Shown: positions 1 through 64,000 of the stretch, in pieces | Layout of the letters: every line of letters begins with the position of its first letter | Position numbering within the stretch: the first letter of the stretch is position 1 | DNA from: Escherichia phage phiC120 | Direction: 5' to 3' (one strand) | DNA: 64,000 bases | Sequence record: KY703222 | The notes under the pieces: model-generated | Seen by the model: only the letters and a program-made list of their open reading frames with translations | What the model was told of the DNA's origin: nothing | Database searches by the model: none | Made by a program: the position numbers and the translations under genes

Positions 1-365
1 AGTAACTCTGAAGTGTCTTCGACTAGTTTAGCCCATTTAGAGAATCGTCGGCCACGTGGAATTGCCGCCATCATATAGTTGAAGTGCGCTTCATCACTTA
101 ATTCAGAACCGACTAAGTTCATCATGTAAACGGCTGGCATACATTCTGGGAACTGGGATAATGAGTTCTCAACCATAAATTTTGAGTAGTCGACCTGAGC
201 AATTGACATAGATTTCTTTTCATTAATAGCATTAATGATTTTAAAGAATTCATTCTCAGGTTTTTCTTTAAACATGTCAGCACATTTTTGAATCGCAACA
301 GCGTCGTTAGACTTCCATGCAATTTGGTGCTCGTTAAGTTGGACGTCATCATCAAATAAGTTCAT
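1..365 (-). CDS. 62: Clamp loader small subunit gp62, 5' portion (3' end lies beyond window start)
   Basis: ATG at 365..363 directly downstream of gene 44; hand translation [19 protein letters not shown]...[34 protein letters not shown] matches T4 gp62; absent from ORF track because truncated. Confidence 0.8.
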
Positions 366-366
366 A

Positions 367-1329
367 TTATTTCCAAGTCAGTTCGCAGGTCAGTTGAAGA
401 AGCATATACATAACATGTAATTCAATATTACTTGCTAATCCATGAAACTTATTATTTTCGCCTGCAATTTCATAAAGCGAAATAATACTTTTACCTGGTG
501 CAACTTTGTCATAACACTCAGAAACTAATTTATCGATGAACCATGAATAATCTGCGGCATATTTTGGAGCTAATGCACGAAGCTGTTTGATATCTTTATT
601 TTTCATTGCTTCTATGACATCATCTACCGTGCCACGATCATTGGTTACAATCGACAAAATACCTGCATCAAGAACACCTTTAGACGAGTACTGGTCTAAT
701 TGACCAATTGTACGACGAAAGTCTGGGAAGTTCTTTTTAACCAGAGCTGCAACAACTTTCATATCAGCGATTTCGATATTTTCGTTCTTACAGATTTCAA
801 CCATACGATGAATCATTTTCTTCATCATCGATATTTTATCTTCTTCGGTTGGACGTCCGAATTCGATAACTCGACAACGACTACGTAACGGTTCGATAAT
901 TCCATCGATGTTGTTGGCAGTAATAATAATAGAACAGTTACTAGAGAATTCTTCCATGAATGTACGAAGGTGACGTTGTGATTCAGCGAGGCCACTACGG
1001 TCAAATTCATCAATAACAATAACTTTAGGCTTGCCTTCCATTGAGACTGAACGAGCGAATGCAGTTAACGGACCACGCACAAAATCAATCTTACAATCAG
1101 AACCGTTGACGAACATCATTTCGGCATTGATATCATTACATAATGCTTTTGCTACGGTTGTTTTACCGGTACCAGGAGATGGAGAGTGTAAAATAATATG
1201 AGGAAGTTTTCCTTTAGATACTAAAGACTTGAATGTTTCATGGTCATACGCAGGCAGAATACATTCGTCAATGGAAGAAGGACGATATTTCTGTTCTAGA
1301 ATGTGTTCTTTGGAATTGATAGTAATCAT
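367..1329 (-). CDS. 44: Clamp loader large subunit gp44 (AAA+ ATPase)
   Basis: 320 aa; Walker [11 protein letters not shown], Walker B VIVIDEFD; N-terminus [18 protein letters not shown] as in T4 gp44. Confidence 0.93.
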
Positions 1330-1404
1330 GTAATTTTCCTCATTATCATTAAACTGGAGGATTTCTCCTCCATAATCGTATCACATTAAACTTAAAGCTT
1401 TGAC

Positions 1405-2091
1405 TTAGAAGTCGTGAGTAGAATCGGCTTCCATTGCAATAACATAACTTACTTGAGAGCTTTCAAACTTAGCTGCAACTTTATCACCAGCTCCCCACAA
1501 CATTACTTTATAGTTACCTGGCTGGATTTTCATATTAGCCATATTGATTACGAAGTTAAAGTTGTTAGAACCATCATAATCGGTAAGAGTCAAAGAATAC
1601 TTAGGACGAGTTAGACCGGAATCTTCAACTTTATTATAGCCATTGATAACAATTTTACCATCTTTATTTGTAATAGCAATTGTATCAATCTGGAGACCAC
1701 GTGAAACTCGAAGCAATTGTTGAAGGTCTTCAGCTTTAATTTCAGTAATCACAGAAGCCACTGGGAATTGAATTGGCTTATTAGGAAAAACAATGGTGCT
1801 CTTGTCGGCAGCAGGCCAATAAACTGTGGAACGTGTATCTGCAATTTTAATATTGCCATCAGTGTGCATTGAAATTTCAGCATCATCAGACACTAGACTC
1901 AAAATGCTTAAGAAGCTATTCAAATCATAAAGTGCTACGTCAAAATCAATTTCATCAGAGATATTTGCTTCCGCATAAGTGGTGCCATTAACTGCACGAG
2001 TCATAATAAATTTACCTTGACTCAGCAGAATGCCTGAGTTAATAGAGGCAAAGTTTTTCAGAATAGCGATAGTATCTTTAGACAGTTTCAT
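1405..2091 (-). CDS. 45: Sliding clamp gp45
   Basis: ORF 1405..2106; start placed at internal Met (MKLSKDTIAILKNF...) giving 228 aa as in T4 gp45; C-terminus ...ALEADSTHDF. Confidence 0.92.
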   Translation of the reverse strand: MKLSKDTIAILKNFASINSGILLSQGKFIMTRAVNGTTYAEANISDEIDFDVALYDLNSFLSILSLVSDDAEISMHTDGNIKIADTRSTVYWPAADKSTIVFPNKPIQFPVASVITEIKAEDLQQLLRVSRGLQIDTIAITNKDGKIVINGYNKVEDSGLTRPKYSLTLTDYDGSNNFNFVINMANMKIQPGNYKVMLWGAGDKVAAKFESSQVSYVIAMEADSTHDF

Positions 2092-2133
2092 TTTATTTCC
2101 TTTCAAGACAATTCAAAGTTTATAACAAATTTA

Positions 2134-2550
2134 TTATGCAGCAACCATCTGCTTTTTAATAGCTTCAGGCAGTGATTCAATATATTCTGGAATTTTAGAA
2201 GCAACAATTTCGCCGGCTGCAATTAGCTGTTCGTCGGCATCAACACAGTAGAAATCTTCCAGACGCTCAGAACCATCTTTATCAAGAACGATTTTTCCAC
2301 CAGCTTCAATAGAATCTTTATAGTGCTTACGCATCAGATGAATCCACATATCAGATACATCGTTATCAATAAAACCATAAATCATAAAACGAGTTTCTTG
2401 TGGCAAAGATTGAAGCTTTTTAGCACTTGCGTCATCACAATGCAGGACCCATGCTTTACGAACACGATTATGGTTATGCGGGTTAGCGTCAGTACGGATA
2501 GAAGTAACTTTCAGATCAGCAGCAGTAAAACCTTTAGCAGTGGTAAACAT
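2134..2550 (-). CDS. rpbA: RNA polymerase-binding protein RpbA (positional assignment)
   Basis: 138-aa ORF immediately upstream of gene 45, the T4 rpbA position; sequence not independently recognised. Confidence 0.5.
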   Translation of the reverse strand: MFTTAKGFTAADLKVTSIRTDANPHNHNRVRKAWVLHCDDASAKKLQSLPQETRFMIYGFIDNDVSDMWIHLMRKHYKDSIEAGGKIVLDKDGSERLEDFYCVDADEQLIAAGEIVASKIPEYIESLPEAIKKQMVAA

Positions 2551-2562
2551 ATTATTTCTCTC

Positions 2563-2763
2563 TTATTCGTAGAAGTCGGTAACTGTCCATGCGGAATTGC
2601 GATTAGACATTATTTTATTATACTCATCTTTAAAAGCAGATTTGAGCATTTGTTCAGTAACAATATGTTCTTCACCTGAAAACGTATTGGTCAAAACATA
2701 TTTTTTAATTTCAGGGACAACGAGAAGATGTTGTCCGGTTGAATACTCCATGTTGTTCTCCAT
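2563..2763 (-). CDS. Hypothetical protein (T4 45.x position)
   Basis: 66-aa ORF in operon orientation between rpbA and gene 46. Confidence 0.4.
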   Translation of the reverse strand: MENNMEYSTGQHLLVVPEIKKYVLTNTFSGEEHIVTEQMLKSAFKDEYNKIMSNRNSAWTVTDFYE

Positions 2764-2805
2764 TTAATTTGATGTGGTCATTATAACCACATCATGTTAA
2801 AGCGT

Positions 2806-4494
2806 TTATGAAACAGTCATCACAGTAAATCGTCCAACTTTGCTCATTTGAAGATGTTGTCCATAACGTTGAGGGTCATGGTCTCGATGAGAGATAATGA
2901 ACACATTAGTATTTTGTAAACTTCCAAGAATGGTATCTATAGCCTTAACAGCTTCAGAATCAACTGCCCCATCAAAAACCTCATCAAGAATCAACGTGTT
3001 GATTTTAACACCAGAAACTTTTTCAGCAATATCTCGCCATGTAAACAACAATGCGATATCGATACGTGCCTTTTCACCTTGACTAAATGAAGCATAACTA
3101 AAATCTTCACGACCACGTGATTTTATAGATTCATTGAATTCTTCATCAATAGAAAACACGTAATCAGCTTCCATGATTTTAAGATAATGGTTAATCTGCT
3201 TGTTGAAGAGAGGCACATATTTTTTAATGATAGCACCTTTAATACCAGAATCTTTTAACATATCTGTGATAATACCACGATGGTATTTTTCAAGAACGAT
3301 ATCCGATTTTGTTTTAATGATTTTATCAAGTTCTTTTTGAAGCAAAGCTATCTCATCGGCATGGTCGATAAATTCCGCCGAGGCTTGTTCTATTGCAGCT
3401 TTAACTTTCTTAGCTTTATCAATAGTGGCAATCATTGCTTGTTTCTTGGTACGGATATCAGATGCAAGGTCCTGTTTAGTCTTAACATTAGCTCGATATT
3501 CGTCCACTAGGACACTCAGATTATCTCTGTGACAGGTAAGTTGTTCGAATGAGTGATTACATTCATGAAGCTTATCGGTAATCTTAGAGACAATAGGATC
3601 ACCCTGGTGCAACTGTGATGCACAAGTAGGACATGTACCGCCATCATGATACATCTTAATAACTTTGTTATATGAGTCAATTTTAGATTTAATCAATAAT
3701 GCTTCTTGTCCGATCTTGTTGAATGCCTCAGTAGGGTCTTCGTCAAGAACGATATTAAGTAGTCGCTCATTAGCTTCTTCGATTTCTGCTTTTAATGACC
3801 GAGCTTCTTTGGCTAGGTCGTCATACATATTCTGTAGACGTGCTACATTATCGCCAGATAATTTCTTTTGGCGTTCGATATTCTCGTTATAAATCTTAAT
3901 TTGTTGGATAATACCATCTTTCTTGGCATCGAGAACTTGACCCTGGGAATTAAGTTCTCGAACTTGAGACTTATTGATTTTATCCATTTCAGCGAGTGTT
4001 CCAACTTCTAATAAGTCTTCAACAAGCTTTCTGCGAGCAGGGGTGCTAAGAGCCATGAAAGGGGTATACCCTGCCGTCCCAAGCACAACGATCTGTTTAA
4101 AAGACGCGTATGACATTCCGATGCTACGTTCAAATTCTTCTTGGAAGTCACGACTGCTGGCAGATTCATCAAGACGAACACCGTCAACGGAGATTTCGAA
4201 AATATTGGGCTTTTGGCCTCGTTTAATGAAGTATTTTTTATCATCGAATTCCATCCAAAGCTCAACTAAGAGCTCTTTCTTGTTCGTGCTATTAATGATT
4301 TGTCCTTTCTTAACATCACGAAATGGTTTACCGAAAAGTCCGAAAGTAATGGCTTCTAACATCGTAGATTTACCACCACCATTTTTACCAGTGATTAATG
4401 TCTTTTGGACTTTATCTAATTGGATATCAATAGGATTCCCACCTACCGACATGATGTTTTGATAACGAACACGATTTAATTTAAATGATTTCAT
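2806..4494 (-). CDS. 46: Recombination endonuclease subunit gp46 (Rad50/SbcC-like ATPase)
   Basis: 562 aa; N-terminal Walker A GKNGGGKST, long coiled-coil middle, C-terminal signature/Walker B LILDEVFDGAVD. Confidence 0.92.
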   Translation of the reverse strand: MKSFKLNRVRYQNIMSVGGNPIDIQLDKVQKTLITGKNGGGKSTMLEAITFGLFGKPFRDVKKGQIINSTNKKELLVELWMEFDDKKYFIKRGQKPNIFEISVDGVRLDESASSRDFQEEFERSIGMSYASFKQIVVLGTAGYTPFMALSTPARRKLVEDLLEVGTLAEMDKINKSQVRELNSQGQVLDAKKDGIIQQIKIYNENIERQKKLSGDNVARLQNMYDDLAKEARSLKAEIEEANERLLNIVLDEDPTEAFNKIGQEALLIKSKIDSYNKVIKMYHDGGTCPTCASQLHQGDPIVSKITDKLHECNHSFEQLTCHRDNLSVLVDEYRANVKTKQDLASDIRTKKQAMIATIDKAKKVKAAIEQASAEFIDHADEIALLQKELDKIIKTKSDIVLEKYHRGIITDMLKDSGIKGAIIKKYVPLFNKQINHYLKIMEADYVFSIDEEFNESIKSRGREDFSYASFSQGEKARIDIALLFTWRDIAEKVSGVKINTLILDEVFDGAVDSEAVKAIDTILGSLQNTNVFIISHRDHDPQRYGQHLQMSKVGRFTVMTVS

Positions 4495-4745
4495 ATGTAT
4501 TCTCTTCGAATGAAGTCCTCTACATATTTTAACATGTCATCCCTATCAGCAAAATATTCATCTAGTTCTGCATACATAACAACACCTGGGGCGTACTCAC
4601 AGGTAACATACATTGTTCCAAAGAAACGAGGAGTTGATTCCTCGTAATTCTCAGTCCATTCAACGATACCAATATAACCGTCACCAATACTAAATTCGTG
4701 ACGATGGATTTCATAGTCAGTCTTCGTCATTATACGCATCCTCAA
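4491..4745 (-). CDS. Hypothetical protein (46.1 position)
   Basis: 84-aa ORF overlapping gene 46 start by 4 nt. Confidence 0.5.
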   Translation of the reverse strand: MRMRIMTKTDYEIHRHEFSIGDGYIGIVEWTENYEESTPRFFGTMYVTCEYAPGVVMYAELDEYFADRDDMLKYVEDFIRREYI

Positions 4746-4974
4746 TACACGCTTCAGCCATTTTAAGAATAGAGCCAGGAGTATCGTTGTCCATTATATT
4801 AAAGCTAAATTCAATAGCCCAGTCGGTGCAGACATGAACTGCTTTAACTTCATTGCCTTCAACGCGTAATGGCTCAATCCAATACTTGATAGTGTTCTCG
4901 AATCCATCATCATCTTTAACGTCTATTTCAACTTCAAGCCCGAGCCCAGCATTGTTAAATTCATCTAAAGTCAT
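4717..4974 (-). CDS. Hypothetical acidic protein (46.2 position)
   Basis: 85-aa ORF between 46.1 and 47, overlapping both neighbours. Confidence 0.45.
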   Translation of the reverse strand: MTLDEFNNAGLGLEVEIDVKDDDGFENTIKYWIEPLRVEGNEVKAVHVCTDWAIEFSFNIMDNDTPGSILKMAEACIEDAYNDED

Positions 4975-5990
4975 TGTGTTGCCTCAATATAAAGTTCGTT
5001 AGAATATTTGACCAGCGCTTCTCTGTCTTCGTCTGAGATATCTGGAATCGCGTCAATATATTCTTTAATGATATCTTGAAGTGATTTAATCTCGATTTCC
5101 TGGTCGTCATCAGATTCAACACTGTTATCAACTTTAGAAACCATACGAAGAGAGTGAACTACTTTTTCAAGTTCAGATTCAAACTTAGTCAATTCTGAAT
5201 CAATTTCTGATACTATAACACGTACGGCTAGATTAGTATAATCAGAATAATTGATTTTGCCTTTAAATGGATAAGTGATTCGTCGATGCCATGTTGTTTC
5301 ATTAGGAATAAATTCCATACGTTCAACATCAGTGTCAAATACCCAGAATCCACGTGGGTCGTTCTCGTCACCTGCAGTAAGGGTCCATGGTGTCCCAATA
5401 TATTTGACGTTAGCAGCTTCAGAGATTGTGTGGAAGTGGCCAGACCAGACTTGTTTATATGTCTTTAAGAAATCGGGTTCAAGCCCATGAGACTTCATTC
5501 CTTTATAGAAATAAAAGCCGTTCAGTTCCCAGTGACCAACACAATACGCAGCAGAAGAAGTCTTGATGTGCTCTAAGATTTCACCTGTATTTTCTTCACA
5601 CATCCATGGAACGATATCAATCAGACATCCGTCAAAATCTACAGTAGTTGGATGTTCGTAAATAGTAAAGTTTTCAAATTGAGTTAACAATTCAGAAACA
5701 GTGTTAGGTGTTATTGTATTCTTAAACGCCATGTCATGGTTTCCTATCGTGACATGAACGTGAATGCCTGCTTTAGAAATCATATCAACGATTTCACGAT
5801 TGAATTCCATTGTACGATGTGTAATTGCTTTACGGACGTCGAACCAATCGCCGTACTGAATCCAAGTTTTAATCCCGTGTTTCTTAGAGTATTCAATTGC
5901 TTGACGAATACCATCACGTTGAATATCTTGGACCCATGGGTCATCTTGTTTGACTCCGATATGGAAGTCGCCTAAGTGCAAAATTTTCAT
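4971..5990 (-). CDS. 47: Recombination endonuclease subunit gp47 (Mre11/SbcD-like phosphoesterase)
   Basis: 339 aa; calcineurin-like motifs MKILHLGDFHIG, GDWFD, GNHD, GHFH. Confidence 0.92.
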   Translation of the reverse strand: MKILHLGDFHIGVKQDDPWVQDIQRDGIRQAIEYSKKHGIKTWIQYGDWFDVRKAITHRTMEFNREIVDMISKAGIHVHVTIGNHDMAFKNTITPNTVSELLTQFENFTIYEHPTTVDFDGCLIDIVPWMCEENTGEILEHIKTSSAAYCVGHWELNGFYFYKGMKSHGLEPDFLKTYKQVWSGHFHTISEAANVKYIGTPWTLTAGDENDPRGFWVFDTDVERMEFIPNETTWHRRITYPFKGKINYSDYTNLAVRVIVSEIDSELTKFESELEKVVHSLRMVSKVDNSVESDDDQEIEIKSLQDIIKEYIDAIPDISDEDREALVKYSNELYIEATQ

Positions 5991-6034
5991 ATTATTTCCT
6001 CATTAGTTAATTCATTCTATCATCCGTTTATAAA

Positions 6035-6060
6035 GCAAAAAAGGAACTCCGAAGAGTTCC
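6035..6060 (-). terminator. Intrinsic terminator (UUCG-loop hairpin plus U-tract)
   Basis: Minus strand GGAACUC-UUCG-GAGUUCC followed by UUUUUU, between the small ORF and gene 47. Confidence 0.7.
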
Positions 6061-6233
6061 TATCCACATAGTACACCGTACAGAGGCTCATTTGAACTTT
6101 TAAATCGAATGGGCTTGTACGTAATAGTTCCTTCGGCTTTAGCTTTATCATAAGACTCTTTAAAACGTCTCATTCTTTCTGCTTTGCCTTTACGGATTTT
6201 ATCGAAATTTTCAGAAGTCGGGATGTTCGTCAT
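6060..6233 (-). CDS. Small hypothetical protein (57 aa)
   Basis: Hand-translated ORF MTNIPTSENFDKIRKGKAERMRRFKESYDKAKAEGTITYKPIRFKSSNEPLYGVLCG ending at the terminator hairpin; below the ORF track size cutoff. Confidence 0.3.
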   Translation of the reverse strand: MTNIPTSENFDKIRKGKAERMRRFKESYDKAKAEGTITYKPIRFKSSNEPLYGVLCG

Positions 6234-6272
6234 GCATAAGCACCTCTCAGAAAATGCCTAAATCGATTTCTC

Positions 6273-6494
6273 TCATCGTTTCCACCATTTCTTAACTTGA
6301 AATGAATCAACCCACACGAGTTGTTTTGGGTCTGCCTTTACAATAGGCGGACAAATTTCTGTAATAGAACCGTCGTGATATTCCTTTTCAGAAATTTTAA
6401 CACAAAGAGGACCTCCCAATTTAAGGGTGAACCCTGCGTTCAGATTCAGACGTTTAAACTTTGTTTGAACTAGCGCCATTAATAATGTCCTCAA
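6273..6494 (-). CDS. Hypothetical protein
   Basis: 73-aa ORF in the 47-55 interval where T4 carries a-gt. Confidence 0.4.
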   Translation of the reverse strand: MRTLLMALVQTKFKRLNLNAGFTLKLGGPLCVKISEKEYHDGSITEICPPIVKADPKQLVWVDSFQVKKWWKR

Positions 6495-6777
6495 TAGCCT
6501 GACGAGTAGTAACCCATTGGATTTTAATTAACTTGTCATTATATGGTTGTCGTAGAATATCCCGAGATTTCTTAATAGCATATTCGTAAGCTTCGAAGTT
6601 GTTTTGAATTGCTGCTTCTTGAGCGTGAGCATAAAGACGGTTTAGTTCAAAACGATTCTTTTTAAGAATCTTTTCGGATTTTTTACGTGCTTCAGCTTCA
6701 TTTTTCTTTTGTATTTCTTGTAGCATTTTAGCTACTACATCTTCTGCTTCTTTATTTTCAATAATCTCGGTAGTCAT
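6454..6777 (-). CDS. Hypothetical protein
   Basis: 107-aa charged, helical ORF. Confidence 0.5.
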   Translation of the reverse strand: MTTEIIENKEAEDVVAKMLQEIQKKNEAEARKKSEKILKKNRFELNRLYAHAQEAAIQNNFEAYEYAIKKSRDILRQPYNDKLIKIQWVTTRQAIEDIINGASSNKV

Positions 6778-6778
6778 A

Positions 6779-6994
6779 TTATCTCATTAAATTAAAATAA
6801 AAACGTCCGTCCTCTTCAATACAGAACTCGTACTCAACTGGAGTCCCATTTATCGAAAATGACACGTCATGTGGGTTCAAAGGGTCGATGTCAAAATTAA
6901 TTTTAAATTCTCGACCCAACAGTTTTACTAAATAAGGGATTGCTTCGTCAAAAGGTTCTTCTAAGTAGTTAGAGATGTCAATTGTCATCCTCAT
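6779..6994 (-). CDS. Hypothetical protein (start uncertain)
   Basis: ORF 6779..7072 overlaps the gene 55 3' end; internal Met chosen as start. Confidence 0.4.
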
Positions 6995-7553
6995 ATAAAA
7001 AATCCAAACTAGGCGAATCGCTAACAACTTCCTTCTTTTCAGCCCCAGGAGCTTTATAAGCGGATTCTTCATAATGCGTCATTTTATCGTAGATGTCTTG
7101 AATAAACGTTTCATCTACCAACGCTACCATATCATCGTCATGACTGTCGTAGACATTATGAACGAAGTAACTATATTTCTTTGCAACTTCCTTACGTTCT
7201 TTTTTGATACGTTGGACAAAAGCATTAAAACAAGCTCGAGTTATGTATGCATGTGGGTTATTGTACTTAGTTTCGTCGAAATTATGAAGTCCCTTAATCG
7301 AGGCTTCAATCCCATCTGCAATCATCTCCTGCTTCCAAGACTGGGTATATCCTGAAAAGTTGAAACGTTTGGACAGGCCTTCGGCGATAAGCATAATTGC
7401 TAAACCGATGGTATCATTCTGACGAATAATTTTGTTTGGGTCTTTATTATTTAAGAGCTCCTTTTTCCACTCGATTATAGCAGCGAGAAGCTCTTTATTA
7501 TTCACATAGTTATTTTTAGGTTTTTGTTCAGTCATAAGTACCTCTTGGCTCAA
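6978..7553 (-). CDS. 55: Late-transcription sigma factor gp55
   Basis: 191 aa; [19 protein letters not shown]...[38 protein letters not shown] matches T4 gp55. Confidence 0.9.
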
Positions 7554-7690
7554 TTCATAGGTCTATTATATCATAATATTTAGAGACCTATCTTAAAGCA
7601 CGAGATACTATCAAAGATACGTAACTTTCATAAAGTTGACGACTTAAAATTCACCAAACTTTTCTTCGGTTATAGCAATTCGAGATAGTT

Positions 7691-7918
7691 TCATTCTAAT
7701 TCCTTCGCTGCAAATAAGGCAGCATCCAACGAATCAAATTGGTCAACGAAATCAATATTCAACGCATCGTCAACCGTAGCATATAACCACCATTGTTTGA
7801 ATTCGTATTCTAGAATAAATCCAGGACCTTCAATCTGAGGAAGACCTAGGCTATTTGTACCAACTTCGTAACCAGCTAGACGCAGGTCATTAATCAAAGT
7901 TTCTGTTAATACGCTCAT
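7691..7918 (-). CDS. Hypothetical protein
   Basis: 75-aa ORF. Confidence 0.45.
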   Translation of the reverse strand: MSVLTETLINDLRLAGYEVGTNSLGLPQIEGPGFILEYEFKQWWLYATVDDALNIDFVDQFDSLDAALFAAKELE

Positions 7919-8247
7919 TTTGCCGCCTTAACAATTTTCAGGTCAATGAATTTTTTCTTACGTTGATTTTTCATACGACGGATAGTCTTTTCAGAGATTT
8001 CATGTTTCTGATAAGCTTTAGATTCAACACCAAATGCAGCAACGTCAAATTCAGAAAGAATATATTGTACTAGAATTTCACGAATAGAATTACGTCCAAT
8101 TTTCTGGTCGTGTTTTTGCATGATTTCATAAAGACGGAATTCCCACGCATCAAGAACTTGAGGAGTAACAATATTGCCGGATTCCAGAAGAGCAACAACT
8201 TTATCGAAAGCGAAAGAATTAACTACGTTTTTGATTTTAGTAGACAT
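7915..8247 (-). CDS. Hypothetical protein (start at internal Met with GAGGA SD)
   Basis: ORF 7915..8286; the first ATG sits inside a -10 TATAAT box, so the second Met (MSTKIKN...) is preferred. Confidence 0.45.
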   Translation of the reverse strand: MSTKIKNVVNSFAFDKVVALLESGNIVTPQVLDAWEFRLYEIMQKHDQKIGRNSIREILVQYILSEFDVAAFGVESKAYQKHEISEKTIRRMKNQRKKKFIDLKIVKAAK

Positions 8248-8284
8248 ATTATTTTCCTCGGTTATTTTATTATCCAACGAGAGC

Positions 8285-8313
8285 ATTATACTCTGCTCTC
8301 AAGAGTCTGTACA
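8285..8313 (-). promoter_or_regulatory. Early-type promoter (TGTACA-N17-TATAAT), copy 1 of a duplicated 55-bp cassette
   Basis: Near-identical 55-bp block at 8262..8316 and 38572..38625; palindrome GAGAGCA...GCTCTC flanks the -10. Confidence 0.5.
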
Positions 8314-8554
8314 CTATTTTTTAAGCATGAAAAGCAAGTAATTTGTATCACGTGGAGTAATATCAACACCCATATCAAAGATGCCTTTATAGATTGGGTA
8401 TTTGTTTTCGGTTGTATCGAAGCTGAAACTATTTCCATCACATCTAACAGTAATAGCATCTGTTAAAATGTCATACTCAATCCTAACAATTGAATCCCCA
8501 ATTTTAACGTCGAGGTGTTTTTTTGAATTTGATAAAATCTAATTCTTCGGCCAT
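8314..8554 (-). pseudogene. Small gene interrupted by a frameshift at an A7 run (intact product about 79 aa)
   Basis: ATG 8554 with GAGGA SD; frame stops after 16 codons and the ORF continues in a second frame after the T7/A7 run at 8518..8524; removing one A gives MAEELDFIKFKKHLDVKIGDSIVRIEYD...NYLLFMLKK. Confidence 0.4.
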
Positions 8555-8617
8555 GATATTTTCCTCATTTTAAGACGGCAGGAAGATAATAACATGTCTT
8601 CCTATCGTTGTACATTA

Positions 8618-8830
8618 TTAACCGAACTTTTTAGCGCCTTTCCAGCCTTCGTACATAACTGCACAAGTCAATAGTACAGCATGTTGGCATTCTTTGTATT
8701 TGTAAACCCAGAACCAGCGTAAGAAGTCTTCATCCTCAACGCCGTTGAGTTTCATATTGGCAAAGAATTCTGCACGTTCTTCACGAAGCTTTTGCGATAA
8801 CATAGATTCAGGATTCATTTTATATTCCAT
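8618..8830 (-). CDS. Hypothetical protein
   Basis: 70-aa ORF. Confidence 0.45.
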   Translation of the reverse strand: MEYKMNPESMLSQKLREERAEFFANMKLNGVEDEDFLRWFWVYKYKECQHAVLLTCAVMYEGWKGAKKFG

Positions 8831-8956
8831 GCCCCATTTTCATCGATGAACTTAATCCAGTCATTTACAGACCATTTAGTTGTATCACCCTTTGGATTAA
8901 CATTTAAAGTATATAATCCCTGCTTAAAAAGCATTCGTTTGATATTCATAATTTCC

Positions 8957-9277
8957 TCAACTGTAACGATAACATTCGTTAGCTTTACGTTTGGCTTCAG
9001 TATGAGAAGTATTATAATCATAATCTTCTTTACTGTAAACATCCTTTTTCAACTTACGAACTTCTTTGCGGAGTTGTCGATTCATTTCGTTCTTGACTTC
9101 AGAATCAACACCTTTCATACGTTTCCATTTATCTGAGCGGAAGATGTTTTCAACCATGTCTTTGTGGCTAACACCATCAGGAGCTTTACGCTTACCAAAA
9201 TAGTCGTAATCGCGAACTTTCAAATCTTTACGACGATATGTTTTACCCATAAGTACCTCAGAGGTTGATTGATACAA
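8957..9277 (-). CDS. Hypothetical basic protein
   Basis: 106-aa ORF rich in K/R. Confidence 0.45.
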   Translation of the reverse strand: MYQSTSEVLMGKTYRRKDLKVRDYDYFGKRKAPDGVSHKDMVENIFRSDKWKRMKGVDSEVKNEMNRQLRKEVRKLKKDVYSKEDYDYNTSHTEAKRKANECYRYS

Positions 9278-9506
9278 TGCGTTTGATAAAATTCACTTCA
9301 CTTACTGAAAGGTCTTTAAGACCGATTGATTCTAAACGCTGAGTAAGCGTCAACATCGGGATATAATCCCAATGAGTTTTATTTGCTTGATAAGTACGAA
9401 CGCCATTAGCAATTTCAACATGCAAATCGGAAATGGTAACGAATACCAGACGCTCGTCATTAACTTTAAGGGTTAGAACAACTTTCTTTGAATCTAAACT
9501 AATCAT
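9258..9506 (-). CDS. Hypothetical protein
   Basis: 82-aa ORF. Confidence 0.45.
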   Translation of the reverse strand: MISLDSKKVVLTLKVNDERLVFVTISDLHVEIANGVRTYQANKTHWDYIPMLTLTQRLESIGLKDLSVSEVNFIKRIVSINL

Positions 9507-9685
9507 GTCTTAATTTCCTTCGCAATTGAACAGAAGATACCACGGTCACAAAGCATTTCACCAATTTCTGGATATTTGATTGAACGGTACCAAACATCCA
9601 GGCTTGAAACTTTGGTTATCTGTACTGCATTACCGTTGACCGAATAGTACTGGTCAACCTTAATTTCTTTATCTTCAATTGTCAT
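9503..9685 (-). CDS. Hypothetical protein (start at internal Met)
   Basis: ORF 9503..9724; MTIEDKEIK start preceded by GAGGAA SD and an early-type promoter. Confidence 0.45.
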   Translation of the reverse strand: MTIEDKEIKVDQYYSVNGNAVQITKVSSLDVWYRSIKYPEIGEMLCDRGIFCSIAKEIKT

Positions 9686-9714
9686 TTTATTTTCCTCTAT
9701 AGTAGATGGTGTTA

Positions 9715-9743
9715 ATCTTAACATATCTATCGAGGATGTAAAC
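9715..9743 (-). promoter_or_regulatory. Early-type promoter (GTTTAC -35) with imperfect anti-SD arm
   Basis: GTTTAC-N17-TAAGAT; spacer ATCCTCGATAG is complementary (9 of 11) to the downstream CTATAGAGGAA SD region. Confidence 0.45.
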
Positions 9744-9852
9744 TGTTTTATGAAAATATTTTTTGATTTGAGAGGGGCACAAGGAGATAGTGAAGTGAAG
9801 ATTCCAATGGATTATATTAGAAATGAGATAAAGAAGACCAGGCGGCACCTGG

Positions 9853-10176
9853 TCAATCTTCTATGATATCAGAGTCATATCCTAATGAAATCAAGGACTT
9901 TTTAAACTCTGCAATATTCTTTTGTTTCTTATCATTTAAAAATATGACAGGATAACGAATATTAAGTGAAGTGAATCCTGCACGTTTAGCAAGAGATACG
10001 ATTAAAGGACGGTCATATTCAATCTTACCATTATTAGTGAGGACTTTATAAAATGTATAAGGAGCATTGAGCTCCTTTAAAAGTTTTGTAACAGTATAAC
10101 ATCCTGGACAACGTCCAACTTCTTCAGGGATGCCATAAATTTCAATCTTGTTCTTTAAGTTCGAGTTTTGTTCCAC
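9853..10176 (-). CDS. nrdH: Glutaredoxin-like protein NrdH (start uncertain, possibly GTG)
   Basis: KIEIYGIPEEVGRCPGCYTV redox CxxC motif; no in-frame ATG near the expected start; GTG at 10176 preceded by AAGGA. Confidence 0.6.
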   Translation of the reverse strand: MEQNSNLKNKIEIYGIPEEVGRCPGCYTVTKLLKELNAPYTFYKVLTNNGKIEYDRPLIVSLAKRAGFTSLNIRYPVIFLNDKKQKNIAEFKKSLISLGYDSDIIED

Positions 10177-10459
10177 GAGAAATAATTCCTTGGTAAGCCC
10201 AATAAGGAGGATTAACAGAATCCTCACCAGAGTTTTCTTCAGGAAAATAAACCTGGATAACGAAGCCGGATTCATCAAAGGTAAAATAAACCGTAGGCAG
10301 TTCACCTAACAAATCGGCACGAGCGTTGATTTCTTCGAGGTCTTGTTCACGTCCAGCCCAGAAGCTTGGGTTCAGACTACATTCATAGAAATAATAGTCA
10401 TTACCGAACATATCAAAACCATTCCAACTCTCTACCACATACCGCTCAAAACTAATCAT
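10142..10459 (-). CDS. Hypothetical acidic protein
   Basis: 105-aa ORF overlapping the nrdH start. Confidence 0.45.
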   Translation of the reverse strand: MISFERYVVESWNGFDMFGNDYYFYECSLNPSFWAGREQDLEEINARADLLGELPTVYFTFDESGFVIQVYFPEENSGEDSVNPPYWAYQGIISRGTKLELKEQD

Positions 10460-10461
10460 AA

Positions 10462-10677
10462 TTAAGCCTTTTTATCAAGAACAGAATTCAGTTTATTAGT
10501 AATTTTGTCCAAACGTTCATTGAATTCGCTGGAGGATAAACCCTTTTCTGGAGAAATTAAACTAATCACGAAAAATACACCAGTAAAAGGAATAAGAAAA
10601 ATAGCTCCAACTGCCATAAACAAAAAGAACGTTACAGTTGTAAGAAAATCAGCTAAACCTTTACGAAATTTGTACAT
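10462..10677 (-). CDS. Small membrane protein
   Basis: 71 aa with hydrophobic segment TVTFFLFMAVGAIFLIPFTGVFFVISLI. Confidence 0.5.
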   Translation of the reverse strand: MYKFRKGLADFLTTVTFFLFMAVGAIFLIPFTGVFFVISLISPEKGLSSSEFNERLDKITNKLNSVLDKKA

Positions 10678-10787
10678 ATTTACCCTTAATTAACTAAGCA
10701 TTGATAATCATTAAACTATATTGCGAATAAAATTCTGGACCAAAACGAAAAATCATATCATTTATAGTATCCATAATGTAATTCAAT

Positions 10788-11258
10788 TTAATCATGTTTC
10801 CACACCCCATCGGTATTTGACCAAAGACGCTGATTATCTGATCCTCGCCACAGTTTTTTGGTCGGAAGATTTTTCTCATACTTCCCATCAATAATAACAT
10901 CAACATATTTAAGCATTTCTAGTTGTTTAATATCTTCAAACTTATATCCTGTCCACAACCAAATGCTTTTATTAGGATAAAGATTTTTTACTGTTTGAGC
11001 AATGCGATGAATAACATCTCGGTTATCAGGATAGAGAGGGTCTCCTCCGGTTATAGTTAATCCTTCTATATAATCATTATTCAAACATTCAATCAATTGT
11101 TCTAGTGTTTCACCAGTGAATGGAATACCATTTCTAGCATTCCATGTTGATTTATTATAACACCCTTCGCATTTATGCAAACAACCTGTAACGAAAAGAA
11201 CGACCCTGCATCCAGGGCCATTCACAAAATCGCAAGGATAAAATCTATCATAATTCAT
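10788..11258 (-). CDS. nrdG: Anaerobic ribonucleotide reductase activating protein NrdG (radical SAM)
   Basis: 156 aa; cysteine-rich N-terminus FVNGPGCRVVLFVTGCLHKCEGCYN. Confidence 0.9.
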   Translation of the reverse strand: MNYDRFYPCDFVNGPGCRVVLFVTGCLHKCEGCYNKSTWNARNGIPFTGETLEQLIECLNNDYIEGLTITGGDPLYPDNRDVIHRIAQTVKNLYPNKSIWLWTGYKFEDIKQLEMLKYVDVIIDGKYEKNLPTKKLWRGSDNQRLWSNTDGVWKHD

Positions 11259-13072
11259 TGGTGTTTAACCCTATGCATGATTTCTTTATTTTTACCGAGA
11301 TTAAATCCGCGTTCGTTCGGATTTCCCAAATAACCGCATGTTCTTCTTATGGTGTTCATCTTTTTAGGATCAGTTTCTCCGCAAACTGAACAAACAAATC
11401 CGTTTTCAGTAGGAGTCATTTCATGGGTACTTCCACATGTAAAACATTTATCTACTGGCATATTAACACCAAAATAATCTAAATGTTGTGCAGCATAATC
11501 CCAGACGGCCTCAAGTCCCTTTAAATTGTTTTTCATATCTGGAAGTTCAACATAAGAAATGTGACCACCTGTCGCAATGAAATGATACGGCGCTTCACGA
11601 GAAATCTTTTCAAACGGAGTAATATTTTCTTCTACTGAAACGTGGAAACTATTAGTGTACCAGCCTTTATCGGTAACATCTTTTACGCTTCCATATTTTT
11701 CTGTATCAAGTTTACAGAAGCGATAACACAAGTTTTCAGCAGGAGTAGAATACAAGCTAAAAGCAAATCCAGTTCTTTCAGTCCACTGTTTAAGATGAGC
11801 ATTCATTTTAGTTAAAATTTCTTGCCCAATATCACGACCGACAAGAATATTCAATTCATGAATACCAATATATCCTAAAGACACTGAACTTCTACCGTTT
11901 TTAAATAACTCAATTATGTCGTCATCAGGTTTAAGACGAACACCGAATGCACCTTCTTGGTAAAGAATAGGAGCAACAGTCGCTTTAACTCCTTTTAAGG
12001 AACTAATTCTACACATCAAAGCTTCAAAACATAAATCCATTCGTTCATTGAATAATTCAACAAATTTCTGTTCGTTAAATTGCGTTCCAATATAAGAATC
12101 TAATGCGATACGAGGAAGATTCAGTGTTACAACACCGAGATTATTACGTCCATCAAGAATTTCATTACCAGTCGAATCTTTCCATACGCTCAAGAAACTA
12201 CGACAGCCCATTGGAGAAACAGGAATAGATGAGCCAGTGATAGCTTTATTATTCTTAACAGAAATAATGTCAGGATACATTCTTTTGCTTGCACACTCTA
12301 GAGCGAGTTGCTTAATATCATAGTTCGGATCGTCTTTATAAAGATTAACACCCTCTTCGACAAACATAACAAGTTTAGGGAAAATAGGAGTTATTCCATC
12401 ACGACCAAGTCCTTTAATCCGATTTTTCAGAATTGCTTTCTGAATCATTCGTTCAGTCCAATCAGTTCCAGTACCAAATGTAATTGTTACAAAAGGCGTT
12501 TGTCCGTTTGAACTAAAGAGAGTATTTACTTCATATTCATAAGCTTGAAATGCGTCATATACATCTTTTTCTGTTTTAGATTGAGCATAATTCAGAATGT
12601 CTGGTATTTGCCATTTTTCTGCATCTTCAACATGTTTAGCGTATGTACGTTTAACATAAGGAGAAAGAACTTTATCGACATTCGCAAATGTAGTTCCGCC
12701 GTACTGATGTGAAGCAACTTGTGCAGTAATTTGTGCCATAATTGCAGTAGCAACACCAATCGATTTAGGCGTTTCAATTTGAGCATTGCCTAATTTAAAT
12801 CCGTTCTCAAGCATCCCCTTTAAATCGACTAAACAGCAATTGGTAAACGGAAGAGCAGGAGAATAATCAATATCATGCATGTGAATGATTCCGCTTTCAT
12901 GCGCATTCATAATAAAAGACGGGACCATATTTTTGGCAATGTGTTTAGACACAATACCAGCCATAAGGTCCCGTTGAGTTGGAAAAACACGAGAATCTTT
13001 ATTAGCATTCTCGTTCAAAAGATCTTTATTAGTTTTATAAATTAATCCTTCAATTTCTTTTTCAATTTTCAT
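11255..13072 (-). CDS. nrdD: Anaerobic ribonucleoside-triphosphate reductase NrdD, uninterrupted
   Basis: 605 aa; C-terminal glycyl-radical region RRTCGYLG and zinc-ribbon cysteines CFTCGS...CSVCG; single continuous ORF. Confidence 0.93.
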   Translation of the reverse strand: MKIEKEIEGLIYKTNKDLLNENANKDSRVFPTQRDLMAGIVSKHIAKNMVPSFIMNAHESGIIHMHDIDYSPALPFTNCCLVDLKGMLENGFKLGNAQIETPKSIGVATAIMAQITAQVASHQYGGTTFANVDKVLSPYVKRTYAKHVEDAEKWQIPDILNYAQSKTEKDVYDAFQAYEYEVNTLFSSNGQTPFVTITFGTGTDWTERMIQKAILKNRIKGLGRDGITPIFPKLVMFVEEGVNLYKDDPNYDIKQLALECASKRMYPDIISVKNNKAITGSSIPVSPMGCRSFLSVWKDSTGNEILDGRNNLGVVTLNLPRIALDSYIGTQFNEQKFVELFNERMDLCFEALMCRISSLKGVKATVAPILYQEGAFGVRLKPDDDIIELFKNGRSSVSLGYIGIHELNILVGRDIGQEILTKMNAHLKQWTERTGFAFSLYSTPAENLCYRFCKLDTEKYGSVKDVTDKGWYTNSFHVSVEENITPFEKISREAPYHFIATGGHISYVELPDMKNNLKGLEAVWDYAAQHLDYFGVNMPVDKCFTCGSTHEMTPTENGFVCSVCGETDPKKMNTIRRTCGYLGNPNERGFNLGKNKEIMHRVKHQ

Positions 13073-13542
13073 TTTAAACTCTTTCTAAGCTGCTTTTTGA
13101 ATGAAGCTATTAATTGTGTTTTAGTATCAGATTCATTATATTCAAATCCTCTTTGAAGCATCTCGGACATCATTTCCTCTTTACCTAGTCTTGAGAACTC
13201 TTTAGTTTTGTCTGGAACAAAATTAGGATGGATATTATTATCAGAATAATCTTGTTTCAAATAAGCAAGAAGAGATTCAAGCCATTCGAGGTAGTCGACA
13301 TCACGACCTTTAAGACCAGAACGGTTGAACTTATGCTTCATTTGGCCTTCTGCTGCGTTGCACAGATTACAGAGTAATCCACGAACTCTACCGGCTTTTG
13401 GCCCGTTTAACTCGTGGTCGTGGTCAAGATGGTTACCTTGAACATCAGGGTCTAATTCACGGTGGCAAATAGGACACTTACCGTTCTGTGCATCATAAAA
13501 TTTTTGTTTTTCTTCTTTATATTTTGCGCCTGATAATAACAT
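13069..13542 (-). CDS. 49: Endonuclease VII (Holliday junction resolvase) gp49
   Basis: 157 aa; zinc-binding CPICHRELD...HLDHDHEL...CNLCN as in T4 endo VII. Confidence 0.9.
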   Translation of the reverse strand: MLLSGAKYKEEKQKFYDAQNGKCPICHRELDPDVQGNHLDHDHELNGPKAGRVRGLLCNLCNAAEGQMKHKFNRSGLKGRDVDYLEWLESLLAYLKQDYSDNNIHPNFVPDKTKEFSRLGKEEMMSEMLQRGFEYNESDTKTQLIASFKKQLRKSLK

Positions 13543-13548
13543 GATAAA

Positions 13549-13571
13549 CCCTTACCTTAAATAGATAAGGG
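13549..13571 (-). promoter_or_regulatory. RBS-sequestering hairpin upstream of gene 49
   Basis: Minus-strand arms CCCUUAUC / GGUAAGGG (8 bp with one G-U); the 3' arm holds the AAGG Shine-Dalgarno. Confidence 0.55.
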
Positions 13572-13572
13572 T

Positions 13573-13580
13573 ATTTATAA
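13573..13580 (-). promoter_or_regulatory. Late promoter TATAAATA for gene 49
   Basis: Minus-strand TATAAATA abutting the 5' arm of the hairpin that covers the gene 49 RBS. Confidence 0.65.
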
Positions 13581-13581
13581 T

Positions 13582-13761
13582 TTAATAAATGTTATAAAAG
13601 TCACGATGGAAACGTTTGTATTGACGAATCATTCTTTTAGTAGGACGTGTTACCGAAATGATTGAAGTCCTCATGTTCGGATTGTTTGGAGCACCAATTA
13701 TAACAAATTTCCAAGATTTTTGGCCGTTTGTTCTTTCGCCAAAAAATAATGCAGTTTTCAT
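13582..13761 (-). CDS. Small basic protein, paralogue of 14186..14356
   Basis: Hand translation MKTALFFGERTNGQKSWKFVIIGAPNNPNMRTSIISVTRPTKRMIRQYKRFHRDFYNIY (59 aa); shares C-terminal TRPTKR...KR.HR.FY with the 14186 ORF. Confidence 0.35.
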   Translation of the reverse strand: MKTALFFGERTNGQKSWKFVIIGAPNNPNMRTSIISVTRPTKRMIRQYKRFHRDFYNIY

Positions 13762-13770
13762 AATAAGCCC

Positions 13771-14184
13771 TTAACTTAAACGTCTTTCTAAATATTCAAT
13801 GTATTCCGCTGCGGCTTGCATCAGATTACCTTCATAACCGTCATTATTTTCTTGACCGGCTAATTTAGCTAAAGCATAAGAAATACGTTCACCTTCGAAT
13901 TCGCCAAGACCACCATCACAAACTACTTGGTCAATTTCTTCGAGTTCATCTATTGAATGGGATTCCCAGAAGCACCAAAGAGGAGTATCACGGTCATAGA
14001 TGCAAAGTTTCTCACCTGTGTTCAACATCACTTCGTTAATGCCATGGTCGCCATAACCATCTTCGGTAGTAGTACCAATTACCTTGATGATTGTGCCTTT
14101 CTTTAATTCAGGAAACTTGACTTGTAGTTCTTCATCTTCTTTAACAATCTTGAACCATTTACCGCGAGTTTCAGAAATATTCAT
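13771..14184 (-). CDS. Hypothetical protein (T4 pin-region position; start at internal Met)
   Basis: ORF 13771..14322; MNISETRGKW start chosen to avoid overlap with the upstream paralogue. Confidence 0.4.
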   Translation of the reverse strand: MNISETRGKWFKIVKEDEELQVKFPELKKGTIIKVIGTTTEDGYGDHGINEVMLNTGEKLCIYDRDTPLWCFWESHSIDELEEIDQVVCDGGLGEFEGERISYALAKLAGQENNDGYEGNLMQAAAEYIEYLERRLS

Positions 14185-14185
14185 A

Positions 14186-14356
14186 TCAATATTCTCTATA
14201 AAAGTTACGATGAGAACGTTTAGCTTTGCGAAGCTGACGTTTAGTAGGACGAACTGTAAATGGTTGTCCAGAGAAAAAATTCGGATCGGTTTTAATAAGC
14301 AAATACCAATCATGCTTGCCATTTTTTAATAAACGGTACAATAATTTAACTTGCAT
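14186..14356 (-). CDS. Small basic protein, paralogue of 13582..13761
   Basis: ORF 14186..14383; MQVKLLYRLLKNGKHDWYLLIKTDPNFFSGQPFTVRPTKRQLRKAKRSHRNFYREY. Confidence 0.35.
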   Translation of the reverse strand: MQVKLLYRLLKNGKHDWYLLIKTDPNFFSGQPFTVRPTKRQLRKAKRSHRNFYREY

Positions 14357-14484
14357 AATAATCTCTTCCCATCTCCATATCAATTAATTCATTTATTGAA
14401 GGTTCATCATAACATGGTTCTTCGTCGTTGTAAACCGTTTCGACGTCTGGCTCGACAGTCTCCCATCGAGCAGAATACCACGGT

Positions 14485-14841
14485 TTAACCCCGGAGTTTA
14501 TTGAGCTCTTCATAATCAATCCAGGATTCTAGCCCTGATGGCAGGTCACATTCAATGTTCCACAGAAGCTCTTCAATGGCTTGCAGGCGATTATATTCTT
14601 CAACGGTAATGGTAACCATTGGTTCAACCGGTTTTGCCTTTTTAACCATCATGTCATTCATCAGGACGTAAAGGTCATCACGAACGACAGTGTCGTTCCA
14701 TCCCCATGATTTGGCTTCGTAAGCTAATGATGAAGGGAGCACATTTAAAACTTCAATAATAGTTGGAGCATCAGGACCAAGTTCATTGGCACAAACTTCG
14801 TATACATCTTGGAAATCTTTAAGATTTAATGAATATGTCAT
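14485..14841 (-). CDS. Hypothetical protein
   Basis: 118-aa ORF; the 17 nt upstream of its ATG duplicate the 3' end of nrdC. Confidence 0.5.
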   Translation of the reverse strand: MTYSLNLKDFQDVYEVCANELGPDAPTIIEVLNVLPSSLAYEAKSWGWNDTVVRDDLYVLMNDMMVKKAKPVEPMVTITVEEYNRLQAIEELLWNIECDLPSGLESWIDYEELNKLRG

Positions 14842-14859
14842 TTAAAATATTCTCGCAGG

Positions 14860-15156
14860 TTATTGTTCTACCCATGCACAGGAAACTTCGAAGTCAGGAC
14901 CACCGTATTCCCAGTGGTATTCACCGACAGGAATAAAGTCGCCATGCTCATTTTCTTCATAGTCCTCAGGCTCAAGGCCAACGAATCGCCATTGGACACC
15001 GATGATTCTATTACCCATCATTACTCGAAATTCGCCCCATGGATTATCAATAGCATACTGAATATCGTTCTTAGCACGAGAGCACATTTCTTGATATAAC
15101 AAAGTTTCTAATTCGTCCTGGTCATAAGGGCCTGGGAAAGTTAAATCGATATTCAT
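14860..15156 (-). CDS. Hypothetical acidic protein
   Basis: 98-aa ORF; ATG overlaps the nrdC stop (ATGA). Confidence 0.5.
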   Translation of the reverse strand: MNIDLTFPGPYDQDELETLLYQEMCSRAKNDIQYAIDNPWGEFRVMMGNRIIGVQWRFVGLEPEDYEENEHGDFIPVGEYHWEYGGPDFEVSCAWVEQ

Positions 15157-15416
15157 TTAAAATATTCTCGCAGTTGGTCAAATCCACCAATGTGACTTCC
15201 GTCAGGAGCAAACACTTGAGGCATAGTCAATCCGACTTGTGATTCACGTCCAAGCTTAACCAGAAGCTCAGCAATTTTCTCATCGTCGAACACACCTTTT
15301 TCTGGCATAACATTAATGAATTCGAATGGTTGTTTTTTAACAGTCAGCAATCGTTTCGCATTATCACAATAAATGCATTTATGAATAGTAGAGTCATACC
15401 CGTACACTTTAAACAT
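15153..15416 (-). CDS. nrdC: Thioredoxin/glutaredoxin NrdC
   Basis: MFKVYGYDSTIHKCIYCDNAKRLLTVKKQPFEFINVMPEKGVFDDEKIAELL closely matches T4 NrdC; 87 aa from internal Met. Confidence 0.9.
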   Translation of the reverse strand: MFKVYGYDSTIHKCIYCDNAKRLLTVKKQPFEFINVMPEKGVFDDEKIAELLVKLGRESQVGLTMPQVFAPDGSHIGGFDQLREYFK

Positions 15417-15822
15417 TATTTTTCCTTTCATCGATTAAATATGCAATGCCAAATACAATACATGTAATAAAACCTGTGATACAGATAGAAACCAACAACA
15501 CTGTACCAAAGAACCAAATCAAGTTATCTTTAGTAGTTTGTTTGATATCCATCTCACGAATTTCTATAGCTATCGTATCACCTTTATTCAGAAGCGTATA
15601 AAACGACGGTGATACACGCCTGTCAAAAACTCGTCCTTGCTCATCTTTATAGACTGCAATAAATTCTAATTTAGAATATTTTCCTGTAGATTGGCCTGAG
15701 ATTAATTCCACTACCTCCACAGGAATTACTTTAGTTTCCATGTAAGTATTCTGGCTGTTCCAAATGAATGGAATAATAGCAAAAACTAAAGCTGCGATAA
15801 AACAACGAAGGCTATATCTCAT
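15409..15822 (-). CDS. Membrane protein (two predicted TM segments)
   Basis: 137 aa; hydrophobic N- and C-terminal segments. Confidence 0.5.
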   Translation of the reverse strand: MRYSLRCFIAALVFAIIPFIWNSQNTYMETKVIPVEVVELISGQSTGKYSKLEFIAVYKDEQGRVFDRRVSPSFYTLLNKGDTIAIEIREMDIKQTTKDNLIWFFGTVLLVSICITGFITCIVFGIAYLIDERKNNV

Positions 15823-16127
15823 TATAATGTTCTCTCAAATTTGTGGAAGCATTTACGGCATTTCAATTTCAAGTTATCAGTGGTCCAGTTAACCAGTTGG
15901 ACTTGGATAGTTCCACATTCCGGACATGGATGTTTTGCTGCCGATTTGGCAGCATTTTCACGTCGTTCAACCATTTTCATGATTTCGTTCCATGCCGGAG
16001 GAACGAACTCTTCTTCATCGTGGATATTATCTCGCTGAACAAATTCAATCTTTGAACTATCATCAATAAACTTAACCAAGCTGTTATTAGTGCTCATATC
16101 AATATCCTCTAAAAGACGTAGGTTCAT
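15822..16127 (-). CDS. Zinc-ribbon protein
   Basis: 101 aa; CPECG...CRKCFHKF. Confidence 0.5.
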   Translation of the reverse strand: MNLRLLEDIDMSTNNSLVKFIDDSSKIEFVQRDNIHDEEEFVPPAWNEIMKMVERRENAAKSAAKHPCPECGTIQVQLVNWTTDNLKLKCRKCFHKFERTL

Positions 16128-17077
16128 TATAACACCTCAATGGCATTTCGTAAACCATCCGCTTTCGCATTCAGAGCTTTTAACGATTTAGTTTGTTCTG
16201 CAATCTGGGCTTCGACTTCTTTCAGACGAGATTTGAGATATTCGCGTTCTTCTCTTAAGTTATCAACTTTTTCTGCTTTAGGTTCTTTAATAGGCTTAGG
16301 CTTATACTCGTTAGGGTTCTTCAACTTAATTTGAATGCGAGAACTGTATAACATTGAACCATTATCTTCGGTTTCATCATACATTTCTACCACGTCCATG
16401 ATTCTTAACATCATGCGAAGTTTATAAGACAGCGAACGAATGGTTTTGTTGCGCTTATTAATTTCTTCGGCTTTCATAGTACCGAGATTACGTGAGTAAT
16501 AATAAGGAACCTGGATATCAATTGATAACGACGCGGTGCCATTACCGGTTGGTTTGAATACTGCAGTAACCCAATCTTTAACATGAACTTTATTTGTACG
16601 ATCATCACCGCCTGTGAATAATTTACGTGAATGTTTAAAAAGCATATTCACTTGGTTATTGAATTCACAAGCAAATTTATCAGCAAATTTAGTTTCAGGA
16701 ATGGTAGATAACCAATCAGCCAAATGAGTCTTTTTAACATCATTAACAATAGTGAATTCAACCAAATCTGTTTTAGATGTCACAGATTTAATAAAGCTCG
16801 GTTTCATAAAGTTTTTAATGTTATCGCGAGCTACAGTAGAAGATAATAAACGAGAACGTTTAAACCATTGAAGCAGCGTCCCTAATGAATGAGAATACGC
16901 ATTTTGAGTATCTTTACAGATATGATTTTCTTGGCCTGTGTATGTACCAAAATCGCGAAGAATACCACTTACTACATCTCGGTGTGGAACATCAAATCCT
17001 AGTGCGCCAACAGCGCGCTGGGCGTGAACGTTAGCGATAAGTCCTGCAAAGTAATCAATGTAATGTGAACGTGTCAT
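16127..17077 (-). CDS. Hypothetical protein with C-terminal coiled coil
   Basis: 316-aa ORF; own early-type promoter upstream. Confidence 0.55.
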   Translation of the reverse strand: MTRSHYIDYFAGLIANVHAQRAVGALGFDVPHRDVVSGILRDFGTYTGQENHICKDTQNAYSHSLGTLLQWFKRSRLLSSTVARDNIKNFMKPSFIKSVTSKTDLVEFTIVNDVKKTHLADWLSTIPETKFADKFACEFNNQVNMLFKHSRKLFTGGDDRTNKVHVKDWVTAVFKPTGNGTASLSIDIQVPYYYSRNLGTMKAEEINKRNKTIRSLSYKLRMMLRIMDVVEMYDETEDNGSMLYSSRIQIKLKNPNEYKPKPIKEPKAEKVDNLREEREYLKSRLKEVEAQIAEQTKSLKALNAKADGLRNAIEVL

Positions 17078-17105
17078 AATATTTTCCTCTCGTTAAGATA
17101 GATTC

Positions 17106-17135
17106 ATTATACTCCAACCATCCTTGGTTGTAAAC
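17106..17135 (-). promoter_or_regulatory. Early-type promoter GTTTAC-N18-TATAAT
   Basis: Upstream of gene 16127..17077; sequence repeated at 18116..18145. Confidence 0.55.
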
Positions 17136-17139
17136 TATT

Positions 17140-18099
17140 TTATGATTTTAATGCATTCATTGCGTTAAAAAGTTTAGAATACTGCAACTGGAGATTCGTT
17201 ACAACACTTTGAGCATCACGAAGCTTAGCTTGTGCTTTGTCAAGTTCAACAGACAGTTGGTCTACAGTAGCCTTGATTTGATTGTAATGGTAATCTTCGG
17301 CCGGAATAAGGTCATTAGAAACATTTAGTTTTACTGCAGACAGTTTGCACACATTTGGCAAACCTTTAAACATTGATTTACCCGAAGTAGAATAAGCACT
17401 TAGGACTTCGGCCTGTTCAATTGGGGTCCCAGTAAGCGATGCTTCAAACAATGCATTTTCTTTTTTAAGATTTTGATAGTATTCAGAGTCTTTGTGCCAC
17501 CATGGCGCAGGAACCTTTTTACCAATAGATACACGAGCCTGGATAGCGATATGGCCCTTATTCTTGATAGGGTCGATAATATTAAGCTCACGAGAATAAA
17601 TTGCTTTAATCTGGTGAATATTATCACCTAACACTTCCAACGCTTGGTGGAATACACGAGCAACGTTATCATTCTTAGGTTTATACGTAAGAGTGAACTC
17701 GTTCTCACTGATAACCATGATTTCTAACTTATCATAAGTATATTTCAAATGTTTCATGTTAATTGCTTGAGGACGAATACGAGAAGCAATGGCCATCAGA
17801 TTGTTAAGGTTATTCCGGAACTGCTTAGCGAAATATTGTCCTTCACCGCCAATACAAAAATTACGAAGTTTCTGTTTGGCTAATAAACGGCTGAACTCGC
17901 CATTTTTAATGAACTCTTTAACTGGTGTGTTAGTAACGCATTCAAATTGAGTAAACTTACGAGAAGTAATCCCATAATATGAACAGACTTCCTCAATCTC
18001 TTCAGGAGTCTTTACAGGCATACGGATAGGATTAGGTCCTGGAGTATATGCGTTCGAGGTAAATTCTTTGATAAGTTCTTTACGTGTAATAAAAGCCAT
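17140..18099 (-). CDS. Hypothetical protein with C-terminal coiled coil
   Basis: 319-aa ORF; upstream repeat shared with the 16127 gene. Confidence 0.55.
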   Translation of the reverse strand: MAFITRKELIKEFTSNAYTPGPNPIRMPVKTPEEIEEVCSYYGITSRKFTQFECVTNTPVKEFIKNGEFSRLLAKQKLRNFCIGGEGQYFAKQFRNNLNNLMAIASRIRPQAINMKHLKYTYDKLEIMVISENEFTLTYKPKNDNVARVFHQALEVLGDNIHQIKAIYSRELNIIDPIKNKGHIAIQARVSIGKKVPAPWWHKDSEYYQNLKKENALFEASLTGTPIEQAEVLSAYSTSGKSMFKGLPNVCKLSAVKLNVSNDLIPAEDYHYNQIKATVDQLSVELDKAQAKLRDAQSVVTNLQLQYSKLFNAMNALKS

Positions 18100-18115
18100 T
18101 TTATATTCCTCATGT

Positions 18116-18145
18116 TGAAAAATTTATTATACTCCAACCATCCTT
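18116..18145 (-). promoter_or_regulatory. Early-type promoter ATGTAC-N18-TATAAT
   Basis: Upstream of gene 17140..18099; shares the block tatactccaaccatccttggttgta with 17106..17135. Confidence 0.5.
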
Positions 18146-18154
18146 GGTTGTACA

Positions 18155-19150
18155 TCATTCCTTAAGAAGTTTTACTACTTGAATAAGATTAGCTCGTTCT
18201 GTTTTATTTTTACCATTTAAGCCTGCTAATCGTGAGATTTCATCGTCAGTCTGTTGAATAGTTACATTAAGTTCGTTAATCAAAGCTTCAAAGTATTTGA
18301 TTTGCTCAGCATGTTTTGATTCAAATTTCTGAACAGGAATAACGTCTTGGTTCAGTTCATCAATAAGGTCTTTAAGAGCATCTTCTTGGTTGATATCATA
18401 TTCAACTTCTTTTATTTCTTCAACGAGCTCGTCTTTATATCTAACGTCTTTTAGTCCTGGTGCTGGTCCTGAAATCTCTTCTTTAAGAGTACAAACATAT
18501 CCAATACGGTATCCAGTTCCGTCTCGCTTGATATCAACTTCGTCGATAAATCCACAATGTTTAAGCCCGGAGCCGATTATGTCAAAATATCCTTGACGTC
18601 GTCCTTCAAACGTTACACGAACTACTAAGACAGTTTTACCTGCAACCTTTTGAAGCTCACATTTATAAAAGTCAGTTGAACCTGAATAACGTGGATGAGT
18701 TTTAAAGTTCATCTGACGATCTAGGCCCATTTGTAAGCGTGCTGTTACGGCCATAAAACGTGTTTGGTTCTCGTTAAGATGAGCAACAATCCATTTCAAA
18801 GGCATTTTACACTGTTCACGGCCGAACAAATCAGTACGTCCTAGATTACGCAGGATGTTGTTAGAGTTAATCATCGACAGAACGTTAAGTTTATTCAGCG
18901 CGCTGAAGATTCCATCAGCCATTGATTTTCCATAACCTTTACACGCTTTAATAAGTGCTCGCGGCAGATTAGTATAGATTTCAGACGGCATATGAAAATC
19001 AAATTTACTAGTCAGTAATTGATGAACTTGGATAGCAATTTGTTCATAATTAAGTGCCCTGCGATCATTATGGTCTTTAAACCATACTTTAATCTGTGAA
19101 GCACATAAACCGTTAATTTCATGTTTTACCGCATCAGATGTAATGCTCAT
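18155..19150 (-). CDS. Hypothetical protein with C-terminal coiled coil
   Basis: 331-aa ORF. Confidence 0.55.
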   Translation of the reverse strand: MSITSDAVKHEINGLCASQIKVWFKDHNDRRALNYEQIAIQVHQLLTSKFDFHMPSEIYTNLPRALIKACKGYGKSMADGIFSALNKLNVLSMINSNNILRNLGRTDLFGREQCKMPLKWIVAHLNENQTRFMAVTARLQMGLDRQMNFKTHPRYSGSTDFYKCELQKVAGKTVLVVRVTFEGRRQGYFDIIGSGLKHCGFIDEVDIKRDGTGYRIGYVCTLKEEISGPAPGLKDVRYKDELVEEIKEVEYDINQEDALKDLIDELNQDVIPVQKFESKHAEQIKYFEALINELNVTIQQTDDEISRLAGLNGKNKTERANLIQVVKLLKE

Positions 19151-19212
19151 AACTATTTCCTCAGATTGAATTGGAACTCAAAACCATTATAACCCGTCCT
19201 TGGGTAAAGCGT

Positions 19213-19740
19213 TTATGCGTGAACCGTCTTTAAACGTTCTTCAAATTTCCGAAGAGTACTAATACGTTCTGCTTTCTGTTTTGTATAGTTTGCAATACGT
19301 TCTGAAGTGAGAGCGTATCGTTCGTTTACTGATTCTTTCATGAAGTCAGGGATTTCACGAGAAGCTTTAATTTCATCAAACTTATCGAGTACTGCCTGGT
19401 CTTCAGCAATTAAATTTTCGTACATCTCGATATCTTTCTTGATGAAGTCGATATCTTCCTGGGTTACTTTGGATAAACGAGATGCTTTATCCTTTTTGTA
19501 CTGCTCGTTAGTTTCACGAGACCAGAATAATGTACGTTTTTTGTTAGTGTTTTTGTAGACTTCCACAATTCCAACTGAATCGATGATAACAATCCAATTC
19601 CAGCGAGATTTGAAAATCTGACCTCCGTCCACGGTAATCTCGTTACCATAAGCAACGTCATTAAAGAACTTGCTTTGTGCTTCAGATTTAAATTTACCGT
19701 CGTTATAATTTACCAGGTTGAAAATATCTTTAGCGTTCAT
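19213..19740 (-). CDS. Hypothetical protein
   Basis: 175-aa ORF with early-type promoter at 19768..19796. Confidence 0.5.
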   Translation of the reverse strand: MNAKDIFNLVNYNDGKFKSEAQSKFFNDVAYGNEITVDGGQIFKSRWNWIVIIDSVGIVEVYKNTNKKRTLFWSRETNEQYKKDKASRLSKVTQEDIDFIKKDIEMYENLIAEDQAVLDKFDEIKASREIPDFMKESVNERYALTSERIANYTKQKAERISTLRKFEERLKTVHA

Positions 19741-19767
19741 GTTTTACCTCCAGTAGTTGATAGGTCT

Positions 19768-19796
19768 ATAATAACATAACCATAGACCTTGTAAAC
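19768..19796 (-). promoter_or_regulatory. Early-type promoter GTTTAC-N17-TATTAT with palindrome AGGTCTAT / ATAGACCT
   Basis: Upstream of gene 19213..19740. Confidence 0.55.
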
Positions 19797-19798
19797 AA

Positions 19799-20074
19799 CT
19801 AAAAGAAACTTTTTTCGGTATTTTTTCCACTGAACCAAACAGACTTCGGGATTTTTTGTAATTTTTCAGATTTAAGTTTCTCTTCCTGTTCTTTCTTATA
19901 TACACTCTTGTCGTACTGGAGCATCTCTATGGCATTCTTTTGCAAACGATCTAAGGTAATTAAGGCTTTAGTTTTTCCTTTCAAGGAAGAGTCCTGGCGA
20001 ACCTCCTCGCTATATTGTTCTGTTGCACTAATCATACGATGGGCATATAATTCACGACTGGCTTGGATATTCAT
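19799..20074 (-). CDS. Hypothetical protein
   Basis: 91-aa ORF. Confidence 0.4.
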   Translation of the reverse strand: MNIQASRELYAHRMISATEQYSEEVRQDSSLKGKTKALITLDRLQKNAIEMLQYDKSVYKKEQEEKLKSEKLQKIPKSVWFSGKNTEKSFF

Positions 20075-20081
20075 AATTTCC

Positions 20082-21062
20082 TCATTTCAGTAAAGTAACT
20101 TCCGAGATTTCCTCCCAACCATCTTTATCGGTTGAAATAAAATCTGCTACATAAAGAGCCGTACGTAATGATACATTGCGAAGACGAGATACGTTAGCCT
20201 TCATCCAGGACAATGCTTTGTACGTTTCAGCATCAGTCAAGCCACGTTTCTGCATCATGTCAGTAGATAATATTACATCTTCAACTCGAACCATAATCTC
20301 TTCATTAGAGTGTACTCCAAGGTCGAGATACACTGAACGAGATACTAAAGCTTGAAGGTGCGGAGCAAGTTTCGAACCGCGTTCTAACTCTTTATCAATA
20401 TCAACGTTTGTAATGAAAACGATAGTACCTTCAAACTCAAATTCTTTATCAATACCCTTATCATCAAGATAAGATGACGCAGTGCTCCAGCAAACTTTGC
20501 GTTTATCGCCAGTATCTAATGCGGCTTTAAGAAGGTTCAAGATGTCCATATCCGAGAATACGTCAACGTCGTCGATTAAGAGAACGCTGTCTGCATCACG
20601 GTTGAGCCAAAGTTGTTCGTAAAGGCCAATACCTGAGATTTTACCATTAATGCTTTTGTATTTGATGAAACCATTATCATTAGCATTATTAAGCGCTTTA
20701 TCCAGAGAATACGTCTTACCAATACCTGCTGCACCTGAAATAATGAGTGAACGAATTTTGCCATCGATAATGCCATTCGTCATCATGTTCATTACTTTAA
20801 AGCGTTTGTTGATACGAGTTTTCATATCTTCCGCGTTTTCAACAACTGCAACTGGTGATGTCTCAACTCCTTCCATTACGATGTCTGATTTGAAGACCCA
20901 TACTCCACGTTCAGAACCATCAATCATAACGAAAATTTTACCGTCACCTAAGTGGGAACATTCAGGATTAAGCTTTGCCGGGAACCATGTCTTTGTGGCA
21001 ACATAAGAACCAGAGATTTCGTTATTACGATAGATACCTTTTTTGATTTGAACGTTGAACAT
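20082..21062 (-). CDS. AAA+ family ATPase
   Basis: Walker A LIISGAAGIGKTYSL, Walker B SVLLIDDVD; start at internal Met MFNVQ with GGAG SD. Confidence 0.7.
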   Translation of the reverse strand: MFNVQIKKGIYRNNEISGSYVATKTWFPAKLNPECSHLGDGKIFVMIDGSERGVWVFKSDIVMEGVETSPVAVVENAEDMKTRINKRFKVMNMMTNGIIDGKIRSLIISGAAGIGKTYSLDKALNNANDNGFIKYKSINGKISGIGLYEQLWLNRDADSVLLIDDVDVFSDMDILNLLKAALDTGDKRKVCWSTASSYLDDKGIDKEFEFEGTIVFITNVDIDKELERGSKLAPHLQALVSRSVYLDLGVHSNEEIMVRVEDVILSTDMMQKRGLTDAETYKALSWMKANVSRLRNVSLRTALYVADFISTDKDGWEEISEVTLLK

Positions 21063-21101
21063 TTTATTCTCCAAATTTACTCATTTCGTTTCGATAGGTC
21101 T

Positions 21102-21130
21102 ATAATAACATGTTTAAAGCAAAAGTAAAC
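21102..21130 (-). promoter_or_regulatory. Early-type promoter GTTTAC-N17-TATTAT
   Basis: Upstream of the AAA+ ATPase gene; conserved box GATAGGTCTATAATAACA. Confidence 0.55.
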
Positions 21131-21132
21131 AA

Positions 21133-21351
21133 TTATTTGCGATGAGATTTTTTGGTAAGAGGTTGAAAGAACACTGCTTTACCAGCAGGAGTCAAAGTGA
21201 CTCGTAATGCATTACCGATTCCCAAGGATGCTTTAACCAGACCTTTAGATTTCAGTTCACCGAATGCTTGTCGTTGGTCTGCATCACGAGTGTTAACCAT
21301 AAGTCCTTTATCACCAGCTTCACGAATCATTTCTAACATTTTGGTTTTCAT
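21133..21351 (-). CDS. Small basic protein
   Basis: 72-aa ORF between the ATPase and the nucleotidyltransferase-like gene. Confidence 0.45.
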   Translation of the reverse strand: MKTKMLEMIREAGDKGLMVNTRDADQRQAFGELKSKGLVKASLGIGNALRVTLTPAGKAVFFQPLTKKSHRK

Positions 21352-21381
21352 TTTGTTTTCTCCTCTTGTTTTGATAGGTCT

Positions 21382-21410
21382 ATAATAACATATCCTAAAA
21401 GCATGTACAC
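21382..21410 (-). promoter_or_regulatory. Early-type promoter GTGTAC-N17-TATTAT
   Basis: Upstream of gene 21133..21351; same conserved box. Confidence 0.5.
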
Positions 21411-21440
21411 TACTTTTTAAAAATATTTTGACCCCCTAAA

Positions 21441-21454
21441 GGGCCCGAAGGCCC
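21441..21454 (-). terminator. GC hairpin with UUCG loop after the nucleotidyltransferase-like gene (terminator or RNA stabiliser)
   Basis: GGGCC-UUCG-GGCCC on the minus strand; only a short U-tract. Confidence 0.45.
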
Positions 21455-21457
21455 TTA

Positions 21458-22444
21458 TCATTTATAGTATGAATTGTGATTTTCTAAGTAGACTTGCTCA
21501 AGGAAGTCATCCCAGAAACTCATATCTACTTTTTGCTGCATACCGTTCTTAGCAGCTTGTTCTGCCGCATGTTCAACTTGGTCAACGATATCTTCTAAGA
21601 ATTCTTGTACGGTTTTAAACGTATGTTTACCAAGCTTAACATCGAGAATAAATGGAGCATCCTGAAGCGGGTAAACCAGGTCGCCGGTTTTGTAAATTTC
21701 TAAGAGCTGAAGTCCACCACGGCACGCGTGACTCAATGCTTTCCAATCAATACCTTCATTGGCTTCTGCCTTACGAGCACGTTCACCGTAGTTCTCTTCA
21801 AGTTTAACCAGGATGGCATTGAACTCTTTGTTAGTTAACGTATCTTGGAATTTACGGTCTAACAGACTATAGAATGTTTGCTTACCTGTTTTCTCGTTTT
21901 CAGTTTCAACCCATGAAGCAAATTCACTTACAGGCAGAACATTCTTCATATGTGATAAACGAATTACTGCACCATTATCAAAGTATTGTCCCCATTCATT
22001 AGAACGTTTAAGGGCTTGACGAAGAACAGCCAGTCGAGAACCCTTGACGCCATATTTAGAAGCTTGCTTACGGACATACCCTAAATAAGATTTCATGTTA
22101 GTGGTATAGAAACGAGACCTGTTGTCTTGAATATACTTCCATACATCAGGCAAATCAGATTTAACTACTAGACTTTGTGGAGTGTGAAGCATATCTAATG
22201 CGACGGTTTCACCGTCTGCAGCTAGTTTAAAGAAATATTTGAGACTATACAACTCATGATCCACGTCGTCTTTTGTGTTCTTAGAAGCAGTGTTATTCGT
22301 GTTCTTGCTCATGTGTTCTTTAACGTTACCGGTCAAGATATCACGAGCATGAGGGACATAAATTTCTTTAAAATCGACGTCAGATTCAGGAGTAGACGTT
22401 CCATAAAGGTGGCTACCAAAGTAAGCCTTAACAATCGTTTTCAT
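21458..22444 (-). CDS. Predicted Pol-beta-superfamily nucleotidyltransferase
   Basis: N-terminal YFGSHLYGTSTPESDVDFKEIYV fits the hG[GS]-x(9-13)-DhD motif, with a downstream acidic residue (ALDMLH); C-terminal helical domain. Confidence 0.55.
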   Translation of the reverse strand: MKTIVKAYFGSHLYGTSTPESDVDFKEIYVPHARDILTGNVKEHMSKNTNNTASKNTKDDVDHELYSLKYFFKLAADGETVALDMLHTPQSLVVKSDLPDVWKYIQDNRSRFYTTNMKSYLGYVRKQASKYGVKGSRLAVLRQALKRSNEWGQYFDNGAVIRLSHMKNVLPVSEFASWVETENEKTGKQTFYSLLDRKFQDTLTNKEFNAILVKLEENYGERARKAEANEGIDWKALSHACRGGLQLLEIYKTGDLVYPLQDAPFILDVKLGKHTFKTVQEFLEDIVDQVEHAAEQAAKNGMQQKVDMSFWDDFLEQVYLENHNSYYK

Positions 22445-22917
22445 TATTTAGCCTTATATTCAAGAGTAGGACAGACTTTTTCTTTACGAGCTTTAAGGTA
22501 TTCACCTATTAATGATTTCTTACGTTCAATAGGCTCAAGTCCATTTTTAATTCGTTCTTGGTTTTGTGCAATGAGCTCAACTTCTTTATAATACTTCCGC
22601 TCTCTGTATAAGTCGATTAGCCACGGTATGCCTAATACTAAAACTATAGAAATACCAACACATAATGCAATGAATAAAACACCTACGCCAATTGAGGCCG
22701 GAACCAATGTCCATAAACTACTAAAGACAAAGAATTTAGTTAAAATTTCCTGGCCAATGATCGTGGCTGCTGCTAAAATCGCAAATCCAATAATCGAAAC
22801 AAACAATACCGGGAGAAACGTTTTCCAAAAATAAGCACACAACGTTTTCGGACGATTCCATGTACTATTGAACGCGGCATAAATTTTAAAGTGCCAAGAG
22901 TTTTCATTGATAATCAT
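22444..22917 (-). CDS. Membrane protein (about three TM segments)
   Basis: 157 aa with long hydrophobic stretches. Confidence 0.5.
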   Translation of the reverse strand: MIINENSWHFKIYAAFNSTWNRPKTLCAYFWKTFLPVLFVSIIGFAILAAATIIGQEILTKFFVFSSLWTLVPASIGVGVLFIALCVGISIVLVLGIPWLIDLYRERKYYKEVELIAQNQERIKNGLEPIERKKSLIGEYLKARKEKVCPTLEYKAK

Positions 22918-22926
22918 AATAATTCC

Positions 22927-23469
22927 TTATTTCAAAGTCGGGATAATAGAATCAAGATAAGCTTTAAGAGCAACTGCTTCATCTTTGTCTAATGTAACGA
23001 TATGTTGACGAAGGTCATCAATTTGGCGAATAACTACGACATCGCCGTCTTCATAAGAAGGATTAACGCTCAGGACCGTTGTAGAGTCAGGGTTGTCCGG
23101 ATTTGTAATAAAAGCATTACGGCATTTAGCCCATTGAAGTTTGGCTTTTTTGGCTGTTTCAGATTCCATGAATTCTTTCACCTTAGTGACGAATGTTTTC
23201 CAATTATTAATAGAAAAACATTCGTCTTCAGTTTCGATATTAACCCCACTATAAAGTCCGTGATAAAAACGAACTTGAAGGTCTTCATCAATGTTAATTA
23301 CAGATGCATGGCCTGGTGGATTGAGTTTCAAAATCTTGTCCAGTTCCATAGGAAGAATAGTAACCGCATCATCTTCTTGTGTCAGAACGTAAGCATAACC
23401 ACGTTTTTCGATACATAAATCGCCAAACAACTCGGTTGTTTCAATTACAGTTTTCATATTATTCACCAA
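22927..23469 (-). CDS. Hypothetical protein
   Basis: 180-aa ORF. Confidence 0.5.
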   Translation of the reverse strand: MVNNMKTVIETTELFGDLCIEKRGYAYVLTQEDDAVTILPMELDKILKLNPPGHASVINIDEDLQVRFYHGLYSGVNIETEDECFSINNWKTFVTKVKEFMESETAKKAKLQWAKCRNAFITNPDNPDSTTVLSVNPSYEDGDVVVIRQIDDLRQHIVTLDKDEAVALKAYLDSIIPTLK

Positions 23470-23773
23470 TTAAAGTTTCAACAAAATTCACCAAATCATT
23501 CAGACAAGCATCAACCTGTTTTTCATAAAAGTCTTCGTTATCATTTACTGCATGATAAGCTACATCATTCAAATCTGAATCGGCTTCACGTAAGTTACGG
23601 ATAAGTTCCATCAATTTATTAGCTTGTTCACGGGTCATTTTACCATACTCGTTTCAATAAGATTCACTATGCCGTTTACCATGTTATAAGTAAACATCGG
23701 ATAATTGTATTGTACTACAATATAAGCGATAAGCAAAAGTTTCATTTTGTTCTCCGTTCGTTTTGGTAGGACT

Positions 23774-23803
23774 ACTATAACATAGTCCTACCAAGATGTA
23801 AAC
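23774..23803 (-). promoter_or_regulatory. Early-type promoter GTTTAC-N18-TATAGT inside a 10-bp palindrome
   Basis: GGTAGGACTA-ctataaca-TAGTCCTACC. Confidence 0.5.
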
Positions 23804-24036
23804 TACCGATTGTGTTTTAAATGTTGATAAAGTTCTTCAACTTGTTTAGGGTCCAAAACAATTAAGTCATTTTCTTGTCGAAGATAAATCCATCCCTTAT
23901 CCCCAGGACCATTTTTACAAAACATCGCCACCATATCATCATCTTCAGCGCTTTCAGGTAAAAGTTCAAGTACACCGTCTTCAGATTTTCCAGTATAATC
24001 GTAAAGCATAATATCCTCACATAATCTCGTTAACAT
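23803..24036 (-). CDS. Hypothetical protein
   Basis: 77-aa ORF. Confidence 0.45.
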   Translation of the reverse strand: MLTRLCEDIMLYDYTGKSEDGVLELLPESAEDDDMVAMFCKNGPGDKGWIYLRQENDLIVLDPKQVEELYQHLKHNR

Positions 24037-24196
24037 ACATTTGCAATTCAGTGTGCGTATCAGCCATCTTTTTCATTGCCTTATTGATATCGATATCACC
24101 GTCTTCACACCCATGGGCATTTTCCCAATCGGATACAGCGTTAGCGTACTCTTCAATCAAAAACATTAACTTAGAAATTTTTTCTTTACGTGACAT
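24017..24196 (-). CDS. Hypothetical protein (start at internal Met)
   Basis: ORF 24017..24235; MSRKEKISKL start with GAGGAG SD. Confidence 0.45.
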   Translation of the reverse strand: MSRKEKISKLMFLIEEYANAVSDWENAHGCEDGDIDINKAMKKMADTHTELQMYVNEIM

Positions 24197-24223
24197 AACG
24201 TTCTCCTCTAGTAAGTAAGGTCT

Positions 24224-24252
24224 ACTATAACACAACCTGAGGAGAAGTAAAC
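24224..24252 (-). promoter_or_regulatory. Early-type promoter (GTTTAC-N17-TATAGT) with anti-SD arm
   Basis: 8-bp inverted repeat TTCTCCTC (24201..24208) / GAGGAGAA (24239..24246) links the spacer to the SD of the 24196 gene. Confidence 0.55.
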
Positions 24253-24262
24253 TGATAGATGC

Positions 24263-24291
24263 AAAAAAGCCCCAACCTTTCGGAAGGGGCT
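24263..24291 (-). terminator. Intrinsic terminator after rI
   Basis: Minus strand AGCCCCUUCCGAAAGGUUGGGGCU followed by UUUUUU. Confidence 0.7.
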
Positions 24292-24297
24292 AGTAAA

Positions 24298-24599
24298 TTA
24301 GATAGATGTAGGCTCTAATTTTATTTTCATGAACTCAGCAAATTTTCTGGCAGTTTTTATGCCTTGTTCATGACATTCAAATGCATCATCACAGGGGCTA
24401 TTTTTGTAATGCTTTGCCATATACTTATAAAATTTTTCAGAATTCTCAACATTTTGAATTTCGAACAAAGTATATACGTTTTTAATCCCTGATTCCATAA
24501 AGTTATCAAAGTACGGGTCAACATATGCAGTGCCAACAATAGGAGTTGTTGCTGCAAAAACCCCAGCATCGCCATGACAGCTATCGCTCTTAAGGCCAT
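24298..24599 (-). pseudogene. rI: Lysis-inhibition regulator rI, interrupted by a frameshift
   Basis: ATG 24599 with AGGAGG SD encodes MALRAIAVMAMLG (signal anchor as in T4 rI), then the frame is lost at GGGGTTTTT (24552..24564); the rI-like remainder ...DPYFDNFMESGIKNVYTLFE... is in another frame (ORF 24298..24498). Confidence 0.6.
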
Positions 24600-24611
24600 A
24601 TAGGCCTCCTG

Positions 24612-24824
24612 TTAATTTTGGCCAGTATTTATTTTTCGCCTTTGAACGGCCTTAACATCTGCGAGGTATTTTTCCAGCTTGCGCTTGCGTGTATAATCAG
24701 CTTTAGAACCAGTTTGACGAATATCCTCGTTTAAATGAGAAATAGAATGTCCTAATTCTCTTCGGATTTCGTCCAATTGGGTTACAGTAAGATTACGAAG
24801 TTGTCTTTCGTTTAATTGCTGCAT
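24612..24824 (-). CDS. Hypothetical protein (rI.1 position)
   Basis: 70-aa ORF between rI and tk. Confidence 0.45.
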
Positions 24825-24851
24825 ATATACCTCTTGGTTAGATATTAGTAT

Positions 24852-25433
24852 TTATAACAACCCTGTCAAATCATTCCAATGCTTCCGGCATAATGACACG
24901 TATCTATCGGTATCACCAATTTCAATTTGACTGCCATCTGTAATTGGAAGTCCGTCTTCCGTGACTCTAGCTACCATTGTGGCCTTTTTACCGCAATGAC
25001 AGACACCTTTAAGTTCAACAAGCTTATCGGCAATAGCCATTAATGCTTGAGAACCTTCAAATAGATTACCTTTAAAATCTGTTCGTAGTCCGTATGCCAT
25101 TACCGGCACATTGTATACGTCAACAATACGACTAAGTTGATACACCTTTTCAGTAGTTAAGAACTGAGCTTCGTCAACAAATACACAGTGAATATCCTTT
25201 TGTGCTGCAGCCCATTTATAAAATTCAAAGATATCCATGTCTTTTGTAATTATATTGGCATCCTGACGAATACCAATACGAGAGACTATTTCACCTTTTG
25301 AATCGCGAGTATCAATAGCCGGTTTAAGAACTAATACACCCATGCCACGTTCTTTATAGTTATGTGCGGCAGTAAGTAATGAAGCAGACTTACCAGCGTT
25401 CATAGCGGCATAGGTAAAAATTAAACTAGCCAT
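24852..25433 (-). CDS. tk: Thymidine kinase
   Basis: 193 aa; P-loop YAAMNAGKSASLL; zinc ribbon CHCGKKA...CRKH. Confidence 0.93.
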   Translation of the reverse strand: MASLIFTYAAMNAGKSASLLTAAHNYKERGMGVLVLKPAIDTRDSKGEIVSRIGIRQDANIITKDMDIFEFYKWAAAQKDIHCVFVDEAQFLTTEKVYQLSRIVDVYNVPVMAYGLRTDFKGNLFEGSQALMAIADKLVELKGVCHCGKKATMVARVTEDGLPITDGSQIEIGDTDRYVSLCRKHWNDLTGLL

Positions 25434-25442
25434 AAGAGTCCC

Positions 25443-25625
25443 TTATAGTGAATTCACGTAGTCAATGAGTTCTTGTTCTTTCCTGTCAAATGATTCCATC
25501 AATGCTTGATATTCTTCGTCTGTTAAAGGAGCATATTCATCGTACGCATTGGTGGCTGCTTGCTCATCCAATAGGTCATGGATAAGTTCGAACAGTTTAG
25601 TTTTCTCTTCTTTAGTCAATTTCAT
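25443..25625 (-). CDS. Hypothetical acidic protein (tk.1 position)
   Basis: 60-aa ORF. Confidence 0.4.
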   Translation of the reverse strand: MKLTKEEKTKLFELIHDLLDEQAATNAYDEYAPLTDEEYQALMESFDRKEQELIDYVNSL

Positions 25626-25849
25626 TTAGGTTCACCTTCTTTAACGAAATCTGGGTAAGGGTAAAATCCTGAGTAAAACCCTTCACCTTTATGATTGCTA
25701 CAACCTTTGTTCGAACAGTAACACCAATAATCAAAATCACAAGCCATTTCGTCATTGCATAAAGCAAAAACTACAGGCCATTCGCATTTTTCGCATTTAG
25801 CACCTGTAAGAATTTTTGTTTGGCTCATAACCATTTGACCTGCATGCAA
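25622..25849 (-). CDS. Cysteine-rich small protein
   Basis: 75 aa with several Cys pairs (CEKCEW...CYCSNKGC). Confidence 0.45.
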   Translation of the reverse strand: MHAGQMVMSQTKILTGAKCEKCEWPVVFALCNDEMACDFDYWCYCSNKGCSNHKGEGFYSGFYPYPDFVKEGEPK

Positions 25850-26052
25850 TATTCTTCGACATGCTTTTTACGACCTTTCTTATCAATAAAGGTATATTCC
25901 ATAAAGCGTCCATGATAACGACGTTCAACATCGTGAGGGGTGTTAATAGGACACTTAGTCTGACGAATTTCTTCCCATTCACGAATAATAACTGCTTTAT
26001 TCTTTGGGTCATACGGGTGAGGATAATGCACATTCATAACAATGGTTCCCAA
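25825..26052 (-). CDS. Hypothetical protein
   Basis: 75-aa ORF. Confidence 0.4.
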   Translation of the reverse strand: MGTIVMNVHYPHPYDPKNKAVIIREWEEIRQTKCPINTPHDVERRYHGRFMEYTFIDKKGRKKHVEEYCMQVKWL

Positions 26053-26501
26053 TCAACAATCACAATTTCTAGTTTAGTGGAATATGTATCAAGAATTTCT
26101 TCAATGATATCCCAGTTTCCACCACCTATACCTGCTCCAATTCTTGGCATGTAAATCACAGGCTTTGTTATCTTATTTTTTCCGAATTCATTTAATTCTA
26201 TTATACAATTCATTAAAGCAGAGTACTCAAAATTAGGTCCCGGCTCAAACTGAGTATAAAGATTAAAGCAATAAGCTTTATGAGTCTTAAAATATTTTTC
26301 ATAAACCGAATAAGTCCCAAGTTTAGACTCGTCTCCGAATTCAGTTTGAAGTTTATCGGCTTCCAGAATTTTTGGATAAGCCTTTGCCAATTGACCTGCT
26401 ACACCGGCGCCCATTGTATGAAAACAATTGCACCCATGAGCAATATTATTACCTTTAGAAAACAGGGCGACAATATCGCCCTTGATATAGTTTTTAATCA
26501 C
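26034..26501 (-). CDS. Macro-domain protein, TARG1/DarG-like
   Basis: 155 aa; GDIVALFSKGNNIAHGCNCFHTMGAGVAGQL and PRIGAGIGGGNWDIIEEIL resemble the two glycine-rich ADP-ribose-binding loops of TARG1-type macro domains. Confidence 0.55.
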   Translation of the reverse strand: MIKNYIKGDIVALFSKGNNIAHGCNCFHTMGAGVAGQLAKAYPKILEADKLQTEFGDESKLGTYSVYEKYFKTHKAYCFNLYTQFEPGPNFEYSALMNCIIELNEFGKNKITKPVIYMPRIGAGIGGGNWDIIEEILDTYSTKLEIVIVDWEPLL

Positions 26502-26841
26502 TTGCTACAAGTCCTCTAGTATAAGAGTCAACTAGACGGTCCACCATAGAATTGCATGCTGCCTTATCTTTAGGTTCCGCCACCGAGCATTCTAATATTT
26601 GCCATTTTTTATGATATCGTTTAATTAAGGTAGACGCCTTGAACCTACTAGACGCCCCATCTTTTTCTCCGTCTTTATACGCATATAACAATTTTTGTGA
26701 AAAATCTACTTTACACTCTTGACTTTTACCACAGTAATCAGACGCCGTTCTGTTTGTATACTCCGTTACATCAGTATATGTAGTATTAGCAAGAGCGTTA
26801 AATGAAACCAAGCTAACTATTAAAGCCAACATTTTGGTCAT
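26494..26841 (-). CDS. Secreted protein (position of T4 vs, 115 aa)
   Basis: N-terminal signal peptide MTKMLALIVSLVSFNALA; 115 aa. Confidence 0.45.
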   Translation of the reverse strand: MTKMLALIVSLVSFNALANTTYTDVTEYTNRTASDYCGKSQECKVDFSQKLLYAYKDGEKDGASSRFKASTLIKRYHKKWQILECSVAEPKDKAACNSMVDRLVDSYTRGLVASD

Positions 26842-27380
26842 TCTTTTATTTCCAGTAGTTTATTTGATTTAAGGTAATTAGCCTTTTCTAGGACTTCAGA
26901 AGCATATTTACTTCCAGCACTTGTCTTCCATCCCGCATTATATGAGGATATAGCTTTTCTTATATCCCCGTTATGTATATTTAACCAATAAGAAAATTCG
27001 ATATAAGCCCATCTGGCTGAATTAGACCGCTTAGATAGCATTTTCTTAATTTGGGCATCAGTCATATTATAACCAAGCTGGTTAATTCTTGCCCTCATTG
27101 TTGGTAGATAGTTTTGGAACATTCCATACGCATGGTGACCTTTCTTATCTTTAAGATTAATACCGGCAGATGATTCTTGCCATAGTATTGCGGCCATTAT
27201 GTATCCAAGTCCTTTCTTATGCATATTTTCATGCGTTTTAAATTTTCCGTCCTTAGAAAATTGTTCCCCAAACTGATAAGCATAATTCAAGTTATCGAGT
27301 TGGACATTACTAAAAGTATGCTCGGAGCTATGTGCTGATAATGAAAGAGCAAATAGACCAGCGAGTAGTGCTTTTCTCAT
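26838..27380 (-). CDS. Secreted lytic-transglycosylase-like protein (vs.1 position)
   Basis: Signal peptide MRKALLAGLFALSLSA; LWQESSAG resembles the SLT catalytic E-S motif. Confidence 0.55.
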   Translation of the reverse strand: MRKALLAGLFALSLSAHSSEHTFSNVQLDNLNYAYQFGEQFSKDGKFKTHENMHKKGLGYIMAAILWQESSAGINLKDKKGHHAYGMFQNYLPTMRARINQLGYNMTDAQIKKMLSKRSNSARWAYIEFSYWLNIHNGDIRKAISSYNAGWKTSAGSKYASEVLEKANYLKSNKLLEIKE

Positions 27381-27388
27381 GTTTACCT

Positions 27389-27847
27389 CTAGATTTTAAT
27401 CACTGCTTTAGAAGCTTTTCCTGGTAGTCGTTTATTGTTAATAATAGCCATTCTACATTGAAGAGTCTTCATTTTGAATGCCGGATTTTCGCGACAAACT
27501 GTAAGGCCTAACCAAAGATTTCCATCAGTTATTTCTAAACGGCCTGGGCGGTATTCGACACCTTCGACAAAATCTTCATCAACATCTGGACGTGCCGGCA
27601 TTGATAAAAATTCTGCAACTTCTTTAACGTGATTTTTTACTTTACGAAATAATTCAAAAACGTAATTCTCATCTATTTCTCTCTGGATGGCACGATCTAA
27701 GAGATGTTGAGAATACTTGATATGAAAGCCTGGTAGTCCAAGAGACTTTGCAGCATCTTTTATACCGGCATTGATTTGACGAAACTCCGTTTCAAAGATT
27801 CGACGGAGTTTATTGCGACGGATAAAAACTTCCGAATTGATAGTCAT
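27389..27847 (-). CDS. regB: Endoribonuclease RegB
   Basis: 152 aa; MTINSEVFIRRNKLRR...YSQHLLDRAIQREIDENYVFELF...LQCRMAIINNKRLPGKASKAVIKI matches T4 RegB. Confidence 0.85.
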   Translation of the reverse strand: MTINSEVFIRRNKLRRIFETEFRQINAGIKDAAKSLGLPGFHIKYSQHLLDRAIQREIDENYVFELFRKVKNHVKEVAEFLSMPARPDVDEDFVEGVEYRPGRLEITDGNLWLGLTVCRENPAFKMKTLQCRMAIINNKRLPGKASKAVIKI

Positions 27848-27875
27848 TTTTATTTCTCCTCTAGTTGACAGGTCT

Positions 27876-27904
27876 ATAGTAACACAACTAGAGGAGAAGT
27901 AAAC
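27876..27904 (-). promoter_or_regulatory. Early-type promoter (GTTTAC -35, TACTAT -10) for regB with anti-SD arm in the spacer
   Basis: Minus strand GTTTAC-N17-TACTAT; 12-bp perfect inverted repeat 27856..27867 / 27885..27896 pairs the spacer with the regB SD GAGGAG. Confidence 0.6.
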
Positions 27905-27908
27905 TACT

Positions 27909-28124
27909 TTATTGATAAAATGGAGTTAAAGTCCAAGATTCTTTAGATACCATATCGGCGAAATGTCTCATCTCTTCGATTTGGCGACGACGCTGGTCAG
28001 CATAATCTTCTTCGCCTTCTTCCTTACAATCTTCAAGGTCTTCTTCAAGATACTTTAAGTATTCACTACAAATTTTGTTGACCTTTTCCTGGAAGTCCAA
28101 TAACCCAGTAATAGTAGAAGCCAT
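27909..28124 (-). CDS. Hypothetical acidic protein (vs.3 position)
   Basis: 71-aa ORF. Confidence 0.45.
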   Translation of the reverse strand: MASTITGLLDFQEKVNKICSEYLKYLEEDLEDCKEEGEEDYADQRRRQIEEMRHFADMVSKESWTLTPFYQ

Positions 28125-28390
28125 TAGTATTTTTCCTCAGGACGAAATACTGCACGACAGGCCCACATGCTGGCTTCTTTTAGATGTTGCTTAGCGTACT
28201 TAAGAGCCTGCACTGCATCCATATCTTCTTTGGTTTGATGCTCTGTTTCATTTTCTTTCAAGATATAGGCTTCTTCAATCAGAGCATCAAACATCAATCC
28301 AAGACGGACTTCTGCATCTTTAATAGCGTTCACTTTACCTATTTTATCGTCGGTATGTGGCTTGTAGCCTTTAATATCTTCAATCGACAT
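28124..28390 (-). CDS. Small protein at the T4 vs.4 (Acb2) position; candidate anti-CBASS cyclic-nucleotide sponge
   Basis: ORF 28124..28558 with start at internal Met 28390 (GAGGA SD; ATG overlaps upstream stop); 88 aa MSIEDIKGYKPHTDDKIGKV...; assignment is positional only. Confidence 0.4.
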   Translation of the reverse strand: MSIEDIKGYKPHTDDKIGKVNAIKDAEVRLGLMFDALIEEAYILKENETEHQTKEDMDAVQALKYAKQHLKEASMWACRAVFRPEEKY

Positions 28391-28604
28391 AAGGAATTTC
28401 CTCATCGGTGGCAAGGTCATATTCGACCAATTGGATAGGCTCATTAATACCATATCCACGTACAATGATATCAGTTGTCGGATAGTTTCCAGTAATATCA
28501 CCCATTCTAAATGCTTCAGTGAATGATTGCTCGCCTGAGCAACTAAACCAGGCGGCAAAACATTTTAAAACATCTTCAGACCCTTCTATAATCAATTTAG
28601 CCAT
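28380..28604 (-). CDS. Hypothetical protein (vs.5 position)
   Basis: 74-aa ORF, stop overlaps the next ATG. Confidence 0.45.
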   Translation of the reverse strand: MAKLIIEGSEDVLKCFAAWFSCSGEQSFTEAFRMGDITGNYPTTDIIVRGYGINEPIQLVEYDLATDEEIPYVD

Positions 28605-28966
28605 TATAGACTCTCAGTAAAGGTACGAGCGATAACGTCGCGCTGCTGTTCCGGAGTCAGAGAGTTAAAGCGAACTGCATAACCGGATACACGGATGGTC
28701 AGCTGCGGATATTTTTCCGGATGCTTAACTGCATCTTCCAGAGTTTCCCGACGCAGAACGTTAACGTTCAGATGTTGACCACCTTCAATTTTAACTTTAG
28801 GTTGATGTTCAATTTCAATTTCACGGGCATTCAAACCGTAGAAAATTTCCGGGTCTACAATAGCGTCTTCTTTAAAAGTCTTAGAGACAATAATCCGGGC
28901 TTGAGTACCGTCTTCAAAATAAATAGTGCCTTTATGTGTACCTTCAAGAATTTGATATGCTTTCAT
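28604..28966 (-). CDS. Hypothetical protein (vs.6 position)
   Basis: 120-aa ORF. Confidence 0.5.
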
Positions 28967-28972
28967 ATAACC

Positions 28973-29281
28973 TCAATTAGAAAATAAATTTATCCAAGTT
29001 TTTTCTTTAATCAAAAATGGGTCGGAATTAAACGCCATTAAACTTTGAGTGATTAATCCCTTAAATGGCCCATCAATAAATTCCATTTTGAAATGCGGAA
29101 TACTAGTCATCAGTCGTGCATTAGGAGCAGTACAAAGAACCTGCTGCCCTGCGAACGGACCTTTAGTCAAACGATATCGTTTAGGTTTAAAATGGTAAAT
29201 CTCGTAATTTTCTACAAGAGCCCTTTTATTGCATACTGGGCTGTTATAACAATACTCAAAAACTTCAATAGTGGTCATCAT
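28973..29281 (-). CDS. Hypothetical protein (vs.7 position)
   Basis: 102-aa ORF. Confidence 0.45.
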   Translation of the reverse strand: MMTTIEVFEYCYNSPVCNKRALVENYEIYHFKPKRYRLTKGPFAGQQVLCTAPNARLMTSIPHFKMEFIDGPFKGLITQSLMAFNSDPFLIKEKTWINLFSN

Positions 29282-29817
29282 TGCATTCCAATCACAAAAA
29301 ATTGAGGACGAGCATTACCGCCGTTGCAATATTTGCTTTTGCAACAGTGTTGGACTGTTTTAATATGTACATTGTAAATCTTATCCATATCAGGAGCTTT
29401 AATAGGCTCGTCAATTATGTATAGAATACGAGAAAGCGTTAATCCACGGAATTTAGAACCTTCATTGCCAATAAAACTACGAACAGAATCAGTAAATAAA
29501 CGGAATCGAATATCGTCGCTAGAATAACGAGAAAATTCTTTTTTAATGTTGCCAGCAGAAATTTTAGAATAAGCTGAAGTATTAGAAAGAACAATAACTG
29601 TTCCGCCATCATACAGCCAATTAACAGCAAAATTAGTTACTGCGGTCGATTTACCTGATTGTCTGCCGCCGTCTAAACGAAGTGTACAGTACTGCTTGAG
29701 TACGTCTTCAAATGGTGGGGCATAACCGTTCTTACAAATTTCTTCTACTCTAGCATCAGAATGGTGTGTAAAAGCATTCATCAGGGATAGATAAGGTCCG
29801 GTTAAAAATGTTCTCAT
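29278..29817 (-). CDS. P-loop NTPase (vs.8 position)
   Basis: 179 aa; Walker A LDGGRQSGKSTAV. Confidence 0.5.
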   Translation of the reverse strand: MRTFLTGPYLSLMNAFTHHSDARVEEICKNGYAPPFEDVLKQYCTLRLDGGRQSGKSTAVTNFAVNWLYDGGTVIVLSNTSAYSKISAGNIKKEFSRYSSDDIRFRLFTDSVRSFIGNEGSKFRGLTLSRILYIIDEPIKAPDMDKIYNVHIKTVQHCCKSKYCNGGNARPQFFVIGMQ

Positions 29818-29991
29818 TTAGTTTCTCTTTTAGGTTGGGGCCATTCCATGGCACATGTTAGGTCCTTCGACTCGCTATGTAAACCCATTACCGCACTTGG
29901 GCTCGACCTTATTACAGGTTGGAAAAGGTACATCACTCAGAGGACTCGACGTTCATGAGGAGAGGTTGCGTTTCCCTTTATTAGGCAAGAA

Positions 29992-30321
29992 TTATACTCT
30001 AGGCTTTTGAGCTTGTTTGGTATTGGATTCCCATGCGGCTTTGGTAATTTTGTTAGCGGCATAACCAAAGGCATTAGATAGAACACCTTTAGAGTTGAAT
30101 ACATCCAATCCAATAAGTACACCAGCTGCGTTAAATTTAGGAGCAAAGTATGCATTAGTTTTAGAAAGAGCTTTTTTCAATTCAGGGTCTTGAACCAAGC
30201 CATCAAAAACGCCTTTACCATTTACTTTATATGTTACTTTGGGATTTTTACCTTCTTCGATAGCAGCTTTCTGTTCCGCAGATAATGTAACTTCAGTGAT
30301 AAATTCTTGATACGTTTTCAT
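29992..30321 (-). CDS. Internal protein with capsid targeting sequence (IP-like)
   Basis: N-terminus MKTYQEFITE equals the T4 internal-protein capsid targeting sequence; Ala/Lys-rich 109 aa. Confidence 0.7.
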   Translation of the reverse strand: MKTYQEFITEVTLSAEQKAAIEEGKNPKVTYKVNGKGVFDGLVQDPELKKALSKTNAYFAPKFNAAGVLIGLDVFNSKGVLSNAFGYAANKITKAAWESNTKQAQKPRV

Positions 30322-30350
30322 ATGTTTCCTTTAAATGTAAATAGGCCTTA

Positions 30351-30929
30351 TTAATTACCACGGGCCGCATTAGCGACGGCGTAAGCGTACTGAACATTAG
30401 CGTCTTTAAACGTACCTTTAGAGGTATCTATTTCTGCCTTAAAGCCACCTTTAGCCATAACATCGGCAAATTCTTTACGGAAAGTCATTGCATCAAGACC
30501 TTTCCATGATGATTTATGCTTGGCAAATTCAAGACCAGCGTAGTTGACAGCTTTAGCCAATTTATTATCAATGACCCATTTACCTGCTTTAGGCACAAAC
30601 TTCGGGCCTTTTTGTTTAGAGAACAGTTTTAAATTCCAGCGACGAAGGTCACTGTCGGCTTTAACAAAAGCTGCGTCTAAGTTACTAGCAACAACATCTT
30701 CAATATGAGCAAATTTAAGTCCGTCAACTTCAATATTTAGATCGTTACGCCAGCGTAGTCCTTCCCAAGCGAAGGCTTTAAAATCAGAAGCTTTTGTGGC
30801 TAGATATCGTTCAAGTGGAGCAGTTTTAGGGTCAAAACCATTTCCGCCACGATAATTCCACTCGTCCTTATTAATGCCTTGAGCTTTTCCTGCAAAGGCC
30901 TCGGCGATAAATTCTTTATATGTTTTCAT
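30351..30929 (-). CDS. Internal protein with capsid targeting sequence (IP-like)
   Basis: N-terminus MKTYKEFIAE; 192 aa. Confidence 0.7.
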   Translation of the reverse strand: MKTYKEFIAEAFAGKAQGINKDEWNYRGGNGFDPKTAPLERYLATKASDFKAFAWEGLRWRNDLNIEVDGLKFAHIEDVVASNLDAAFVKADSDLRRWNLKLFSKQKGPKFVPKAGKWVIDNKLAKAVNYAGLEFAKHKSSWKGLDAMTFRKEFADVMAKGGFKAEIDTSKGTFKDANVQYAYAVANAARGN

Positions 30930-30959
30930 TTTTGTTTCCTTGTTTGTTTTGATAGAGTA

Positions 30960-30989
30960 ATTATACCATATTAATACTTAAGCGTAAAC
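30960..30989 (-). promoter_or_regulatory. Early-type promoter GTTTAC-N18-TATAAT
   Basis: Upstream of the IP-like gene 30351..30929. Confidence 0.5.
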
Positions 30990-30992
30990 AAT

Positions 30993-31253
30993 TTAAGCTT
31001 TACCGCCAGAAATAATTCCGAAGTTGTTAAAATCGTATCCAATATCATCAGCATCTACTTTAGGACTTGCTACAACATAAGCAATTTCACTACGTTTTGC
31101 ATAGGTGTTGATTTCTTTACCATCGCCACCTAAGAAAGAATACCCATTACGTTTTAATGAGCCAAAGTCTTCCGCATCACCAATGAAAGCTTTAACTTTA
31201 AATTTGGGGTCTTTGGCATCCGCTTCAGTGATAAATTCTTGATACATTTTCAT
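30993..31253 (-). CDS. Internal protein with capsid targeting sequence (IP-like)
   Basis: N-terminus MKMYQEFITE; 86 aa. Confidence 0.65.
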   Translation of the reverse strand: MKMYQEFITEADAKDPKFKVKAFIGDAEDFGSLKRNGYSFLGGDGKEINTYAKRSEIAYVVASPKVDADDIGYDFNNFGIISGGKA

Positions 31254-31259
31254 TTTTCC

Positions 31260-31673
31260 TTAGTAAATTGATTTACCATAGTATTTGTACCAAGTGGGAC
31301 GTTGAGCAATTTTTTCATCTAAGCGTGCTTGACTTATCGCAATGGACGCTTCGGACGGGACATAATTATTACGAAATTCTACAGGAATGTCGGAAATATC
31401 CTGGACTGTCGTGTCCTTGATTTTGAAACCACGTTTCAAACATTCAGCTATTAGCTCGATTTGACGTAAACGTAAAAATTCGAGTTTGTCGTAAAAGAAT
31501 GTTACGTGGCCCGTGCCTAAAATAAATGTTGGAGAGATTTTAAAATCTTTTACACGTTTACCATTTTGAACATGTTTACGGACTGCACCGAATACACGAG
31601 GTAATTCACGATACTCAGCCATAAGATGTTGGTCGGTCAGTTCAGAAACAAGTGTTAAATTGATACGAGTCAT
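31260..31673 (-). CDS. denV: Endonuclease V (pyrimidine-dimer DNA glycosylase) DenV
   Basis: [34 protein letters not shown]...[10 protein letters not shown] matches T4 endo V; start at internal Met of ORF 31260..31685. Confidence 0.92.
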
Positions 31674-31700
31674 AATTTCCTCCAAGTAGTTGATAGATGT

Positions 31701-31730
31701 ATAGTATCAAAACCCTTGGAGGAAGTAAAC
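31701..31730 (-). promoter_or_regulatory. Early-type promoter for denV with anti-SD arm in the spacer
   Basis: GTTTAC -35 at 31725..31730; 10-bp perfect inverted repeat 31677..31686 / 31715..31724 pairs the spacer with the denV SD GGAGG. Confidence 0.6.
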
Positions 31731-31731
31731 A

Positions 31732-32013
31732 CTATTTTTCTGAAGCGCCTGAAATATATTTTTCAAGACGTTGTTTCATTAACGAGCCGTTCTTAGCGAT
31801 TTCTTCCGGTTTATCGCACATACGCAGCAGTGCTTCAAGCTTAACGATATCACTGGTGCGCTCAAATTTGCGAGTATCTATCTTACTGGCAAGTTCAGAA
31901 ATACGTGCTAATAGACTTTCAGCTTCAACTAAAGCTGCACCTAGCTTAGTTGCAAATGTGTCAGTAGCTTCGTTAAGAATAGATTCTGATAAAAATTCAC
32001 TATATGTTTTCAT
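31732..32013 (-). CDS. Internal protein with capsid targeting sequence (ipII/ipIII position)
   Basis: Start at internal Met gives [10 protein letters not shown]; sits between denV and e as T4 ipII/ipIII do. Confidence 0.65.
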
Positions 32014-32498
32014 ATATACGCTTTCCAAGTTCCTGTTTTAAATGTTGAGATTACGCGTTTCGCGCGATTAGGTGTCTGACGATACCATTTAGATTGGGCT
32101 AGATTTACTGCCGCTTCATCCCAACGTTTCTGTTGAAGCATACGAAGAGAATTAGTAAAACCAGCAACGCCTGCTACACCCATTTGAAAGACCATATTGA
32201 CCAATGCACATCGACGAACCGCATCTAAAGAATCATATACCGGTTTAAGTTTAGCATTACCCAAGATTCCGCGAACGGCTTTATCGACGTCTTCATTAAA
32301 TAGCTTTTCAGCCTCATCAAGGGTAATTGTACCGTTGCATTTACGACCGATCATTCTGTCAAGTTCAGCTTTAGCTACGGCTAAAGACGGGTTCTTTGTT
32401 ACTAAATGGCCTATGCCAATCGTCCAAAAGCCTTCGGTGTCTTTGTATAAAGTCAGTCTAAGACCTTCGTCATTACGAAGCATTTCAAATATATTCAT
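32010..32498 (-). CDS. e: Lysozyme (endolysin)
   Basis: 162 aa [32 protein letters not shown]...[18 protein letters not shown], near-identical to T4 lysozyme including the catalytic Glu/Asp/Thr context. Confidence 0.97.
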
Positions 32499-32500
32499 AA

Positions 32501-32524
32501 TACCTCCTACGTTTATAGGAGGTA
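32501..32524 (-). promoter_or_regulatory. RBS-sequestering hairpin upstream of lysozyme gene e
   Basis: Perfect 9-bp inverted repeat TACCTCCTA / TAGGAGGTA; the SD AGGAGG is in the 3' arm 4 nt from the ATG; loop contains a late-promoter-like TATAAACG. Confidence 0.7.
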
Positions 32525-32532
32525 TTTATTAC

Positions 32533-32991
32533 TTATAGGATGGTAGTGAGCACCTTATATAATGATTTGCCCATTACATATTCCCATTGAGAAGGTTTAA
32601 TTAAAGCGAATGCATCAAATTCAGGAATCTGTCGTCCGTCTGGGAATGTATGATAGGAATTACAAACACTGTTTCTGAATTGCTCGTGCTCTACAGGGAT
32701 GGTATATTGGAATAGATGAATATTCTTATTGTCTGAGTAATGATGTTCGCCTAGGTCTTTCAGGAAGGCAGGGTCATATTGTGTAAACCCAGTTTCTTCT
32801 TCGCATTCACGAATAGCGGCTTCAATAGGAGATTCACCTGGCTCGACACGGCCTTTAGGAATATCCCACCGATGAGCTAATGCACCTTTAGGACGAGAAC
32901 CAGTTACACGGCCCATGAATAACTCTTTATCTTTTGTCATGAAGATAATACCGGCTGATAGTTCTTTCACTTTATTTTTCTTACTCATCAT
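32533..32991 (-). CDS. nudE: Nudix hydrolase NudE (e.1)
   Basis: Nudix box GRVEPGESPIEAAIRECEEETG. Confidence 0.88.
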   Translation of the reverse strand: MMSKKNKVKELSAGIIFMTKDKELFMGRVTGSRPKGALAHRWDIPKGRVEPGESPIEAAIRECEEETGFTQYDPAFLKDLGEHHYSDNKNIHLFQYTIPVEHEQFRNSVCNSYHTFPDGRQIPEFDAFALIKPSQWEYVMGKSLYKVLTTIL

Positions 32992-33232
32992 CTCGGTCCC
33001 ATGATTTGGCCATTAATTCGGACATAAATTCTTCAATGCGCGTTTCTTTAGATGGACTTTCACTATTAGAAACCGCAAGTTTGTAATCTGCAATAGGACA
33101 GAACATATCAAGGTCCATATTAAGATCGTCTTTGATTTTTTCTTCTGACACATCTTTATCATATGTGTACAGATAACTATCACATGATTCTGATTTAATG
33201 TAAATTGCTATACTCATCTCAAATTCCTGCAT
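32981..33232 (-). CDS. Hypothetical acidic protein
   Basis: 83-aa ORF. Confidence 0.45.
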   Translation of the reverse strand: MQEFEMSIAIYIKSESCDSYLYTYDKDVSEEKIKDDLNMDLDMFCPIADYKLAVSNSESPSKETRIEEFMSELMAKSWDRDDE

Positions 33233-33705
33233 TCGGTAATAAAACGTTCAACTTCATTATTCTTGGCCTTTATCTTGTCTTTACGTTCCTGTAAACTACT
33301 TTTAACAAGATTAATAATGATGCCTATAGTACCTCCACCAATAATACCACCAATAATACTTACGATAGTAGATGCTAATAATATAGCGATAATATCTGGT
33401 ATGGCAAAGGCACTTACTTTAGTACTAAAAAACCATACCGACGGTACAAATATAATCCATCCTGTTATCCATTGGCACTTATTGAAAAACTTTTCAAGCT
33501 CAGCTTGAGTTGTTCGTATTACTTCATCGATAGGTTGATATCCATTAATGTATCTGTTCACGATAATACCTGCTGGCTGGTCGATTTTAAATTCTTGACA
33601 AATACGTTTCACTAAGTAGGATGGACATCCTGTCCAATCTACTGAATAGTACGAAATACCTTCATTACCGTCGTCTATATTAGACCAATATGTTTTGTTA
33701 ATCAT
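33214..33705 (-). CDS. Membrane protein
   Basis: 163 aa; hydrophobic segments WITGWIIFVPSVWFF and IIAILLASTIVSIIGGIIGGGTIGIIINLV. Confidence 0.5.
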   Translation of the reverse strand: MINKTYWSNIDDGNEGISYYSVDWTGCPSYLVKRICQEFKIDQPAGIIVNRYINGYQPIDEVIRTTQAELEKFFNKCQWITGWIIFVPSVWFFSTKVSAFAIPDIIAILLASTIVSIIGGIIGGGTIGIIINLVKSSLQERKDKIKAKNNEVERFITECRNLR

Positions 33706-34391
33706 TACCAGCCTTCCATAGGGAATTCCAGATAAACTTGAGCATTGACACGAATTTCATTAGTAATCTTTTTAACTCGGTCTGTATTACGAGATACACG
33801 TCCGAACCAACGCCATCCATTACTAATTGCACGAGAACCAGTGTGCCATGTTTGCCAATCAAACTGAAGAAGAGTACGGTCCGGAGCTTCCCATTTCTCT
33901 AGTTCACCTTTTTCAATTTTTTCGAGGACTTCTTTGTGCCACTGGCGATAGATAAGTTCGCCATCAGGAATCTGACTGAACTCTGCAGTTCCTGTTGCAA
34001 AATGAGTAGGACACACATCAGCGTTAACAAGACCAAGAATATGTTCAGAATGGTAACGAGGGTTATCATAGTCAGGTTGTCCTGCAGTAATAAAGTGTTG
34101 GCCGACTGGAATATCAGGGCGAGGAACATCATCATGGTGATATCCAGGAATAGCAGGATACCAACCAGGCATCAGCATGTGGACTCGTGAATCAAATACT
34201 ACATCCGAGCCTTTCCAATCGTCAGGGAGATTTTGGATAAAGCTACGAGTAATTGGACCACCGTTATCCCAAGCAAAACTCAAATCACAGTTAAAGAACA
34301 TTGGTTCATTTTTGATTTGGTCATTTTGTACGTTATGAGCAAAACCACCTACTGCACGAGCTTGACTATTAAACACTTTAGAACTATTCAT
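33705..34391 (-). CDS. Hypothetical protein (His/Asp-rich)
   Basis: 228-aa ORF; GYHHDDV and HSEH clusters of unclear significance. Confidence 0.5.
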   Translation of the reverse strand: MNSSKVFNSQARAVGGFAHNVQNDQIKNEPMFFNCDLSFAWDNGGPITRSFIQNLPDDWKGSDVVFDSRVHMLMPGWYPAIPGYHHDDVPRPDIPVGQHFITAGQPDYDNPRYHSEHILGLVNADVCPTHFATGTAEFSQIPDGELIYRQWHKEVLEKIEKGELEKWEAPDRTLLQFDWQTWHTGSRAISNGWRWFGRVSRNTDRVKKITNEIRVNAQVYLEFPMEGW

Positions 34392-34392
34392 A

Positions 34393-34698
34393 TTATTTTC
34401 CTCGGCATTCTTTAATGAAATTTTCTAGATTGGTAGATTCAATAGCTTTTTTACGAGCTTCTGCATGTTCTTCTTCAGACAATTTACATTTATAATTAAC
34501 CCAGACGTTATGGTCAAAACTAGTCGTGGCATATAATAACAAAGCCCCGACGAATAATAAAAATGGTGATAAGAATACAAAACCAGGAACACCATCCATA
34601 TCGTAAGCCTTTTGTAATACTGCAACAGAAAGAGCTGCGTAAAAAGGTGATGCAAATATTGTAAAAAGACCAATTCGGTTGGTTTCGCCTAATTTCAT
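34393..34698 (-). CDS. Membrane protein
   Basis: 101 aa with two hydrophobic helices. Confidence 0.5.
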   Translation of the reverse strand: MKLGETNRIGLFTIFASPFYAALSVAVLQKAYDMDGVPGFVFLSPFLLFVGALLLYATTSFDHNVWVNYKCKLSEEEHAEARKKAIESTNLENFIKECRGK

Positions 34699-34726
34699 AA
34701 TATTCTCCTCATGTTTTAATAGGACT

Positions 34727-34756
34727 ACTATAACATAGTCCTATAATTGTGTAAAC
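34727..34756 (-). promoter_or_regulatory. Early-type promoter GTTTAC-N18-TATAGT inside palindrome ATAGGACTA / TAGTCCTAT
   Basis: Upstream of gene 34393..34698. Confidence 0.5.
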
Positions 34757-34768
34757 AGTTTTGTGAAA

Positions 34769-35725
34769 TTATTTGAAAGGTTTTACCATATGGAAATTTT
34801 GTTTGAAACGTTTGACGTAATCATCATGTCCTAAGCTTTGATACATACTTACTACTTTGCTGTAGTTTTCCCAAGCGTATTCACGAAACCAACCGGAGGT
34901 GATGCTTGTACAGACTTTTTCCAATGCCATCATAAAACTATCACGTGGATGGATTTTAAAGTCATTAGGAATCTGAGAACGTTCTAATGCTAGTACACAT
35001 GATTCTTCGTATACACCGGCTAATTTGACCATTTCTGGTAATGATTCGAACTTCTCGCGTGAGGTCATGACTTCAGAACCATCTTTCATATAAAATGTAT
35101 ACGCTGGACGGTCTGTTAGTGCAATGGCTTCGTGAATAGTATCATGATCGTATGTGTAGATATCATCTTTAAAGAATGCGCTTTTAGAAGTGTCAAGAAC
35201 TGGGTGAGCATAGTTCAAGGTTTCTTTCTGGCGTTTCAGCATAATTTCAGTAAGTTCATCGTTCAGTTTAACACCTTTACCACGAAGATACTGAATATGG
35301 TTCATAGTCTTTAAAAAGAATGGATTATTTTTCTTGAAACGATGAGACATCTTAATTGCAAGACACAACTCAGGAGTTGCCCAGTAAAACCCGTTCAAAC
35401 GGTCTTTAGTCAAATTTTTCTTGGCATATTTTAAAAGGTCATAAGAAGACGTGAAATCTTCAGGAGTGAGTTCACCGACTAATTCACGGACATTAGTGAT
35501 TGCCGGAACAATATATGCTTCAAAATGAGTTTCGCGTCCATTATGGAAGCATTTGAAAACTTGGACATCAGGGTTATCTTGGTGAACATATACGCCCATC
35601 ATTTGATTTTTGAATGCATTCCAAGAACCTTGGTCCGCAATAAAGTCCCAATCGCTATTTTTGATAGCGCTAGAATCAATAAGACCATGATAGTGAAGTG
35701 CACGAGAACCAATAACCAACATCAT
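34769..35725 (-). CDS. Hypothetical protein
   Basis: 318-aa ORF; N-terminal IGSRALHYHG...SDWDF weakly reminiscent of a nucleotidyltransferase motif. Confidence 0.5.
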   Translation of the reverse strand: MMLVIGSRALHYHGLIDSSAIKNSDWDFIADQGSWNAFKNQMMGVYVHQDNPDVQVFKCFHNGRETHFEAYIVPAITNVRELVGELTPEDFTSSYDLLKYAKKNLTKDRLNGFYWATPELCLAIKMSHRFKKNNPFFLKTMNHIQYLRGKGVKLNDELTEIMLKRQKETLNYAHPVLDTSKSAFFKDDIYTYDHDTIHEAIALTDRPAYTFYMKDGSEVMTSREKFESLPEMVKLAGVYEESCVLALERSQIPNDFKIHPRDSFMMALEKVCTSITSGWFREYAWENYSKVVSMYQSLGHDDYVKRFKQNFHMVKPFK

Positions 35726-35753
35726 AATATTTTCCTCGGATTAATTCATTAAC

Positions 35754-35993
35754 TTAAATTTCACGACATGCGATATCATATTCATCCCAGAGGTCATCGT
35801 GTGAAGCCTCTACCAATGGAACGATTGTACCGTTTATGTCTTCATTATAAGGACAAATTGTACAGTGCGCATCTTCGAATCGTATGCCTTTGTGTTCAGA
35901 TTTTTTATAACGCATATCGAATATCTTTGCAAACTTTTCACGAGTAATAGTTTTAGCAACTACTTCGGTTCCGATACTTTCGTAATAAATCAT
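35754..35993 (-). CDS. Hypothetical protein (start at internal Met)
   Basis: ORF 35754..36005; GGAG SD precedes the second Met. Confidence 0.45.
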   Translation of the reverse strand: MIYYESIGTEVVAKTITREKFAKIFDMRYKKSEHKGIRFEDAHCTICPYNEDINGTIVPLVEASHDDLWDEYDIACREI

Positions 35994-36020
35994 TGTAGAC
36001 TCCATTTAATTTGATAGGAC

Positions 36021-36050
36021 TACTATAACATAGCCCTATCTTGTTGTAAA
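36021..36050 (-). promoter_or_regulatory. Early-type promoter GTTTAC-N18-TATAGT
   Basis: Upstream of gene 35754..35993; box GATAGGACTACTATAACATAGCCCTATC. Confidence 0.5.
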
Positions 36051-36055
36051 CTGTT

Positions 36056-36253
36056 TTAGCAAGAATAACTAGATGATACCCAGCCTTGAATAGTAATGCT
36101 ATTATTGGATAATGAGATCGCGTCCTGGAGATTCAGACCTGCGTTATCTTCAATCCACAATGTAACTTCTTCGCGTTCTTCTGTTGCAATCTGGAACAGG
36201 TTTTCTAGAGCAGCTACTGCGGTACGTACAGCACAATCTAATTCACGAGACAT
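36056..36253 (-). CDS. Small protein with C-terminal WVSSSYSC (paralogue family)
   Basis: 65 aa ending ...QGWVSSSYSC. Confidence 0.45.
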   Translation of the reverse strand: MSRELDCAVRTAVAALENLFQIATEEREEVTLWIEDNAGLNLQDAISLSNNSITIQGWVSSSYSC

Positions 36254-36262
36254 ATGGTTTCC

Positions 36263-36535
36263 TTAGCAAGTGTGAGAAGATGCAACCCATCCGCCGTCTT
36301 CAAGGCTCAGGTTGTAGTCGTATTGGTAAACGTCGGCCCATTCAGCATAACCGTTTTTTGTACAACGTTCAAGATCGGCTTTAAGATGTCCGGGTGAATG
36401 ATAGGTTCCACCCATACCATAAGCTGGATACAAGTCGAATGTTGTATTTTGTTTATTAGCAATTTCTTTGGCTGCCTCAATAGCTGCATAGATTTTTGCT
36501 ACGGCTTCAGCCAGTTCGGTTTGTTCTTTAGACAT
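36263..36535 (-). CDS. Small protein with C-terminal WVASSHTC (paralogue family)
   Basis: 90 aa ending ...GGWVASSHTC. Confidence 0.5.
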   Translation of the reverse strand: MSKEQTELAEAVAKIYAAIEAAKEIANKQNTTFDLYPAYGMGGTYHSPGHLKADLERCTKNGYAEWADVYQYDYNLSLEDGGWVASSHTC

Positions 36536-36544
36536 AATGATTCC

Positions 36545-36850
36545 TTAGCACAACGCAGAAGACGAAACCCAAGCACCTTCAGTAATAACGTAACCATTAC
36601 CTTCACGCTTAACATCGCCACCATTATTTTCAATTTCATCTTTCATCCACTGGGATACAATTTCACCCTTAGGATAATAAGTACGACCGCTACCATAATC
36701 ACCTACAGAAAACGATACGGCGTATTGGTCTGCGATCTTTGTTGCTTCTTCTTCGATACGTTCAGCTTGATTCAGAAGTTTATAAATTGCATCTGAAGCG
36801 GATTTGGCATCATTAAACTCTGGTACTTTAATTTCAATAATCTTACTCAT
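36545..36850 (-). CDS. Small protein with C-terminal WVSSSALC (paralogue family)
   Basis: 101 aa ending ...GAWVSSSALC. Confidence 0.5.
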   Translation of the reverse strand: MSKIIEIKVPEFNDAKSASDAIYKLLNQAERIEEEATKIADQYAVSFSVGDYGSGRTYYPKGEIVSQWMKDEIENNGGDVKREGNGYVITEGAWVSSSALC

Positions 36851-36948
36851 TTTCTACATTCCTTAATAAAGTTTTCGATTGTTTCATTTTCACGTCTAGC
36901 TAGGAGTTCATTATAACTAATCATTTGAGAAGCGTAAACAGCATAAAT

Positions 36949-37341
36949 TCAGTTCAGGCTTTTGCATCTTATTTCCTTAACGAATTCCATAGCTTCTTCA
37001 TATTCATACTTTTTAACAGCTTCATCATACTGAGCTTGGGCTTTTGCGCACTGAACTTTCCATTCTCTTAATCGGGCTCTGTGATGACGGCCTTGGTGCC
37101 AATATCCTACCCAATTAATAGGCATTAATAAAAACGGTACAATAAGTGGTGCGACGAACATTAATGAAAACGCTGCATCAGACGATATAACTTTATTGGA
37201 ATCTAAAATAGCTCCTATAATCATAAAGATTAAAAATGCTAAAGCTAAAATAGGACCAAATAGTACTTCATTTGGGATTAATTTACGCTTGTATTCATAC
37301 GCCCAGGGCTTAATTGGCATGTATAGGGTTGGCTTTGACAT
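36949..37341 (-). CDS. Membrane protein (start uncertain)
   Basis: ORF 36949..37371; two hydrophobic helices then basic tail RHHRARLREWK. Confidence 0.45.
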   Translation of the reverse strand: MSKPTLYMPIKPWAYEYKRKLIPNEVLFGPILALAFLIFMIIGAILDSNKVISSDAAFSLMFVAPLIVPFLLMPINWVGYWHQGRHHRARLREWKVQCAKAQAQYDEAVKKYEYEEAMEFVKEIRCKSLN

Positions 37342-37906
37342 ATTCTCTACATTCCATAATAAATTGCTCAAGGATTAAATTGTTAGTGAAATTAGGACTA
37401 ACAACCATAGTTTCATAAAGCGCATCAATAGCACTTAAAGCATCAACTCTTTTAAGCAAAGGCTTGCCTTCATACATAGTTTCAGAATCGACGATTAACG
37501 TAAAGTAATATTTTTTATTATCGACTAGAACTTCTGTATCGATATAAAACATATTAGACCTCAGAAGCTTATCTCTAAAACCATAATAATCTTCAGAGCG
37601 TTCGCTGATATATTCCAATTCAGTGTTTAAACAACAAACAGACCATGTAGGAGCAACGAAATCAGTGAATCTAATATCATGATCTGCAACTAGTTTAGCA
37701 ATAGCTCCGATATCATGAATCATAATACCTGGGGCTAATAAAGATTTTCGGTTATTTGCATATTCAGTTGTCTCATAAGAAGACGACCAATACCATTTAC
37801 GTCCAGTTGCAACATATCGTAATGAATCAACTAAAGACGTAGGTGGATTTACCTTATCTCGGAACTCTTCGAACATTGAGTCAATATCATTATTTTGGTT
37901 TCGCAT
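37310..37906 (-). CDS. Hypothetical protein (start uncertain)
   Basis: ORF 37310..37927, 205 aa. Confidence 0.5.
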   Translation of the reverse strand: MRNQNNDIDSMFEEFRDKVNPPTSLVDSLRYVATGRKWYWSSSYETTEYANNRKSLLAPGIMIHDIGAIAKLVADHDIRFTDFVAPTWSVCCLNTELEYISERSEDYYGFRDKLLRSNMFYIDTEVLVDNKKYYFTLIVDSETMYEGKPLLKRVDALSAIDALYETMVVSPNFTNNLILEQFIMECREYVKANPIHAN

Positions 37907-37955
37907 GTTAACTCCTTTATTATCCAAAAGGAGGACCGGAGTCCTCCGTATTATT

Positions 37956-38549
37956 TTATTTCAAAGAGTTAATATATTCTTGTACATCAGCAGAAGTGGT
38001 TTCAACACCGGCTGGAGTGCCATTGAATGTTTCAACACGAGTCAGAGTGTCTTCGATATCAACCTTAGTCAGTGCAGCAATTTCGATTACATCATCAGCC
38101 GTAGAGATACCAAGGGCATTGGCTGCTCGAGTTTCGCGGATGTATTCAAGTTTGATTGCCAGATTCTGACGAGCATCATCAAGTTCAACCACCTTACGAG
38201 CAATTTCAATTCGCATGGCGGCATACCCGTCAGCTTTTGTATTAAGTTGTTCGGCGGTTCGACGATACAGAAGACCAAGCTTAGCATGCATGGTAACATC
38301 TTGTCCTTCAGCCAGGAGCTTACGAATTTCACGTTCCTTAGAAGCGGCTTGCTTGTTCTTTTCATTAACAAGTTCGCGAATACGTTTTTCTTCATTAATA
38401 GATTTAATAGAAGCAGTTTTTAGTTCTTTGATTTGGGTAATCAACTTATCTGCAGCTGCGTTATACTGTTCTTCGACAGTCAGATTTTTAGCCATAGCAG
38501 TACCCAGTTTAGTGCGGATGAATTCAACAAGTTTCTTCAGTGTGTTCAT
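37956..38549 (-). CDS. Coiled-coil protein
   Basis: ORF 37956..38564; start at [10 protein letters not shown] after the upstream repeat cassette; highly helical. Confidence 0.5.
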
Positions 38550-38591
38550 ATTATTACCTTTCAATTGGTGGTTTTATTATCCAACGAGAGC

Positions 38592-38620
38592 ATTATACTC
38601 TGCTCTCAAGAGTTTGTAAA
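38592..38620 (-). promoter_or_regulatory. Early-type promoter, copy 2 of the duplicated cassette
   Basis: Same sequence as at 8285..8313, upstream of the 37956..38549 gene. Confidence 0.5.
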
Positions 38621-38848
38621 TTATTTTTTAATCAAATTGACATAAAACTTGGCGTCTTCTGGGTGCATGCCTTCGCAGTATTCTTCAACCATGAACTTCT
38701 TAACAGCTTCATAAGGACCACTCAGATTAAGCTCAGTTGTCCAGAACTTGGAATCTTGGACTGAATCGATACGAACTTCAGGGTGACGGTTGCGAATAAC
38801 TTCTTCGGTGTATTCATAATCAACGACATCAATACTAACTGTAGCCAT
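38621..38848 (-). CDS. Hypothetical protein
   Basis: 75-aa ORF with AGGAG SD and early-type promoter. Confidence 0.5.
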   Translation of the reverse strand: MATVSIDVVDYEYTEEVIRNRHPEVRIDSVQDSKFWTTELNLSGPYEAVKKFMVEEYCEGMHPEDAKFYVNLIKK

Positions 38849-38906
38849 TTTGTTTCTCCTCTTGATTTGATAGGTCTATAGTAACACCGTCCATGGTGTT
38901 TGTACA

Positions 38907-39437
38907 TCATTTATTTTTAATTTTGCAAATTTTTCCAGCTTCGATACATGCAGCATAGATGATGCTCTGGGCAATTTTATTGCTAGTAGACCTTGCAATC
39001 ACACTAAGAACAATTTCTTTTTCTTCACCACCACAACCCCAGGACCTTTGCTCATGAGTACCTTTAACTACGGCTGAAACTTCAACAGAACGTCCGCCAT
39101 CAGAAGTTTTAACATCTACAACCCAATCGCCATCTTTCTCTTCAACCTGTGGTTTATCCCAAGAAATACTAATATATGATTCACTGTCAATAGAAGTCGC
39201 CGGGTTTTTCTTTACTGTAAGACCTTCACTTTCCAGCCATTCAATAGTATTTGCGCATAAATCAGAAGAACACCTCATCGGAAACTGGCAAGATTTTTCA
39301 CCTTTAGCTGCAGCGTTATACATCTTTTCTAAAATACGCTTTTGCACGTTTTTAAAAATAGTTTCAGCAGATTCTTCAGATTTTTTATTCAGTTCAGTAT
39401 AAAGACTCATAACATTCTTCTCATTAATAGGGCTCAT
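38907..39437 (-). CDS. Hypothetical protein
   Basis: 176-aa ORF. Confidence 0.5.
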   Translation of the reverse strand: MSPINEKNVMSLYTELNKKSEESAETIFKNVQKRILEKMYNAAAKGEKSCQFPMRCSSDLCANTIEWLESEGLTVKKNPATSIDSESYISISWDKPQVEEKDGDWVVDVKTSDGGRSVEVSAVVKGTHEQRSWGCGGEEKEIVLSVIARSTSNKIAQSIIYAACIEAGKICKIKNK

Positions 39438-39467
39438 AATATCTCAATCATAAGCCCATGTACGCAT

Positions 39468-39743
39468 TTATTTCATATTATCGAAATATTCTTCAGCGAT
39501 TTCGACATTATCATGGTAAACTTTAGAAGACAGTTTAACATAACCTTCTGCCGTGAACATATTAATCACAACCTTTATAGTATACCACTGTCCGTCTTCA
39601 TTACCCATTACTGCGTAAGTTTCAAACATCGGATGGTCAGGTCCAATAACTTTAATATCATTCACCGTACGTCCGAAATCTTCTGGAACGCATTTCATAA
39701 AGAAGTTGAACAGTTCACCGTAATTATCCATTTCATTCTCCAA
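39468..39743 (-). CDS. Hypothetical protein
   Basis: 91-aa ORF. Confidence 0.5.
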   Translation of the reverse strand: MENEMDNYGELFNFFMKCVPEDFGRTVNDIKVIGPDHPMFETYAVMGNEDGQWYTIKVVINMFTAEGYVKLSSKVYHDNVEIAEEYFDNMK

Positions 39744-39773
39744 GGTTTTTCTGTATCGGTAGTTGATAGTTGT

Positions 39774-39803
39774 ATAGTACCACGGAAGAACAGGGATGTA
39801 AAC
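39774..39803 (-). promoter_or_regulatory. Early-type promoter GTTTAC-N18-TACTAT
   Basis: Upstream of gene 39468..39743. Confidence 0.5.
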
Positions 39804-39833
39804 AGTTTTGTGAAAAATTTTTTAAAAAGTTTT

Positions 39834-39857
39834 GGGGAATTCTAGGGCAGGGAGGGG
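39834..39857 (+). other. G-quadruplex-forming motif in an AT-rich intergenic region
   Basis: GGGG-N7-GGG-N2-GGG-N1-GGGG on the plus strand. Confidence 0.4.
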
Positions 39858-39905
39858 AAATCAAAGGATAGGATAATATATTATAAAGGGTATAAACTAA
39901 ATGAT

Positions 39906-39931
39906 GCCTAGAGAGGCCCAGAGAGGCCTAG
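39906..39931. repeat. Tandem direct repeat AGAGAGGCC x2
   Basis: gcctAGAGAGGCCcAGAGAGGCCtag in the 39744..39969 intergenic region. Confidence 0.5.
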
Positions 39932-39935
39932 ATAC

Positions 39936-39966
39936 CAAAAAGCCCTATCATTTAGATAGGGCTTTA
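39936..39966 (-). terminator. Intrinsic terminator after IP-like gene 39970..40533
   Basis: Minus strand AAAGCCCUAUC-UAAAU-GAUAGGGCU followed by UUUUU. Confidence 0.65.
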
Positions 39967-39969
39967 AAA

Positions 39970-40533
39970 TTATTTACCTAGTTTAGTTATTATAGCTTCG
40001 GCAGCAGCTTTTAGCTTAGATGCAGTGTTAATACGATTTTTAATTTCAGTATACGCATCGCCAAGAACATCAAGGCTATCAGAATAAACACTTACACTAT
40101 TGCGTTCGCTATTTGAAATAGAACCTTTAGTTTTACGATCAAAATCAGTGTACACGTCTTGAAGATCACGGGCTGCCTTCTTTGCATCATCCAATGCATC
40201 AAGAGCTTTATTCAAAGCATTGACATATTTTTTAGTGTCAAACATATTCTTAGAAATTTTAACAGGTGCACGTTCAGGAGTAGATAAGGCGGATTTAGGA
40301 ACCTGCGTGCCAGATGCCAGTTTCTTAGAAATTTTGAAAAATGCTTTATTTAAACTATTTTCTTGACTCATCGTAAAAGAACTAGTATCGATGTTATACA
40401 TTTCAATAGCTTTAGCTTTCCACTTAAGAAAATCGCCACGGTCTTTTGGATCCAAGTTGAAGAATACTTTAGTAAGATCTGCTTCAGATGGTAATTTTGC
40501 TGCTTCGGTTAAAAATTCGGCGTAGGTTTTCAT
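39970..40533 (-). CDS. Internal protein with capsid targeting sequence (IP-like)
   Basis: N-terminus MKTYAEFLTE; 187 aa. Confidence 0.65.
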   Translation of the reverse strand: MKTYAEFLTEAAKLPSEADLTKVFFNLDPKDRGDFLKWKAKAIEMYNIDTSSFTMSQENSLNKAFFKISKKLASGTQVPKSALSTPERAPVKISKNMFDTKKYVNALNKALDALDDAKKAARDLQDVYTDFDRKTKGSISNSERNSVSVYSDSLDVLGDAYTEIKNRINTASKLKAAAEAIITKLGK

Positions 40534-40658
40534 TTAAAATCCTTGAAATAATTTATCGGTTGGTTATTAATTATTTATTACTTTGGTATTATCAGTAACA
40601 GCATTCTCTGAGAGATTCAAACTAAAAAGCCCCAACCTTTTGGCTAAGGCTAAGAATG

Positions 40659-41123
40659 TTATTTGATTTGTTTAGCAGACCAAATGCGGTCTTTAATAAG
40701 TTTTTGGATATCTTCAACATACTCAAGGCTATGAGCGTGAGGATTATCTTTGAAGCTATGTGCTCGTGCCAGTTTCTGGCCTTCAGTTTTGATTACCAAA
40801 AGTTCTTTAAGAATTGCTTCATACTTAGAAATAATTCCTTTGGCGATATTTTTTTCTTGAGCTGCTTTAGGGCCCGCTTTTGGTGCTGGTGCTTTACCTG
40901 TAGCTTTCTGGAACAATTCACCTGATGCAGCTAGGCTTTTAAAAACTCGGCTAACAGTATTAGCATTAGTAAAACCTTCGGCTTTAAAATCTCTAATAAA
41001 ACGGAAACGTTCTTCATCAGAGGCGTCTTTGTAAGAATATTTACCTGCTTGAATTGCTGCAATCGCAGCGGCTTTTACATCTGAACTAGATTGTTCAGTC
41101 AAAAATTCTGCATATGATTTCAT
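40659..41123 (-). CDS. Internal protein with capsid targeting sequence (IP-like)
   Basis: N-terminus MKSYAEFLTE; 154 aa. Confidence 0.65.
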   Translation of the reverse strand: MKSYAEFLTEQSSSDVKAAAIAAIQAGKYSYKDASDEERFRFIRDFKAEGFTNANTVSRVFKSLAASGELFQKATGKAPAPKAGPKAAQEKNIAKGIISKYEAILKELLVIKTEGQKLARAHSFKDNPHAHSLEYVEDIQKLIKDRIWSAKQIK

Positions 41124-41167
41124 GTTACTTTTCCTAAGTTAATTAACTTATCTATTTATTATTATGC

Positions 41168-41195
41168 AAAAAAGCCCCAACCTTTCGGAAGGGGC
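41168..41195 (-). terminator. Intrinsic terminator downstream of the tRNA/ncRNA locus
   Basis: Same hairpin sequence as at 24269..24290, followed by a U-tract on the minus strand. Confidence 0.7.
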
Positions 41196-41507
41196 TAAGC
41201 CTTGCGGCAACCTTGTCGGGGTTCCACCTGCTAAGGCAAGTGTTTGTACGAAACGCCGGGATTCGAACCCGGTTATTAAGCAGTTGACGCTACTCAATAT
41301 TTTTAAAAGGCCATATCTCGACCATATCCGAACGTTCCGTCAAAAACGCTACTCGGCTTACGGCAAAGATATTTCCTCGAATCGATAATTCTGTGCGCCG
41401 TTTCTGCTGTGATGTAAGGGGATATTAACGAATCATAAAGATTTATTAAGACCAGTCCTTACTCAGGGAACATCAGTCCGACGACTTGCCGGTAGCGACC
41501 CGGCTTC
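41196..41507 (-). ncRNA. Structured non-coding region with a tRNA-like T-arm/acceptor end; candidate small stable RNA(s) co-transcribed with the tRNAs
   Basis: No ORF; minus strand reads CCGGGTTCGAATCCCGG (T-arm-like, 41255..41271) followed by an acceptor-like strand, but no canonical anticodon arm; several short hairpins; terminator follows at 41168..41195. Confidence 0.3.
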
Positions 41508-41852
41508 TTATTTTGGCATATCATCAATTTGTTCTCGACGCCGACGCCATAGATTAATCGCTTCATAGGCACATTCTGCGTTTGGTATATGACGGCAATA
41601 ATATAATGATTCATGTTTCTGAAACCGATGTTGCAATGGGATTTCGTTTAAAAGGTCTTTGCGATCAAAGTATTCAAAACTAGTTAACCCGGAACGGTTT
41701 TTAATGAACTTCCAATGACCGAATTCATTTTGAACATAGATGTAATCGGCGTGTTGATAAAGTGAATTAATCAATCGGTCTGAAATAACTGTATCATGTT
41801 CGTTAAAATAAAACGTTAAATCATGAACTACTAAATAGACATTACCTTTCAT
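41508..41852 (-). CDS. Hypothetical protein (start at internal Met)
   Basis: ORF 41508..41900 would overlap tRNA-Arg; MKGNVYLVVHD start chosen. Confidence 0.4.
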   Translation of the reverse strand: MKGNVYLVVHDLTFYFNEHDTVISDRLINSLYQHADYIYVQNEFGHWKFIKNRSGLTSFEYFDRKDLLNEIPLQHRFQKHESLYYCRHIPNAECAYEAINLWRRRREQIDDMPK

Positions 41853-41870
41853 ATTTTCCTCACTTATAAT

Positions 41871-41947
<77 letters not shown>

Positions 41948-41953
41948 AATATA

Positions 41954-42027
41954 TGACCCAGACCAGATTCGAACTGGTAACCTTTCCCTTATGAGGGGAC
42001 TGCTGCTAACCGTTGAGCTACAGGGCC
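41954..42027 (-). tRNA. tRNA-like gene with CAU anticodon (Met or Ile2), non-canonical stems
   Basis: Minus strand GGCCCTG...ACCAG-TTCGAAT-CTGGT-CTGGGTC-A; anticodon loop CUCAUAA; one U-U mismatch in the acceptor stem and an irregular D-arm. Confidence 0.6.
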
Positions 42028-42106
42028 TAAATAACTTTCTATTATGAAAGGCACTTTAGAGCACCTTTGGTAATAGAGGGTATGAATTAATAATAACACA
42101 TAATTC

Positions 42107-42622
42107 TTAAAGCAAATCAATCATTTTAACAGTCGGCAAAACGATTTCTTCTTCAATATAAGCAAATTCAACACATTCGACTACACGCAAGAAATCATAA
42201 TCATAATATTCAGAAGCATGGCCAAGAATATCAATGAGACCTTCTGATACTAAATATCCATTCTCACGGAACAGGTCAAATACACGTGATTCGTCTTCTT
42301 CAGATTTATTACCAAGGTCGACTTCAATATCAAAGACCTTTTTAATGAATTCTGGATAAAGCTGGTCTGAGAACAGTCCTTCAACCAGATATTCGTAGAT
42401 AATAAGCGAGCAATCACTGAATGGTGTATTACCGCAATAACGTTCGGCTTTGGTGCTAGAATGACGACTCTTAAATTTCTTCAAAAGATATTTAAACTGT
42501 TGGAGCTCATGCTCTTCCACTTCAAACAATGTTTTGGTTTTATAGTTGTCACCATCGTTTTCATAGGTAGTGACATCAATTACGTAACCTTTAGGTATTG
42601 TACTGCCTAAACAAATATTCAT
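42107..42622 (-). CDS. Hypothetical acidic protein
   Basis: 171-aa ORF. Confidence 0.5.
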   Translation of the reverse strand: MNICLGSTIPKGYVIDVTTYENDGDNYKTKTLFEVEEHELQQFKYLLKKFKSRHSSTKAERYCGNTPFSDCSLIIYEYLVEGLFSDQLYPEFIKKVFDIEVDLGNKSEEDESRVFDLFRENGYLVSEGLIDILGHASEYYDYDFLRVVECVEFAYIEEEIVLPTVKMIDLL

Positions 42623-42626
42623 TTAC

Positions 42627-42917
42627 TCACCGTACCATATTAATGTAATTATATTCAATGCAACGTAATTTCAAAGGATTCTTGAAAATATCATATTCAA
42701 GAGGGCCTTTTTCTGTTTCAATAAAGAAATCAAAGTTAACTGTGTTAAATTTATAATCTTCACAGAGTAATTTAACTTGCGAAGACGATCGGTCGATATA
42801 AACCTTTTCAACCTCAAAGTTAGTCAGAATACCGTAGTCATCAACTAGTGCTTTAGCTGCACGTTGATCGCTTTCGTATCCGTTCTCAATAGATGACACT
42901 TTAGCATAAAGAATCAT
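42627..42917 (-). CDS. Hypothetical protein
   Basis: 96-aa ORF. Confidence 0.45.
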   Translation of the reverse strand: MILYAKVSSIENGYESDQRAAKALVDDYGILTNFEVEKVYIDRSSSQVKLLCEDYKFNTVNFDFFIETEKGPLEYDIFKNPLKLRCIEYNYINMVR

Positions 42918-43276
42918 GAATGTTCCACCACTTCAAAGCTATGGGCATCAACAATATGATACCAGTCAAAATTTTCTTCTGCGTTTTTATAAATTTCGCG
43001 AAGAGCCTCAACAGTTTTTCCTGTAGCAACAAGGTCGTCAATACCACCAAGAGGATAACAGTCGTAACCAGCAAACAGAAGGAAATTAATAGTTTCTGTA
43101 GGTTCTGGATGCAGAACACCGTTATCATCTACCACTTCAAAGAAAGTGTAAGAAGGAGTACAAGTTTTAATCCAAGCCCATGCTTGAGATGCCGAATCAA
43201 ATGGTCTACGTATCAAACGACAATCAGGGTCTTTAGAAGGATTTGCTTCAAAATCTGCATATACATGATATTTCAT
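42914..43276 (-). CDS. Hypothetical protein
   Basis: 120-aa ORF. Confidence 0.5.
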   Translation of the reverse strand: MKYHVYADFEANPSKDPDCRLIRRPFDSASQAWAWIKTCTPSYTFFEVVDDNGVLHPEPTETINFLLFAGYDCYPLGGIDDLVATGKTVEALREIYKNAEENFDWYHIVDAHSFEVVEHS

Positions 43277-43462
43277 TTACTCACCTTTTGCAATTTTATC
43301 CATAACAATAGCGATTAAACCGATTAGAAATGCTACTACCAATGAGATAGAATTTTCGGTTGTTGTCAGTAGTCCGCAAATGAATCCTACAAACATCGAA
43401 AAACTAAAAGCCATTGAAGCAATTACTACAGCAACATTACGAATCAGTTCAGCGCGTTTCAT
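43277..43462 (-). CDS. Small membrane protein
   Basis: 61 aa, mostly hydrophobic. Confidence 0.45.
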   Translation of the reverse strand: MKRAELIRNVAVVIASMAFSFSMFVGFICGLLTTTENSISLVVAFLIGLIAIVMDKIAKGE

Positions 43463-43500
43463 TTTATTTCTCCATTTACTCGTTTTGTTTTGATAGGACT

Positions 43501-43530
43501 ACTATAACATAGTCCTATCGGCATGTAAAC
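43501..43530 (-). promoter_or_regulatory. Early-type promoter GTTTAC-N18-TATAGT inside palindrome ATAGGACTA / TAGTCCTAT
   Basis: Upstream of gene 43277..43462. Confidence 0.5.
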
Positions 43531-43533
43531 TAC

Positions 43534-43821
43534 TTACAGAAGAGTTTTTGCAATAATTTTAAGCTGAGCTACAGAAATATGCTTAGCTTTAAACAGTGCA
43601 GTCTCTTCAGCCGGAGAGATAACAATAGTAGCGCCATCTTTCTTAGCAGACCATCCGTCCCCTAAGTAAACAGTACCTTTTACTTCTTCACCGTCAACCA
43701 GACTAATCATTGGTTTACCCTCACGTCCTTTATTTGTTTTAATAACTTCAGAAGTAAGGGACGCTTCGGTCAGAGTAGAAACGTTAGCAACAGGTGATAT
43801 AAATTCTTTATAGGTTTTCAT
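43534..43821 (-). CDS. Internal protein I-like (ipI position) with variant capsid targeting sequence
   Basis: 95 aa; N-terminus MKTYKEFISPVANVSTLTE; immediately upstream of 57B as T4 ipI is. Confidence 0.65.
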   Translation of the reverse strand: MKTYKEFISPVANVSTLTEASLTSEVIKTNKGREGKPMISLVDGEEVKGTVYLGDGWSAKKDGATIVISPAEETALFKAKHISVAQLKIIAKTLL

Positions 43822-43855
43822 TTTATTTCCTTGAGGCTGTTTATTTGATAGGATG

Positions 43856-43885
43856 ATAGTAACACACCATCATCTTTATGTAAAC
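43856..43885 (-). promoter_or_regulatory. Early-type promoter GTTTAC-N18-TACTAT for the ipI-like gene
   Basis: Upstream of 43534..43821. Confidence 0.5.
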
Positions 43886-43898
43886 TGTTTTGTGAAAA

Positions 43899-44584
<686 letters not shown>

Positions 44585-44588
44585 TTTA

Positions 44589-45323
44589 TTACCTTAAGAT
44601 TTTTTCAATTTTAGAATAAAGCTCTTCTAACGAGCCGTCGTTTGTAATAACTAAGTCGCCTTCTTCAATAGGCAACCCAGCTTCTGTAATATGTTTATCA
44701 GTGGATTCCTTACCAGAGCGAACCACATGAATAACTGTAGCACCCATCGCTCTAGCGGTTTCCATTTCATGGACTTGTCGTGTATCGGTCACAACGTAGT
44801 AATCGAAATCACTTCCAATATAATCCATATAGTTTAATGCAAAAAGCTTAACCCAATACATACGGTCAAATAAATTAACGACAACATCCGTACCGAGGGC
44901 TTGCATAAGACGGCGGATCGACCATGTGTCGTTGATATTATTTATAGCTTCACGCAAGGCTTCGTACGGTTTAATATCTAGATATGAATATCCACCTTCT
45001 AGTGATGATAATACGTTAACACCATTAATTGGCAGGTATTGTCGTTGTAAATAAATTAGTGTTTCTTCCATTAATTCAATAACATCTAATTTATTGAGAT
45101 TTAATGGTGTTTCACGGTCGTATCCAATGCCTTCAAAGTATTCATATTTCAACTCGGTGAATACATCAGGGTTTTCGACATGTTTACGCTCCCAAGCTAT
45201 TGCTAGAGCGTCTTTAATTGGATATGCTAATTGATATTTTATGGATTTAAAGTTTGAATTGATGTAATCAGCAGTAGTGTCTTTACCACTACGTTTGATG
45301 CCGCTTAAAAAGATTAGCTCCAT
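44589..45323 (-). CDS. 1: Deoxynucleoside monophosphate kinase gp1
   Basis: MELIFLSGIKRSGKDTTADYI...MYWVKLFALNY...ATVIHVVRSGK...GDLVITNDGSLEEL matches T4 gp1. Confidence 0.92.
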   Translation of the reverse strand: MELIFLSGIKRSGKDTTADYINSNFKSIKYQLAYPIKDALAIAWERKHVENPDVFTELKYEYFEGIGYDRETPLNLNKLDVIELMEETLIYLQRQYLPINGVNVLSSLEGGYSYLDIKPYEALREAINNINDTWSIRRLMQALGTDVVVNLFDRMYWVKLFALNYMDYIGSDFDYYVVTDTRQVHEMETARAMGATVIHVVRSGKESTDKHITEAGLPIEEGDLVITNDGSLEELYSKIEKILR

Positions 45324-45377
45324 AGGTTTTTCCTCATATAATTTATGAACGATTATAACATATGGAGCTAGAAGCGA

Positions 45378-45968
45378 TTAGCGCAAGGAAGGGTGTCTAG
45401 AAATGGATTTAGATTCGGCAGCCTGACGTGGTTGTTGAGATACAATGACTTCACCGTCTTTTTCTATCGTCATATACGCGTAATGAATAGTTGCTACGCA
45501 AGTAACGGCAGGGTCAGAGTCTTCAGTGTAACTAAATTCAATTTCGCTCAAATCAGAAATCCATGGTTTATAGAAATTTGCCGTCAAAACCACTTCAGTC
45601 TTATTGTTGTTTAAAATGTGTAAAGTAACAAACTCAGGACCATCGGCATGGGCTGTATTATGACCGGTTATATAGTTATTAGTGCTGAGCATCCATTTAT
45701 ACATGTTCATCCAGGACGTCATGTCTTCATCAACTATAAATCGTACAATAAAAGGGTCATATTCAAATGTAGTGCCTGCGCGCATTGCACGTCCTAACCC
45801 CATTGTGCCTGTCACAGTTTCAACAACAGGAATTCTCACACCTGGCAGTGGAGCTGTTTGAGCATTAAGCACAAAACCTGAAGTTCGTGTACTATCCGGG
45901 ATATCCACAACAAAGTTTGTTATATTTGTTTGGTTAAAAATCTGTCTCGCTGGACGAGTCATAAGCAC
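45378..45968 (-). CDS. 3: Tail completion / sheath stabiliser gp3 (positional)
   Basis: 196-aa ORF between genes 1 and 2. Confidence 0.6.
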   Translation of the reverse strand: MLMTRPARQIFNQTNITNFVVDIPDSTRTSGFVLNAQTAPLPGVRIPVVETVTGTMGLGRAMRAGTTFEYDPFIVRFIVDEDMTSWMNMYKWMLSTNNYITGHNTAHADGPEFVTLHILNNNKTEVVLTANFYKPWISDLSEIEFSYTEDSDPAVTCVATIHYAYMTIEKDGEVIVSQQPRQAAESKSISRHPSLR

Positions 45969-46064
45969 CTCAAAAACGCTTTAATAAAAATGCAGTATAA
46001 TGGTTTTAGGTCTCTTCCATTAATCCGGTTTAGCAGAATATCAGAAGAACGGAAGAGAATAGAA

Positions 46065-46886
46065 TTAAGATTTCCAAACAGTATTCGCAGAGAAACGTTT
46101 TCCTTTTGACATAAACTGCTGAGTAGGTAACATGATTATGTTAGCCCAGTCTTTAGGAGCTATTTCTGTTATTGTTCCTCTAATGTGGCCTGGCAGGTAT
46201 GCTTTAATCATTTTGTCAGCACCTTGAAATCCTTTCACCTTGCTCCAGTCTATCTTCAACTTTGTGTTATTAGTAATAGTAGTTGTGCTAGCATATTGCT
46301 TCAGCAATTCTTCAAGAAACTGTTGACGTGCTTTAGGCGGGATATAGTGCAAGTTTAGCCCATACATCAAATTATGTTTACCTAATCCTAAATAAATAAT
46401 CAAAGGATATCTGTCCCAATACGGCAGAGTATCTTTATGTTTAGCATCATACACGTAAGTATAAATTTTGCCTGGCGTAGGCTTGACTACTTTATGACCT
46501 TTTACACTTTTCTTAATTGTTTCAACAAACCATTTAGATGATTTGTTGTTTACTGCTGCGCCTTCATTTCTAATCTTTTCTCGTATTGAACTGCGAAACG
46601 AGTTTATCATCAGAAGTTGACGTTCTTGCTTATTGAGTTTATTTTTAGGTTTAGATTCAAGCGTTTCAATTTTCTGTGCAGTCTTAATAGATGATGCATA
46701 TCTAGACATTGCAGATGTAAACGACGAGTATTTTATTCCTTTTGATTCTGCAAATGCTTTTGCAGTGATTCCTTTCTCTTTAGCTTTCTTGTATTCTAAT
46801 CCTATCTCAATCCATTTTCTTTCATTCATAGACTGAGCAATCTTAGGGGCTTGTACGCCTTCAGATATAATTTGGAATATGCTCAT
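46065..46886 (-). CDS. 2: DNA end-protector protein gp2 (positional)
   Basis: 273-aa basic ORF between genes 3 and 4, size matches T4 gp2. Confidence 0.65.
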
Positions 46887-46888
46887 AA

Positions 46889-47338
46889 TTACCCCTTGTA
46901 TCCGAGTTTCCTAAGTCCGTCTTCGGTTAGAACTCGAAATTTTATATTTCTCTTTTCAGCAACAGCTGAAGCAGCTTTCCATTTGTCACAGTTCACAGAC
47001 CAGGTGTATATTTCATTCATATAACGTTTCTTTGCTGCGGTCGTAAGATTTGCAGGCTTAATAGGTGGCTGAGTTTCTTTCTTTGGTTTTATTTCTACAA
47101 AGAACTCTTGACCTGATGCATCTTTCATCCATATATCCATAAAGTATCGACGTTTTTTACCTTCTGCGTTACAGAAATATGGAATTACTGCTGTTTCGCT
47201 GCCCCATGCAATAATTTCTGGATTTTTATCTAACCATTCGAAAAAGAATTTTTCCCAGTTTGAACGATACGTTATTTTGGTATGGTCTCCACGGTATTTT
47301 TTTAAATTTTTTGGGACCCATTTACCAGAGTAGGCCAT
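46889..47338 (-). CDS. 4: Head completion protein gp4
   Basis: ORF 46889..47482; start at internal Met ([11 protein letters not shown]...) gives about 149 aa and frees the divergent late-promoter region. Confidence 0.7.
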
Positions 47339-47349
47339 GTTGTCCTCCT

Positions 47350-47357
47350 TATAAATA
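47350..47357 (+). promoter_or_regulatory. Late promoter TATAAATA for gene 53
   Basis: Exact T4 late-promoter octamer about 43 nt upstream of the gene 53 start. Confidence 0.7.
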
Positions 47358-47364
47358 GTATTAT

Positions 47365-47372
47365 TATTTATA
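47365..47372 (-). promoter_or_regulatory. Late promoter TATAAATA for gene 4 (divergent from the gene 53 promoter)
   Basis: Minus-strand TATAAATA about 27 nt upstream of the gene 4 ATG. Confidence 0.65.
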
Positions 47373-47399
47373 CCAATTTCATATTGGAAGGAGACTATC

Positions 47400-47975
47400 T
47401 TGTTATTTACATTCTTCGACCCAATAGGATATAGTGCTAAAACCATTAATAAGAACGCACCTACTATTCCTATGACAGACATATTTCGTAATTATAAAGA
47501 GTACTTTAAACGTGTTGCGACCAACTATAGATTACAAACTTATTATATTAAAGGTTCTCCACGCCCAGAAGAACTAGCAAATATCATTTATGGTAATCCA
47601 CAATTATACTGGGTCCTTTTGATGTGTAATGACAATTACGACCCGTATTATGGTTGGATTACATCTCAGGAAGCAGCGTATCAAGCGTCTATTCAGAAAT
47701 ATGCAAATGCTGGCGGAGACCAAATTCTTTATCATATTAACGAAAAACGCGAGAAATTTTATAACTTAGTTTCATATCCAGATGAGCCATTAGTATGGTA
47801 TGATAAAGGCGACAAAGCTCGTAAGTATCCGCAATATAAAGGACCTTTAGCTGCAGTAGATACTTATGAAGCAGCTGTACTAGATAACGAAAAACTTCGT
47901 AAAATAAAAATTGTTGCAAAGGAAGATATAAACTCGTTTATCACTGATTTGATTCGTGAGATGGAGATTGCATAA
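47400..47975 (+). CDS. 53: Baseplate wedge protein gp53
   Basis: 191 aa MLFTFFDPIGYSAKTINKNAPTIPMTDIF...; start codon at 47400 reads TTG, with AGGAG 6 nt upstream. Confidence 0.8.
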   Translation: MLFTFFDPIGYSAKTINKNAPTIPMTDIFRNYKEYFKRVATNYRLQTYYIKGSPRPEELANIIYGNPQLYWVLLMCNDNYDPYYGWITSQEAAYQASIQKYANAGGDQILYHINEKREKFYNLVSYPDEPLVWYDKGDKARKYPQYKGPLAAVDTYEAAVLDNEKLRKIKIVAKEDINSFITDLIREMEIA

Positions 47976-49708
47976 TGGAAATGATTAGTAGTAGCCTTAA
48001 TTGGTTCGTTGGTGTTGTTGAAGACAGAATGGACCCATTGAAACAAGGGCGTGTTCGAGTTCGAGTCGTAGGACTTCATCCAGCGCAGAGAGCACAAGGT
48101 GACGTACAAGGTATTCCTACCGAAAAACTTCCATGGATGACTGTTATTCAACCTATTACATCGGCATCAATGTCGGGTATTGGTGGTTCTGTTACAGGCC
48201 CTGTCGAAGGAACTCGAGTATATGGTCATTTCTTAGACAAATGGAAAACAAACGGTATTGTACTCGGTACATATGGTGGAATTGTACGCGAAAAGCCTAA
48301 TAGACTAGAAGGTTTTTCCGACCCTACAGGTCAATATCCACGACGTTTAGGTAATGATACGAACGTATTAAACCAAGGTGGTGAAGCTGGTTATTATTCG
48401 AATTCTAACGTAATTCAAGACAACAACTTGGATTATGGTATAAACCCAGATGATACAGATTTAGCAAATATTCCAGAAGATGATGACCCTAATTTTACAA
48501 TAACAGAAATGTTACGTCGTGATGAAGGTCTTCGTGATAAAGTGTATTGGGACCATCTAGGGTATCCTACAGTAGGTATTGGACACCTTATCGTAATGGA
48601 AAAGACCCGAGACATGACTCGAATTAATAAATTGTTATCCGATCAAGTAGGGCGTGAAGTAACAGGAAATCCAGGAACTATTACATTAGAAGAAGCAACA
48701 GCTCTATTTGAGAAGGACCTTGCTAAGATGCAGAAAGACATTCGTTCTAATTCTAAAGTAGGTCCTGTTTATGCTAAAATGAACAGGTCTCGTCAAATGG
48801 CATTAGAAAACATGTGCTTCCAAATGGGCGTTGGCGGTGTAGCAAAATTCAATACTATGCTTAAAGCAATGGCCACAGGTGATTGGAAAACTGCATACAA
48901 ATCTGGGCGTGATTCATTATGGTTCCAACAGACTAAAGGGCGTGCTTCACGTGTAACAACAATTATTTTAACTGGTAACATGGAATCATATGGCGTTCCT
49001 GTTAAAACACCACCTTCACCAGGAGTCGGTGCCGATTTAGTTACTAGAAATACCGATTCAGAAGACCCTGCCGGTCCTCCTGTTCCATTAGATTCACGCA
49101 TCCTTTTTAAAGAACCAGAATCAAGTTATCGTGGTGAGTATCCGTATGTTCATGCTATGGAAACAGAAAGTGGTCATATCCAAGAATTTGACGATACTCC
49201 AGGTAATGAACGTTATCGCTTAGTTCATCCAACAGGGTCATATGAGGAAGTTTCTCCGTCTGGGCGTCGTACTCGTAAAACTGTAGAAGACCTTTTTGAC
49301 ATCACTAATGGTGATGGGAACTTTTTGATTTCTGGCGATAAGCTTGTTAACGTTGGTGCTAATGAAATATATTATAACATGGCAGACCGCCTCCATCAAA
49401 TAGATGGCAATGACACAATCTTTATTCGTGGCAACCAAGTTAAAACTGTTGAAGGCGATGGAACTCTTTACGTTAAGGGCAATATCAAAATAGTCGTTGA
49501 CGGGAATGCAGATATTCTTGTTAAAGGCGATGCTAAAACTCAAGTTGAAGGTAATCATGACTATACTGTCAATGGTAATGTTAAATGGACTGTTAATGGT
49601 AATGTTGATATGACTGTTGCTGGGGATTGGGCAGAAACGATGTCTACAATGAGCTCAGTAGCTTCAGGACAATATACTGTTGACGGATCTCGTATTGATA
49701 TTGGGTAA
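47975..49708 (+). CDS. 5: Baseplate hub and tail lysozyme gp5
   Basis: 577 aa; N-terminal OB domain, central lysozyme domain (EGLRDKVYWDHLGYPTVGIGHL), C-terminal VxGxxxxxV beta-helix repeats. Confidence 0.93.
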   Translation: MEMISSSLNWFVGVVEDRMDPLKQGRVRVRVVGLHPAQRAQGDVQGIPTEKLPWMTVIQPITSASMSGIGGSVTGPVEGTRVYGHFLDKWKTNGIVLGTYGGIVREKPNRLEGFSDPTGQYPRRLGNDTNVLNQGGEAGYYSNSNVIQDNNLDYGINPDDTDLANIPEDDDPNFTITEMLRRDEGLRDKVYWDHLGYPTVGIGHLIVMEKTRDMTRINKLLSDQVGREVTGNPGTITLEEATALFEKDLAKMQKDIRSNSKVGPVYAKMNRSRQMALENMCFQMGVGGVAKFNTMLKAMATGDWKTAYKSGRDSLWFQQTKGRASRVTTIILTGNMESYGVPVKTPPSPGVGADLVTRNTDSEDPAGPPVPLDSRILFKEPESSYRGEYPYVHAMETESGHIQEFDDTPGNERYRLVHPTGSYEEVSPSGRRTRKTVEDLFDITNGDGNFLISGDKLVNVGANEIYYNMADRLHQIDGNDTIFIRGNQVKTVEGDGTLYVKGNIKIVVDGNADILVKGDAKTQVEGNHDYTVNGNVKWTVNGNVDMTVAGDWAETMSTMSSVASGQYTVDGSRIDIG

Positions 49709-49711
49709 TAT

Positions 49712-50227
49712 ATGGCACAAATACTTCCTTTAAATACCGACTTAGGAGAAGACATGGAAGGGGCGTCTATTGACGTCCTTTTTACTCCGCAGTTAGAAAC
49801 TACCGAAACTTTGGTGTCAATAAATATAATAGATTATGAACCAACACAAGGCATTACAGTTGACGGTAATCACTTATATGGAACATATGAAAGCGTATTT
49901 AGCTTTTCTTCAGATGCATTGAAATATCGATTAAACGATGATTTTAAAACTGCATCTTCATGGGAAGATTTACCACAAGACCAAAGCACTCAACTATATT
50001 TGTGGAGAGCTCCTCAGAACCTCCGTAAAGTATTTAGTTATACGGTTGAAATGATTTATAACTACCAAGAAGAAAGTTCATCAGGCGGTTCTAGAAGTGA
50101 CTCTGGTACAGAACCTCCACCGGCTCCAGTACAAAAAACTCTTACTAAGGTTTATACAAAAACTATAGTAGGAAATTGGAGCAAATGGGCTCAACAATTA
50201 CGAAACTATGTTTATGCGAGGCCATAA
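49712..50227 (+). CDS. 5.1: Baseplate-associated protein gp5.1
   Basis: 171-aa ORF directly after gene 5. Confidence 0.6.
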
Positions 50228-50229
50228 AA

Positions 50230-50523
50230 ATGTCTGGATTAAGTTACGACCAGTGCGTTACAACAGGTCATGAAGCATGGCCTCCTACAGTAATTAATGC
50301 TTCTCAATCTAAAGTATTCACCGGCGGTATTCCTGTTCTTGTAGCAGGAGACCAAATAACACCTCATACAGAAATTAAAAAACCGTACGAGACTCATGGT
50401 GGTGTTACTGAACCTCGTACATCTAAAGTATATGTCACCGGTAAAAAGGCCGTTCAAATGGCTGACCCAATTTCATGCGGGGACACTGTTTCTCAGGCCT
50501 CGTCAAAAGTCTTTATAAAATAG
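50230..50523 (+). CDS. 5.4: PAAR-repeat spike tip protein gp5.4
   Basis: ORF 50176..50523; start at internal Met gives 97 aa as in T4 gp5.4. Confidence 0.65.
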
Positions 50524-50531
50524 GAATTAAA

Positions 50532-52502
50532 ATGGCAAACACTCCTGTAAATTATCAGTTAGTCAGAACGGCGAATGCTATTCCCGAAATTTTTATCGGG
50601 GGCACATTTGCCGAAATTAAAACAAATATAATCGAATGGCTCAATGGACAGAACGAATTTCTTGATTATGATTTTGAAGGTTCGCGTTTAAACGTATTGT
50701 GTGACCTTTTAGCATATAATACTCTTTATATCCAACAGTTCAGTAATAGTGCAGTGTATGAAAGCTTTATGCGTACTGCTAACTTGCGCAGTTCCGTTGT
50801 ACAAGCGGCTCAGGATAATGGATATCTGCCTGCATCTAAATCGGCAGCACAAACAGAAATTATGCTCACATGTACGGATGCATTAAATAGAAACTATATC
50901 ACTATTCCGCGTGGTACTCGTTTCCTGGCGTATGCTAAAGGTACTTCTGTTAACCCGTATAACTTTGTTTCCACCGAAGACGTCATTGTAGTTAAAGACA
51001 AAAATAATCAATATTTCCCACGTCTTAGGTTAGCTCAGGGACGTATTGTTCGTACTGAATTAACATTTGATAAATTAAAACCTATCATTATTCGTGATAA
51101 GAACATTGACCGTAATTTGGTTAAATTGTATGTTGACGGAGCAGAATGGATTAACTGGACTCGCAAATCGATGGTTCATGCTGGTTCTACTTCAACCATT
51201 TATTATATGCGAGAAACTGTTGACGGGAACACTGAATTTTATTTTGGTGAAGGTGAAATCTCTATTAACACATCAGAAGGTGCTTTAACATCTAACTACA
51301 TTGGCGGCCTTAAACCTGTCCAGGGTTCTAAAATCGTAATTGAATATATTTCTACTAATGGTGCTGAAGCAAATGGTGCAGTAGGATTCTCTTATGCTGA
51401 TACATTAGCTAATATCACAGTTATTGGAATTAATGAAAACCCAAGTAATAACCCTGACTTCGTTGGTGCTGATGGCGGTGGCGACCCTGAAGATATTGAA
51501 CGTATCCGTGAATTAGGTACAATTAAACGCGAAACTCAACAACGATGTGTGACTGCGACCGATTACGACACATTCGTCTCTGAACGATTTGGTTCTATTA
51601 TTCAAGCGGTTCAGACATTTACGGATTCATCTAAGCCTGGGTACGCATTTATTGCTGCTAAACCTAAGTCTGGGCTATATTTGACTTCCGTCCAACGAGA
51701 CGATATTAAAAATTATCTTAATGAGTATAACTTAGGGACGATAACTCCTGTTGTTATTTCTCCTGATTATTTGTTTATTAAAATGAATATTCGCGTTACG
51801 TATGCATTGAACAAATTACAGGAATCTGAACAATGGTTAGAAGGCCAAATTATTAATAAAATCGACCGGTATTATATTGAAGACGTGGAAATTTTTAACT
51901 CGTCATTCGCAAAATCTAAAATGCTAACGTATGTAGATGACGCAGATATTTCTATCATTGGTTCGTCTGCGACTATTCAAATGGTTCGCGAGGTACAGAA
52001 CTTCTACAAAACACCTGAAACAGGTATTAAATACAATAACCAGATTAAAGATAGAACATTAGAATCTAACGTGTTTTCATTTGATAGTTTACGCGTTGAC
52101 CCTGAAACGGAAGCTACTATTAAATACGACGTTCGCATTGTAGGTTCAGATAGAAATGACCGTGGCATTGGACAAGTTATTATTGGCCCGTTTGCAGATG
52201 GCGACGTTATAGAAAATGCTTATATTCAACCATATACTGGTGACGATTTTAATAAACTTCATGTTACGGACGGAAGAAACAAATATTACTCTATAGGTGA
52301 AGTAAATTATCCGGCTGATTCAATTTATTGGAATATAGCTAAAATTGATTTAACTTCTGATAGGTTTGAAGTTCAAACTATTGAACTCTATTCAGACCCA
52401 GCTGATGATGTTATCTTTACTAAAGACGGGTCATTAATTGTATTTGAAAATGACTTACGTCCGCAATATTTAACCATAGATTTGGAGCCTATTTCACAAT
52501 GA
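50532..52502 (+). CDS. 6: Baseplate wedge protein gp6
   Basis: ORF 50475..52502; MANTPVNYQLVRT start gives 656 aa. Confidence 0.85.
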   Translation: MANTPVNYQLVRTANAIPEIFIGGTFAEIKTNIIEWLNGQNEFLDYDFEGSRLNVLCDLLAYNTLYIQQFSNSAVYESFMRTANLRSSVVQAAQDNGYLPASKSAAQTEIMLTCTDALNRNYITIPRGTRFLAYAKGTSVNPYNFVSTEDVIVVKDKNNQYFPRLRLAQGRIVRTELTFDKLKPIIIRDKNIDRNLVKLYVDGAEWINWTRKSMVHAGSTSTIYYMRETVDGNTEFYFGEGEISINTSEGALTSNYIGGLKPVQGSKIVIEYISTNGAEANGAVGFSYADTLANITVIGINENPSNNPDFVGADGGGDPEDIERIRELGTIKRETQQRCVTATDYDTFVSERFGSIIQAVQTFTDSSKPGYAFIAAKPKSGLYLTSVQRDDIKNYLNEYNLGTITPVVISPDYLFIKMNIRVTYALNKLQESEQWLEGQIINKIDRYYIEDVEIFNSSFAKSKMLTYVDDADISIIGSSATIQMVREVQNFYKTPETGIKYNNQIKDRTLESNVFSFDSLRVDPETEATIKYDVRIVGSDRNDRGIGQVIIGPFADGDVIENAYIQPYTGDDFNKLHVTDGRNKYYSIGEVNYPADSIYWNIAKIDLTSDRFEVQTIELYSDPADDVIFTKDGSLIVFENDLRPQYLTIDLEPISQ

Positions 52503-55500
52503 CAGTAAAAGCGCCAGCAGTCACGAGTCTCAGATTATCTAAATTGTCCGCAAACCAAGTTCAAATTCGCTGGGATGAGGTTGGCGCTAATTTCTACTAT
52601 TTTGTGGAAATAGCTGAGACCAAAACAGCTAACGGGGAAGCAATTCCCCGTAATAGCTATAGATGGACTAATTTAGGATATACCGCTGATAACAATTTCT
52701 TTGAGTCTGGTTTAAATTCATTAACAACATATATGATGCGTGTGGCTACAGCAGCGGAGGGATTTGAGCAGTCTGATTGGAGATACACTGAAGAGTTTGA
52801 AACATTTGAAATAAACGCTTACACATTCCAACATATGATTGAAATGCAATTAGCTAACGAGTTTATTTCTGAAAAATTTACAAAAAATAATACAAACTAC
52901 GTTGATTTTAATAATGACACGATCATGGCAGCACTGATGAGCGAGTCGTTCCAATTCAGTCCTGCATACACCGATGTGTCATCGATTAGAAATTTTATAA
53001 TTGGTGAAAATCAGTATCATGAAATCCAGGGGCATATCCAGGATGTATGTAAAGATATAAATCGAGTATATCTAATGGAATCTGAAGGAATTCTTTACCT
53101 TTTTGAAAGATTCCAACCTATTGTAAAAGTGTCTAATGATAAAGGCCAAACATGGAAAGCGGTTAAATTGCTTAATGACCGTGTAGGATATCCACTTTCA
53201 CGAACCGTATATTACCAATCAGAATATACGACGTATTTGCTCGGCTATGATAAGATTTTTTACGGGCGTAAATCATCCGATATTCGTTGGTCTGCTGATG
53301 ATGTTCGTTTCAGTTCACAAGACGTAACATTTGCTAAAATCGGGGATAAATTAAATTTAGGTTTTGATGTAGAGATTTTCGGTACATACGCGTCATTACC
53401 AGGAAACGTATCACGTATTGCAGAAGCTATTACTTGTAATGATGACTATGTTTATATTGCGGCCAGAGATAAAGTTCGCTTCGTTAAAACCAGTAACGCT
53501 CCTATTGATTCAGATCCATTATCTCCGACCTATTCCGAACGGTTGTTTGAACCTGAGACGTTTACAATAACAGGCAACCCTAAAGCAGTTTGTTATAAAA
53601 TGGATTCTGTTGGTGGAAGAATATTCGCTCTTATTATTGGTGAAGTTGAAAACGTTAATGACGACCCAAGAACAAAGCCTATTTTGGATTCCGTTGATAA
53701 AGGTGTATACGTTTTAGACCATGACGCTGGAACATTTAAAAGGATATTTGGTAATACCGAAGAAGAACGCCGTCGTATAGAACCGGCTTTCACCAATATG
53801 TCTACTGATGGTGTTGAGCTTTATATCTCTTCTAGTAATTTTAAATTTTTAGAATCTGATATTGTTGACGACCCAGAAACGCAATCTAAGTACGGACTTT
53901 TGGGAGCAGTTAAGTATGAATATCCTAGAGAATGGCTCGCAGATAAACATTACCATATGATGATTTTCGCATCAAACGAAGAAAGTAATTGGGAAACTTT
54001 TTCACCAACTCCTATGCAGTATTATGCAGAACCTTTCTTTAGTTATTCTAGAAAATCAGGCACACGTTCTTGGATTAATAACTCTGATAGAGCGGTAGTG
54101 ATTTATTCTGATTTGCTTTACACAAAGGTAGTGGAAAGCTACCCTAGCACTTCACCTGATCGTAAAGTTCACGAATACTGGAATGACGGCGATTGTAAGA
54201 TTGTTATGCCGAATATAGAATTCACTGGATTTAAAAAATACGCATCTGGTATGTTGTTTTATAAATCATCAGGTGAAATAATTTCATATTACGATTTTAG
54301 TTATCGTGTTAGAGATAACGTTTCTATAATTTGGAAGCCCACTAACGTATTTTTGACCGCCTCATTACAAAACCAAGAAAAAGAAACTTCTTGGGTTCCT
54401 GTTGAAGAGACAGGTCTAGCTGACCCGGATTTACGCCCATTACTCACTACAATGATGCCAGAGTCTTATCTGTTGGATAATACAAACTTTGAAGCATTTT
54501 GTGAAGCGTATATTCAATATCTTTCTGATGGATACGGGACTCATTATAATAACTTATTGAATTTGATTAAAAATAAATACCCACGAGAAGAACACGCATG
54601 GGAATATCTTTGGTCTGAAATTTATAAACGGAACATTTATTTGAATGCTGAGAAACGTGATTTAGTTTCTAGGTTCTTTGAGTCCAGAAGTTATGATTTT
54701 TATTCTACTAAAGGAACTGAAGCATCGTATAAGTTTTTGTTTAAAGTTCTTTATAACGAAGACGTTGAAGTGGAAATCGAGTCATCTGCTGGAACAGAGT
54801 ATGATATCATAATTCAATCTGATTCTATAAGTGAAGATTTGGTTGGACAAACTATATACACCGCTACAGGTAGATGTAATGTTACATATTTAGAAAGAAG
54901 CTATTCTAAAGGTAAATTACAATGGACTGTGACTATTCATAACCTTTTAGGTAGGCTTTTAGTCGGACAAGAAGTAAAAGCCGAAAGACTAGCAGATTTT
55001 GAAGGTGAAATAGTTCGCGGTATTAAAGGTAAAGAACTTGCCCAAAACACTATCGATTATTTTAATCGTGGTAGAGCTTATTACGTCATGAAAATAAAGT
55101 CAAATCTTCCATCCTCTCGTTGGAAATCTGACGTACTACGTTTTGTACATCCGGTAGGATTTGGATTTATTGCAATAACCTTATTAACAATGTTTATTAA
55201 TACAGGATTAACGCTTAAACATGTTGAAACTATTATTAATAAATATAAAAATTATAAGTGGGATTCCGGACTGCCTACGGAATATGCAGACCGCGTCGCT
55301 CGTTTAGACCCTCAAGGTAATGTAGAATTCAATCCTGTTACAGGTGAAGTAATTTATGATGCTGGTCCTTATGCCGGTATCGAATACCCTTTACCTGCAA
55401 ATTATAATGAAGAAAATGATAACTCTATTTTCCAAGGACAATTACCGTCCGAACGACGCAAGCCGATGAGCCCATTATTTGATGCATCAGGTACAACGTT

Positions 55501-55597
55501 CTCTAGATTTAGAGAGCTTGTTAATGAAAGATTGTTAGATAACGTGGGAAATCCTAGAGACCCGATTAATCCACCACAGGTTAAATTAGATGAATGA
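52499..55597 (+). CDS. 7: Baseplate wedge protein gp7
   Basis: 1032 aa, same length as T4 gp7; overlaps gene 6 stop. Confidence 0.85.
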   Translation: MTVKAPAVTSLRLSKLSANQVQIRWDEVGANFYYFVEIAETKTANGEAIPRNSYRWTNLGYTADNNFFESGLNSLTTYMMRVATAAEGFEQSDWRYTEEFETFEINAYTFQHMIEMQLANEFISEKFTKNNTNYVDFNNDTIMAALMSESFQFSPAYTDVSSIRNFIIGENQYHEIQGHIQDVCKDINRVYLMESEGILYLFERFQPIVKVSNDKGQTWKAVKLLNDRVGYPLSRTVYYQSEYTTYLLGYDKIFYGRKSSDIRWSADDVRFSSQDVTFAKIGDKLNLGFDVEIFGTYASLPGNVSRIAEAITCNDDYVYIAARDKVRFVKTSNAPIDSDPLSPTYSERLFEPETFTITGNPKAVCYKMDSVGGRIFALIIGEVENVNDDPRTKPILDSVDKGVYVLDHDAGTFKRIFGNTEEERRRIEPAFTNMSTDGVELYISSSNFKFLESDIVDDPETQSKYGLLGAVKYEYPREWLADKHYHMMIFASNEESNWETFSPTPMQYYAEPFFSYSRKSGTRSWINNSDRAVVIYSDLLYTKVVESYPSTSPDRKVHEYWNDGDCKIVMPNIEFTGFKKYASGMLFYKSSGEIISYYDFSYRVRDNVSIIWKPTNVFLTASLQNQEKETSWVPVEETGLADPDLRPLLTTMMPESYLLDNTNFEAFCEAYIQYLSDGYGTHYNNLLNLIKNKYPREEHAWEYLWSEIYKRNIYLNAEKRDLVSRFFESRSYDFYSTKGTEASYKFLFKVLYNEDVEVEIESSAGTEYDIIIQSDSISEDLVGQTIYTATGRCNVTYLERSYSKGKLQWTVTIHNLLGRLLVGQEVKAERLADFEGEIVRGIKGKELAQNTIDYFNRGRAYYVMKIKSNLPSSRWKSDVLRFVHPVGFGFIAITLLTMFINTGLTLKHVETIINKYKNYKWDSGLPTEYADRVARLDPQGNVEFNPVTGEVIYDAGPYAGIEYPLPANYNEENDNSIFQGQLPSERRKPMSPLFDASGTTFSRFRELVNERLLDNVGNPRDPINPPQVKLDE

Positions 55598-56594
55598 TTC
55601 AAGTGTTGTCTATCGTTCGATAGTTACTTCAAAATTTAGAACTGAAAAAATGTTGAATTTCTACAATTCAATAGGTGATGGTGATAATAAAAACACCATC
55701 TTTATAACGTTTGGTCGGTCTGAACCATGGGCTGCTAATGAAAATGAGGTGGGCTTCGCCCCACCGTATCCAACAGACTCGGTTTTAGGTGTAACAGATA
55801 TGTGGACTAACATGATGGGTTTAGTTAAAGTTATCCCATCTATGTTAGACTCTGTTATTCCTAGACGTGACTGGGGAGATATTCGTTATCCGGACCCTTA
55901 TACATTCAAAATAAATGATATAGTCGTATGTAATACAGCCCCATATAATGCCACTGAAGTCGGAGCTGGATGGTTAGTATACCGTTGCGTAGATGTTCCT
56001 GATGTTGGGATGTGTTCTATTGAGTCTCTCGACAACAAAGAAGAATGTCTTAAATTAGGCGGTAAATGGACTCCATCTGTTAGGTCTTTAACCCCTCCTG
56101 AAGGCCGTGGAGACGCTGAAGGGATTATCGAAGTTGGTGATGGATATATATGGGAGTATCTTTATGAGATTCCACCCGATGTGTCTATAAACCGATGTAC
56201 TAATGAATATATAGTCGTTCCATGGCCGGAAGAAGTTAAAGAAGACCCTGCTCGTTGGGGATATGAAAACAATCTAACCTGGCAACAAGATGATTTTGGC
56301 CTTGTGTATAGAGTTAAAGCAAACATAATTCGTTTTAAAGCCTATTTAGACTCAGTTTATTTCCCTAATGCAGCACTGCCTGGTAATAAAGGATTTAGAC
56401 AAATTTCTATTATCACAAACCCGTTGGAAGCTAAACTCCGTCCTAATGACCCTAATATAAAAGCTGAAAAGGATTATTATGACCCCAGAGATTTACAGCG
56501 TCATTCCGGTGAAATGATTTATATGGAAAACCGTCCACCTATTATTATGGCAATGGACCAAACCGAAGAGATCAATATTTTGTTTATGTTCTAA
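55590..56594 (+). CDS. 8: Baseplate wedge protein gp8
   Basis: 334 aa as in T4 gp8. Confidence 0.85.
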   Translation: MNDSSVVYRSIVTSKFRTEKMLNFYNSIGDGDNKNTIFITFGRSEPWAANENEVGFAPPYPTDSVLGVTDMWTNMMGLVKVIPSMLDSVIPRRDWGDIRYPDPYTFKINDIVVCNTAPYNATEVGAGWLVYRCVDVPDVGMCSIESLDNKEECLKLGGKWTPSVRSLTPPEGRGDAEGIIEVGDGYIWEYLYEIPPDVSINRCTNEYIVVPWPEEVKEDPARWGYENNLTWQQDDFGLVYRVKANIIRFKAYLDSVYFPNAALPGNKGFRQISIITNPLEAKLRPNDPNIKAEKDYYDPRDLQRHSGEMIYMENRPPIIMAMDQTEEINILFMF

Positions 56595-56598
56595 TTTA

Positions 56599-56620
56599 GG
56601 GAGACTTCGGTCTCCCTTTC
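56599..56620 (+). terminator. Hairpin terminator between genes 8 and 9
   Basis: GGGAGAC-UUCG-GUCUCCC followed by UUUC. Confidence 0.6.
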
Positions 56621-56623
56621 GTG

Positions 56624-56631
56624 TATAAATA
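56624..56631 (+). promoter_or_regulatory. Late promoter TATAAATA for gene 9
   Basis: Octamer 26 nt upstream of the gene 9 ATG, after the gp8 terminator hairpin. Confidence 0.7.
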
Positions 56632-56656
56632 GTATAAACTATTAAGGATTAGCCAC

Positions 56657-57520
56657 ATGTATATTCAAACTCCAAAACAATTGATTGACGTTGGCGAAAT
56701 TGGTAACGCTTCTACAGGCGATATCCTTTTTGACGGCGGTGTTAAAATAAACAATGATATAAATGCTATTTACAATGCGTTTGGCGACCAACGAAAAATG
56801 GCAACTGCTAATGGGACAGGACCAAATGGACAAATAATCCATGCTACTGGATACTACCAAAAAGGAGGTCCTACTGATTATTTCACCCCTGTTCCAGTAG
56901 GAAGTAGACACGACATAGATGCTTCTACTGGTGGTGTTATTGTTACTGTTGCTAGAGGTGAACTCGGTGATTCCGTGGAATTTATAAATTCAAACGGGTC
57001 AATTTCGGTAAACAACCCATTAAGTATCCAAGCATTAGATTCTATTAAAGGTGTTGCAGGTAATTTAGTTATAACTACACCTTATACTAAAGTTACTCTT
57101 CGTTGTATTTCTTCTGGTACAGGCGGTTCAATATGGGATTATTCTACAGAAAGTATGTTTAGTCATACCGAAATTCCTGTAGACGGGACATGGAATATTA
57201 TTTCAGACTATGTCAATATTCCTCTATTTTATAAAACTGAATATAATGCTGCTAAACTTTTGGTTACATGCCAATCTGCCAACGGCAGAAAAATTAAATC
57301 ATGCGAAATAAATATTCTAATAGATACAATTAATTCAAGAGTTATTTCAACTGAATACGCAGTGATGCGCGTTGGTAATGATAACGAAGAAGATGAAATT
57401 GCGAATATTAGTTTTTCGATAATTAACAATTTTGCCACTATGACAGTTTCTTCATATATAAATGGTCTTCGAGTGGCAGCTAAAGTTATTTCAACTCAGA
57501 AAATTAGGGTCGCTCAATAA
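56657..57520 (+). CDS. 9: Baseplate protein gp9 (long tail fibre attachment)
   Basis: 287 aa MYIQTPKQLIDVGEIGNASTGDILFDGG... Confidence 0.85.
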   Translation: MYIQTPKQLIDVGEIGNASTGDILFDGGVKINNDINAIYNAFGDQRKMATANGTGPNGQIIHATGYYQKGGPTDYFTPVPVGSRHDIDASTGGVIVTVARGELGDSVEFINSNGSISVNNPLSIQALDSIKGVAGNLVITTPYTKVTLRCISSGTGGSIWDYSTESMFSHTEIPVDGTWNIISDYVNIPLFYKTEYNAAKLLVTCQSANGRKIKSCEINILIDTINSRVISTEYAVMRVGNDNEEDEIANISFSIINNFATMTVSSYINGLRVAAKVISTQKIRVAQ

Positions 57521-59334
57521 TGAAACAAAATATTAAAATTGGGAACGTCGTTGATGACGGACAAGGCGATTACCTTCGTCGTGGTGGTGCAAAAATTAAT
57601 GAAAACTTTGATGAGTTGTATTATGAATTAGGCGATGGCGAAGTTCCATATTCCGCTGGTGCCTGGAAAACATACCATTCTTCAGATGGACTTAATTTAG
57701 CTGCTGAATGGGGTAAATCATACGCAATTGATACTTCAACAGGGCGTGTTTCTATAAATTTACCTAAAGGAACAGTGGAAGATTATAATAAAGTAATTAG
57801 AGCCCGTGATGTATTCGCCACATGGAATATTAACCCTGTAACATTAATTGCTGCTAGCGGTGATACTATTAAAGGTTCTTCTAACCCAGTAGAAATCAAT
57901 GTGCAGTTTTCAGACTTAGAATTAGTTTACTGTTCTCCTGGGCGCTGGGAATACGTTAAAAATAAACAAATAGACAAAATTACTAGTTCTGATATTAGTA
58001 GTGTAGCTCGTAAAGAATTTTTAGTCGAAGTTCAAGGTCAAACTGATTTTCTTGATGTATTTGGGTCTGTTTCTTATAATGTGAATAATATCCGTGTAAA
58101 ACATCGTGGTAACGAATTATACTACGGTGATGCGTTCAGTGACAATAGTGACTTTGGTTCTCCTGGAGCTAATCCTGGAGAAATCGTTGCACTAGATGGT
58201 AAAAACATCCGTCTAAGACAACCGTGTAATATCGGCGACACCGTACAAATTGAAACCTTTTTGGATGGGATTACACAATTACGCAGTTCTTATTCTCGCC
58301 GCCAAATACGTATTTTAGATTCGAAATTAACAACCCGTCCTTCCTTAGAAGGAAGTGTATATGTCGCTGATTTGTCAACTTTGAAATCTATTCCTTTTTC
58401 TGCATTTGGAGTTAATCCTTCAGAACCGGTCAATACCAATTCTTTAGAAGTTCGTTTTAATGGTATTCTTCAAGAATTAGCTGGTACTGTTGGTTTACCT
58501 ATGTTCAGATGTGAAGGCGCTGACGCAGAAACTTCTACCGAGTGTTCAGCTTTAGGTGGGACTTGGGTTACATCTAACACAGATTATTCTATTGAATATG
58601 ATGATAACGATGCAACTATCGCACGTGCTTTAGTCTTTGACCGTAAGTTTGAAGACCAAGACATTATTGATATTACATGGTTTAATAACGATTTAGGCAC
58701 TTTATTAAGTATCGATGACATTTTAGATACAACTGATGAAAGGTATGTCGCACAAGGTGCAACCGTAAATGTGACAGGCGATGTGGCTTTGACCGATTTC
58801 AATAATATCGGATGGCCTAATGTAGAATCTGTTCCTGCATATAGCAGGGAATTCTCGTCTATTGCAAATATTTTTAACACCATTTACCCTGTCGGTACTA
58901 TTTACGAAAATGCAGTGAACCCTAATAACCCAGCCACGTATTTAGGATTTGGCTCTTGGAAATTATGGGGGCAAGGAAAAGTATTAGTTGGATGGAACGA
59001 CGATATTAGCGATCCTAATTTTGCATTAAATAATAACGACCTTGATTCTAGCGGGAATCCTACACATACCGCCGGTGGAACAGTCGGAACAACGTCTAAC
59101 ACACTAACTAATTCTGATTTACCTCCTACTCAAACTGACGAGAAAGTTCTTATTTCCGATGAGAACGGTACAATTATTATTGGTGGTTGTCAATACGACC
59201 CTGATGCAGAAGGTCCTATATACACCAAATACCGTGAAGGCCACGCCACAACGAATAGTACACACATACCGCCTCAAGCCGTAAATAATATTCAACCGTC
59301 AGTTACCGTATACCGTTGGGTAAGGATTGCATAA
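57520..59334 (+). CDS. 10: Baseplate protein gp10
   Basis: 604 aa [23 protein letters not shown]... Confidence 0.85.
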
Positions 59335-59993
59335 TGACCATACTTAATACTAAAGCGGGAGTAATATCCCGCGAAGCAGATTTTTTAGGATTTAGAAAAA
59401 ATCCTACTCAAATTGATATTTTAAACAACCAAGGCGTAGGTTCTGTAACTATTTCTCAATTGGCAAAAGGATTCTACGACGATAACGTAGAATCTGCAAT
59501 AAACGATGTTCATAATATTGCTAGAGCAGATGTAGGAACAGTTACAATTAACACCTCAGGTGTATCTCCTGAAGGAACTTCACAGGTAGATTATTGGTCC
59601 TTTAGTGGAAGTGTAACTGACCCTAGTTTGCCCGATGGAAGCCCTGTTATTGTAAAAGTTTACGGGCTTCCTGTTAATGCTACTGTAGGTATGACAGCCG
59701 ACGAATTTGTTGTACAATTACGTACTACTCTCCGGAATGCGATTTCCGACCAAATGGCTATTGCAGAGTATAAAGATGACCCTACTGTTGGGACTAAATT
59801 ACAAATAACATATTTAGATAACCAAAGACACGTACTCCCAACGTATTCCTCTTATGGTATCACGGTTTCTCAAGAAATAGTGTCTCAGGCTAAGTCCGGG
59901 TACGGCACTTGGAATTTACTAGGTGCGCAAACCATTACTCTTGACAACCATATTTCACCTACAACCTTTTATTATTTTGTGAGAACCGCATGA
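59334..59993 (+). CDS. 11: Baseplate protein gp11 (short tail fibre attachment)
   Basis: ORF 59316..59993; ATG at 59334 gives 219 aa as in T4 gp11. Confidence 0.85.
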
Positions 59994-61540
59994 GTAACAA
60001 TACATATCAACACGTTTCGAATGAATCGGTATATGTTGAATTTGACCCGGTAGGGTCAAATTTTGATAGTTCAATAACCAATGTCCAGGCAGCCTTAGCC
60101 TCAATTAGCGCATATGGTGTTAAAGGTGTTCCGGACGCAAGCGAAGCAGAAAAAGGTGTAATTCAATTAGCGACAGAACAAGAAGTTCTTGATGGATTTA
60201 ATAGTACTAAAGCCGTTACACCAGCCACATTAAATGCAAGACTTCAGTATCCGAACGCGTCAGAAACACAATACGGTGTAACTAAATATGCAACACAAGA
60301 GGAAGCCATTGCCGGCACTTTAGACACTGTTTCTATTACTCCACTTAAATTAAACCAAACTATTGATAACACGTTCTCTACTCGTTATTCCACCGAAACA
60401 ACTAACGGTGTTATTAAAATTGCAACTCAAACCGCTGCACTTGCCGGGTCTGATGATACCACGGCAATGACACCGCTTAAAACTCAGCAATTAGCAATAA
60501 AATTAATTTCTCAAATAGCTCCTAATAACGACCCGGCTTCAGAATCTATTACTGGTGTTGTGCGTTTAGCTACGGTGGCTCAAACACGTCAAGGAACTCT
60601 TCGCGAAGGATATGCAATTTCCCCATATACCTTTATGAATTCTGTTGCAACACAAGAATATAAAGGTGTTATACGTCTAGGAACACAAACGGAAATTAAT
60701 AGTAATTTAGGAGATGTTGCTGTAACAGGTGAAACGCTAAATGGTAGAGGAGCTACCGGTTCTATGCGTGGAGTCGTAAAATTAACGACGCAGGCCGGTG
60801 TTGCACCCGAAGGCGATAGTTCTGGAGCATTAGCATGGAACGCAGATGTAATTAATACACGCGGTGGGCAAACTATTAATGGTTCTTTAAATTTAGACCA
60901 TCTCACGGCAAATGGAATTTGGTCACGTGGTGGAATGTGGAAAAACGGTGACCAGCCGGTTGCAACAGAGCGATATGCATCTGAACGTGTTCCTGTTGGA
61001 ACAATTCAAATGTTCGCAGGTGATAGCGCTCCTCCAGGTTGGGTTTTATGTCATGGCGGGACCGTTTCTGGGAACCAATTTCCAGACTATCGAAATGTGG
61101 TTGGAACGAGATTTGGCGGTGATTGGAATAATCCTGGAATTCCAGACATGCGCGGTCTTTTTGTTAGAGGAGCTGGTACAGGCAGCCATATTTTAAATAA
61201 TCGCGGTCAAGATGGCTATGGAAAGGATAGATTAGGTGTAGGATGTGACGGTATGCATGTTGGTGGTGTCCAAGCACAGCAAATGTCATATCATAAACAC
61301 GCTGGTGGATGGGGCGAATATCAACGTCATGAGGCACCATTCGGAGCATCCGTATATCAAGGTTATTTGGGTACTAGAAAATACGCTGATTGGGATAACG
61401 CATCATATTTCACAAATGACGGCTTCGAATTAGGTGGTCACCGCGACGCAACAGGCACTCTTAACCGTGAAGGACTTATCGGATATGAGACTCGTCCATG
61501 GAATATATCTTTAAATTATATTATTAAAGTCCATTACTAA
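59990..61540 (+). CDS. 12: Short tail fibre protein gp12
   Basis: 516 aa; repeated VTxxxLNxR / GVxKxAT motifs and His-rich C-terminal receptor-binding domain. Confidence 0.88.
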
Positions 61541-61549
61541 GGGTAAAAA

Positions 61550-62992
61550 ATGATCGAATTAAAAAGTCTACCATACGTTGATGGCCCTCCTGATGAGGGT
61601 CAAAAACGCTTAAACTGGATTAAAAATTCAGAAGAAATAACTGGCGCTGATACGTTATACGGTTCTGAAGGAGTAATGAACCGTCCAATAACAGAAGTTC
61701 AACGAAATGTAGAAACAATTAACGATAACGTTAAGACTATCGCAGAATCTTTAGATACCGCTAATGCTGATATTGTCACAATTAAAAGTATCTTGGATGT
61801 TTCTGGTGATGTAGATGCTTTAGCACAAATTGGACATAACACTGATGATATTGAAGTATTAAAACACACTGTAAATTCACACGGTGTTGATATTTTAAAC
61901 ACTGAAGAAAAACTAGATGATACTATTGCTAATATCGGAGTAGTTAATCCAGAAACAGATTCAGTGTATCGTACGGTGCGTAACGACCTTCTTTGGATTA
62001 AAACCGAATTAGGGCAATATACTGGGCAAGATATTAATGGTGTCCCGACCGAAGGTAATGAAAGCACCGGGATGAAACGACGTATTATTACTAACAGCTC
62101 AGTGTTGGTTGACCAAGGCGTTCGTTTAACCGAGTTAGAAAATAAATTTGCCGATTCTGATGTTGGGGCTCTGACAACCGAAGTTGAAAACCTCCGTCAA
62201 GAAATAGGTCCTAGACCATCGTTAACAGTACCGGTTTACACTCGTTTATCCGGTATTGATTCATCCATTTCTATCCAAACTAGAGATATTGCGGCATTAA
62301 AAGATTTTGTTGGATATCCTAATTCAACCGCTATTAAAACTCAAGTCGAGGCCAATCGTCTTTCTATATCAACAATAAATTCAGACATTAACTCGCCTGG
62401 CGGTATTAAACCACGTTTGACAACGTTAGAAACTACTATAGGCTCTCCAGATTTACCAACTACTCTTCAGGGTAAGATCAAATTAAATACCGATTCCATT
62501 TCAGGTATTAACACAGTTTTAGGTGTTGATTCTTCTAGTGGTTTACGTTTTAATGTAGCATGGCTTAATCAGGTGGTTGGAGTTGATTCAAACGGTGGAC
62601 AACCTGAACCGGCTGGTTCACTTTTATATAGGACTCGTGTTCTTGAAACTGGTGTTACCGACCTAGGCAATAACATTCAAAACGTTCAAACTGAATTGGG
62701 AACTAATTCGTCCGGTATTAAAGGACAAGTAACTAGTTTAAATAAACTTATAAGCGGTACCAACCCAAACGGTCAAACCGTAGAAGAACGTGGTATATTG
62801 CCAACGGTTAAAAACCATGACACAACAATTATGGCTTTAACTACGCGTGTTACCACTTTAGAAACCGACCTTGCTGAAGCAGAAGCAGAAATTCAGGCCC
62901 TTAAAGAGGCTGGATATATCGAAGATGCTCCTTCAGACGGTAAATTCTATGTTCGTAAAGATGGTGCTTGGGTTGAACTTCCTACAGCTTAA
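61550..62992 (+). CDS. wac: Fibritin (whisker) Wac
   Basis: 480-aa coiled coil ending in foldon GYIEDAPSDGKFYVRKDGAWVELPTA. Confidence 0.9.
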   Translation: MIELKSLPYVDGPPDEGQKRLNWIKNSEEITGADTLYGSEGVMNRPITEVQRNVETINDNVKTIAESLDTANADIVTIKSILDVSGDVDALAQIGHNTDDIEVLKHTVNSHGVDILNTEEKLDDTIANIGVVNPETDSVYRTVRNDLLWIKTELGQYTGQDINGVPTEGNESTGMKRRIITNSSVLVDQGVRLTELENKFADSDVGALTTEVENLRQEIGPRPSLTVPVYTRLSGIDSSISIQTRDIAALKDFVGYPNSTAIKTQVEANRLSISTINSDINSPGGIKPRLTTLETTIGSPDLPTTLQGKIKLNTDSISGINTVLGVDSSSGLRFNVAWLNQVVGVDSNGGQPEPAGSLLYRTRVLETGVTDLGNNIQNVQTELGTNSSGIKGQVTSLNKLISGTNPNGQTVEERGILPTVKNHDTTIMALTTRVTTLETDLAEAEAEIQALKEAGYIEDAPSDGKFYVRKDGAWVELPTA

Positions 62993-62998
62993 TGAAAA

Positions 62999-63012
62999 GG
63001 GCCTTCGGGCCC
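62999..63012 (+). terminator. GC hairpin with UUCG loop after wac
   Basis: GGGCC-UUCG-GGCCC 7 nt after the wac stop; no U-tract. Confidence 0.45.
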
Positions 63013-63024
63013 TAAAGGATTTAT

Positions 63025-63966
63025 ATGTCAGGTTATAATGCACAAAACCCTAAAGAATTAAAGGATGTAATATTACGTCGTTTAGGCGCTCCTATTGTAA
63101 ATGTTGAATTAACTACAGACCAAATTTATGATTGTATTTCCAGAGCATTAGAACTTTATGGCGAATATCATTTTGATGGATTGAATAAAGGTTTCCATGT
63201 ATTTTTTGTTGACGACGAAGAAAAATACCGTCACGGCGTATTTGATATGCGTGGTTCTAATGTATTTGCTGTAACAAGAATTATAAGAACAAACGTTGGC
63301 TCTATTACTTCAATGGATGGTAACGCAACTTATCCATGGTTCACTGATTTCCTTTTAGGAATGGCAGGCGTTTCTGGTGGTATGGGTAGTAATTGTGGTA
63401 AATTCTACGGTCCGAACGCTTTTGGTGCCGACCTCGGGTATTATTCTCAATTAGTATCTTATATGGGTATGCTTCAAGATATGATTGCTCCTCTTCCAGA
63501 TTTTTGGTTTAACTCTGCAAACGAGCAATTAAAAGTAATGGGTAACTTTAGACAGAAAGATGTTATTATCGTTGAATCGTATGTTCGCTCTTATATTGAG
63601 ACACATAAGATGGTAGGAAATACAGTAGGTTATGGACAGGTCGGTCCTCGTGATTCATGGTCTATTTCTGAGCGGTATGACAACCCAGACCATAATTTAG
63701 TCGGACGTCGAGTTGGTGAAGATCCTGCAACTAAACAAGGCGCATATAACAACCGCTGGGTTAAAGATTATGCAACTGCATTAGCTAAAGAGCTTAATGG
63801 ACAAATTCTTGCTAAACATCAAGGTATGATGTTACCAGGCGGTGTCACTGTTGATGGTGTTCGATTAATTGAAGAAGCCCGTTTAGAGAAAGAAGCTTTA
63901 CGAGAAGAGTTATATTTACTGGAGTTATATTTACTGGACCCTCCTGCAGGTATTTTGGTAGGTTAA
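63025..63966 (+). CDS. 13: Neck protein gp13
   Basis: 313-aa ORF after wac, T4 gp13 position and size. Confidence 0.8.
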
Positions 63967-64000
63967 AGCCCGACTAGTATACTCGTATAAGGTTTAATAT

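Follow-up and report, generated by a model that had tools for sequence, protein, structure and literature searches.

The 64,000-nucleotide stretch of Escherichia phage phiC120 DNA analyzed in this study is referred to as the window. Positions 5991-6977 of the window, 987 bases in total, are exactly the gap between gene 47 and gene 55, whose products share 76% and 91% amino acid identity with T4 gp47 and gp55, respectively. The original prediction described this interval as holding small ORFs of 57 to 107 aa and a terminator, with no alpha-glucosyltransferase gene (a-gt). Both parts were confirmed. All of the small ORFs are identified herein; they are four minus-strand homologues of T4 a-gt.2, a-gt.3, a-gt.4, and a-gt.5, accompanied by one terminator hairpin (Table 1). 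The absence of a-gt between the two genes was verified by tblastn and by profile search. Only two non-coding gaps are present in the interval, one of 69 nt between gene 47 and a-gt.2 and one of 39 nt between a-gt.2 and a-gt.3. The first part of the a-gt.5 homologue shares 17 nt with the end of gene 55; an upstream ATG inside gene 55 would lengthen this protein to 97 aa. The a-gt.3 gene is annotated at 207 nt in RB69, Bas47, and mar005P1, and an upstream TTG start would give a product of 73 aa in the window. In the literature, a-gt.2 to a-gt.5 receive a single incidental mention.

Table 1 Features of the gene 47-gene 55 junction and the gene 1 locus in the window.
Feature	Position	Strand	Evidence and remarks
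Gene 47, SbcD-like recombination nuclease subunit, 339 aa	4971-5990	minus	PHROG 100, E 1.6e-135; left boundary
MotA-box-like middle promoter	6014-6037	minus	TGCTTTA, 11 nt, TAGAAT; 24 nt upstream of gene 47 ATG
Intrinsic terminator-like hairpin	6042-6061	minus	AGGAACTC-UUCG-GAGUUCCU followed by six T's; 8-pair stem (terminator scan)
a-gt.2 homologue, 57 aa	6060-6233	minus	Pfam DUF5486, E 4.5e-28; PHROG 2140; 76% identity to T4 a-gt.2
a-gt.3 homologue, 68 aa	6273-6479	minus	PHROG 1648, E 1.3e-33; 69% identity to T4 a-gt.3
a-gt.4 homologue, 107 aa	6454-6777	minus	Pfam DUF2654, E 1e-27; PHROG 951; 58% identity to T4 a-gt.4
a-gt.5 homologue, 71 aa	6779-6994	minus	Pfam DUF5491, E 1.4e-12; PHROG 1169; 47% identity to T4 a-gt.5
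Gene 55, late sigma factor, 185 aa	6978-7535	minus	PHROG 234, E 3.9e-68; right boundary
Gene 1, dNMP kinase, 244 aa	44589-45323	minus	Pfam DNMK, E 9.1e-97

The 69-nt gap between gene 47 and a-gt.2 is occupied by the terminator and the promoter. The 5' end of the hairpin overlaps the a-gt.2 stop codon (6060-6062). The folding energy of the hairpin was -13.9 kcal/mol with a z-score of -3.37, and none of 200 shuffled sequences was equally stable. A hairpin is found in the corresponding position after a-gt.2 in T4, RB69, and Dhakavirus QL01. The window contains 14 copies of the pattern TGCTTYA-N10-13-TANNNT, where 2.3 would be expected, and a count of 14 was reached in 0 of 100 shuffles. The copy upstream of gene 47 is intergenic and correctly oriented, and the module containing it aligns with those in RB69, T4 (two copies), and Mineola. 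A stable stem-loop followed by a Mot-box and a -10 box at proper spacing within an intergenic gap is the layout of the composite terminator-promoter motifs termed PmSL (PMC4122927). The hairpin and the MotA box have this layout and form a PmSL-like module, with both functions predicted from the sequence; on the minus strand, transcripts would end at about 6040 and start at about 6007.

The sequence places the window in Mosigvirus, the RB69 group of T-even phages. The window is 97-99% identical at the nucleotide level to p000y, phiE142, WFbE185, Bas47, and RB69, and the gene order is identical. The phiE142 record is filed under Carettavirus; WFbE185, Bas47, p000y, and RB69 are filed as Mosigvirus. 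Over window positions 200-1500, the best phage record showed 99.2% identity, and contigs whose gp44 or gp46 is identical to that of the window were 97-98% identical to it in nucleotide sequence. A 40-mer with a SNP private to the window had no match in IMG/VR or in the metagenome collection, and none of the records searched is identical to the window. RB69 is about 97% identical across the first 7.6 kb. The interval is conserved in length, measuring 986-991 nt in 18 of 18 related loci (RB69 and 17 others). In RB69 (NC_004928 38972-41536), the interval is 987 nt with the same order of 47, a-gt.2, a-gt.3, a-gt.4, a-gt.5, and 55, and the terminator/promoter spacer differs by one base in 91 aligned nt. 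The two genomes differ just beyond gene 55, where RB69 carries ORF072c (DUF7200), which is missing from the window. The missing a-gt is genuine but ordinary, as it has long been known for RB69-like phages; the lack of a-gt and b-gt in RB69 was published in 2018 (PMC6024577). Apart from the description of the junction, no new biology is added. The Mosigvirus interval is a fixed unit of about 987 bases comprising a-gt.5, a-gt.4, a-gt.3, a-gt.2, the hairpin, and a putative MotA-type middle promoter, and this promoter would drive genes 47 and 46.

In close relatives, the genes for DNA modification are found a short distance to the left of the window, in the region from uvsX to gene 43, with one additional gene adjoining rIIA. 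The cluster starts about 4 kb left of window base 1. The two transferase genes are located about 9 kb to the left and about 33 kb to the left, the latter beside rIIA. A 366-aa transferase adjoins rIIA in Bas47 and phiE142, and also in RB69 according to the literature. A 299-aa transferase adjoining a thymidylate-synthase homologue was assigned to Bas47, phiE142, RB69, and a further 14 contigs from metagenomes or isolates. The two genes were seen in 10 of 10 distinct contigs with identical gp44; the 4 loci with identical gp46 end before the synthase and the 299-aa transferase. A SIS isomerase, an NTP-transferase, and a Peptidase_U32-like gene were found left of gene 43 in all identical-gp44 contigs (10/10) and all identical-gp46 contigs (4/4). 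Similarly, sugar-nucleotide (UDP-arabinose) genes lie between the thymidylate-synthase homologue and gene 43 in every relative examined. Of the modified-cytosine pathway, gene 1 alone lies in the window. Its product is 62% identical to T4 gp1, and the products of the flanking genes 57B, 2, and 4 are higher, at 77-86%.

The DNA chemistry of these relatives has been published. RB69 DNA contains arabinose (PMC6024577), present as mono- and di-arabinosyl-5-hydroxycytosine; gp48 is the 5-hydroxy-dCMP synthase, and gp46:47 and gp3 are the transferases (PMC13326640). The Mosigvirus phage NP carries 5-ara-dC and 5-ara-ara-dC (PMC13390438). Arabinosylated 5-hydroxy-dC has been demonstrated for RB69, NP, and Bas46/47, and the papers of 2025-2026 established that the arabinose of Mosigvirus is ether-linked to 5-hydroxycytosine and that the thymidylate-synthase homologue is the 5-hydroxy-dCMP synthase (PMC13326640, PMC13390438). 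Co-expression of RB69 gp159, the gene 1 orthologue, with the 5-hydroxy-dCMP synthase resulted in 5-hydroxy-dC in the DNA; for no phage has the first arabinosyl transfer yet been reproduced in vitro (PMC13326640).

Taken together, phiC120 is an RB69-type phage without a-gt at this locus, in which arabinosyl-5-hydroxycytosine is very probably made by genes outside the window. This placement can be made because the window belongs to a well-studied genus, and the junction would have no alpha-glucosyltransferase because glucosyl-hydroxymethylcytosine is not a product of this lineage. The arabinosylation cluster is expected in phiC120 itself from relatives that are 97-99% identical. The predicted chemistry is likewise extrapolated from relatives differing by 1-3% in sequence.

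The pathway steps are known for RB69, Bas46/47, NP, and HY126, and from these we infer the steps in phiC120. The thymidylate-synthase homologue at the gene 42 position would convert dCMP to 5-hydroxy-dCMP, and kinases including the gene 1 product encoded in the window would raise it to the triphosphate. The hydroxylated triphosphate would then take the place of C during replication. Two GT-B arabinosyltransferases, one encoded at the b-gt position beside the synthase and the other beside rIIA, would attach one or two arabinofuranoses from the donor UDP-arabinose. The donor would be supplied by the cluster of isomerase, kinase/uridylyltransferase, and phosphatase genes between the gene 42 position and gene 43.

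It is very unlikely that T4-like hydroxymethylcytosine is made and that arabinose is placed on its hydroxymethyl group. Such a base was assumed when Thomas et al. found arabinose in RB69 DNA in 2018 (PMC6024577), and in many database records the protein encoded at the gene 42 position is still annotated as a dCMP hydroxymethylase. However, the MS/MS base fragment at m/z 128.05, NMR, 18-O2 labelling, and expression of RB69 gp48 all lead to 5-hydroxycytosine with an ether-linked sugar (PMC13326640); the fragment of hydroxymethylcytosine would be at 142.06. The independent NP data agree, and the 2018 assignment was termed erroneous (PMC13390438). Moreover, T4 gp42 shares only 25% identity with its positional counterpart in Bas47, compared with 75-90% for neighbouring core genes. 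The original prediction, which took hydroxymethylcytosine as the base, is out of date on this premise for the same reasons. Its proposal that the base is modified differently stands in part: as in close relatives, the modification would be arabinosylation by a transferase encoded elsewhere, and the base would be 5-hydroxycytosine, not hydroxymethylcytosine. The step from a missing a-gt alone to a different chemistry does not follow, since several T4 relatives without a-gt have b-gt and ba-gt homologues (PMC6024577).

A slightly smaller probability is given to cytosines without sugar, either as a bare modified base or as plain C, with the transferases lost or never acquired. This reading would agree with the lack of any glycosyltransferase match within the 64 kb window. 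The result is expected in any case, because the genome would measure about 170 kb and the window spans only about 38% of it; transferase and UDP-arabinose genes are found at fixed positions outside the window in every 97-99% identical relative examined. Within the whole 64 kb, T4 a-gt, b-gt, mobB, and 47.1 gave only chance matches by tblastn (E of at least 0.3), and the best match of a-gt (E 0.54) was located outside the interval. A tblastn search of the window with the Bas47 arabinosyltransferase proteins was negative. In the early-gene region (about 14-43 kb), no glycosyltransferase was detected by Pfam, PHROG, and NCBIfam scans, which covered most ORFs of at least 130 aa without an obvious function and most ORFs without a T4 counterpart, leaving out several short ORFs (below about 90 aa) of the latter kind. 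The ORFs of about 320 aa at 16.1-22.4 kb were rejected as candidates; they correspond to T4 nrdC.3-nrdC.11, genes that T4 has in addition to its transferases. The 318-aa ORF at 34769-35725 (DUF7277 and DUF7275) had no glycosyltransferase or PDB match.

That an a-gt is present in phiC120 but split, relocated, or too diverged, or is missing through an assembly or deletion artefact, has almost no probability, even though such artefacts do occur, as two modification genes in the RB69 reference were falsely split by sequencing errors (PMC13326640). A split gene among the small ORFs, named with the original prediction as a result that would refute it, was found neither by tblastn nor by profile search; the four ORFs are full-length matches to four different T4 a-gt.N genes, and Pfam and PHROG put them in other families (DUF5486, DUF2654, DUF5491, PHROG 1648). 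The profile built from T4 and Klebsiella phage (Mineola) a-gt was negative in every frame, with a best E of 1 among 2318 six-frame window fragments and 9e-273 for the T4 control. Of the two non-coding gaps, the 69-nt one is taken up by the terminator and the promoter, and the 39-nt one is too short for a remnant. Also against this reading are the interval length common to the 18 independent genomes or contigs and the whole RB69 genome, which is without a homologue of a-gt, b-gt, or ba-gt by BLASTP (PMC6024577).

Depending on how its cytosine is modified, a T-even phage evades some of the restriction, CRISPR, and type IV (GmrSD/BrxU-like) defences and triggers others. The placement with the arabinosyl-5-hydroxycytosine phages is therefore useful for host range prediction and phage therapy. 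The suggestion that a different modification bears on what the internal proteins must counter is not borne out in its simple form: the window retains, at 43534-43821, an orthologue of T4 IPI, which inhibits the glucosyl-hydroxymethylcytosine-dependent nuclease GmrSD.

The T4 region between genes 47 and 55 reads 47, 47.1, a-gt, mobB, a-gt.2-a-gt.5, and 55. The a-gt gene encodes the 400-aa DNA alpha-glucosyltransferase (AGT), an enzyme of the GT-B fold. T4 and the window have orthologous flanking genes and orthologous copies of the four a-gt.N genes (47-91% amino acid identity), and both have a hairpin and MotA-box module after the a-gt.2 stop codon. In contrast, T4 has an extra 2.2 kb with 47.1, a-gt, and the HNH homing endonuclease gene mobB, all missing from the window. 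Two hairpin/promoter modules bracket the mobB and a-gt cassette in T4; the window has one module and no cassette. This single module, compared with two in T4, is a small addition to the known picture. Among the T-even genera, a-gt is found at this junction in Tequatrovirus and Jiaodavirus and not in Mosigvirus or Dhakavirus. In Jiaodavirus Mineola, a single module copy comes after a-gt, and in Dhakavirus QL01 an HNH gene comes after the single copy. Homologues of a-gt were found in 657 phage records (Tequatrovirus, Jiaodavirus), and the 299-aa arabinosyltransferase was found in 347 other records (Mosigvirus, Dhakavirus, Acinetobacter and Serratia phages). From these arrangements, we tentatively consider that the module at 6014-6061 might be a recombination hotspot, through which a-gt, mobB, and HNH cassettes were gained or lost among the T-even genera, although this is rather doubtful. 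If true, the presence of a-gt, and hence part of the DNA-modification type of a lineage, would be set by exchange between modules.

Two known systems can be compared with the window. The arabinosyl-5-hydroxycytosine system (RB69 gp3, gp45-55, and gp159; HY126 Afh proteins) is encoded by all of the closest relatives of the window and also by Dhakavirus and by Acinetobacter and Serratia Straboviridae. The window holds its dNMP kinase component, and the synthase, the transferases, and the UDP-arabinose enzymes lie outside. The second system is the PeSL/PmSL motifs of T4-like phages (Arbiol 2010, Comeau 2014). The PmSL examples published so far come from vibriophage nt-1 and another locus, and the module described here is a prediction from sequence. 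As in those motifs, the stem-loop is directly followed by a promoter, which in the window is of the putative middle type with a TGCTT Mot-box. The likeness extends to the position of the module, at a junction where the gene content varies among relatives between a-gt, a mobB or HNH gene, and nothing.

The early region of the window is transcribed from the minus strand, and its genes are given here by ascending coordinate, against the direction of transcription. From the start of gene 47 to the stop of gene 55, 987 bases were counted, coinciding with 5991-6977. Four small ORFs were found, each matched over its full length to one T4 gene. These matches and the folding of the hairpin between a-gt.2 and gene 47 (-13.9 kcal/mol, z -3.4) bear out the original prediction that this interval holds only small ORFs and a terminator, with no alpha-glucosyltransferase gene (a-gt).

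Features of the gene 47-55 region and the gene 1 kinase
Feature	Coordinates	Strand	Length	Family or sequence	aa identity to T4	Location
gp44	367-1329	-				early region
gp45	1405-2091	-				early region
rpbA	2134-2550	-				early region
gp46	2806-4494	-				early region
46.1 + 46.2	4491-4974	-				early region
gp47	4971-5990	-				early region, followed by the four small ORFs
Terminator-like hairpin	6061-6042	-		AGGAACUC-UUCG-GAGUUCCU, then six T's		69-nt a-gt.2/gene 47 gap
a-gt.2 counterpart	6060-6233		57 aa	DUF5486	76%	
a-gt.3 counterpart	6273-6479		68 aa	PHROG 1648	69%	
a-gt.4 counterpart	6454-6777		107 aa	DUF2654	58%	
a-gt.5 counterpart	6779-6994		71 aa	DUF5491	47%	
gp55	6978-7535	-				early region, beyond the four small ORFs
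Gene 1, dNMP kinase	44589-45323	-		DNMK, E 9e-97		

The T4 order is 47 / 47.1 / a-gt (400 aa) / mobB / a-gt.2 / a-gt.3 / a-gt.4 / a-gt.5 / 55. When T4 a-gt, b-gt, mobB and 47.1 were compared with the whole window by tblastn, only chance matches were obtained (E at least 0.3). A profile of T4 a-gt and the a-gt of Klebsiella phage Mineola (66% identical) was searched against all 2318 six-frame window fragments; the best E was 1, and the T4 control gave 9e-273. The only non-coding gaps of the interval measure 69 nt, with terminator and promoter inside, and 39 nt, which is too short to leave room for a gene remnant. The tblastn, the profile search and the gap sizes rule out a split or re-annotated a-gt, and its predicted absence stands.

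Both the interval and the complete window show 97-99% identity to RB69-group phages (p000y, ESh15, phiE142, WFbE185, ATK47, mar005P1, Bas47 'AlbertHofmann' and RB69), all classified as Mosigvirus save phiE142, filed under Carettavirus. A 40-mer spanning a SNP private to the window had no match in IMG/VR or the metagenome collection, and neither a phage record nor a contig with identical gp44 or gp46 reached 100% identity. RB69, sequenced in 2003, is annotated in the same order as the window: 47, a-gt.2, a-gt.3, a-gt.4, a-gt.5, 55. The interval spans 986-991 nt in 18 loci from related isolates and metagenomic contigs, and 3152 nt in T4. The a-gt-free interval is a known genus-wide configuration of RB69-like phages. 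RB69, Bas47 and the majority of related contigs carry an 89-aa DUF7200 gene (RB69 ORF072c) between genes 55 and 55.1; the window is without it (about 7554-7690, breakpoint at 7612/7613), a shorter form shared with a minority of contigs (L008, L011 and L023).

The missing a-gt had also been read as a pointer to DNA chemistry, for which it is insufficient alone. Phages such as CC31 and PS2 are without a-gt yet carry b-gt and ba-gt homologues (PMC6024577). To define the chemistry, the gene 42 / b-gt region, outside the window, is needed as well. Of the sequenced 'RB' phages, RB69 is the only one reported to be without any a-gt, b-gt or ba-gt homologue, and its DNA was described with arabinose in place of glucose (Thomas et al. 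2018; PMC6024577). In the 2025-2026 revision, RB69 DNA contains mono- and di-arabinosylated 5-hydroxycytosine, with the arabinose ether-linked straight to C5 (PMC13326640). The gp48 protein, homologous to thymidylate synthase, acts as a flavin-dependent 5-hydroxy-dCMP synthase, and 5-hydroxy-dC was introduced into DNA using gp48 and the gene 1 kinase gp159; gp46:47, adjoining gp48, and gp3, adjoining rIIA, were proposed as first and second arabinosyltransferases, and UDP-arabinofuranose is the product of gp51, gp52:53 and gp55 (PMC13326640). An independent study detected these nucleosides in Mosigvirus NP and called the earlier hmC assignment erroneous (PMC13390438). For Bas46, Bas47 and HY126, Mahler et al. 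2025 and He et al. are cited in PMC13326640. The expectation of a different sugar, with transferases elsewhere, was right in direction, as indicated by the RB69-group relatives; its hmC premise is outdated (PMC13326640, PMC13390438). For phiC120 itself, the expectation rests on these relatives and is not provable from the window.

The gene order in Bas47, phiE142 and RB69 is uvsX / kinase / 299-aa transferase / thymidylate-synthase homologue / small ORF / U32-like / phosphatase / 561-aa kinase/uridylyltransferase / small ORF / isomerase / gene 43 / regA / 62 / 44. In relatives, this modification cluster begins about 4 kb left of the point in gene 62 where the window opens; the second transferase is encoded between rIIA and gene 39, about 33 kb left of that point. 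The cluster through the thymidylate-synthase homologue and the 299-aa transferase was present in all 10 distinct contigs with gp44 identical to that of the window, and 4 of 4 contigs with identical gp46 had the stretch between the isomerase and the U32-like gene, both included, which is as far as they extend. The Bas47 synthase is 25% identical to T4 gp42 (neighbouring core proteins, 75-90%), which fits a different enzyme and not a gp42 orthologue. Within the phage collection, 657 records have an a-gt homologue (Tequatrovirus, at about 90-100% identity; Klebsiella Jiaodavirus, at about 66%) and 347 have the 299-aa transferase (Mosigvirus, Dhakavirus and related enterobacterial, Acinetobacter and Serratia phages).

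No Bas47 modification protein was found inside the window by tblastn. Gene 1 is the only component of the pathway there. Its product is 62% identical to T4 gp1, with the flanking 57B, 2 and 4 at 77-86%; this would fit adaptation to 5-hydroxy-dCMP rather than hydroxymethyl-dCMP. Pfam, PHROG and NCBIfam scans covered, in the early-gene region at about 14-43 kb, most ORFs of at least 130 aa without obvious function and most without a T4 counterpart, several short ones apart, and gave no glycosyltransferase match. The ~320-aa ORFs in a row at 16.1-22.4 kb, rejected as transferase candidates, are counterparts of T4 nrdC.3, nrdC.5, nrdC.6, nrdC.10 and nrdC.11, genes present in T4 besides its own transferases. 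An ORF block at 33705-36850 (-), including a 228-aa ORF, has no counterpart in the compared T4 23-80 kb region and gave no glycosyltransferase signal. Its 318-aa ORF (34769-35725, -) carries DUF7277 and DUF7275, with a weak sub-threshold HisJ/PHP-phosphatase match (E 0.0016).

T4 internal protein I (IPI) inhibits the glucosyl-hmC-dependent nuclease GmrSD. Its orthologue in the window (43534-43821, -; PF11634 IPI_T4, E 2.6e-49) shows 86% aa identity, and IPI-like genes with at least 90% identity occur in about 130 records; among those listed as examples, most are RB69-group phages. The group of this phage carries arabinosyl-5-hydroxycytosine instead of glucosyl-hmC. Mosigvirus NP is restricted by BrxU, of the GmrSD family, an enzyme that cuts arabinosylated DNA in vitro (PMC13390438). 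Since BrxU acts on such DNA, retention of IPI is plausible.

Other points of comparison with T4 emerged along the window. The nrdD gene (11255-13072, -) is intron-free, and 11238-12534 shows 94.3% nt identity to T4 (99% at the protein level over 425 aa) against about 72% for the surrounding DNA. This stretch ends about where the T4 intron containing I-TevII begins, and looks like a patch that the T4 and RB69 lineages exchanged or co-converted fairly recently. Further islands of 90-92% nt identity, over the same ~72% background, lie at 39407-39961, 41169-41513 and 30341-30941; they comprise the e.8 region, a region matching the T4 small stable RNAs rnaC/rnaD, and ipIII. The window has just two tRNA genes, Arg-TCT and Met-CAT (41871-42027, -), compared with eight and segB in T4; two are likewise reported for Mosigvirus NP (PMC13390438).

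Directly past the hairpin lies TTTTTTGCTTTATAAACGGATGATAGAAT, a MotA-box TGCTTTA, 11 nt and a -10 box TAGAAT, placed 24 nt ahead of the gene 47 ATG. Across the window, 14 matches to TGCTTYA-N10-13-TANNNT were counted, where 2.3 would be expected. From these elements, we infer that the module would end the 55/a-gt.N transcript and restart transcription for genes 47 and 46. An HNH homing-endonuclease gene occupies the 47/a-gt.2 junction in Dhakavirus QL01 (17410-18027 of its locus, L025), and mobB, of the HNH family, with a-gt in T4 (2886-3680 of L003), both just downstream of the conserved module. This suggests that the junction is an insertion hotspot. Motifs of this composite terminator-promoter type, called PeSL or, with a Mot-box, PmSL, are proposed to mediate gene shuffling in T4-like genomes (PMC2839356, PMC4122927).

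The same module follows a-gt.2 in RB69, in T4 ahead of mobB, and in QL01 ahead of the endonuclease gene inserted before gene 47. T4 has a second copy after a-gt, so its mobB and a-gt cassette is bracketed by two modules; Mineola has a single copy, after a-gt. The a-gt-free configuration is already known in RB69-like phages, and the sole addition here is the description of the junction as a single terminator/middle-promoter module without the cassette, compared with two copies around mobB and a-gt in T4.

Follow-up and report, generated by a model that had tools for sequence, protein, structure and literature searches.

A frameshifted allele of the RB69ORF075c-family gene in Escherichia phage phiC120 at an A tract of recurrently variable length

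The DNA analysed here (the window) is a 64,000-nucleotide stretch of Escherichia phage phiC120 (KY703222). It represents an RB69/APCEc01-like Mosigvirus of the T4 family, with best matches that are 96–98% identical over 25 kb, and no record identical to the window was found in the phage collection. The gene under study is a small minus-strand gene that is interrupted at a homopolymer, and the following features were identified at and around it.

8314..8554, minus strand: frameshifted gene of the RB69ORF075c family (phrog_11314); 79 aa if the tract were A6; syntenic with a single 240-nt CDS in relatives
8554-8552, minus strand: start codon ATG, as read from the sequence
8504..8554, minus strand: truncated frame as encoded; 16 sense codons (MAEELDFIKFKKTPRR), followed by TAA at 8506-8504
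8518..8524, minus strand: A7 homopolymer (T7 on the plus strand), the frameshift site; Lys11-Lys12 codons AAA AAA plus one extra A
8314..8517, minus strand: downstream frame of 67 codons (HLDVKIG...FMLKK) and TAG at 8316-8314, without a usable start codon
8317..8322, minus strand: second A6 run of the gene (Lys78-Lys79, directly 5' of the stop); A5 in two other copies (L025 and P0001)
8562..8566, minus strand: GAGGA ribosome binding site, 7 nt upstream of the ATG, within a GAGGAAAAT-N4-ATG motif
8586..8614, minus strand: sigma-70-type promoter-like site TGTACA-17-TATTAT (with TG), a candidate from the consensus scan alone
8581..8602, minus strand: hairpin in the sequence, GGAAGA (8602-8597)/TCTTCC (8586-8581), overlapping the TGTACA-17-TATTAT site
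8285..8313, minus strand: promoter-like site TGTACA-17-TATAAT of the next gene, 55.2, from the consensus scan; downstream edge of the gene module

A preliminary description had reported a minus-strand ORF that is preceded by GAGGA, starts at 8554 and ends after 16 codons, with another frame remaining open past the A7 run; both are present. Frame analysis of the minus strand showed that the second frame is open from 8538, just after a TAG at 8541–8539, to the TAG at 8316–8314, and that the overlap of the two frames is confined to 8538–8507, around the A7 run. Because ATG, GTG, and TTG codons are absent from the second frame until its last 19 codons, it does not constitute a separate gene. Deletion of one A from the run joins the frames, and the resulting product, proposed earlier to be about 79 aa, is exactly 79 aa long. 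The probability of an open stretch of 68 codons in such AT-rich DNA is ~0.01 according to a rough estimate from base composition; considered together with the family match of the fused product and the single annotated CDS of relatives, the stretch is not a chance occurrence. The proposal of a small early gene with a +1 frameshift at an A run is also supported, the gene having an early-type promoter-like site of its own. A near-identical initiation motif, consisting of GAGGAAAAT, four bases, and ATG, is found on the minus strand at 8245–8259 (gene 55.2), 8552–8566 (the frameshifted gene), and 9683–9697 (gene 55.6).

The repaired product matches phrog_11314, a family annotated as being of unknown function, along its entire length (residues 1–79 of 79, E = 2.6e-46) and is 94–99% identical to CDSs in >90 phage records; a Pfam search with the 79-aa product gave no match. 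Its orthologue is RB69ORF075c, and the gene occupies the syntenic position between the genes for gp55.3 (DUF5490) and gp55.2 (DUF7570). The orthologue is annotated as a single 240-nt CDS in ESh27, ST0, APCEc01, S143_2, WFbE185, and RB69. The window itself contains no uninterrupted 79-aa frame (stop after 16 codons), and its gene appears to be a disrupted allele of the RB69ORF075c/phrog_11314 family rather than a functional member. This is a very narrow family, as 1.8 billion representative proteins searched with a profile yielded only a sister allele with about 57–58% identity, found in JS09-type phages, as well as fragments and one distant relative of 77 aa.

Among 25 distinct intact copies of the main allele, 17 synonymous and 13 nonsynonymous codon variants were found, giving a per-site nonsynonymous/synonymous ratio of 0.18, and dN/dS between the two allele classes was ~0.26. 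These ratios (0.18–0.26) directly show the constraint on the intact gene, which is a real coding gene under purifying selection. The gene is cleanly absent in OP870146.1, MN850579.1, and OR352945.1, in which the stop codon of 55.3 is directly followed by the 55.2 promoter. Because the gene is under purifying selection yet wholly absent in some relatives, the RB69ORF075c-family gene is functional but dispensable, its dispensability being observed directly in these three genomes. The AlphaFold model of the 79-aa product is poor (pLDDT 59.6, 4 sequences), and no functional conclusion was drawn from it. The secondary structure of this model places the first strand at residue 11, and the 16-residue product would lack the whole folded part if this placement holds.

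The gene behaves as a cassette, resembling the PeSL-bounded ORF modules described in the hyperplastic regions of T4-type phages (PMC2839356, PMC4122927), as it has a promoter-like site and a hairpin upstream (8581–8614) and a similar promoter-like site downstream (8285–8313). In common with those modules, it is a small ORF of unknown function with an early-promoter-like site and a stem-loop, it is present or absent among close relatives, and the promoter elements at its two edges are similar, although the local match to TTTACW-N17-TAYWAT was judged by eye only. In the three genomes that lack the whole gene, the junction lies at the flanking promoter-like elements. PeSL modules, in contrast, concern the gain and loss of whole genes and not frameshifts. 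Other differences among relatives were observed in this neighbourhood. At ~7613 in the window, between 55.1 (7691–7918) and gene 55, ~184 nt are absent compared with WFbE185 and RB69, and most of RB69ORF072c (DUF7200, 89 aa) is gone; likewise, no 89-aa gene is called at this position in ESh27 or in L013, L019, and L022. RB69 (NC_004928.1) has two bases that the window and WFbE185 lack, at the equivalents of 8603 and 8635; gp55.3 is thereby lengthened to 93 aa and overlaps ORF075c. In the other relatives examined, gp55.3 is 66 aa, and the 93-aa form of RB69 reflects either a change specific to RB69 or a long-standing sequencing error. In gene 55.2 of S143_2 (MZ189261.1), an A7 run is found where A6 is present elsewhere, and the CDS is 101 aa instead of 110, which is either a frameshift allele or an error. 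Upstream of gene 47, a T6 run of the window (6037–6042, minus strand) follows CGGAGTTCC and resembles a terminator tail; in close relatives, its length ranges from 6 to 13 T.

All four aligned relatives contain A6 where the window contains A7, and this is the sole length difference within the gene. The difference between A6 and A7, as well as the resulting truncation, is thus a direct observation. Intact copies were not counted by tblastn coverage, since even a record with A7 would reach 85% coverage of the query; a 59-nt probe that spans the run and was designed around known SNPs was used instead. None of the 83 deposited phage genomes matching this probe contains A7, each match being 58 of 59 with a single gap. 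A6 was also found in two IMG/VR contigs, one metagenome contig, and ~40 further distinct contigs fetched via the flanking proteins, whereas scans of the ecoli_genomes and GTDB genome sets gave no match. In the sister allele, Lys11-Lys12 are likewise encoded by AAA AAA, and no length variant was present among 32 deposited copies. The preliminary description had proposed comparison with orthologues of related phages as a check and had considered that two separate short ORFs in those phages would contradict it; they carry a single intact A6 ORF instead. The closest gene haplotype, in GCA_037574385.1 (L022), contains A6 and encodes a protein identical to the repaired 79 aa of the window. Between the nearest A6 haplotype and the window, only one other site differs from 8563 down to 8179. 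An A5 tract in ECCR664 (OL631257.1) was rejected as an artefact, as this record contains 7 homopolymer undercalls in 2.8 kb.

Out-of-frame lengths of the same tract were identified in several public assemblies. A7 is present in a 55-kb contig of SRR17833564 (L013), in a 27-kb contig of SRR31127846 (L015), and in ERR2241986 and ERR10432879 (contigs L067 and L069), and A10 is present in SRR21022561 (L068). A7 was also found in SRR31127829 (L065), but this contig does not differ from L015 over the core, and the two were counted as one. All of these other out-of-frame tract alleles come from automated read-archive (Logan) assemblies, and A7 is present in no deposited isolate genome; a literature search on the SRA accessions carrying A7 or A10 yielded nothing. 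L013 and L015 were reached as contigs that encode the exact 55.3 protein of the window and have no gene call at the locus. Four out-of-frame contigs were reached via mis-called proteins, and because this route is biased, the counts given here do not represent allele frequencies. The proteins in question (P0003, P0006, P0008, and P0009, of 94–98 aa, from L065, L069, L067, and L068, respectively) were rejected as gene-caller artefacts of the Logan-derived collection in which TAG is read as Q, the DNA having ordinary stop codons.

The backgrounds of the carriers vary, with E3 or Q3, R37 or S37, GAGGA or GAGTA, and different upstream hairpin loops. When 47 distinct haplotypes of an 859-nt core were compared, the nearest neighbour of each of the 5 distinct A7 haplotypes was an A6 sequence, and A10 resides on one further haplotype that is also nearest to an A6 copy. 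A single origin of A7, suggested by an association with the R37 haplotype, is weakened by the occurrence of A7 and A10 on S37 backgrounds. The recurrence of the out-of-frame tract, as A7 or A10 on different haplotypes in five independent datasets, is a direct observation. No coding homopolymer indel other than that at the tract separates L013, L015, L065, and L067 from their nearest relatives (over 1.7–6.2 kb). L069 shows the tract change and one extra intergenic A3/A4 difference, and the +4 at the tract is the only indel in the near-identical part of L068. One and the same run among ~11 runs of 6 or more has changed each time, in clean contigs, a pattern that reads as the signature of real mutation filtered by selection, since random sequencing error would strike any of the ~11 runs. 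Frameshifts at the remaining runs affect genes that are intolerant of them. Other disrupting changes were also found in this gene. In SRR14060471, AAA is shortened by one base to AA near codon 51, which gives a 94-aa out-of-frame tail, and in L025 and P0001 the shortening of the terminal Lys78-Lys79 run from A6 to A5 results in a product of 86 aa. In phiE142, the stop codon of the same gene has been lost, giving 95 aa.

In every out-of-frame tract copy, the downstream frame is fully intact, and the frameshift events therefore appear to be young. This fits a very recent or reversible mutation and would also fit an artefact, i.e. a phage that truly contains A6 and a consensus overcalled by one base at this single site. 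On several platforms, consensus errors most commonly arise from miscalled homopolymers, and the absence of A7 from all 83 deposited genomes matching the site, the identical protein encoded with A6 in the closest haplotype, and the undecayed downstream frame are all in keeping with such an error. ECCR664, a deposited relative, shows that errors of this kind enter databases: seven of its homopolymer runs in 2.8 kb are each one base short, most of its genes are uncalled, and its annotation lists only 100 features for 134 kb. This pattern is what systematic homopolymer error looks like.

The window does not display this pattern. When the whole window was aligned with its syntenic 64-kb counterparts in WFbE185 and RB69, 7 indels private to the window relative to both relatives were listed, of which only the one at 8524 lies clearly inside a conserved CDS in ~64 kb. 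Five of the others lie between annotated genes, and the remaining one, at 38572, is upstream of the e.6 start according to the RB69 annotation yet inside the longer e.6 call of WFbE185. The window thus contains one gene-breaking indel in ~64 kb compared with 7 undercalls in 2.8 kb of ECCR664. It contains 62 runs of 6 or more, of which three are 7 bases long and none is longer; besides the A7 tract, the 7-base runs (T7 at 40849–40855 and 47297–47303) are located in intact ORFs and show no indel compared with the relatives that align there. Systematic homopolymer error in the assembly, which the preliminary description had offered as one explanation, is not supported, because just one private indel clearly interrupts a conserved CDS and no discrepancy from the relatives is seen at the other 7-base runs. 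The claim of two such events in one window was not reproduced either. The indel census against the two relatives, a split-hit tblastn search in which all ORFs of WFbE185 and RB69 were translated against the window, and a scan of ±1 edits at every homopolymer revealed no second gene-breaking homopolymer event, and the split-hit search detected no other window-private split of a real gene; the edit scan was uninformative, as it mostly fused ordinary adjacent or overlapping genes. The nearest candidate for a second event is an intergenic T6 run at 9759–9764, located 74 nt ahead of the 55.6 start; this run is T5 in most relatives and T6 also in L019. It may be what was counted earlier as the first event, although no gene is broken there.

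An error confined to this single site is also unlikely. Apart from the tract, no private indel lies clearly in a conserved CDS despite the 62 runs of 6 or more in ~64 kb, the two other 7-base runs agree with the relatives, and the identical change is found in several clean, independent assemblies on different haplotypes, which suggests that a real A7 allele circulates. A site-specific change in an otherwise clean contig may thus serve as a simple test for separating real homopolymer alleles from bad assemblies. What stands of the earlier interpretation is the real slippage-prone site, as the same tract is A7 or A10 in five independent datasets on different haplotypes; the systematic error and the second event do not.

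The gene could also be an old pseudogene that lost its function long ago in this lineage, the frameshift being its first visible lesion. Such decay would agree with the absence of the gene from some relatives and with the existence of several other disrupting alleles, but it is highly improbable: the 67 downstream codons are intact and encode a protein identical to that of functional copies, the nearest A6 haplotype differs at a single other site between 8563 and 8179, and the ribosome binding site, start codon, and promoter-like site are all intact. Given the intact codons, the near-identical A6 haplotype, and the intact start signals, the lesion appears to be young.

Programmed recoding, in which the 79-aa protein would be produced from the A7 allele through a ribosomal shift of +1 (or −2) or through transcriptional slippage, was also considered. 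A runs decoded by tRNA-Lys are intrinsically slippery, the overlap of the two frames is restricted to the surroundings of the run, and an A10 allele exists, a length at which RNA polymerase slippage is generally known to be appreciable. Like the known programmed sites (dnaX A AAA AAG and the G/GT site of phage tail chaperones), the locus combines an A-rich slippery stretch with a second frame that continues after it. In those systems, the two-frame layout is conserved among orthologues, whereas here it is a rare exception, the orthologues, including the allele with 58% identity, being single-frame with A6. The shift needed here is +1 or −2 rather than −1, and there is no stimulatory element; inspection of the surroundings of the run revealed no recognized slippery motif for +1 or −2 with a stimulator. 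The A7 copies are otherwise identical to A6 copies and have no co-evolved stimulator, and in the zero frame the run is followed by ACA in the A site, an ordinary codon that is neither a stop nor rare. Efficient RNA polymerase slippage in bacteria usually needs a homopolymer of roughly 9 or more; the run of the window is 7, and only that of L068 reaches 10. Recoding as the purpose of this arrangement is hardly credible, and at most some low-level leakage might occur, with the A10 allele being the likelier source.

Taken together, these results suggest that a small accessory early gene is probably present in the window as a null allele, generated by a real replication-slippage event that added one A to A6 at a recurrent hotspot. 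The extra A is most likely present in the phage DNA rather than a consensus error, slippage is most likely the mechanism, and the product is most likely absent. Slipped-strand mispairing by the phage DNA polymerase (Streisinger slippage, the classical cause of T4 frameshift hotspots) would have added one A at the Lys11-Lys12 A6, translation from the strong start at 8554 would end after 16 residues, ahead of the predicted folded part, and no translation would be expected of the 67 downstream codons, which lack a start codon. The gene would be useful yet dispensable, so that null alleles survive and out-of-frame alleles persist, and the tract would act as a recurrent mutational hotspot in natural Mosigvirus populations. 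The locus is similar to the Streisinger-type A-run hotspots of T4 (rII and lysozyme): a T4-family phage has a +1 change in a run of six A's, the affected gene is dispensable under the growth conditions, and the change recurs at one site, although slippage is inferred here. The T4 hotspots were defined by laboratory genetics, whereas the present one is seen as natural variation among public assemblies, in a gene of unknown function. The appropriate annotation of the window gene would be a frameshifted allele (pseudogene) of the RB69ORF075c family, neither two ORFs nor a recoding site.

Homopolymers of 6 or more in T2, T4, and T6 have been reported to undergo elevated, reversible ±1 frameshifts and were termed contingency loci, and an engineered A6-to-A7 change in T4 rIIA reverted ~10,000-fold more frequently than a point mutant, according to a preprint (Gomez, Barrick and Waters 2025, bioRxiv 10.1101/2025.10.21.683753). 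The present tract resembles the loci described there (e.g. agt and rIIA) in several respects: the phages belong to the same subfamily, an A6 lies in an ORF of the hypothetical or accessory type, A7 produces the OFF state as in the engineered rIIA mutant, and tract-length variants are present. The loci of T2, T4, and T6 differ in being defined by within-population read variation and selection experiments, whereas the differences observed here are fixed between assemblies. In the parts of the preprint consulted, there is no mention of Mosigvirus or of the RB69ORF075c-family gene. Two features of a contingency locus were found here, namely an ORF-internal homopolymer of 6 or more that is in frame as A6 and out of frame as A7 or A10, and a length polymorphism with A7 on 5 haplotypes and A10 on one more, on similar backgrounds. 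Frequent forward and back mutation at the tract is compatible with the intact downstream frames, which do not prove it. It is possible, though somewhat doubtful, that the Lys11-Lys12 A tract is a genuine phage contingency locus that switches reversibly between ON (A6) and OFF (A7 and A10) in Mosigvirus populations and is kept because the protein helps in some hosts and harms in others, e.g. as a trigger or target of host defence.

The gene family is known but uncharacterized and the mutational hotspot is of a known kind; the recurrent natural A6/A7/A10 polymorphism is the most interesting aspect, as a candidate natural contingency locus. A natural A6 tract that has been repeatedly expanded in an accessory gene of T4-family phages fits, and would modestly extend, the claim that homopolymers of T-even phages are hypermutable switches. 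If it is a contingency locus, the public data would show for the first time how such a switch marks natural populations of a T4-family phage, with recurrent OFF alleles on many haplotypes, undecayed downstream frames, and a gene under purifying selection. The locus would hint at an uncharacterized phage–host interaction if certain hosts select for loss of the gene.

Follow-up and report, generated by a model that had tools for sequence, protein, structure and literature searches.

Promoter-early stem-loops (PeSLs) were defined in RB49 and phi1 by Arbiol et al. in 2010 (PMC2839356). In these elements, a stop codon within an A/T-rich tract is followed by a strong σ70 promoter, a stem-loop, a Shine-Dalgarno sequence and an ATG, and the subclasses include stems that overlap the −10 box, with G-T pairs marked (PMC2839356). 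Attenuation of upstream transcription by the stem-loops was proposed, with lacZ reporter evidence for one G/C-rich RB49 stem, and recombination between PeSL cassettes was proposed to shuffle small genes (PMC2839356). Comeau et al. (2014) extended PeSLs to PST/T4 and nt-1/KVP40, the T-even stems being located just upstream of the promoter (PMC4122927). Inhibitory hairpins that form only on read-through transcripts of T4, at e, soc, 49 and I-TevI, have been reviewed (PMC3014915), and "additional regions of consensus" beyond the σ70 elements have been described for the T4 early promoters (PMC2988021). Our literature search found no description of PeSLs for RB69-type phages.

Here, a stretch of 64,000 nucleotides from Escherichia phage phiC120 (KY703222), referred to as the window and numbered from its first letter, was analysed. 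The starting point was a minus-strand early promoter at 23774–23803 (the flagged promoter), which a sequence-only reading had singled out together with other copies of a repeated promoter box and with palindromes centred on the −10 element. We consider it likely that these promoters form PeSL-type intergenic cassettes of an RB69-like phage, in which the hairpin would serve as an attenuator or barrier on read-through RNA and the promoter repeats as recombination patches.

Genomic setting of the flagged promoter

The 4-kb stretch around the flagged promoter matched hundreds of T4-family coliphages. The best-annotated close relative was Shigella phage Shf125875 (96% identity), which is classified as Mosigvirus and whose genes are annotated against RB69, and RB69 was collinear with the window. 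Judged by these comparisons, the whole 64-kb window is Mosigvirus DNA, from an RB69-like relative of T4. The flagged promoter is located within the early minus-strand region (nrdC ... mobD ... rI, tk, regB, e, tRNA, ipI); in T4-type phages, small accessory genes form a plastic zone here. An Rfam scan of the window detected two tRNAs only and no family matching the hairpins; by comparison with RB69 and Shf125875, the two genes, at 41874–42027 on the minus strand, are tRNA-Arg and tRNA-Met. Promoter features were absent from the GenBank and RefSeq records of T4.

Early promoters of the window

The pattern GTTTAC-N17/18-TAnnnT was found at 21 sites in the window, compared with 2.1 expected. Nineteen of them were minus-strand sites from 9 to 44 kb, within the nrdC-tk-e-tRNA-ipI region, which bears out the earlier claim of a repeated promoter box with at least 14 minus-strand sites. 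The shared downstream box that had also been claimed was recovered as TAGWCCTAYC, with 21 matches at one mismatch or fewer against 9.1 expected in the window. The early-promoter sites were the top-scoring σ70 matches and carry TGn, and the 25 nt upstream of the promoters were 72–88% A+T compared with 63% for the window. The upstream ORFs end at 23803, 38621, 19799, 43534, 36056 and 34769, that is, 0–13 nt from the −35 element, and the upstream stop codon either overlaps the −35 element or lies within 13 nt of it, as in PeSLs. GGAG, GAGG or GAG followed by ATG was present 12–30 nt past the hairpin in all seven cassettes. The promoter copies flank RB69ORF102c, ORF107c, ORF133c-136c and similar genes; the occurrence of many copies beside small genes in plastic regions is likewise a PeSL property. 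Every PeSL feature that can be tested on sequence was present in the cassettes of the window.

At 7 of the 19 minus-strand GTTTAC sites, the stretch that directly follows the −10 element (−7 to about +3) can pair with the promoter spacer (about −26 to −16), which gives a hairpin of 7–13 bp with the −10 element in its loop. Perfect arms of at least 7 bp spanning the −10 element were found at 6 of 17 promoter-like sites, against 0.22 expected and a maximum of 2 in 2000 spacer shuffles; these six promoters fall into only three independent families, which is still well above expectation. The sense RNA folds of the hairpins ranged from −12.6 to −21.3 kcal/mol, with z scores down to −6.2. Several other promoters of the window have no hairpin spanning the −10 element. 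A small hairpin is located between the −35 and −10 elements at promoters 17135 and 38906, and a true terminator is located upstream of promoters 24252 and 21410. An intrinsic (Rho-independent) terminator was ruled out as the identity of the hairpins spanning the −10 element, since they are followed by CAAAAC or GTTGGA and have no T tail; none of the 20 terminator-like sites found by a scan of the window coincided with them.

The cassettes with such hairpins are the following.

23763..23803, minus strand: flagged cassette, family 1, upstream of a 36-aa mobD.2-like ORF
34719..34756, minus strand: family 1 cassette upstream of an RB69ORF133c-like gene; ATAGGACTA-N8-TAGTCCTAT at 34719-34744; −12.7 kcal/mol, z −3.3
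36013..36051, minus strand: family 1 cassette; hairpin GATAGGGCTA / TAGTCCTATC at 36013-36040; −16.0 kcal/mol, z −5.3
43492..43530, minus strand: family 1 cassette upstream of a tRNA.4-like gene; hairpin GATAGGACTA / TAGTCCTATC at 43492-43519; −16.6 kcal/mol, z −5.9
19762..19796, minus strand: family 2 cassette upstream of nrdC.9; AGGTCTAT-N12-ATAGACCT at 19762-19789; −13.4 kcal/mol, z −2.5
38586..38621, minus strand: family 3 cassette between frd.3 and e.6; GAGAGCA-gagtataa-TGCTCTC at 38586-38607
8279..8314, minus strand: second copy of the family 3 cassette; hairpin at 8279-8300

The family 1 pattern ATAGGACTA-N8-TAGTCCTAT, with three mismatches or fewer, occurred four times (23766-23791, 34719-34744, 36014-36039 and 43493-43518) against 0.02 expected. 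The four palindromes placed at 23774, 34727, 36021 and 43501 by the sequence-only reading are therefore real; these coordinates give the low end of the −35 to −10 span on the minus strand, 8 nt above the start of the palindrome. The minus strand of the flagged copy reads GTTTAC-atc-TTGGTAGGACTA-tgtTATAG-TAGTCCTACCAA. Its −35 element GTTTAC (23798-23803) shares bases with the upstream ORF's stop codon, its 18-nt spacer ends in TGn, and its extended −10 element TGTTATAGT has the hexamer TATAGT at 23774-23779. The hairpin TTGGTAGGACTA / TAGTCCTACCAA, at 23763-23794, has 12-bp arms and an RNA fold of −21.3 kcal/mol (z −6.2), and differs from the other family 1 copies by one compensatory A:T to G:C pair. 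The copy at 36051 contains one G.U (G.T) pair, which is conserved in Shf125875, RB69 and LF82-3, and the cassette at 43492..43530 is at the border of the internal-protein locus. Folded as RNA, the stem of family 1 is longer by a U.G pair and has a loop of 6 nt.

The family 2 palindrome, which had been noted at 19768, was confirmed at 19762-19789. It has a 12-nt loop and a centre shifted by 3 nt, and its register is therefore not that of family 1; as RNA, it forms 11 pairs including two G.U pairs around a 6-nt loop. Family 3, whose hairpins are at 38586-38607 and 8279-8300, was absent from the earlier list. It has the same geometry as family 1, with the right arm beginning at the last T of the −10 element, and the −35 element of its 38586..38621 cassette is ATTTAC and overlaps the stop codon of frd.3. 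The arm sequences of the three families are unrelated to each other. In the folds, the hairpins of families 1 to 3 end 12–20 nt before the Shine-Dalgarno sequence and leave it free.

Three further palindromes of the window were recorded. At the early promoter 43856-43885 (minus strand), a stem with G.U pairs, GATGATGGT-gtgtt-ACTATCATC, overlaps the −10 hexamer in a geometry unlike that of families 1 to 3. TGCTTTA, similar to a MotA box, stands ahead of a wider palindrome at 7557-7591, ATAGGTCT-N19-AGACCTAT, that has TATAAT inside it. A bidirectional terminator-like hairpin at 39939-39965, AAAGCCCTATC-attta-GATAGGGCTTT, has arms that share the CCTATC/GATAGG motif with the promoter downstream box.

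Covariation of the arms and orthologous promoters

Homologous promoters were drawn from AR1 (Tequatrovirus), Shf125875, RB69, LF82-3, NHEP36 and T4, and further homologues were taken from IMG/VR contigs by use of a pattern that leaves the arms free. An IMG/VR scan with GTTTAC-N15-TGTTATANT was set aside; the matches listed were mostly from unrelated contigs. An exact 16-mer scan with the family 1 core gave about 8 T4-like copies in 40 loci, with a few variants and one recombinant junction (L128).

The alignment of family 3 (the e.6 type, 19 distinct sequences) contains an 8-pair helix in which 98% of the cells are standard pairs. Five of the eight pairs were changed on both sides, for example from C:G to U:A, from A:U to G:C and from G:C to C:G. 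Neither its covariation score nor its percentage of paired cells was reached in any of 500 shuffles, and controls with a slid partner reached at most 53%. In the family 1 alignment, which holds 25 distinct sequences, changes on both sides affected 6 of 13 pairs, the covariation score was again reached in 0 of 500 shuffles, and the slid controls reached at most 64%. The shuffle control ignores shared ancestry; the slid controls preserve relatedness, and the changes hit different pairs in different lineages. The earlier argument that the arms differ between copies and yet remain complementary is strongly supported by the covariation in other phages; within the window it is weaker, the 19768 copy being in another register.

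When anchored on the downstream gene, the orthologues of the flagged promoter in RB69, Shf125875, LF82-3, NHEP36, AR1 and T4 all retained the helix. The T4 orthologue is located upstream of mobD.2 (T4 57947-57990) and has the arms GTTGACAAGATTA / TAATCTTGTCAAC. The T4 and AR1 orthologues are in the same register as the window copy and differ from it by four compensatory pair changes, and the helix is retained between T4 and the RB69-type phages although the downstream gene is only about 71–74% identical. Loss of the palindromes from orthologous promoters of related phages, which the sequence-only reading had named as evidence against a selected structure, was not what was found. Anchoring on the downstream gene ruled out the T4 mobD.5 promoter as the orthologue of the flagged promoter; the mobD.5 promoter has an upstream terminator in place of a palindrome.

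The arms at this position of the promoter comprise at least seven unrelated sequences across T4-family loci. A.C or other mismatches were present in some copies (RB69 copy d, NHEP36 and L127a), and one promoter of Shf125875 and RB69 has the same right arm with a decayed left arm. Because some copies are mismatched or decayed and several promoters have no hairpin, the hairpin is dispensable for promoter activity. The nrdC.9 promoter has different structural solutions in different groups: in Mosigvirus genomes, it has the hairpin spanning only the −10 element (AGGTCTAT/ATAGACCT), whereas in T4 and AR1, the spacer GTTCCTC pairs with the Shine-Dalgarno sequence GAGGAAC.

Helices between the spacer and the Shine-Dalgarno sequence

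At three promoters of the window, the spacer pairs with a region farther downstream.

27854..27904, minus strand: regB promoter; a 14-bp helix across the −10 element joins the spacer TTCTCCTCTAGTTG to CAACTAGAGGAGAA, within which is the regB Shine-Dalgarno sequence
24201..24252, minus strand: promoter 24252; the spacer TTCTCCTC pairs with the Shine-Dalgarno sequence GAGGAGAA over 8 bp; directly ahead of the −35 element there is a canonical terminator
about 31650-31730, minus strand: promoter 31730, upstream of a denV-like ORF; TTCCTCCAAG pairs with CTTGGAGGAA over 10 bp

The regB helix covaries, since T4 and AR1 have TTTTCCTCTTGACTG / CAGTTAAGAGGAGAA at this position. From the predicted pairing, the ribosome site of regB would be buried on read-through RNA and free on the RNA made from its own promoter. 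Enrichment of spacer-to-Shine-Dalgarno pairing across the window, with G.U pairs allowed, was not significant (5 against 3.2 expected, P = 0.19), and the cases reported here are only the three long Watson-Crick ones.

Rearrangements at the cassettes

Among about 17 indel events that separate the window from four close relatives, 7 had a breakpoint inside a cassette, whereas the cassettes make up 3.9% of the sequence; since cassettes are intergenic, this comparison is confounded. A deletion in LF82-3 (21111-21356) removes the 72-aa RB69ORF102c-like ORF, which in the window lies between the adjacent promoters 21410 and 21130. Both junctions of this deletion are inside promoter cassettes, which is the outcome that recombination between neighbouring PeSLs would give. 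An insertion of 251 bp was found exactly at promoter 36939. Shf125875 and LF82-3 have an extra internal-protein gene, Ip7, inserted at 43473-43488 (L164 35017-35403), exactly on the 3' border of the family 1 cassette. With this insertion, the tRNA.4-like gene has another hairpin promoter, GATAGGGT-N12-ACCCTATC. These breakpoints in cassettes agree with the shuffling of genes by PeSLs.

Two other differences between relatives were observed. Three relatives have a 185-bp insertion at 7612-7614, beside the palindrome at 7557-7591. Upstream of frd.3, close relatives differ by a promoter swap (window 38869-38906, L164 at about 31330-31367). In the window, the promoter there has TGTACA and a small hairpin, ACACC-atggac-GGTGT, between the −35 and −10 elements; the frd.3 promoter of Shf125875 and RB69 is family 1-like with a decayed left arm (GTAAGTTTA compared with TAGTCCTAT).

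Strand preference of the hairpins and alternative explanations

The non-Watson-Crick cells of the alignments were counted on the sense strand. Family 3 had 16 G.U cells against one C.A cell, and family 1, with its invariant inner U.G pair excluded, had 15 G.U against three A.C. A strict automatic tally of mismatches gave a weaker bias of nine G.U against four A.C, with one A.C counted twice. The sense fold was better than the antisense fold in 50 unique hairpin promoters and worse in 4, and, by arm family, better in 15 and worse in 2; the mean fold energies were −14.6 kcal/mol for sense and −11.5 kcal/mol for antisense; this asymmetry arises partly from the G/T-rich TGnTATAGT core itself. The bias points to a structure that is single-stranded and on the sense strand, most simply RNA, and a G.T bias of the sense strand would also fit a hairpin in the non-template DNA strand. 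As far as comparative sequence analysis can tell, the conclusion that the pairing is maintained by selection holds, through the compensatory changes together with the sense-strand G.U bias.

It is unlikely that the palindromes act at the level of DNA, as a cruciform or single-strand hairpin at the promoter that shuts off early promoters (for example, in dependence on supercoiling or read-through) or that provides a structure-specific recombination site. Several copies are perfect palindromes that fold equally well on both strands, recombination breakpoints are found in or beside palindromes, one RB49 mini-circle crossover was mapped to the loop of a stem-loop (Arbiol et al., PMC2839356), how T4 early promoters are shut off awaits an explanation (PMC2988021), and the sense G.T bias could come from the non-template DNA strand. 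However, the arms are short (7–13 bp), and a symmetric duplex cruciform gives neither the large excess of G.U-type over A.C-type pairs nor the better folding of the sense strand. In addition, many early promoters are without the palindrome, which is therefore no general shut-off device, and the spacer-to-Shine-Dalgarno helices at regB and the denV-like gene make sense only as RNA.

Template switching at quasi-palindromes yields concerted changes in both arms. A very improbable explanation is that the hairpins have no selected function and reflect the spread of one promoter cassette or such template switching, with the apparent compensation due to shared ancestry. The four family 1 copies are nearly identical, and common ancestry is clear for these and for the two family 3 copies; some copies are decaying, and concerted two-arm changes may be expected from template switching. 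On the other hand, the spread of one cassette does not account for at least seven unrelated arm families with the same placement, or for multiple independent double-sided changes at different pairs. The retention of the helix between orthologues of T4 and RB69-type phages whose downstream gene has diverged, and the large excess over spacer shuffles, also argue against this explanation, and template switching alone gives no G.U bias on the sense strand.

An operator over the −10 element for a dimeric phage or host protein that represses or activates the early promoters can hardly be reconciled with these data: the dyad symmetry centred on the −10 element, the fixed 8-nt gap of families 1 and 3 and the several copies per genome would suit it, but the arms are unrelated between families (AGGACTA, GAGAGCA, GGGGTCA, GACAAGATTA and others), the double-sided changes within families (5 of 8 and 6 of 13 pairs) keep complementarity and not the half-site sequence that an operator should conserve, the half-site centres are about 16–18 bp apart and hence on different helix faces, and the DNA loses its dyad symmetry through the G.U-type asymmetry. 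The sequence-only reading had left the choice between a selected hairpin and a dimeric protein-binding site; covariation and orthologues speak for the hairpin, and the unrelated arms, the changes on both sides and the sense-strand G.U pairs disfavour the protein site.

Discussion

We favour the reading of these elements as PeSL-type cassettes with a hairpin on read-through RNA. Each cassette comprises, in 60–70 nt, the upstream stop codon, an A/T-rich tract, a strong σ70 early promoter of the form GTTTAC-N17/18-TGnTATAaT, a Shine-Dalgarno sequence and a start codon. From the standard σ70 geometry, the +1 position is predicted to be about 7 nt past the −10 element, inside the 3' arm. RNA made from the cassette's own promoter would start inside or just after the 3' arm and could form no hairpin; the hairpin would be present only on transcripts that were initiated at upstream promoters and read through, a few nucleotides past the upstream stop codon. 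By analogy with the published PeSL work, this read-through hairpin would be an attenuator or a 3'/5' barrier that insulates neighbouring gene cassettes, and the repeated promoter sequence of 40–60 bp would be a homology patch at which recombination inserts, deletes and swaps small genes. Attenuator, RNA-decay barrier, insulator and recombination aid could each be a role of the hairpins.

A wider claim is that the early-promoter spacers of the T4 family systematically encode the 5' arm of an RNA or non-template structure that exists only on read-through, by which a promoter's own transcript and the read-through transcript are distinguished; the hairpins spanning only the −10 element would then be non-canonical insulators, and the spacer-to-Shine-Dalgarno variants would silence the translation of read-through RNA. 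We regard this as doubtful. If it were true, the insulators would act as a barrier to RNase E scanning, as a block to 3' exonucleases or as attenuators. In a bolder version, extrusion of the palindrome after read-through may contribute to the shut-off of early promoters.

The present comparisons show that selection acts on pairing in the stem-loop half of the cassettes, which is more than a by-product of repeated promoters. The retention of the hairpin at orthologous promoters from T4 to the RB69-type phages supports a real role at the level of RNA, or at least of a single strand. The hairpins may attenuate, stabilise or insulate polycistronic early mRNAs, and the natural compensatory variants offer a clean set for testing their function. 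The cassettes are also relevant to the shuffling of small accessory genes among therapeutic and model T4-like phages.

The promoters of the window share the −35 element GTTTAC, the spacing of 17–18 nt, the TGn of the extended −10 element, the A/T-rich upstream tract and further conserved regions outside the σ70 elements with the T4 early promoter consensus (UP, −35 GTTTAC, TGn and −10; Hinton 2010, PMC2988021), and this comparison agrees with their earlier description as T4-type early promoters. In a subset of the window promoters, the 3' arm of the hairpin is formed by the conserved downstream box AG(A/T)CCTATC, whereas the extra conservation in T4 was not attributed to a hairpin in that review. 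Rho-independent terminators are alike in having a stable hairpin directly after a stop codon; they differ by the U/T tract after the stem, which the cassettes do not have. For the hairpins at e, soc, 49 and I-TevI of T4, the promoter lies within the DNA for the 5' arm and only transcripts initiated upstream form the helix; the predicted geometry of the cassettes, with the +1 position inside the 3' arm, would fit this pattern. In contrast, the known cases use late or middle promoters, bury the Shine-Dalgarno sequence or the AUG, and block translation; burial of the Shine-Dalgarno sequence of this kind is absent in families 1 to 3 and present at regB, 31730 and 24252.

The closest resemblance is to the PeSLs themselves, with which the cassettes share the order of their parts, stems on the −10 element with G-T pairs, many copies in plastic early regions, and indels and swaps at these sites. 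The RB49 stems are polyG/polyC and the PST/T4 stems are AGNA-loop-TCNT upstream of the promoter, whereas the stems of the window are richer in A/U, are strictly placed around the −10 element, are without a T tail, and occur in Mosigvirus with other stem sequences. What is new here, by sequence comparison, is the formal covariation, the sense-strand bias and the T4 orthologue. The hairpins are no new category; they belong to the PeSL class, which was published with its proposed roles in 2010 and 2014, in a genus for which it had not been specifically described before.

Follow-up and report, generated by a model that had tools for sequence, protein, structure and literature searches.

Does the rI locus of Escherichia phage phiC120 encode an antiholin and, if not, is its reading frame broken in the phage, only in the deposited sequence, or in a way that a slipping ribosome or polymerase might mend? 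A sequence-only reading of a 64,000-nucleotide stretch of the source record KY703222 (hereafter the window) had proposed that rI is split by a frameshift at a homopolymer run. Reading both frames and aligning the locus to relatives bore this out, and below we consider in turn what the locus encodes, how widely its allele is found, what loss of the gene would mean, and how far the record itself may be trusted.

The rI locus and its lesion

The whole, disrupted rI (antiholin) locus lies on the minus strand at 24298..24599, its start ATG at 24599-24597, and was recognized by alignment and by matches of the restored protein to PF24205, PHROG 1246 and PDB 6PSK/6PSH. The AGGAGG ribosome binding site announced by the sequence-only reading is indeed present (24605..24610, minus strand), separated from the ATG by a 5-nt spacer as read directly from the sequence, and sequence comparison found it identical in Av-05, RB69, phiE142 and JK36. 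From this start, frame 0 reads MALRAIAVMAMLG, then FLQQQLLLLALHML..., and reaches a stop at 24357; the resulting 80-aa ORF (24357..24599, minus strand) comprises 14 genuine RI residues and 66 out-of-frame residues. The rest of rI, residues 16-100 of intact RI, lies in the -1 frame (24298..24555, minus strand) and spans the periplasmic holin-binding domain. This frame reads ...VFAATTPIVGTAYVDPYFDNFMESGIKNVYTLFE...KFYKYMAKHYKNSPCDDAFECHEQGIKTARKFAEFMKIKLEPTSI, ends in ...VFAATTPIVGTAYVDPYFDNFMESGIKNVYTLFEIQNVENSEKFYKYMAKHYKNSPCDDAFECHEQGIKTARKFAEFMKIKLEPTSI and has its stop at 24298, so that an unrelated tail in frame 0 and an rI remainder in another frame, as had been described, can both be read. 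The remaining third frame contains many stops across the locus. The sole start codon of the -1 frame, ATG 24498, opens a 66-aa ORF (24298..24498) with neither a signal sequence nor a Shine-Dalgarno motif.

On the coding strand the switch point is GGGGTTTTT, where the rI frame is left after 14 codons. The homopolymer site is G4T5 (24556..24564, minus strand), which on the plus strand is A5 (24556-24560) followed by C4 (24561-24564); the run previously placed, with no strand given, at 24552..24564 was correctly located, its limits being drawn slightly too wide. Alignment with Av-05 and RB69 shows that relatives carry GGGGTTTTTT (Gly-Phe-Phe) at this run, and it contains a single gap, which sets GGGG-TTTTTT in these two phages against GGGG-TTTTT in the window. 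By this comparison the missing base is a T, since the relatives have T6 and phiC120 has T5, and it is a T whose insertion restores one continuous rI, as had been anticipated for an unnamed base; with it the gene measures 303 nt (100 codons plus stop). The run corresponds to codons 13-15, Gly-Phe-Phe, within the N-terminal hydrophobic signal-anchor segment of RI. The T6 of the relatives encodes Phe14-Phe15 (TTT TTT), and the reading frame of phiC120 rI is broken at codon 15.

Addition of one T gives MALRAIAVMAMLGFFAATTPIVGTAYVDPYFDNF..., a 100-aa protein that matched the Pfam family Antiholin (PF24205, "T4-like virus antiholin family", cut-off 27 bits) with 83.7 bits (E=8.4e-24; residues 1-98 on profile positions 1-94 of 96) and PHROG 1246 "lysis inhibition" with E=1.2e-30. 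The C-terminal 66-aa ORF alone still matched Pfam Antiholin (E=7.9e-17, profile positions 35-94 only); with two such E-values, for the fragment and for the restored protein, the rI identity is not a matter of chance. The 80-aa frameshift product as encoded found no match in Pfam or PHROG. Residues 27-96 of RI align to the soluble domain of T4 RI (PDB 6PSK_R and 6PSH_A, E ~6e-23), and both cysteines are kept relative to T4 RI (PCDDAFEC aligned with PCSSDFEC). In tblastn of phage records the restored protein was 96-100% identical to RB69-type rI and ~54% identical to rI of T2 and T6. The original comparison with T4 rI named the right gene, but the nearest type is RB69 rI, from whose product the restored protein has two differences among the first 24 residues.

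The surroundings of the gene agree with this assignment. The window has the order tk (24852-25433), rI.1, rI, mobD.2a, and its ORF order matches the annotation of RB69, Av-05, JK36 and T2 (tk, rI.1, rI, mobD.2a / rI.-1). The upstream neighbour rI.1, identified from the ORF list and synteny, is intact (70 aa; 24612..24824, minus strand), and a sequence scan gave a sigma-70-like promoter match upstream of it (24869-24842, minus strand). Just past the rI stop a hairpin, GCCCCTTCC-GAAA-GGTTGGGGC followed by T6 (24263..24290, minus strand), was read by eye and is a putative terminator-like element; a simple scan missed it because its stem holds an internal 2x2 mismatch. Judged by sequence and by position alike, the gene is rI. 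phiC120 is an RB69-clade Mosigvirus whose locus is rI by descent, but intact RI is not encoded.

This has consequences for annotation: KY703222 and its RefSeq copy are without rI, and the 80-aa frameshift product is labelled "hypothetical protein" (KNT62_gp217; ARM70924.1 / YP_010090203.1). In the phiC120 paper the lysis genes named are an endolysin and a holin alone, and rI goes unmentioned (PMC8022965). As a separate matter of annotation, the original RB69 record (AY303349) takes the internal Met11 as the rI start (273 nt, 90 aa), while other Mosigvirus records including Av-05, phiE142 and JK36 place it at the ATG behind AGGAGG (303 nt, 100 aa); the disagreement is one of annotation and not of sequence.

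Distribution of the T5 allele and the case for recoding

A 61-nt probe centred on the run matched 153 phage records in INPHARED without a single exact match; the best matches reached 98.4%, equivalent to one gap, and among those listed each spans 62 nt. The T5 allele thus occurs in 0 of 153 phage records. Likewise, a 26-mer carrying T5 was found neither in IMG/VR nor in 185,579 species-representative GTDB genomes nor in JGI metagenomes, and the T6 version of the same 26-mer was found in IMG/VR. T6 was seen in Av-05, RB69, phiE142, JK36 and one IMG/VR contig, and the rI locus had no match in E. coli genomes. At the protein level, the 80-aa frameshift product stands alone in its 90% identity cluster in a collection of 15 billion proteins; the cluster of the intact protein in the same collection has 99 members, on hundreds of contigs. 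A tblastn search with the restored protein returned 666 phage records, all with at least 80% of the query in one place, and 40 of 40 sampled rows begin at residue 1 and form an unbroken piece. As a coverage of at least 80% cannot by itself rule out frameshifts so near the N-terminus, the uniqueness of the allele rests on the probe and the cluster. Collectively, its absence from 153 Mosigvirus records, the singleton cluster and the near-identical T6 copy in Av-05 suggest that the T5 allele is recent and derived.

These data bear directly on whether the split gene could nevertheless be expressed. Programmed -1 slippage, of the ribosome or during transcription, might still give full-length RI from the T5 allele; alternatively, the T6 tract might be an evolved contingency locus that turns the antiholin ON and OFF reversibly, with phiC120 in the OFF state. 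We give these two possibilities together next to no credence. Judging from the sequence, slipping back one base at UUU-UUG could in principle regain the rI frame, and the ancestral tract, with its six repeated bases within an ORF, belongs to a length class reported to be hypermutable and reversible in T2, T4 and T6. Against this, all 153 relatives are in frame, as is consistent with the single-piece homologues found by tblastn. The 0-frame codons are CUG GGG UUU UUG, in which a G precedes UUU and GGG is not followed by GGZ, so that an in-phase X XXY YYZ heptamer is absent. The next 93 nt reach an MFE of -15.1 kcal/mol, and as shuffled versions average -13.97 (z = -0.38), the native sequence folds no better than these do. 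Programmed -1 frameshifting was rejected on these three counts, namely no in-phase heptamer, no downstream structure and a two-frame layout in 0 of 153 relatives, and with it the slippage that the sequence-only reading had listed among its alternatives. Transcriptional slippage was discarded as well, given that the relatives are in frame. For transcriptional slippage to be efficient, a run longer than U5 is needed. We also discarded a conserved overlapping ORF behind the 66-codon open tail: the off-frame ORF is not conserved, being open only inside the nearly identical RB69 clade and interrupted by stops in ESCO47 and T2.

As for a contingency locus, a repeat of at least six bases does lie within the ORF (T6 in RB69, phiE142, JK36, Av-05 and the IMG/VR contig). 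We found neither a tract kept beyond what codon usage explains nor recurring ON and OFF alleles: the tract is missing from ESCO47 (TTGTTT) and T2, an AT-rich genome favours TTT TTT for two phenylalanines in any case, and more than 150 records have yielded one OFF allele. The lack of TTT TTT in ESCO47 and T2 and the single known OFF allele thus speak against an evolved hypermutable tract. In its fullest form this proposal would make T6 at codons 14-15 of RB69-clade rI a working contingency locus, with T5 and T7 as OFF states that arise and return ON at high frequency through polymerase slippage, a mix of early and late lysers in every lysate, phiC120 as a takeover by the OFF form, and the A6 to A7 change at 8518-8524 (see below) as a second switch. 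We regard this as very unlikely.

Predicted consequences of a null allele

The explanation towards which we lean, with somewhat better than even confidence, is that loss of one T from T6 created a real rI null allele that became the majority in the propagated phiC120 stock. The phage DNA polymerase may have slipped on the six-base run and produced a -1 deletion. Such events have precedents, as runs of at least six bases in T2, T4 and T6 show raised +/-1 frameshifts (Gomez, Barrick and Waters, bioRxiv 10.1101/2025.10.21.683753).

T4 RI is described as a signal-anchor-release protein whose periplasmic domain binds that of holin T and thereby delays lysis. With the N-terminus in one frame and the remainder in the -1 frame, the deposited phiC120 sequence cannot encode an RI in which signal-anchor segment and periplasmic domain are continuous. 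A ribosome starting at the usual ATG would make 14 RI residues and 66 unrelated ones, leaving the holin-binding periplasmic domain detached from its signal anchor. That domain could be made only from the internal ATG, as a cytoplasmic 66-aa fragment without a ribosome binding site of its own; lacking both a Shine-Dalgarno motif and an export signal, the fragment is probably inactive. Because domain and anchor are split, no functional antiholin should be encoded, and the allele is predicted to be null.

A null allele might then have risen in the stock, since rI loss shortens the latent period, enlarges plaques and would be favoured in serial laboratory propagation of RB69-type phages. Of the short-latent-period mutants that arose in serially transferred RB69, six were sequenced and all six had mutations in rI (Abedon 2019, PMC6832632). 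The phenotype to be expected of phiC120 would be earlier lysis, a shorter latent period and loss of the RI-dependent delay on superinfection. The classical r phenotype is not assured, because RB69, the type phage of the clade, is reported to have no lysis inhibition, and loss of rI was there linked to a shortened latent period (Abedon 2019, PMC6832632). If the mutation is real, a phage proposed for biocontrol is without its antiholin, which would affect latent period, burst size and plaque size, and phiC120 would provide a further example of rI loss in the propagation of RB69-type phages.

Three known systems resemble this case. The rI null mutants of T4 (r-type, rapid-lysis, e.g. r48) affect the same gene family in the same order tk - rI.1 - rI, and the phiC120 lesion, which parts the holin-binding domain from its signal anchor, should likewise be null; it differs in that phiC120 RI is only ~54% identical to RI of T2 and T6 and stands in an RB69-like background. 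The second system is the set of short-latent-period mutants from serial transfer of RB69 (Abedon, Hyman and Thomas 2003, cited through PMC6832632), which belong to the same clade and are also mutated in rI; phiC120, in contrast, was not deliberately evolved. Finally, the homopolymer hot spots of T-even phages (T2 agt and T4 rIIA; bioRxiv 10.1101/2025.10.21.683753) also concern +/-1 changes in A/T runs of at least six bases within an accessory gene, attributed to polymerase slippage; unlike these, the phiC120 rI tract is not conserved beyond the RB69 clade and has one OFF allele in more than 150 records. The lesion is of a familiar kind, a homopolymer frameshift that knocks out an r gene, and either way it involves no new mechanism.

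A second frameshift and the quality of the record

An intact (T6) rI in the phage, with one base dropped from the homopolymer at de novo assembly or consensus calling, is the main competing account; we put it at rather less than an even chance. The window, which is collinear with phiE142 (98.2%), RB69 and JK36, was aligned to these three phages by blastn, gaps were clustered, and only clusters with a net length not divisible by three were kept. All three relatives covered 1-49 kb of the window and phiE142 alone covered 47.6-63.9 kb. An earlier tblastn scan with the ORFs of relatives had missed rI, its 14-aa N-terminal piece being too short. Only two frame-disrupting indels proved unique to the window, the rI run and a site at 8518-8524; between 47.6 and 63.9 kb, the comparison with phiE142 gave none. 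Both lie in small accessory genes, and essential genes are spared.

The site at 8518-8524 reads T7 in the window (A7 in the coding sense of the minus-strand gene) where phiE142, RB69 and JK36 have T6; the ATG of the affected gene is at 8554. The change cuts the homologue of RB69ORF075c / JK36_00070 to 16 aa, MAEELDFIKFKKTPRR, followed by a stop, and removal of one A yields a 79-aa protein ~97% identical to RB69ORF075c / JK36_00070. The A7 allele was found in 0 of 96 phage records and not in IMG/VR.

How the record was made bears on both changes. phiC120 was sequenced from a Nextera library by Illumina HiSeq (100-bp paired-end, 54,583,412 reads) and assembled de novo in Geneious R10 at >100x (PMC8022965). 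The Av-05 paper gives the identical read count, 54,583,412, with another instrument and read length (PMC4463512 vs PMC8022965). The equal counts mean that the two assemblies may share data or material, and the T6 call of Av-05 and the T5 call of phiC120 may thus come from overlapping data. The Av-05 record (KM190144, same laboratory, classed in Vequintavirinae) is a chimera of an rV5-like backbone, represented by its first 50 kb, and a T4-like insert. This insert (103,144-114,107) matches window positions 23783-34745 over 10,964 nt with one mismatch (32002 A/G) and one gap, the latter being the rI run with T6 in Av-05; it does not reach the 8518 site. In the phiE142 record (KU255730), which measures 121 kb, baseplate wedge genes are annotated twice (phiE142_179/180 and _188/189), and window positions 50456-53089 align to it at two places (record region 94,000-113,000), which suggests that this assembly holds a duplication or collapse. 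The phiC120 record itself has 186.6 kb (186,570 bp) against ~168-170 kb in relatives.

Several of these observations favour an artefact. Both window-unique changes fall in A/T runs of six, one losing a base (T6 to T5) and the other gaining one (A6 to A7), each breaks an ORF conserved in all compared relatives, and the second of them is what an error-prone consensus would give; the window has 62 runs of at least six bases. The unreliable assemblies from the same laboratory (the Av-05 chimera, phiE142 and the size of phiC120), like the equal read counts reported for different platforms, also count against a real mutation. The opposite homopolymer changes, the T6 of the near-identical copy and the poor assemblies together point to an artefact or at least to a mixed population.

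On the other side, only 2 of ~63 long runs are affected, the scan gave no further single-base indel unique to the window, and one of the two changes falls in rI, a known knockout target under laboratory passage. Consensus errors in six-base homopolymers are uncommon with Illumina at >100x. A real mutation in the phiC120 stock, the explanation that we prefer, is supported by the sequencing platform together with the precedent of the six rI-mutant RB69 isolates, and by the finding that there are only two window-unique frameshifts, both in accessory genes. Were the change an artefact, the record would hold at least two homopolymer errors, alongside chimeric related records of the same laboratory. 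The practical value of the analysis lies in a corrected annotation and in a warning that the phiC120 record, of doubtful quality, carries at least two homopolymer frameshifts.

Two further observations were made in and around the 8-kb region. Relative to window positions 8100-8640, genes 55.2 and 55.3 in the 2003 record of RB69 show several scattered indels of one base, e.g. at window positions 8109, 8128, 8138, 8601 and 8628, some of which also set RB69 apart from phiE142 and JK36, and the alignment of the RB69 55.3 protein is spread over three frames of the window; these indels may be errors of an old record or local divergence. In addition, 40 nt (TTATTATCCAACGAGAGCATTATACTCTGCTCTCAAGAGT as read on the plus strand) occur twice without a change, at 8267-8306 and 38574-38613, where chance would predict no such repeat. 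The first copy spans the beginning of a minus-strand gene (ATG 8286), and at the place of the second, relatives have the gap between e.6 and frd.3. On the minus strand the inverted repeat GAGAGCA/TGCTCTC brackets a TATAAT, and the element may be an early promoter or regulatory sequence present in two copies.

Follow-up and report, generated by a model that had tools for sequence, protein, structure and literature searches.

A putative anti-DarT macrodomain protein of the T4 Tk.4 (AdfM) family with a glutamine at the position of the DarG/TARG1 catalytic lysine

The 64,000-nucleotide stretch of Escherichia phage phiC120 analysed here (record KY703222, hereafter the window) contains a macrodomain gene of the T4 tk.4/adfM family. 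We consider its product likely to be an orphan antitoxin that hydrolyses the ADP-ribose-thymidine bond made by DarT2, using a glutamine-dependent chemistry that dispenses with the lysine of DarG and TARG1. Because DarTG systems ADP-ribosylate the DNA of phages and so stop its replication, host range is easier to predict, and therapeutic phages are easier to choose, once it is known which phages have working erasers. For T4 it has been published that T-even phages oppose DarTG1 with the NADAR enzyme AdfN and DarTG2 with the macrodomain AdfM. What is added here is that the T-even AdfM family never carries the DarG/TARG1 lysine and matches the glutamine-type site of SCO6735.

The tk.4 gene, its neighbours and its relatives

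The gene and its immediate surroundings contain the following features:

26034..26501, minus strand: tk.4/adfM coding sequence, a single-domain macrodomain of 155 aa, with GTG start and TGA stop (from the ORF list and translation)
26512..26516, minus strand: Shine-Dalgarno sequence GAGGA, 10 nt upstream of the GTG and within the 3' end of vs
26494..26841, minus strand: vs (valyl-tRNA synthetase modifier), the upstream neighbour, whose final 8 nt overlap the start of tk.4
25825..26037, minus strand: tk.3-like ORF of 70 aa, the downstream neighbour, whose ATG overlaps the stop of tk.4 (ATGA)

The original prediction had placed a 155-aa frame at 26034..26501 and quoted two glycine-rich peptides from it. 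The frame is found there, on the minus strand, and both peptide strings are present verbatim; the plus strand across the same interval contains many stops. The GTG start is credible because it aligns with the ATG of T4 tk.4 and because an identical GAGGA is found in T4 at equal spacing. Given the overlaps with the end of vs and with the next ATG, tk.4 forms part of a closely packed run of genes on one strand. Only one copy was detected when the protein was compared by tblastn with the window (the remaining matches had E>0.08); in the record of Escherichia phage Av-05 two places match the protein. A promoter scan gave 10 sites vs 13.1 in shuffled sequence, that is, fewer than in the shuffles, and for this reason no promoter is claimed. 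At 26464-26482 (minus strand), inside codons 7-16 of tk.4, there is a hairpin with a GC-rich stem of 8 bp and, after it, a U-rich run: AGGGCGAT-ATT-GTCGCCCT GUUUUCU. Its stem is also found in T4. As a terminator it was rejected, since the z-score of the fold was only -1.7 and such sites numbered 4 vs 2.3 +/- 1.5 in shuffles; it may be a by-product of coding for the conserved KGDIVAL motif. The neighbouring vs was the T4 gene most strongly depleted in minimal vs rich medium in the HIDEN-SEQ preprint (bioRxiv 10.1101/2025.11.20.689424).

The protein was 99% identical (151/153) to RB69 Tk.4 (NP_861803, 154 aa) and 85% identical (132/155, gapless) to T4 Tk.4 (NP_049723, 155 aa). The gene order tk, small tk.x ORFs, tk.4, vs, vs.1, regB is common to the window, T4 and RB69. 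Judged by identity and gene order, the gene is the RB69-type ortholog of T4 tk.4 (adfM). The original prediction named no characterised macro domain at this position in T4; T4 does have a macrodomain gene there, tk.4. All the active-site positions are identical among the T4, RB69 and window proteins, but the T4 protein differs from that of the window by 23 substitutions, and its gene starts with ATG instead of GTG. Codon 127 (26121-26123, minus strand) is one of the differences. At this point of the phosphate-binding loop T4 has K127 (IGAGIGKGNW), whereas the window has the family consensus G127, as do RB69 and in total 108 of 118 aligned sequences (117 full-length homologs plus the query); lysine is found in 5/118. 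The T4 allele, which is the one that has been tested experimentally, is the unusual one at this residue, located beside the equivalent of TARG1 D125.

Many database entries still call the gene 'phosphatase' or 'hypothetical protein'. The former is the RefSeq label in T4 and RB69 (with the note 'Tk.4; contains A1pp phosphatase motif'), and homologs in other phage records are named 'macro domain protein', 'ADP-ribose binding module' or 'hypothetical protein'. By tblastn, Tk.4-type matches were found in 2,797 of 50,697 phage records, spanning Escherichia, Klebsiella, Salmonella, Pseudomonas, Vibrio, Acinetobacter, Aeromonas and other host groups. A published survey reported Macro domains in 41% of myoviruses (PMC9503650).

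The phage itself is an RB69-like T-even phage (RB69 is classified as Mosigvirus, Tevenvirinae). The 2 kb around tk.4 (25400-27400) are 100% identical to the Av-05 record, and the window matches the Av-05 RefSeq entry (NC_025830) at 99.985%, with a 1-nt indel, only from 23783 on (to 30400). Along 19000-25000 the best full-length matches were phiE142, CCU7 and RB69, at 96.5-97%. To the left of 23783, where the window continues to follow RB69, phiE142 and CCU7 colinearly, a gene annotated 'major capsid protein' is found in the Av-05 record. With ~121 kb each, the records of Av-05 and phiE142 fall short of the ~168 kb of their relatives, and Av-05 is filed under Vequintavirinae/Avunavirus though its sequence is RB69-like. 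This record looks rearranged or incomplete, and also misclassified. Between tk and tk.4 (25443-26037) the window has three small ORFs, as does T4 (tk.1, tk.2, tk.3), and RB69 has one (tk.2), adjoining tk.4. Because of this difference in ORF content, and despite the 99% identity of Tk.4, the window phage seems to be a local mosaic with respect to RB69.

Fold, class and predicted active site

That the product is a macro domain, as the original prediction proposed, was confirmed by several comparisons. The Pfam Macro model (PF01661) matched with 28.6 bits against a gathering threshold of 22, residues 22-136 covering model positions 2-117 of 118, and PHROG 335 matched with E=4.7e-67. In the AlphaFold2 model (built from a 64-sequence alignment; pLDDT 95.1, pTM 0.90) the three alpha/beta/alpha layers of the macro fold are present, as are its mixed central sheet and the pair of Gly-rich loops for the ligand. 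A profile of the Tk.4 family searched against PDB sequences retrieved BT1257 (2.7e-18), TARG1 (2.8e-16), SCO6735 (6.3e-15), Mtb DarG (6.7e-14) and Poa1p (1.3e-13), with SARS-CoV-2 Mac1 at only 1.8e-4, and the top Foldseek matches of the model were the same proteins. Both structure and profile are nearer to the members of the ALC1-like/TARG1-like class than to the MacroD, viral or PARG types. A published phylogeny groups SCO6735, Bt_1257, TARG1 and DarG in this 'ALC1-like' class (PMC9411070). Tk.4 belongs then to Pfam Macro, to the ALC1-like class and, within it, to the T4 Tk.4/AdfM orthologous group.

The more precise placement in the TARG1/DarG subfamily that had been predicted holds at the level of the ALC1-like class, but below this level it does not, as the Lys84/Asp125 dyad of TARG1 and K80 of DarG are both absent. 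Tk.4 is neither a DarG nor a strict TARG1-type enzyme. Against the NCBIfam DarG equivalog NF048014 it scored 30.8 bits vs a cut-off of 250, and along model positions 4-146 of 338 only; the PADLOC DarG model gave 32.6 bits along positions 4-145 of 329. DarG has a C-terminal DarT-binding domain and an adjacent darT, and Tk.4 has neither, its neighbours being vs and the tk.3-like ORF. The elements of the predicted active site are these:

26475..26480, minus strand: G8-D9 of the IKGD motif, aligned with N8-L9 of TaqDarG (ADP-ribose contacts) and with the 'KGD' of TARG1
26397..26438, minus strand: loop 1 (substrate-binding), H22-G23-C24-N25-C26...G31-A32-G33-V34-A35, from the alignments
26250..26255, minus strand: T83-Q84, at the end of the strand 75-82, with Q84 (codon CAG) at the position of the catalytic Lys
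26112..26147, minus strand: loop 2 (phosphate-binding), P119-R-I-G122-A-G124-I-G126-G127-G128-N-W130, from the alignments

In TaqDarG the ADP-ribose is contacted by N8, L9, T20, N22, V31, Q34, T79, G117, G119, N120 and G121, and K80 (equivalent to TARG1 K84) is the catalytic residue, K80A being inactive and N22A the next most damaging change (PMC5179494). In the alignments N22, V31, Q34 and T79 of TaqDarG correspond to N25, V34, Q37 and T83 of Tk.4, and the glycines 117, 119 and 121 to G122, G124 and G126. The pair T83-Q84 fell on T79-K80 of DarG and T83-K84 of TARG1 in three independent alignments, namely an HMM alignment to TARG1, a MAFFT alignment with DarG, TARG1 and PhiKZ gp104, and an hhalign comparison with TaqDarG (98.1% probability). 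Compared with the DarG structures (T. aquaticus 5M31/5M3E, M. tuberculosis 5M3I), Tk.4 has Q84 in place of K80 and P87 in place of W83. The catalytic dyad K84/D125 of human TARG1/OARD1 (PDB 4J5S) becomes Q84/G126, D125 pairing with G126 in the HMM alignment. Among the 118 aligned sequences Q84, C26, D49, N80, Y82, G33 and A35 were invariant (118/118), position 9 was always D or N (118/118), and N25 (117/118), H22 (116/118) and G8 (113/118) varied very little; H22, N25, T83, Q84 and both glycine loops can be described as invariant or near-invariant. As for the ADP-ribose-binding residues on which the original prediction had been made to depend, most of the DarG contacts are kept in the alignments but the catalytic Lys is replaced by Q84. 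The binding pocket of Tk.4 is thus intact, but the TARG1/DarG lysine is absent throughout the family.

A glutamine at this position is known from SCO6735 of Streptomyces coelicolor (PDB 5E3B), which is 54% identical to Bt_1257 and has Gln85 where DarG has K80 and TARG1 has K84 (PMC9411070). DarT-modified thymidine is freed of its ADP-ribose more rapidly by this enzyme than by DarG or TARG1; the enzyme also rescues E. coli from DarT, and neither Q85A nor Q85E retains any activity (PMC9411070). Its authors proposed a water-mediated mechanism in which Gln85 holds the substrate in position and the Val25 backbone does the same for the water (PMC9411070). When the Tk.4 family was compared with SCO6735 by hhalign (98.4%, E=7e-15), N80 paired with N81 and Q84 with Gln85, and in loop 1 H22, G23, C24 and N25 paired with H24, Val25 (the residue with the backbone role), C26 and N27. 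The subclass of SCO6735 and Bt_1257 is defined by a mobile loop five residues longer than in TARG1/DarG that contains K89 (PMC9411070). Just after Q84 the alignment has a 5-residue gap in Tk.4, exactly at this extension, and SCO6735 K34 corresponds to A32, so that Tk.4 has neither the mobile-loop extension with K89 nor K34. The glutamine is common to Tk.4 and to SCO6735/Bt_1257 (PDB 2FG1/2AFC), and from it we infer the catalytic role of Q84; on the other hand, these cellular proteins are only 24-30% identical to Tk.4, which is phage-encoded. Taken at the level of sequence, the T-even AdfM family combines a Gln-type site, as in SCO6735, with a short loop, as in TARG1/DarG. This combination was not found in the HIDEN-SEQ preprint, in which the word 'lysine' is absent.

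The name AdfM (chimallivirus anti-DarT factor macro) has also been given, independently, to gp104 of phage PhiKZ (Cell Reports 2026, PMC13309987), which removes ADP-ribose from DarT2-modified DNA in vitro and rescues cells from DarT2 (PMC13309987). Like Tk.4 it is a phage-encoded orphan macrodomain acting against DarT2. However, gp104 (L003 22518-23006) is a close relative of DarG (E=9.4e-25 to Mtb DarG) that keeps the lysine, in an FPTK motif, whereas Tk.4 is devoid of it. The sole BLAST match between the two proteins was a stretch of 23 residues with E=6e-4. Furthermore, gp104 is imported into the phage nucleus, a structure that T-even phages lack. The two proteins called AdfM are members of different subfamilies and probably differ in their chemistry, a split that matters for catalytic-dead controls, for inhibitors and for database annotation. 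With AdfN of T4 (gene 30.3) Tk.4 has in common the presumed strategy, a T-even antitoxin-like hydrolase that reverses DNA ADP-ribosylation, but not the fold. AdfN, a NADAR enzyme whose fold is unrelated to that of Tk.4, acts specifically on guanosine-linked ADP-ribose and against DarTG1, and leaves DarTG2 unaffected.

Function, proposed mechanism and other readings

For T4 the genetics have been reported. Earlier work had found that T2 and T4 without adfN, and T4 without adfA and adfN, were still resistant to DarTG2, so that a further anti-DarTG2 factor was to be expected. In the HIDEN-SEQ preprint of 20 Nov 2025 a T4 transposon library was grown on a DarTG2-expressing host, and tk.4 was the sole T4 gene needed there; a clean knockout made T4 sensitive (bioRxiv 10.1101/2025.11.20.689424). 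The preprint gives the gene the new name adfM (anti-DarT factor Macrodomain) and states that enzymatic removal of ADP-ribose from DNA by AdfM 'seems likely' (bioRxiv 10.1101/2025.11.20.689424). The genetic evidence on T4 tk.4 is so far that of a preprint, and neither its text nor our literature search contained an enzyme assay of a Tk.4-type protein. The counter-defence against DarT toxins suggested for the gene of the window agrees with these genetics, and the check that had been put forward, a comparison of plating on DarTG hosts in the presence and absence of the gene, was carried out there on T4 and came out as predicted. The idea is then right, but had already been published for T4.

In the mechanism that we propose, the host DarT2 attaches ADP-ribose to thymidines in single-stranded phage DNA, blocking its replication, and Tk.4, made during infection as a stand-alone macrodomain, would act as an 'orphan antitoxin' against DarTG2. 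Most likely the two glycine-rich loops of Tk.4 would bind the ADP-ribose between them and the bond from ribose to thymine would be cut, so that ADP-ribose is set free and the DNA returns to normal. The chemistry would probably do without the DarG/TARG1 lysine, a water-mediated route as in SCO6735, with an essential glutamine (Q84) positioning the substrate, being more likely. By extension from T4, the RB69-type allele of the window would be expected to do the same job, by hydrolysis rather than by binding. Several facts speak against this explanation: the catalytic Lys is absent and the corresponding K80A mutant of TaqDarG is inactive, the two features linked to the DNA activity of SCO6735 (the mobile loop with K89, and K34, which is A32 here) are missing, and the T4 allele that was tested differs at 23 positions, including K127 vs G127.

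Protection might come about without catalysis, if Tk.4 bound and inhibited DarT2 or bound the ADP-ribosylated DNA. In vitro, dead SCO6735 (Q85A) is still an inhibitor of DarT, and a stronger one than DarG K80A or TARG1 K84A (PMC9411070), and the lysine that is catalytic in DarG and TARG1 is missing from Tk.4. We think this unlikely, though, as there is no counterpart of the C-terminal DarT-binding domain of DarG (the match ends at model position 146 of 338), while the invariance or near-invariance of the active-site positions in 118 homologs fits a Gln-dependent catalysis such as that of SCO6735; from this conservation pattern an enzyme is expected. An inactive macrodomain that only binds, because the Lys is missing, was also considered and appears less likely, since SCO6735, with an essential Gln at the same position, is highly active on thymidine-ADP-ribose. 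A housekeeping role on metabolites, as ADP-ribose-1''-phosphate phosphatase or O-acetyl-ADP-ribose deacetylase, is what the database names suggest, but these names are domain-level transfers and not experiments, and the sole phenotype reported for an ortholog is DarTG2 sensitivity. The residues of Poa1p studied in mutant structures, H23, S30 and F152, align with H22, T29 and G126 of Tk.4; Poa1p has a Ser where the Tk.4 family has the invariant Q84, and F152 falls on a glycine. The RNA repair by T4 Pnk/Rnl1 is not known to produce Appr1p, hence there would be no obvious need for an Appr1p phosphatase activity. Such a housekeeping function seems to us quite unlikely as the main one, and a side activity in vitro on small ADP-ribose derivatives is possible and compatible with the orphan-antitoxin explanation.

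The targets of Tk.4 could also be others than DarTG2 products. There are three ADP-ribosyltransferases in T-even phages, and many large phages have both macrodomains and transferases (PMC9503650), which would suit an eraser or tuner of the marks left by Alt, ModA and ModB on host proteins or RNA. Such a regulator of the phage's own transferases had been part of the original prediction, but we found nothing in its favour: tk.4 lies among tk, vs and regB, we saw nothing that connects it with alt or mod genes, and the phenotype in the T4 library was on the DarTG2 host only. Alt, ModA and ModB modify mainly arginine, and we know of no TARG1-class macrodomain that cleaves the arginine-ADP-ribose linkage, so we regard this reading as very unlikely. 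A broader eraser of nucleic-acid ADP-ribose, acting for example on uracil-linked RNA or on the products of other defence transferases and with DarTG2 as one target among several, has more circumstantial facts on its side. Uracil-linked ADP-ribose in RNA and thymine-linked ADP-ribose in DNA are both substrates of TARG1, of DarG and of SCO6735 with its Gln-type site, SCO6735 acts also on Glu/Asp-linked protein ADP-ribose (PMC9411070), and the 2,797 phage records with many host genera are a wider distribution than expected for a counter-defence against a single system. Nevertheless, DarTG2 is the only phenotype so far, and as a replacement for the orphan-antitoxin explanation we give it a decidedly low probability; the two are compatible. 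Tentatively, Tk.4 may be the smallest known lysine-independent DNA de-ADP-ribosylase, perhaps with wider substrates (uracil-linked RNA, Glu/Asp-linked protein), a proposal that we hold as possible with rather less than even confidence. If the range were wider, the protein would counter several ADP-ribosylating defences and not DarTG2 alone, which would explain in part its presence in so many of the 50,697 phage records.

Other features of the window

The lysis-inhibition gene rI (24298-24599, minus strand) is frameshifted in the window by an indel at ~24556-24560, within a homopolymer that has A5 (plus strand) here vs A6 in the Av-05 record. As a consequence rI is split into an 80-aa and a 66-aa ORF, while RB69 has an intact frame of 100 aa. 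The indel may be real, which would make this a rapid-lysis (r) mutant, or it may be a sequencing error in the homopolymer. Two adjacent tRNA genes, tRNA-Arg(TCT) at 41871-41947 and tRNA-Met(CAT) at 41954-42027, both on the minus strand, were identified by ARAGORN and confirmed by Rfam, for which they were the only matches along the window.
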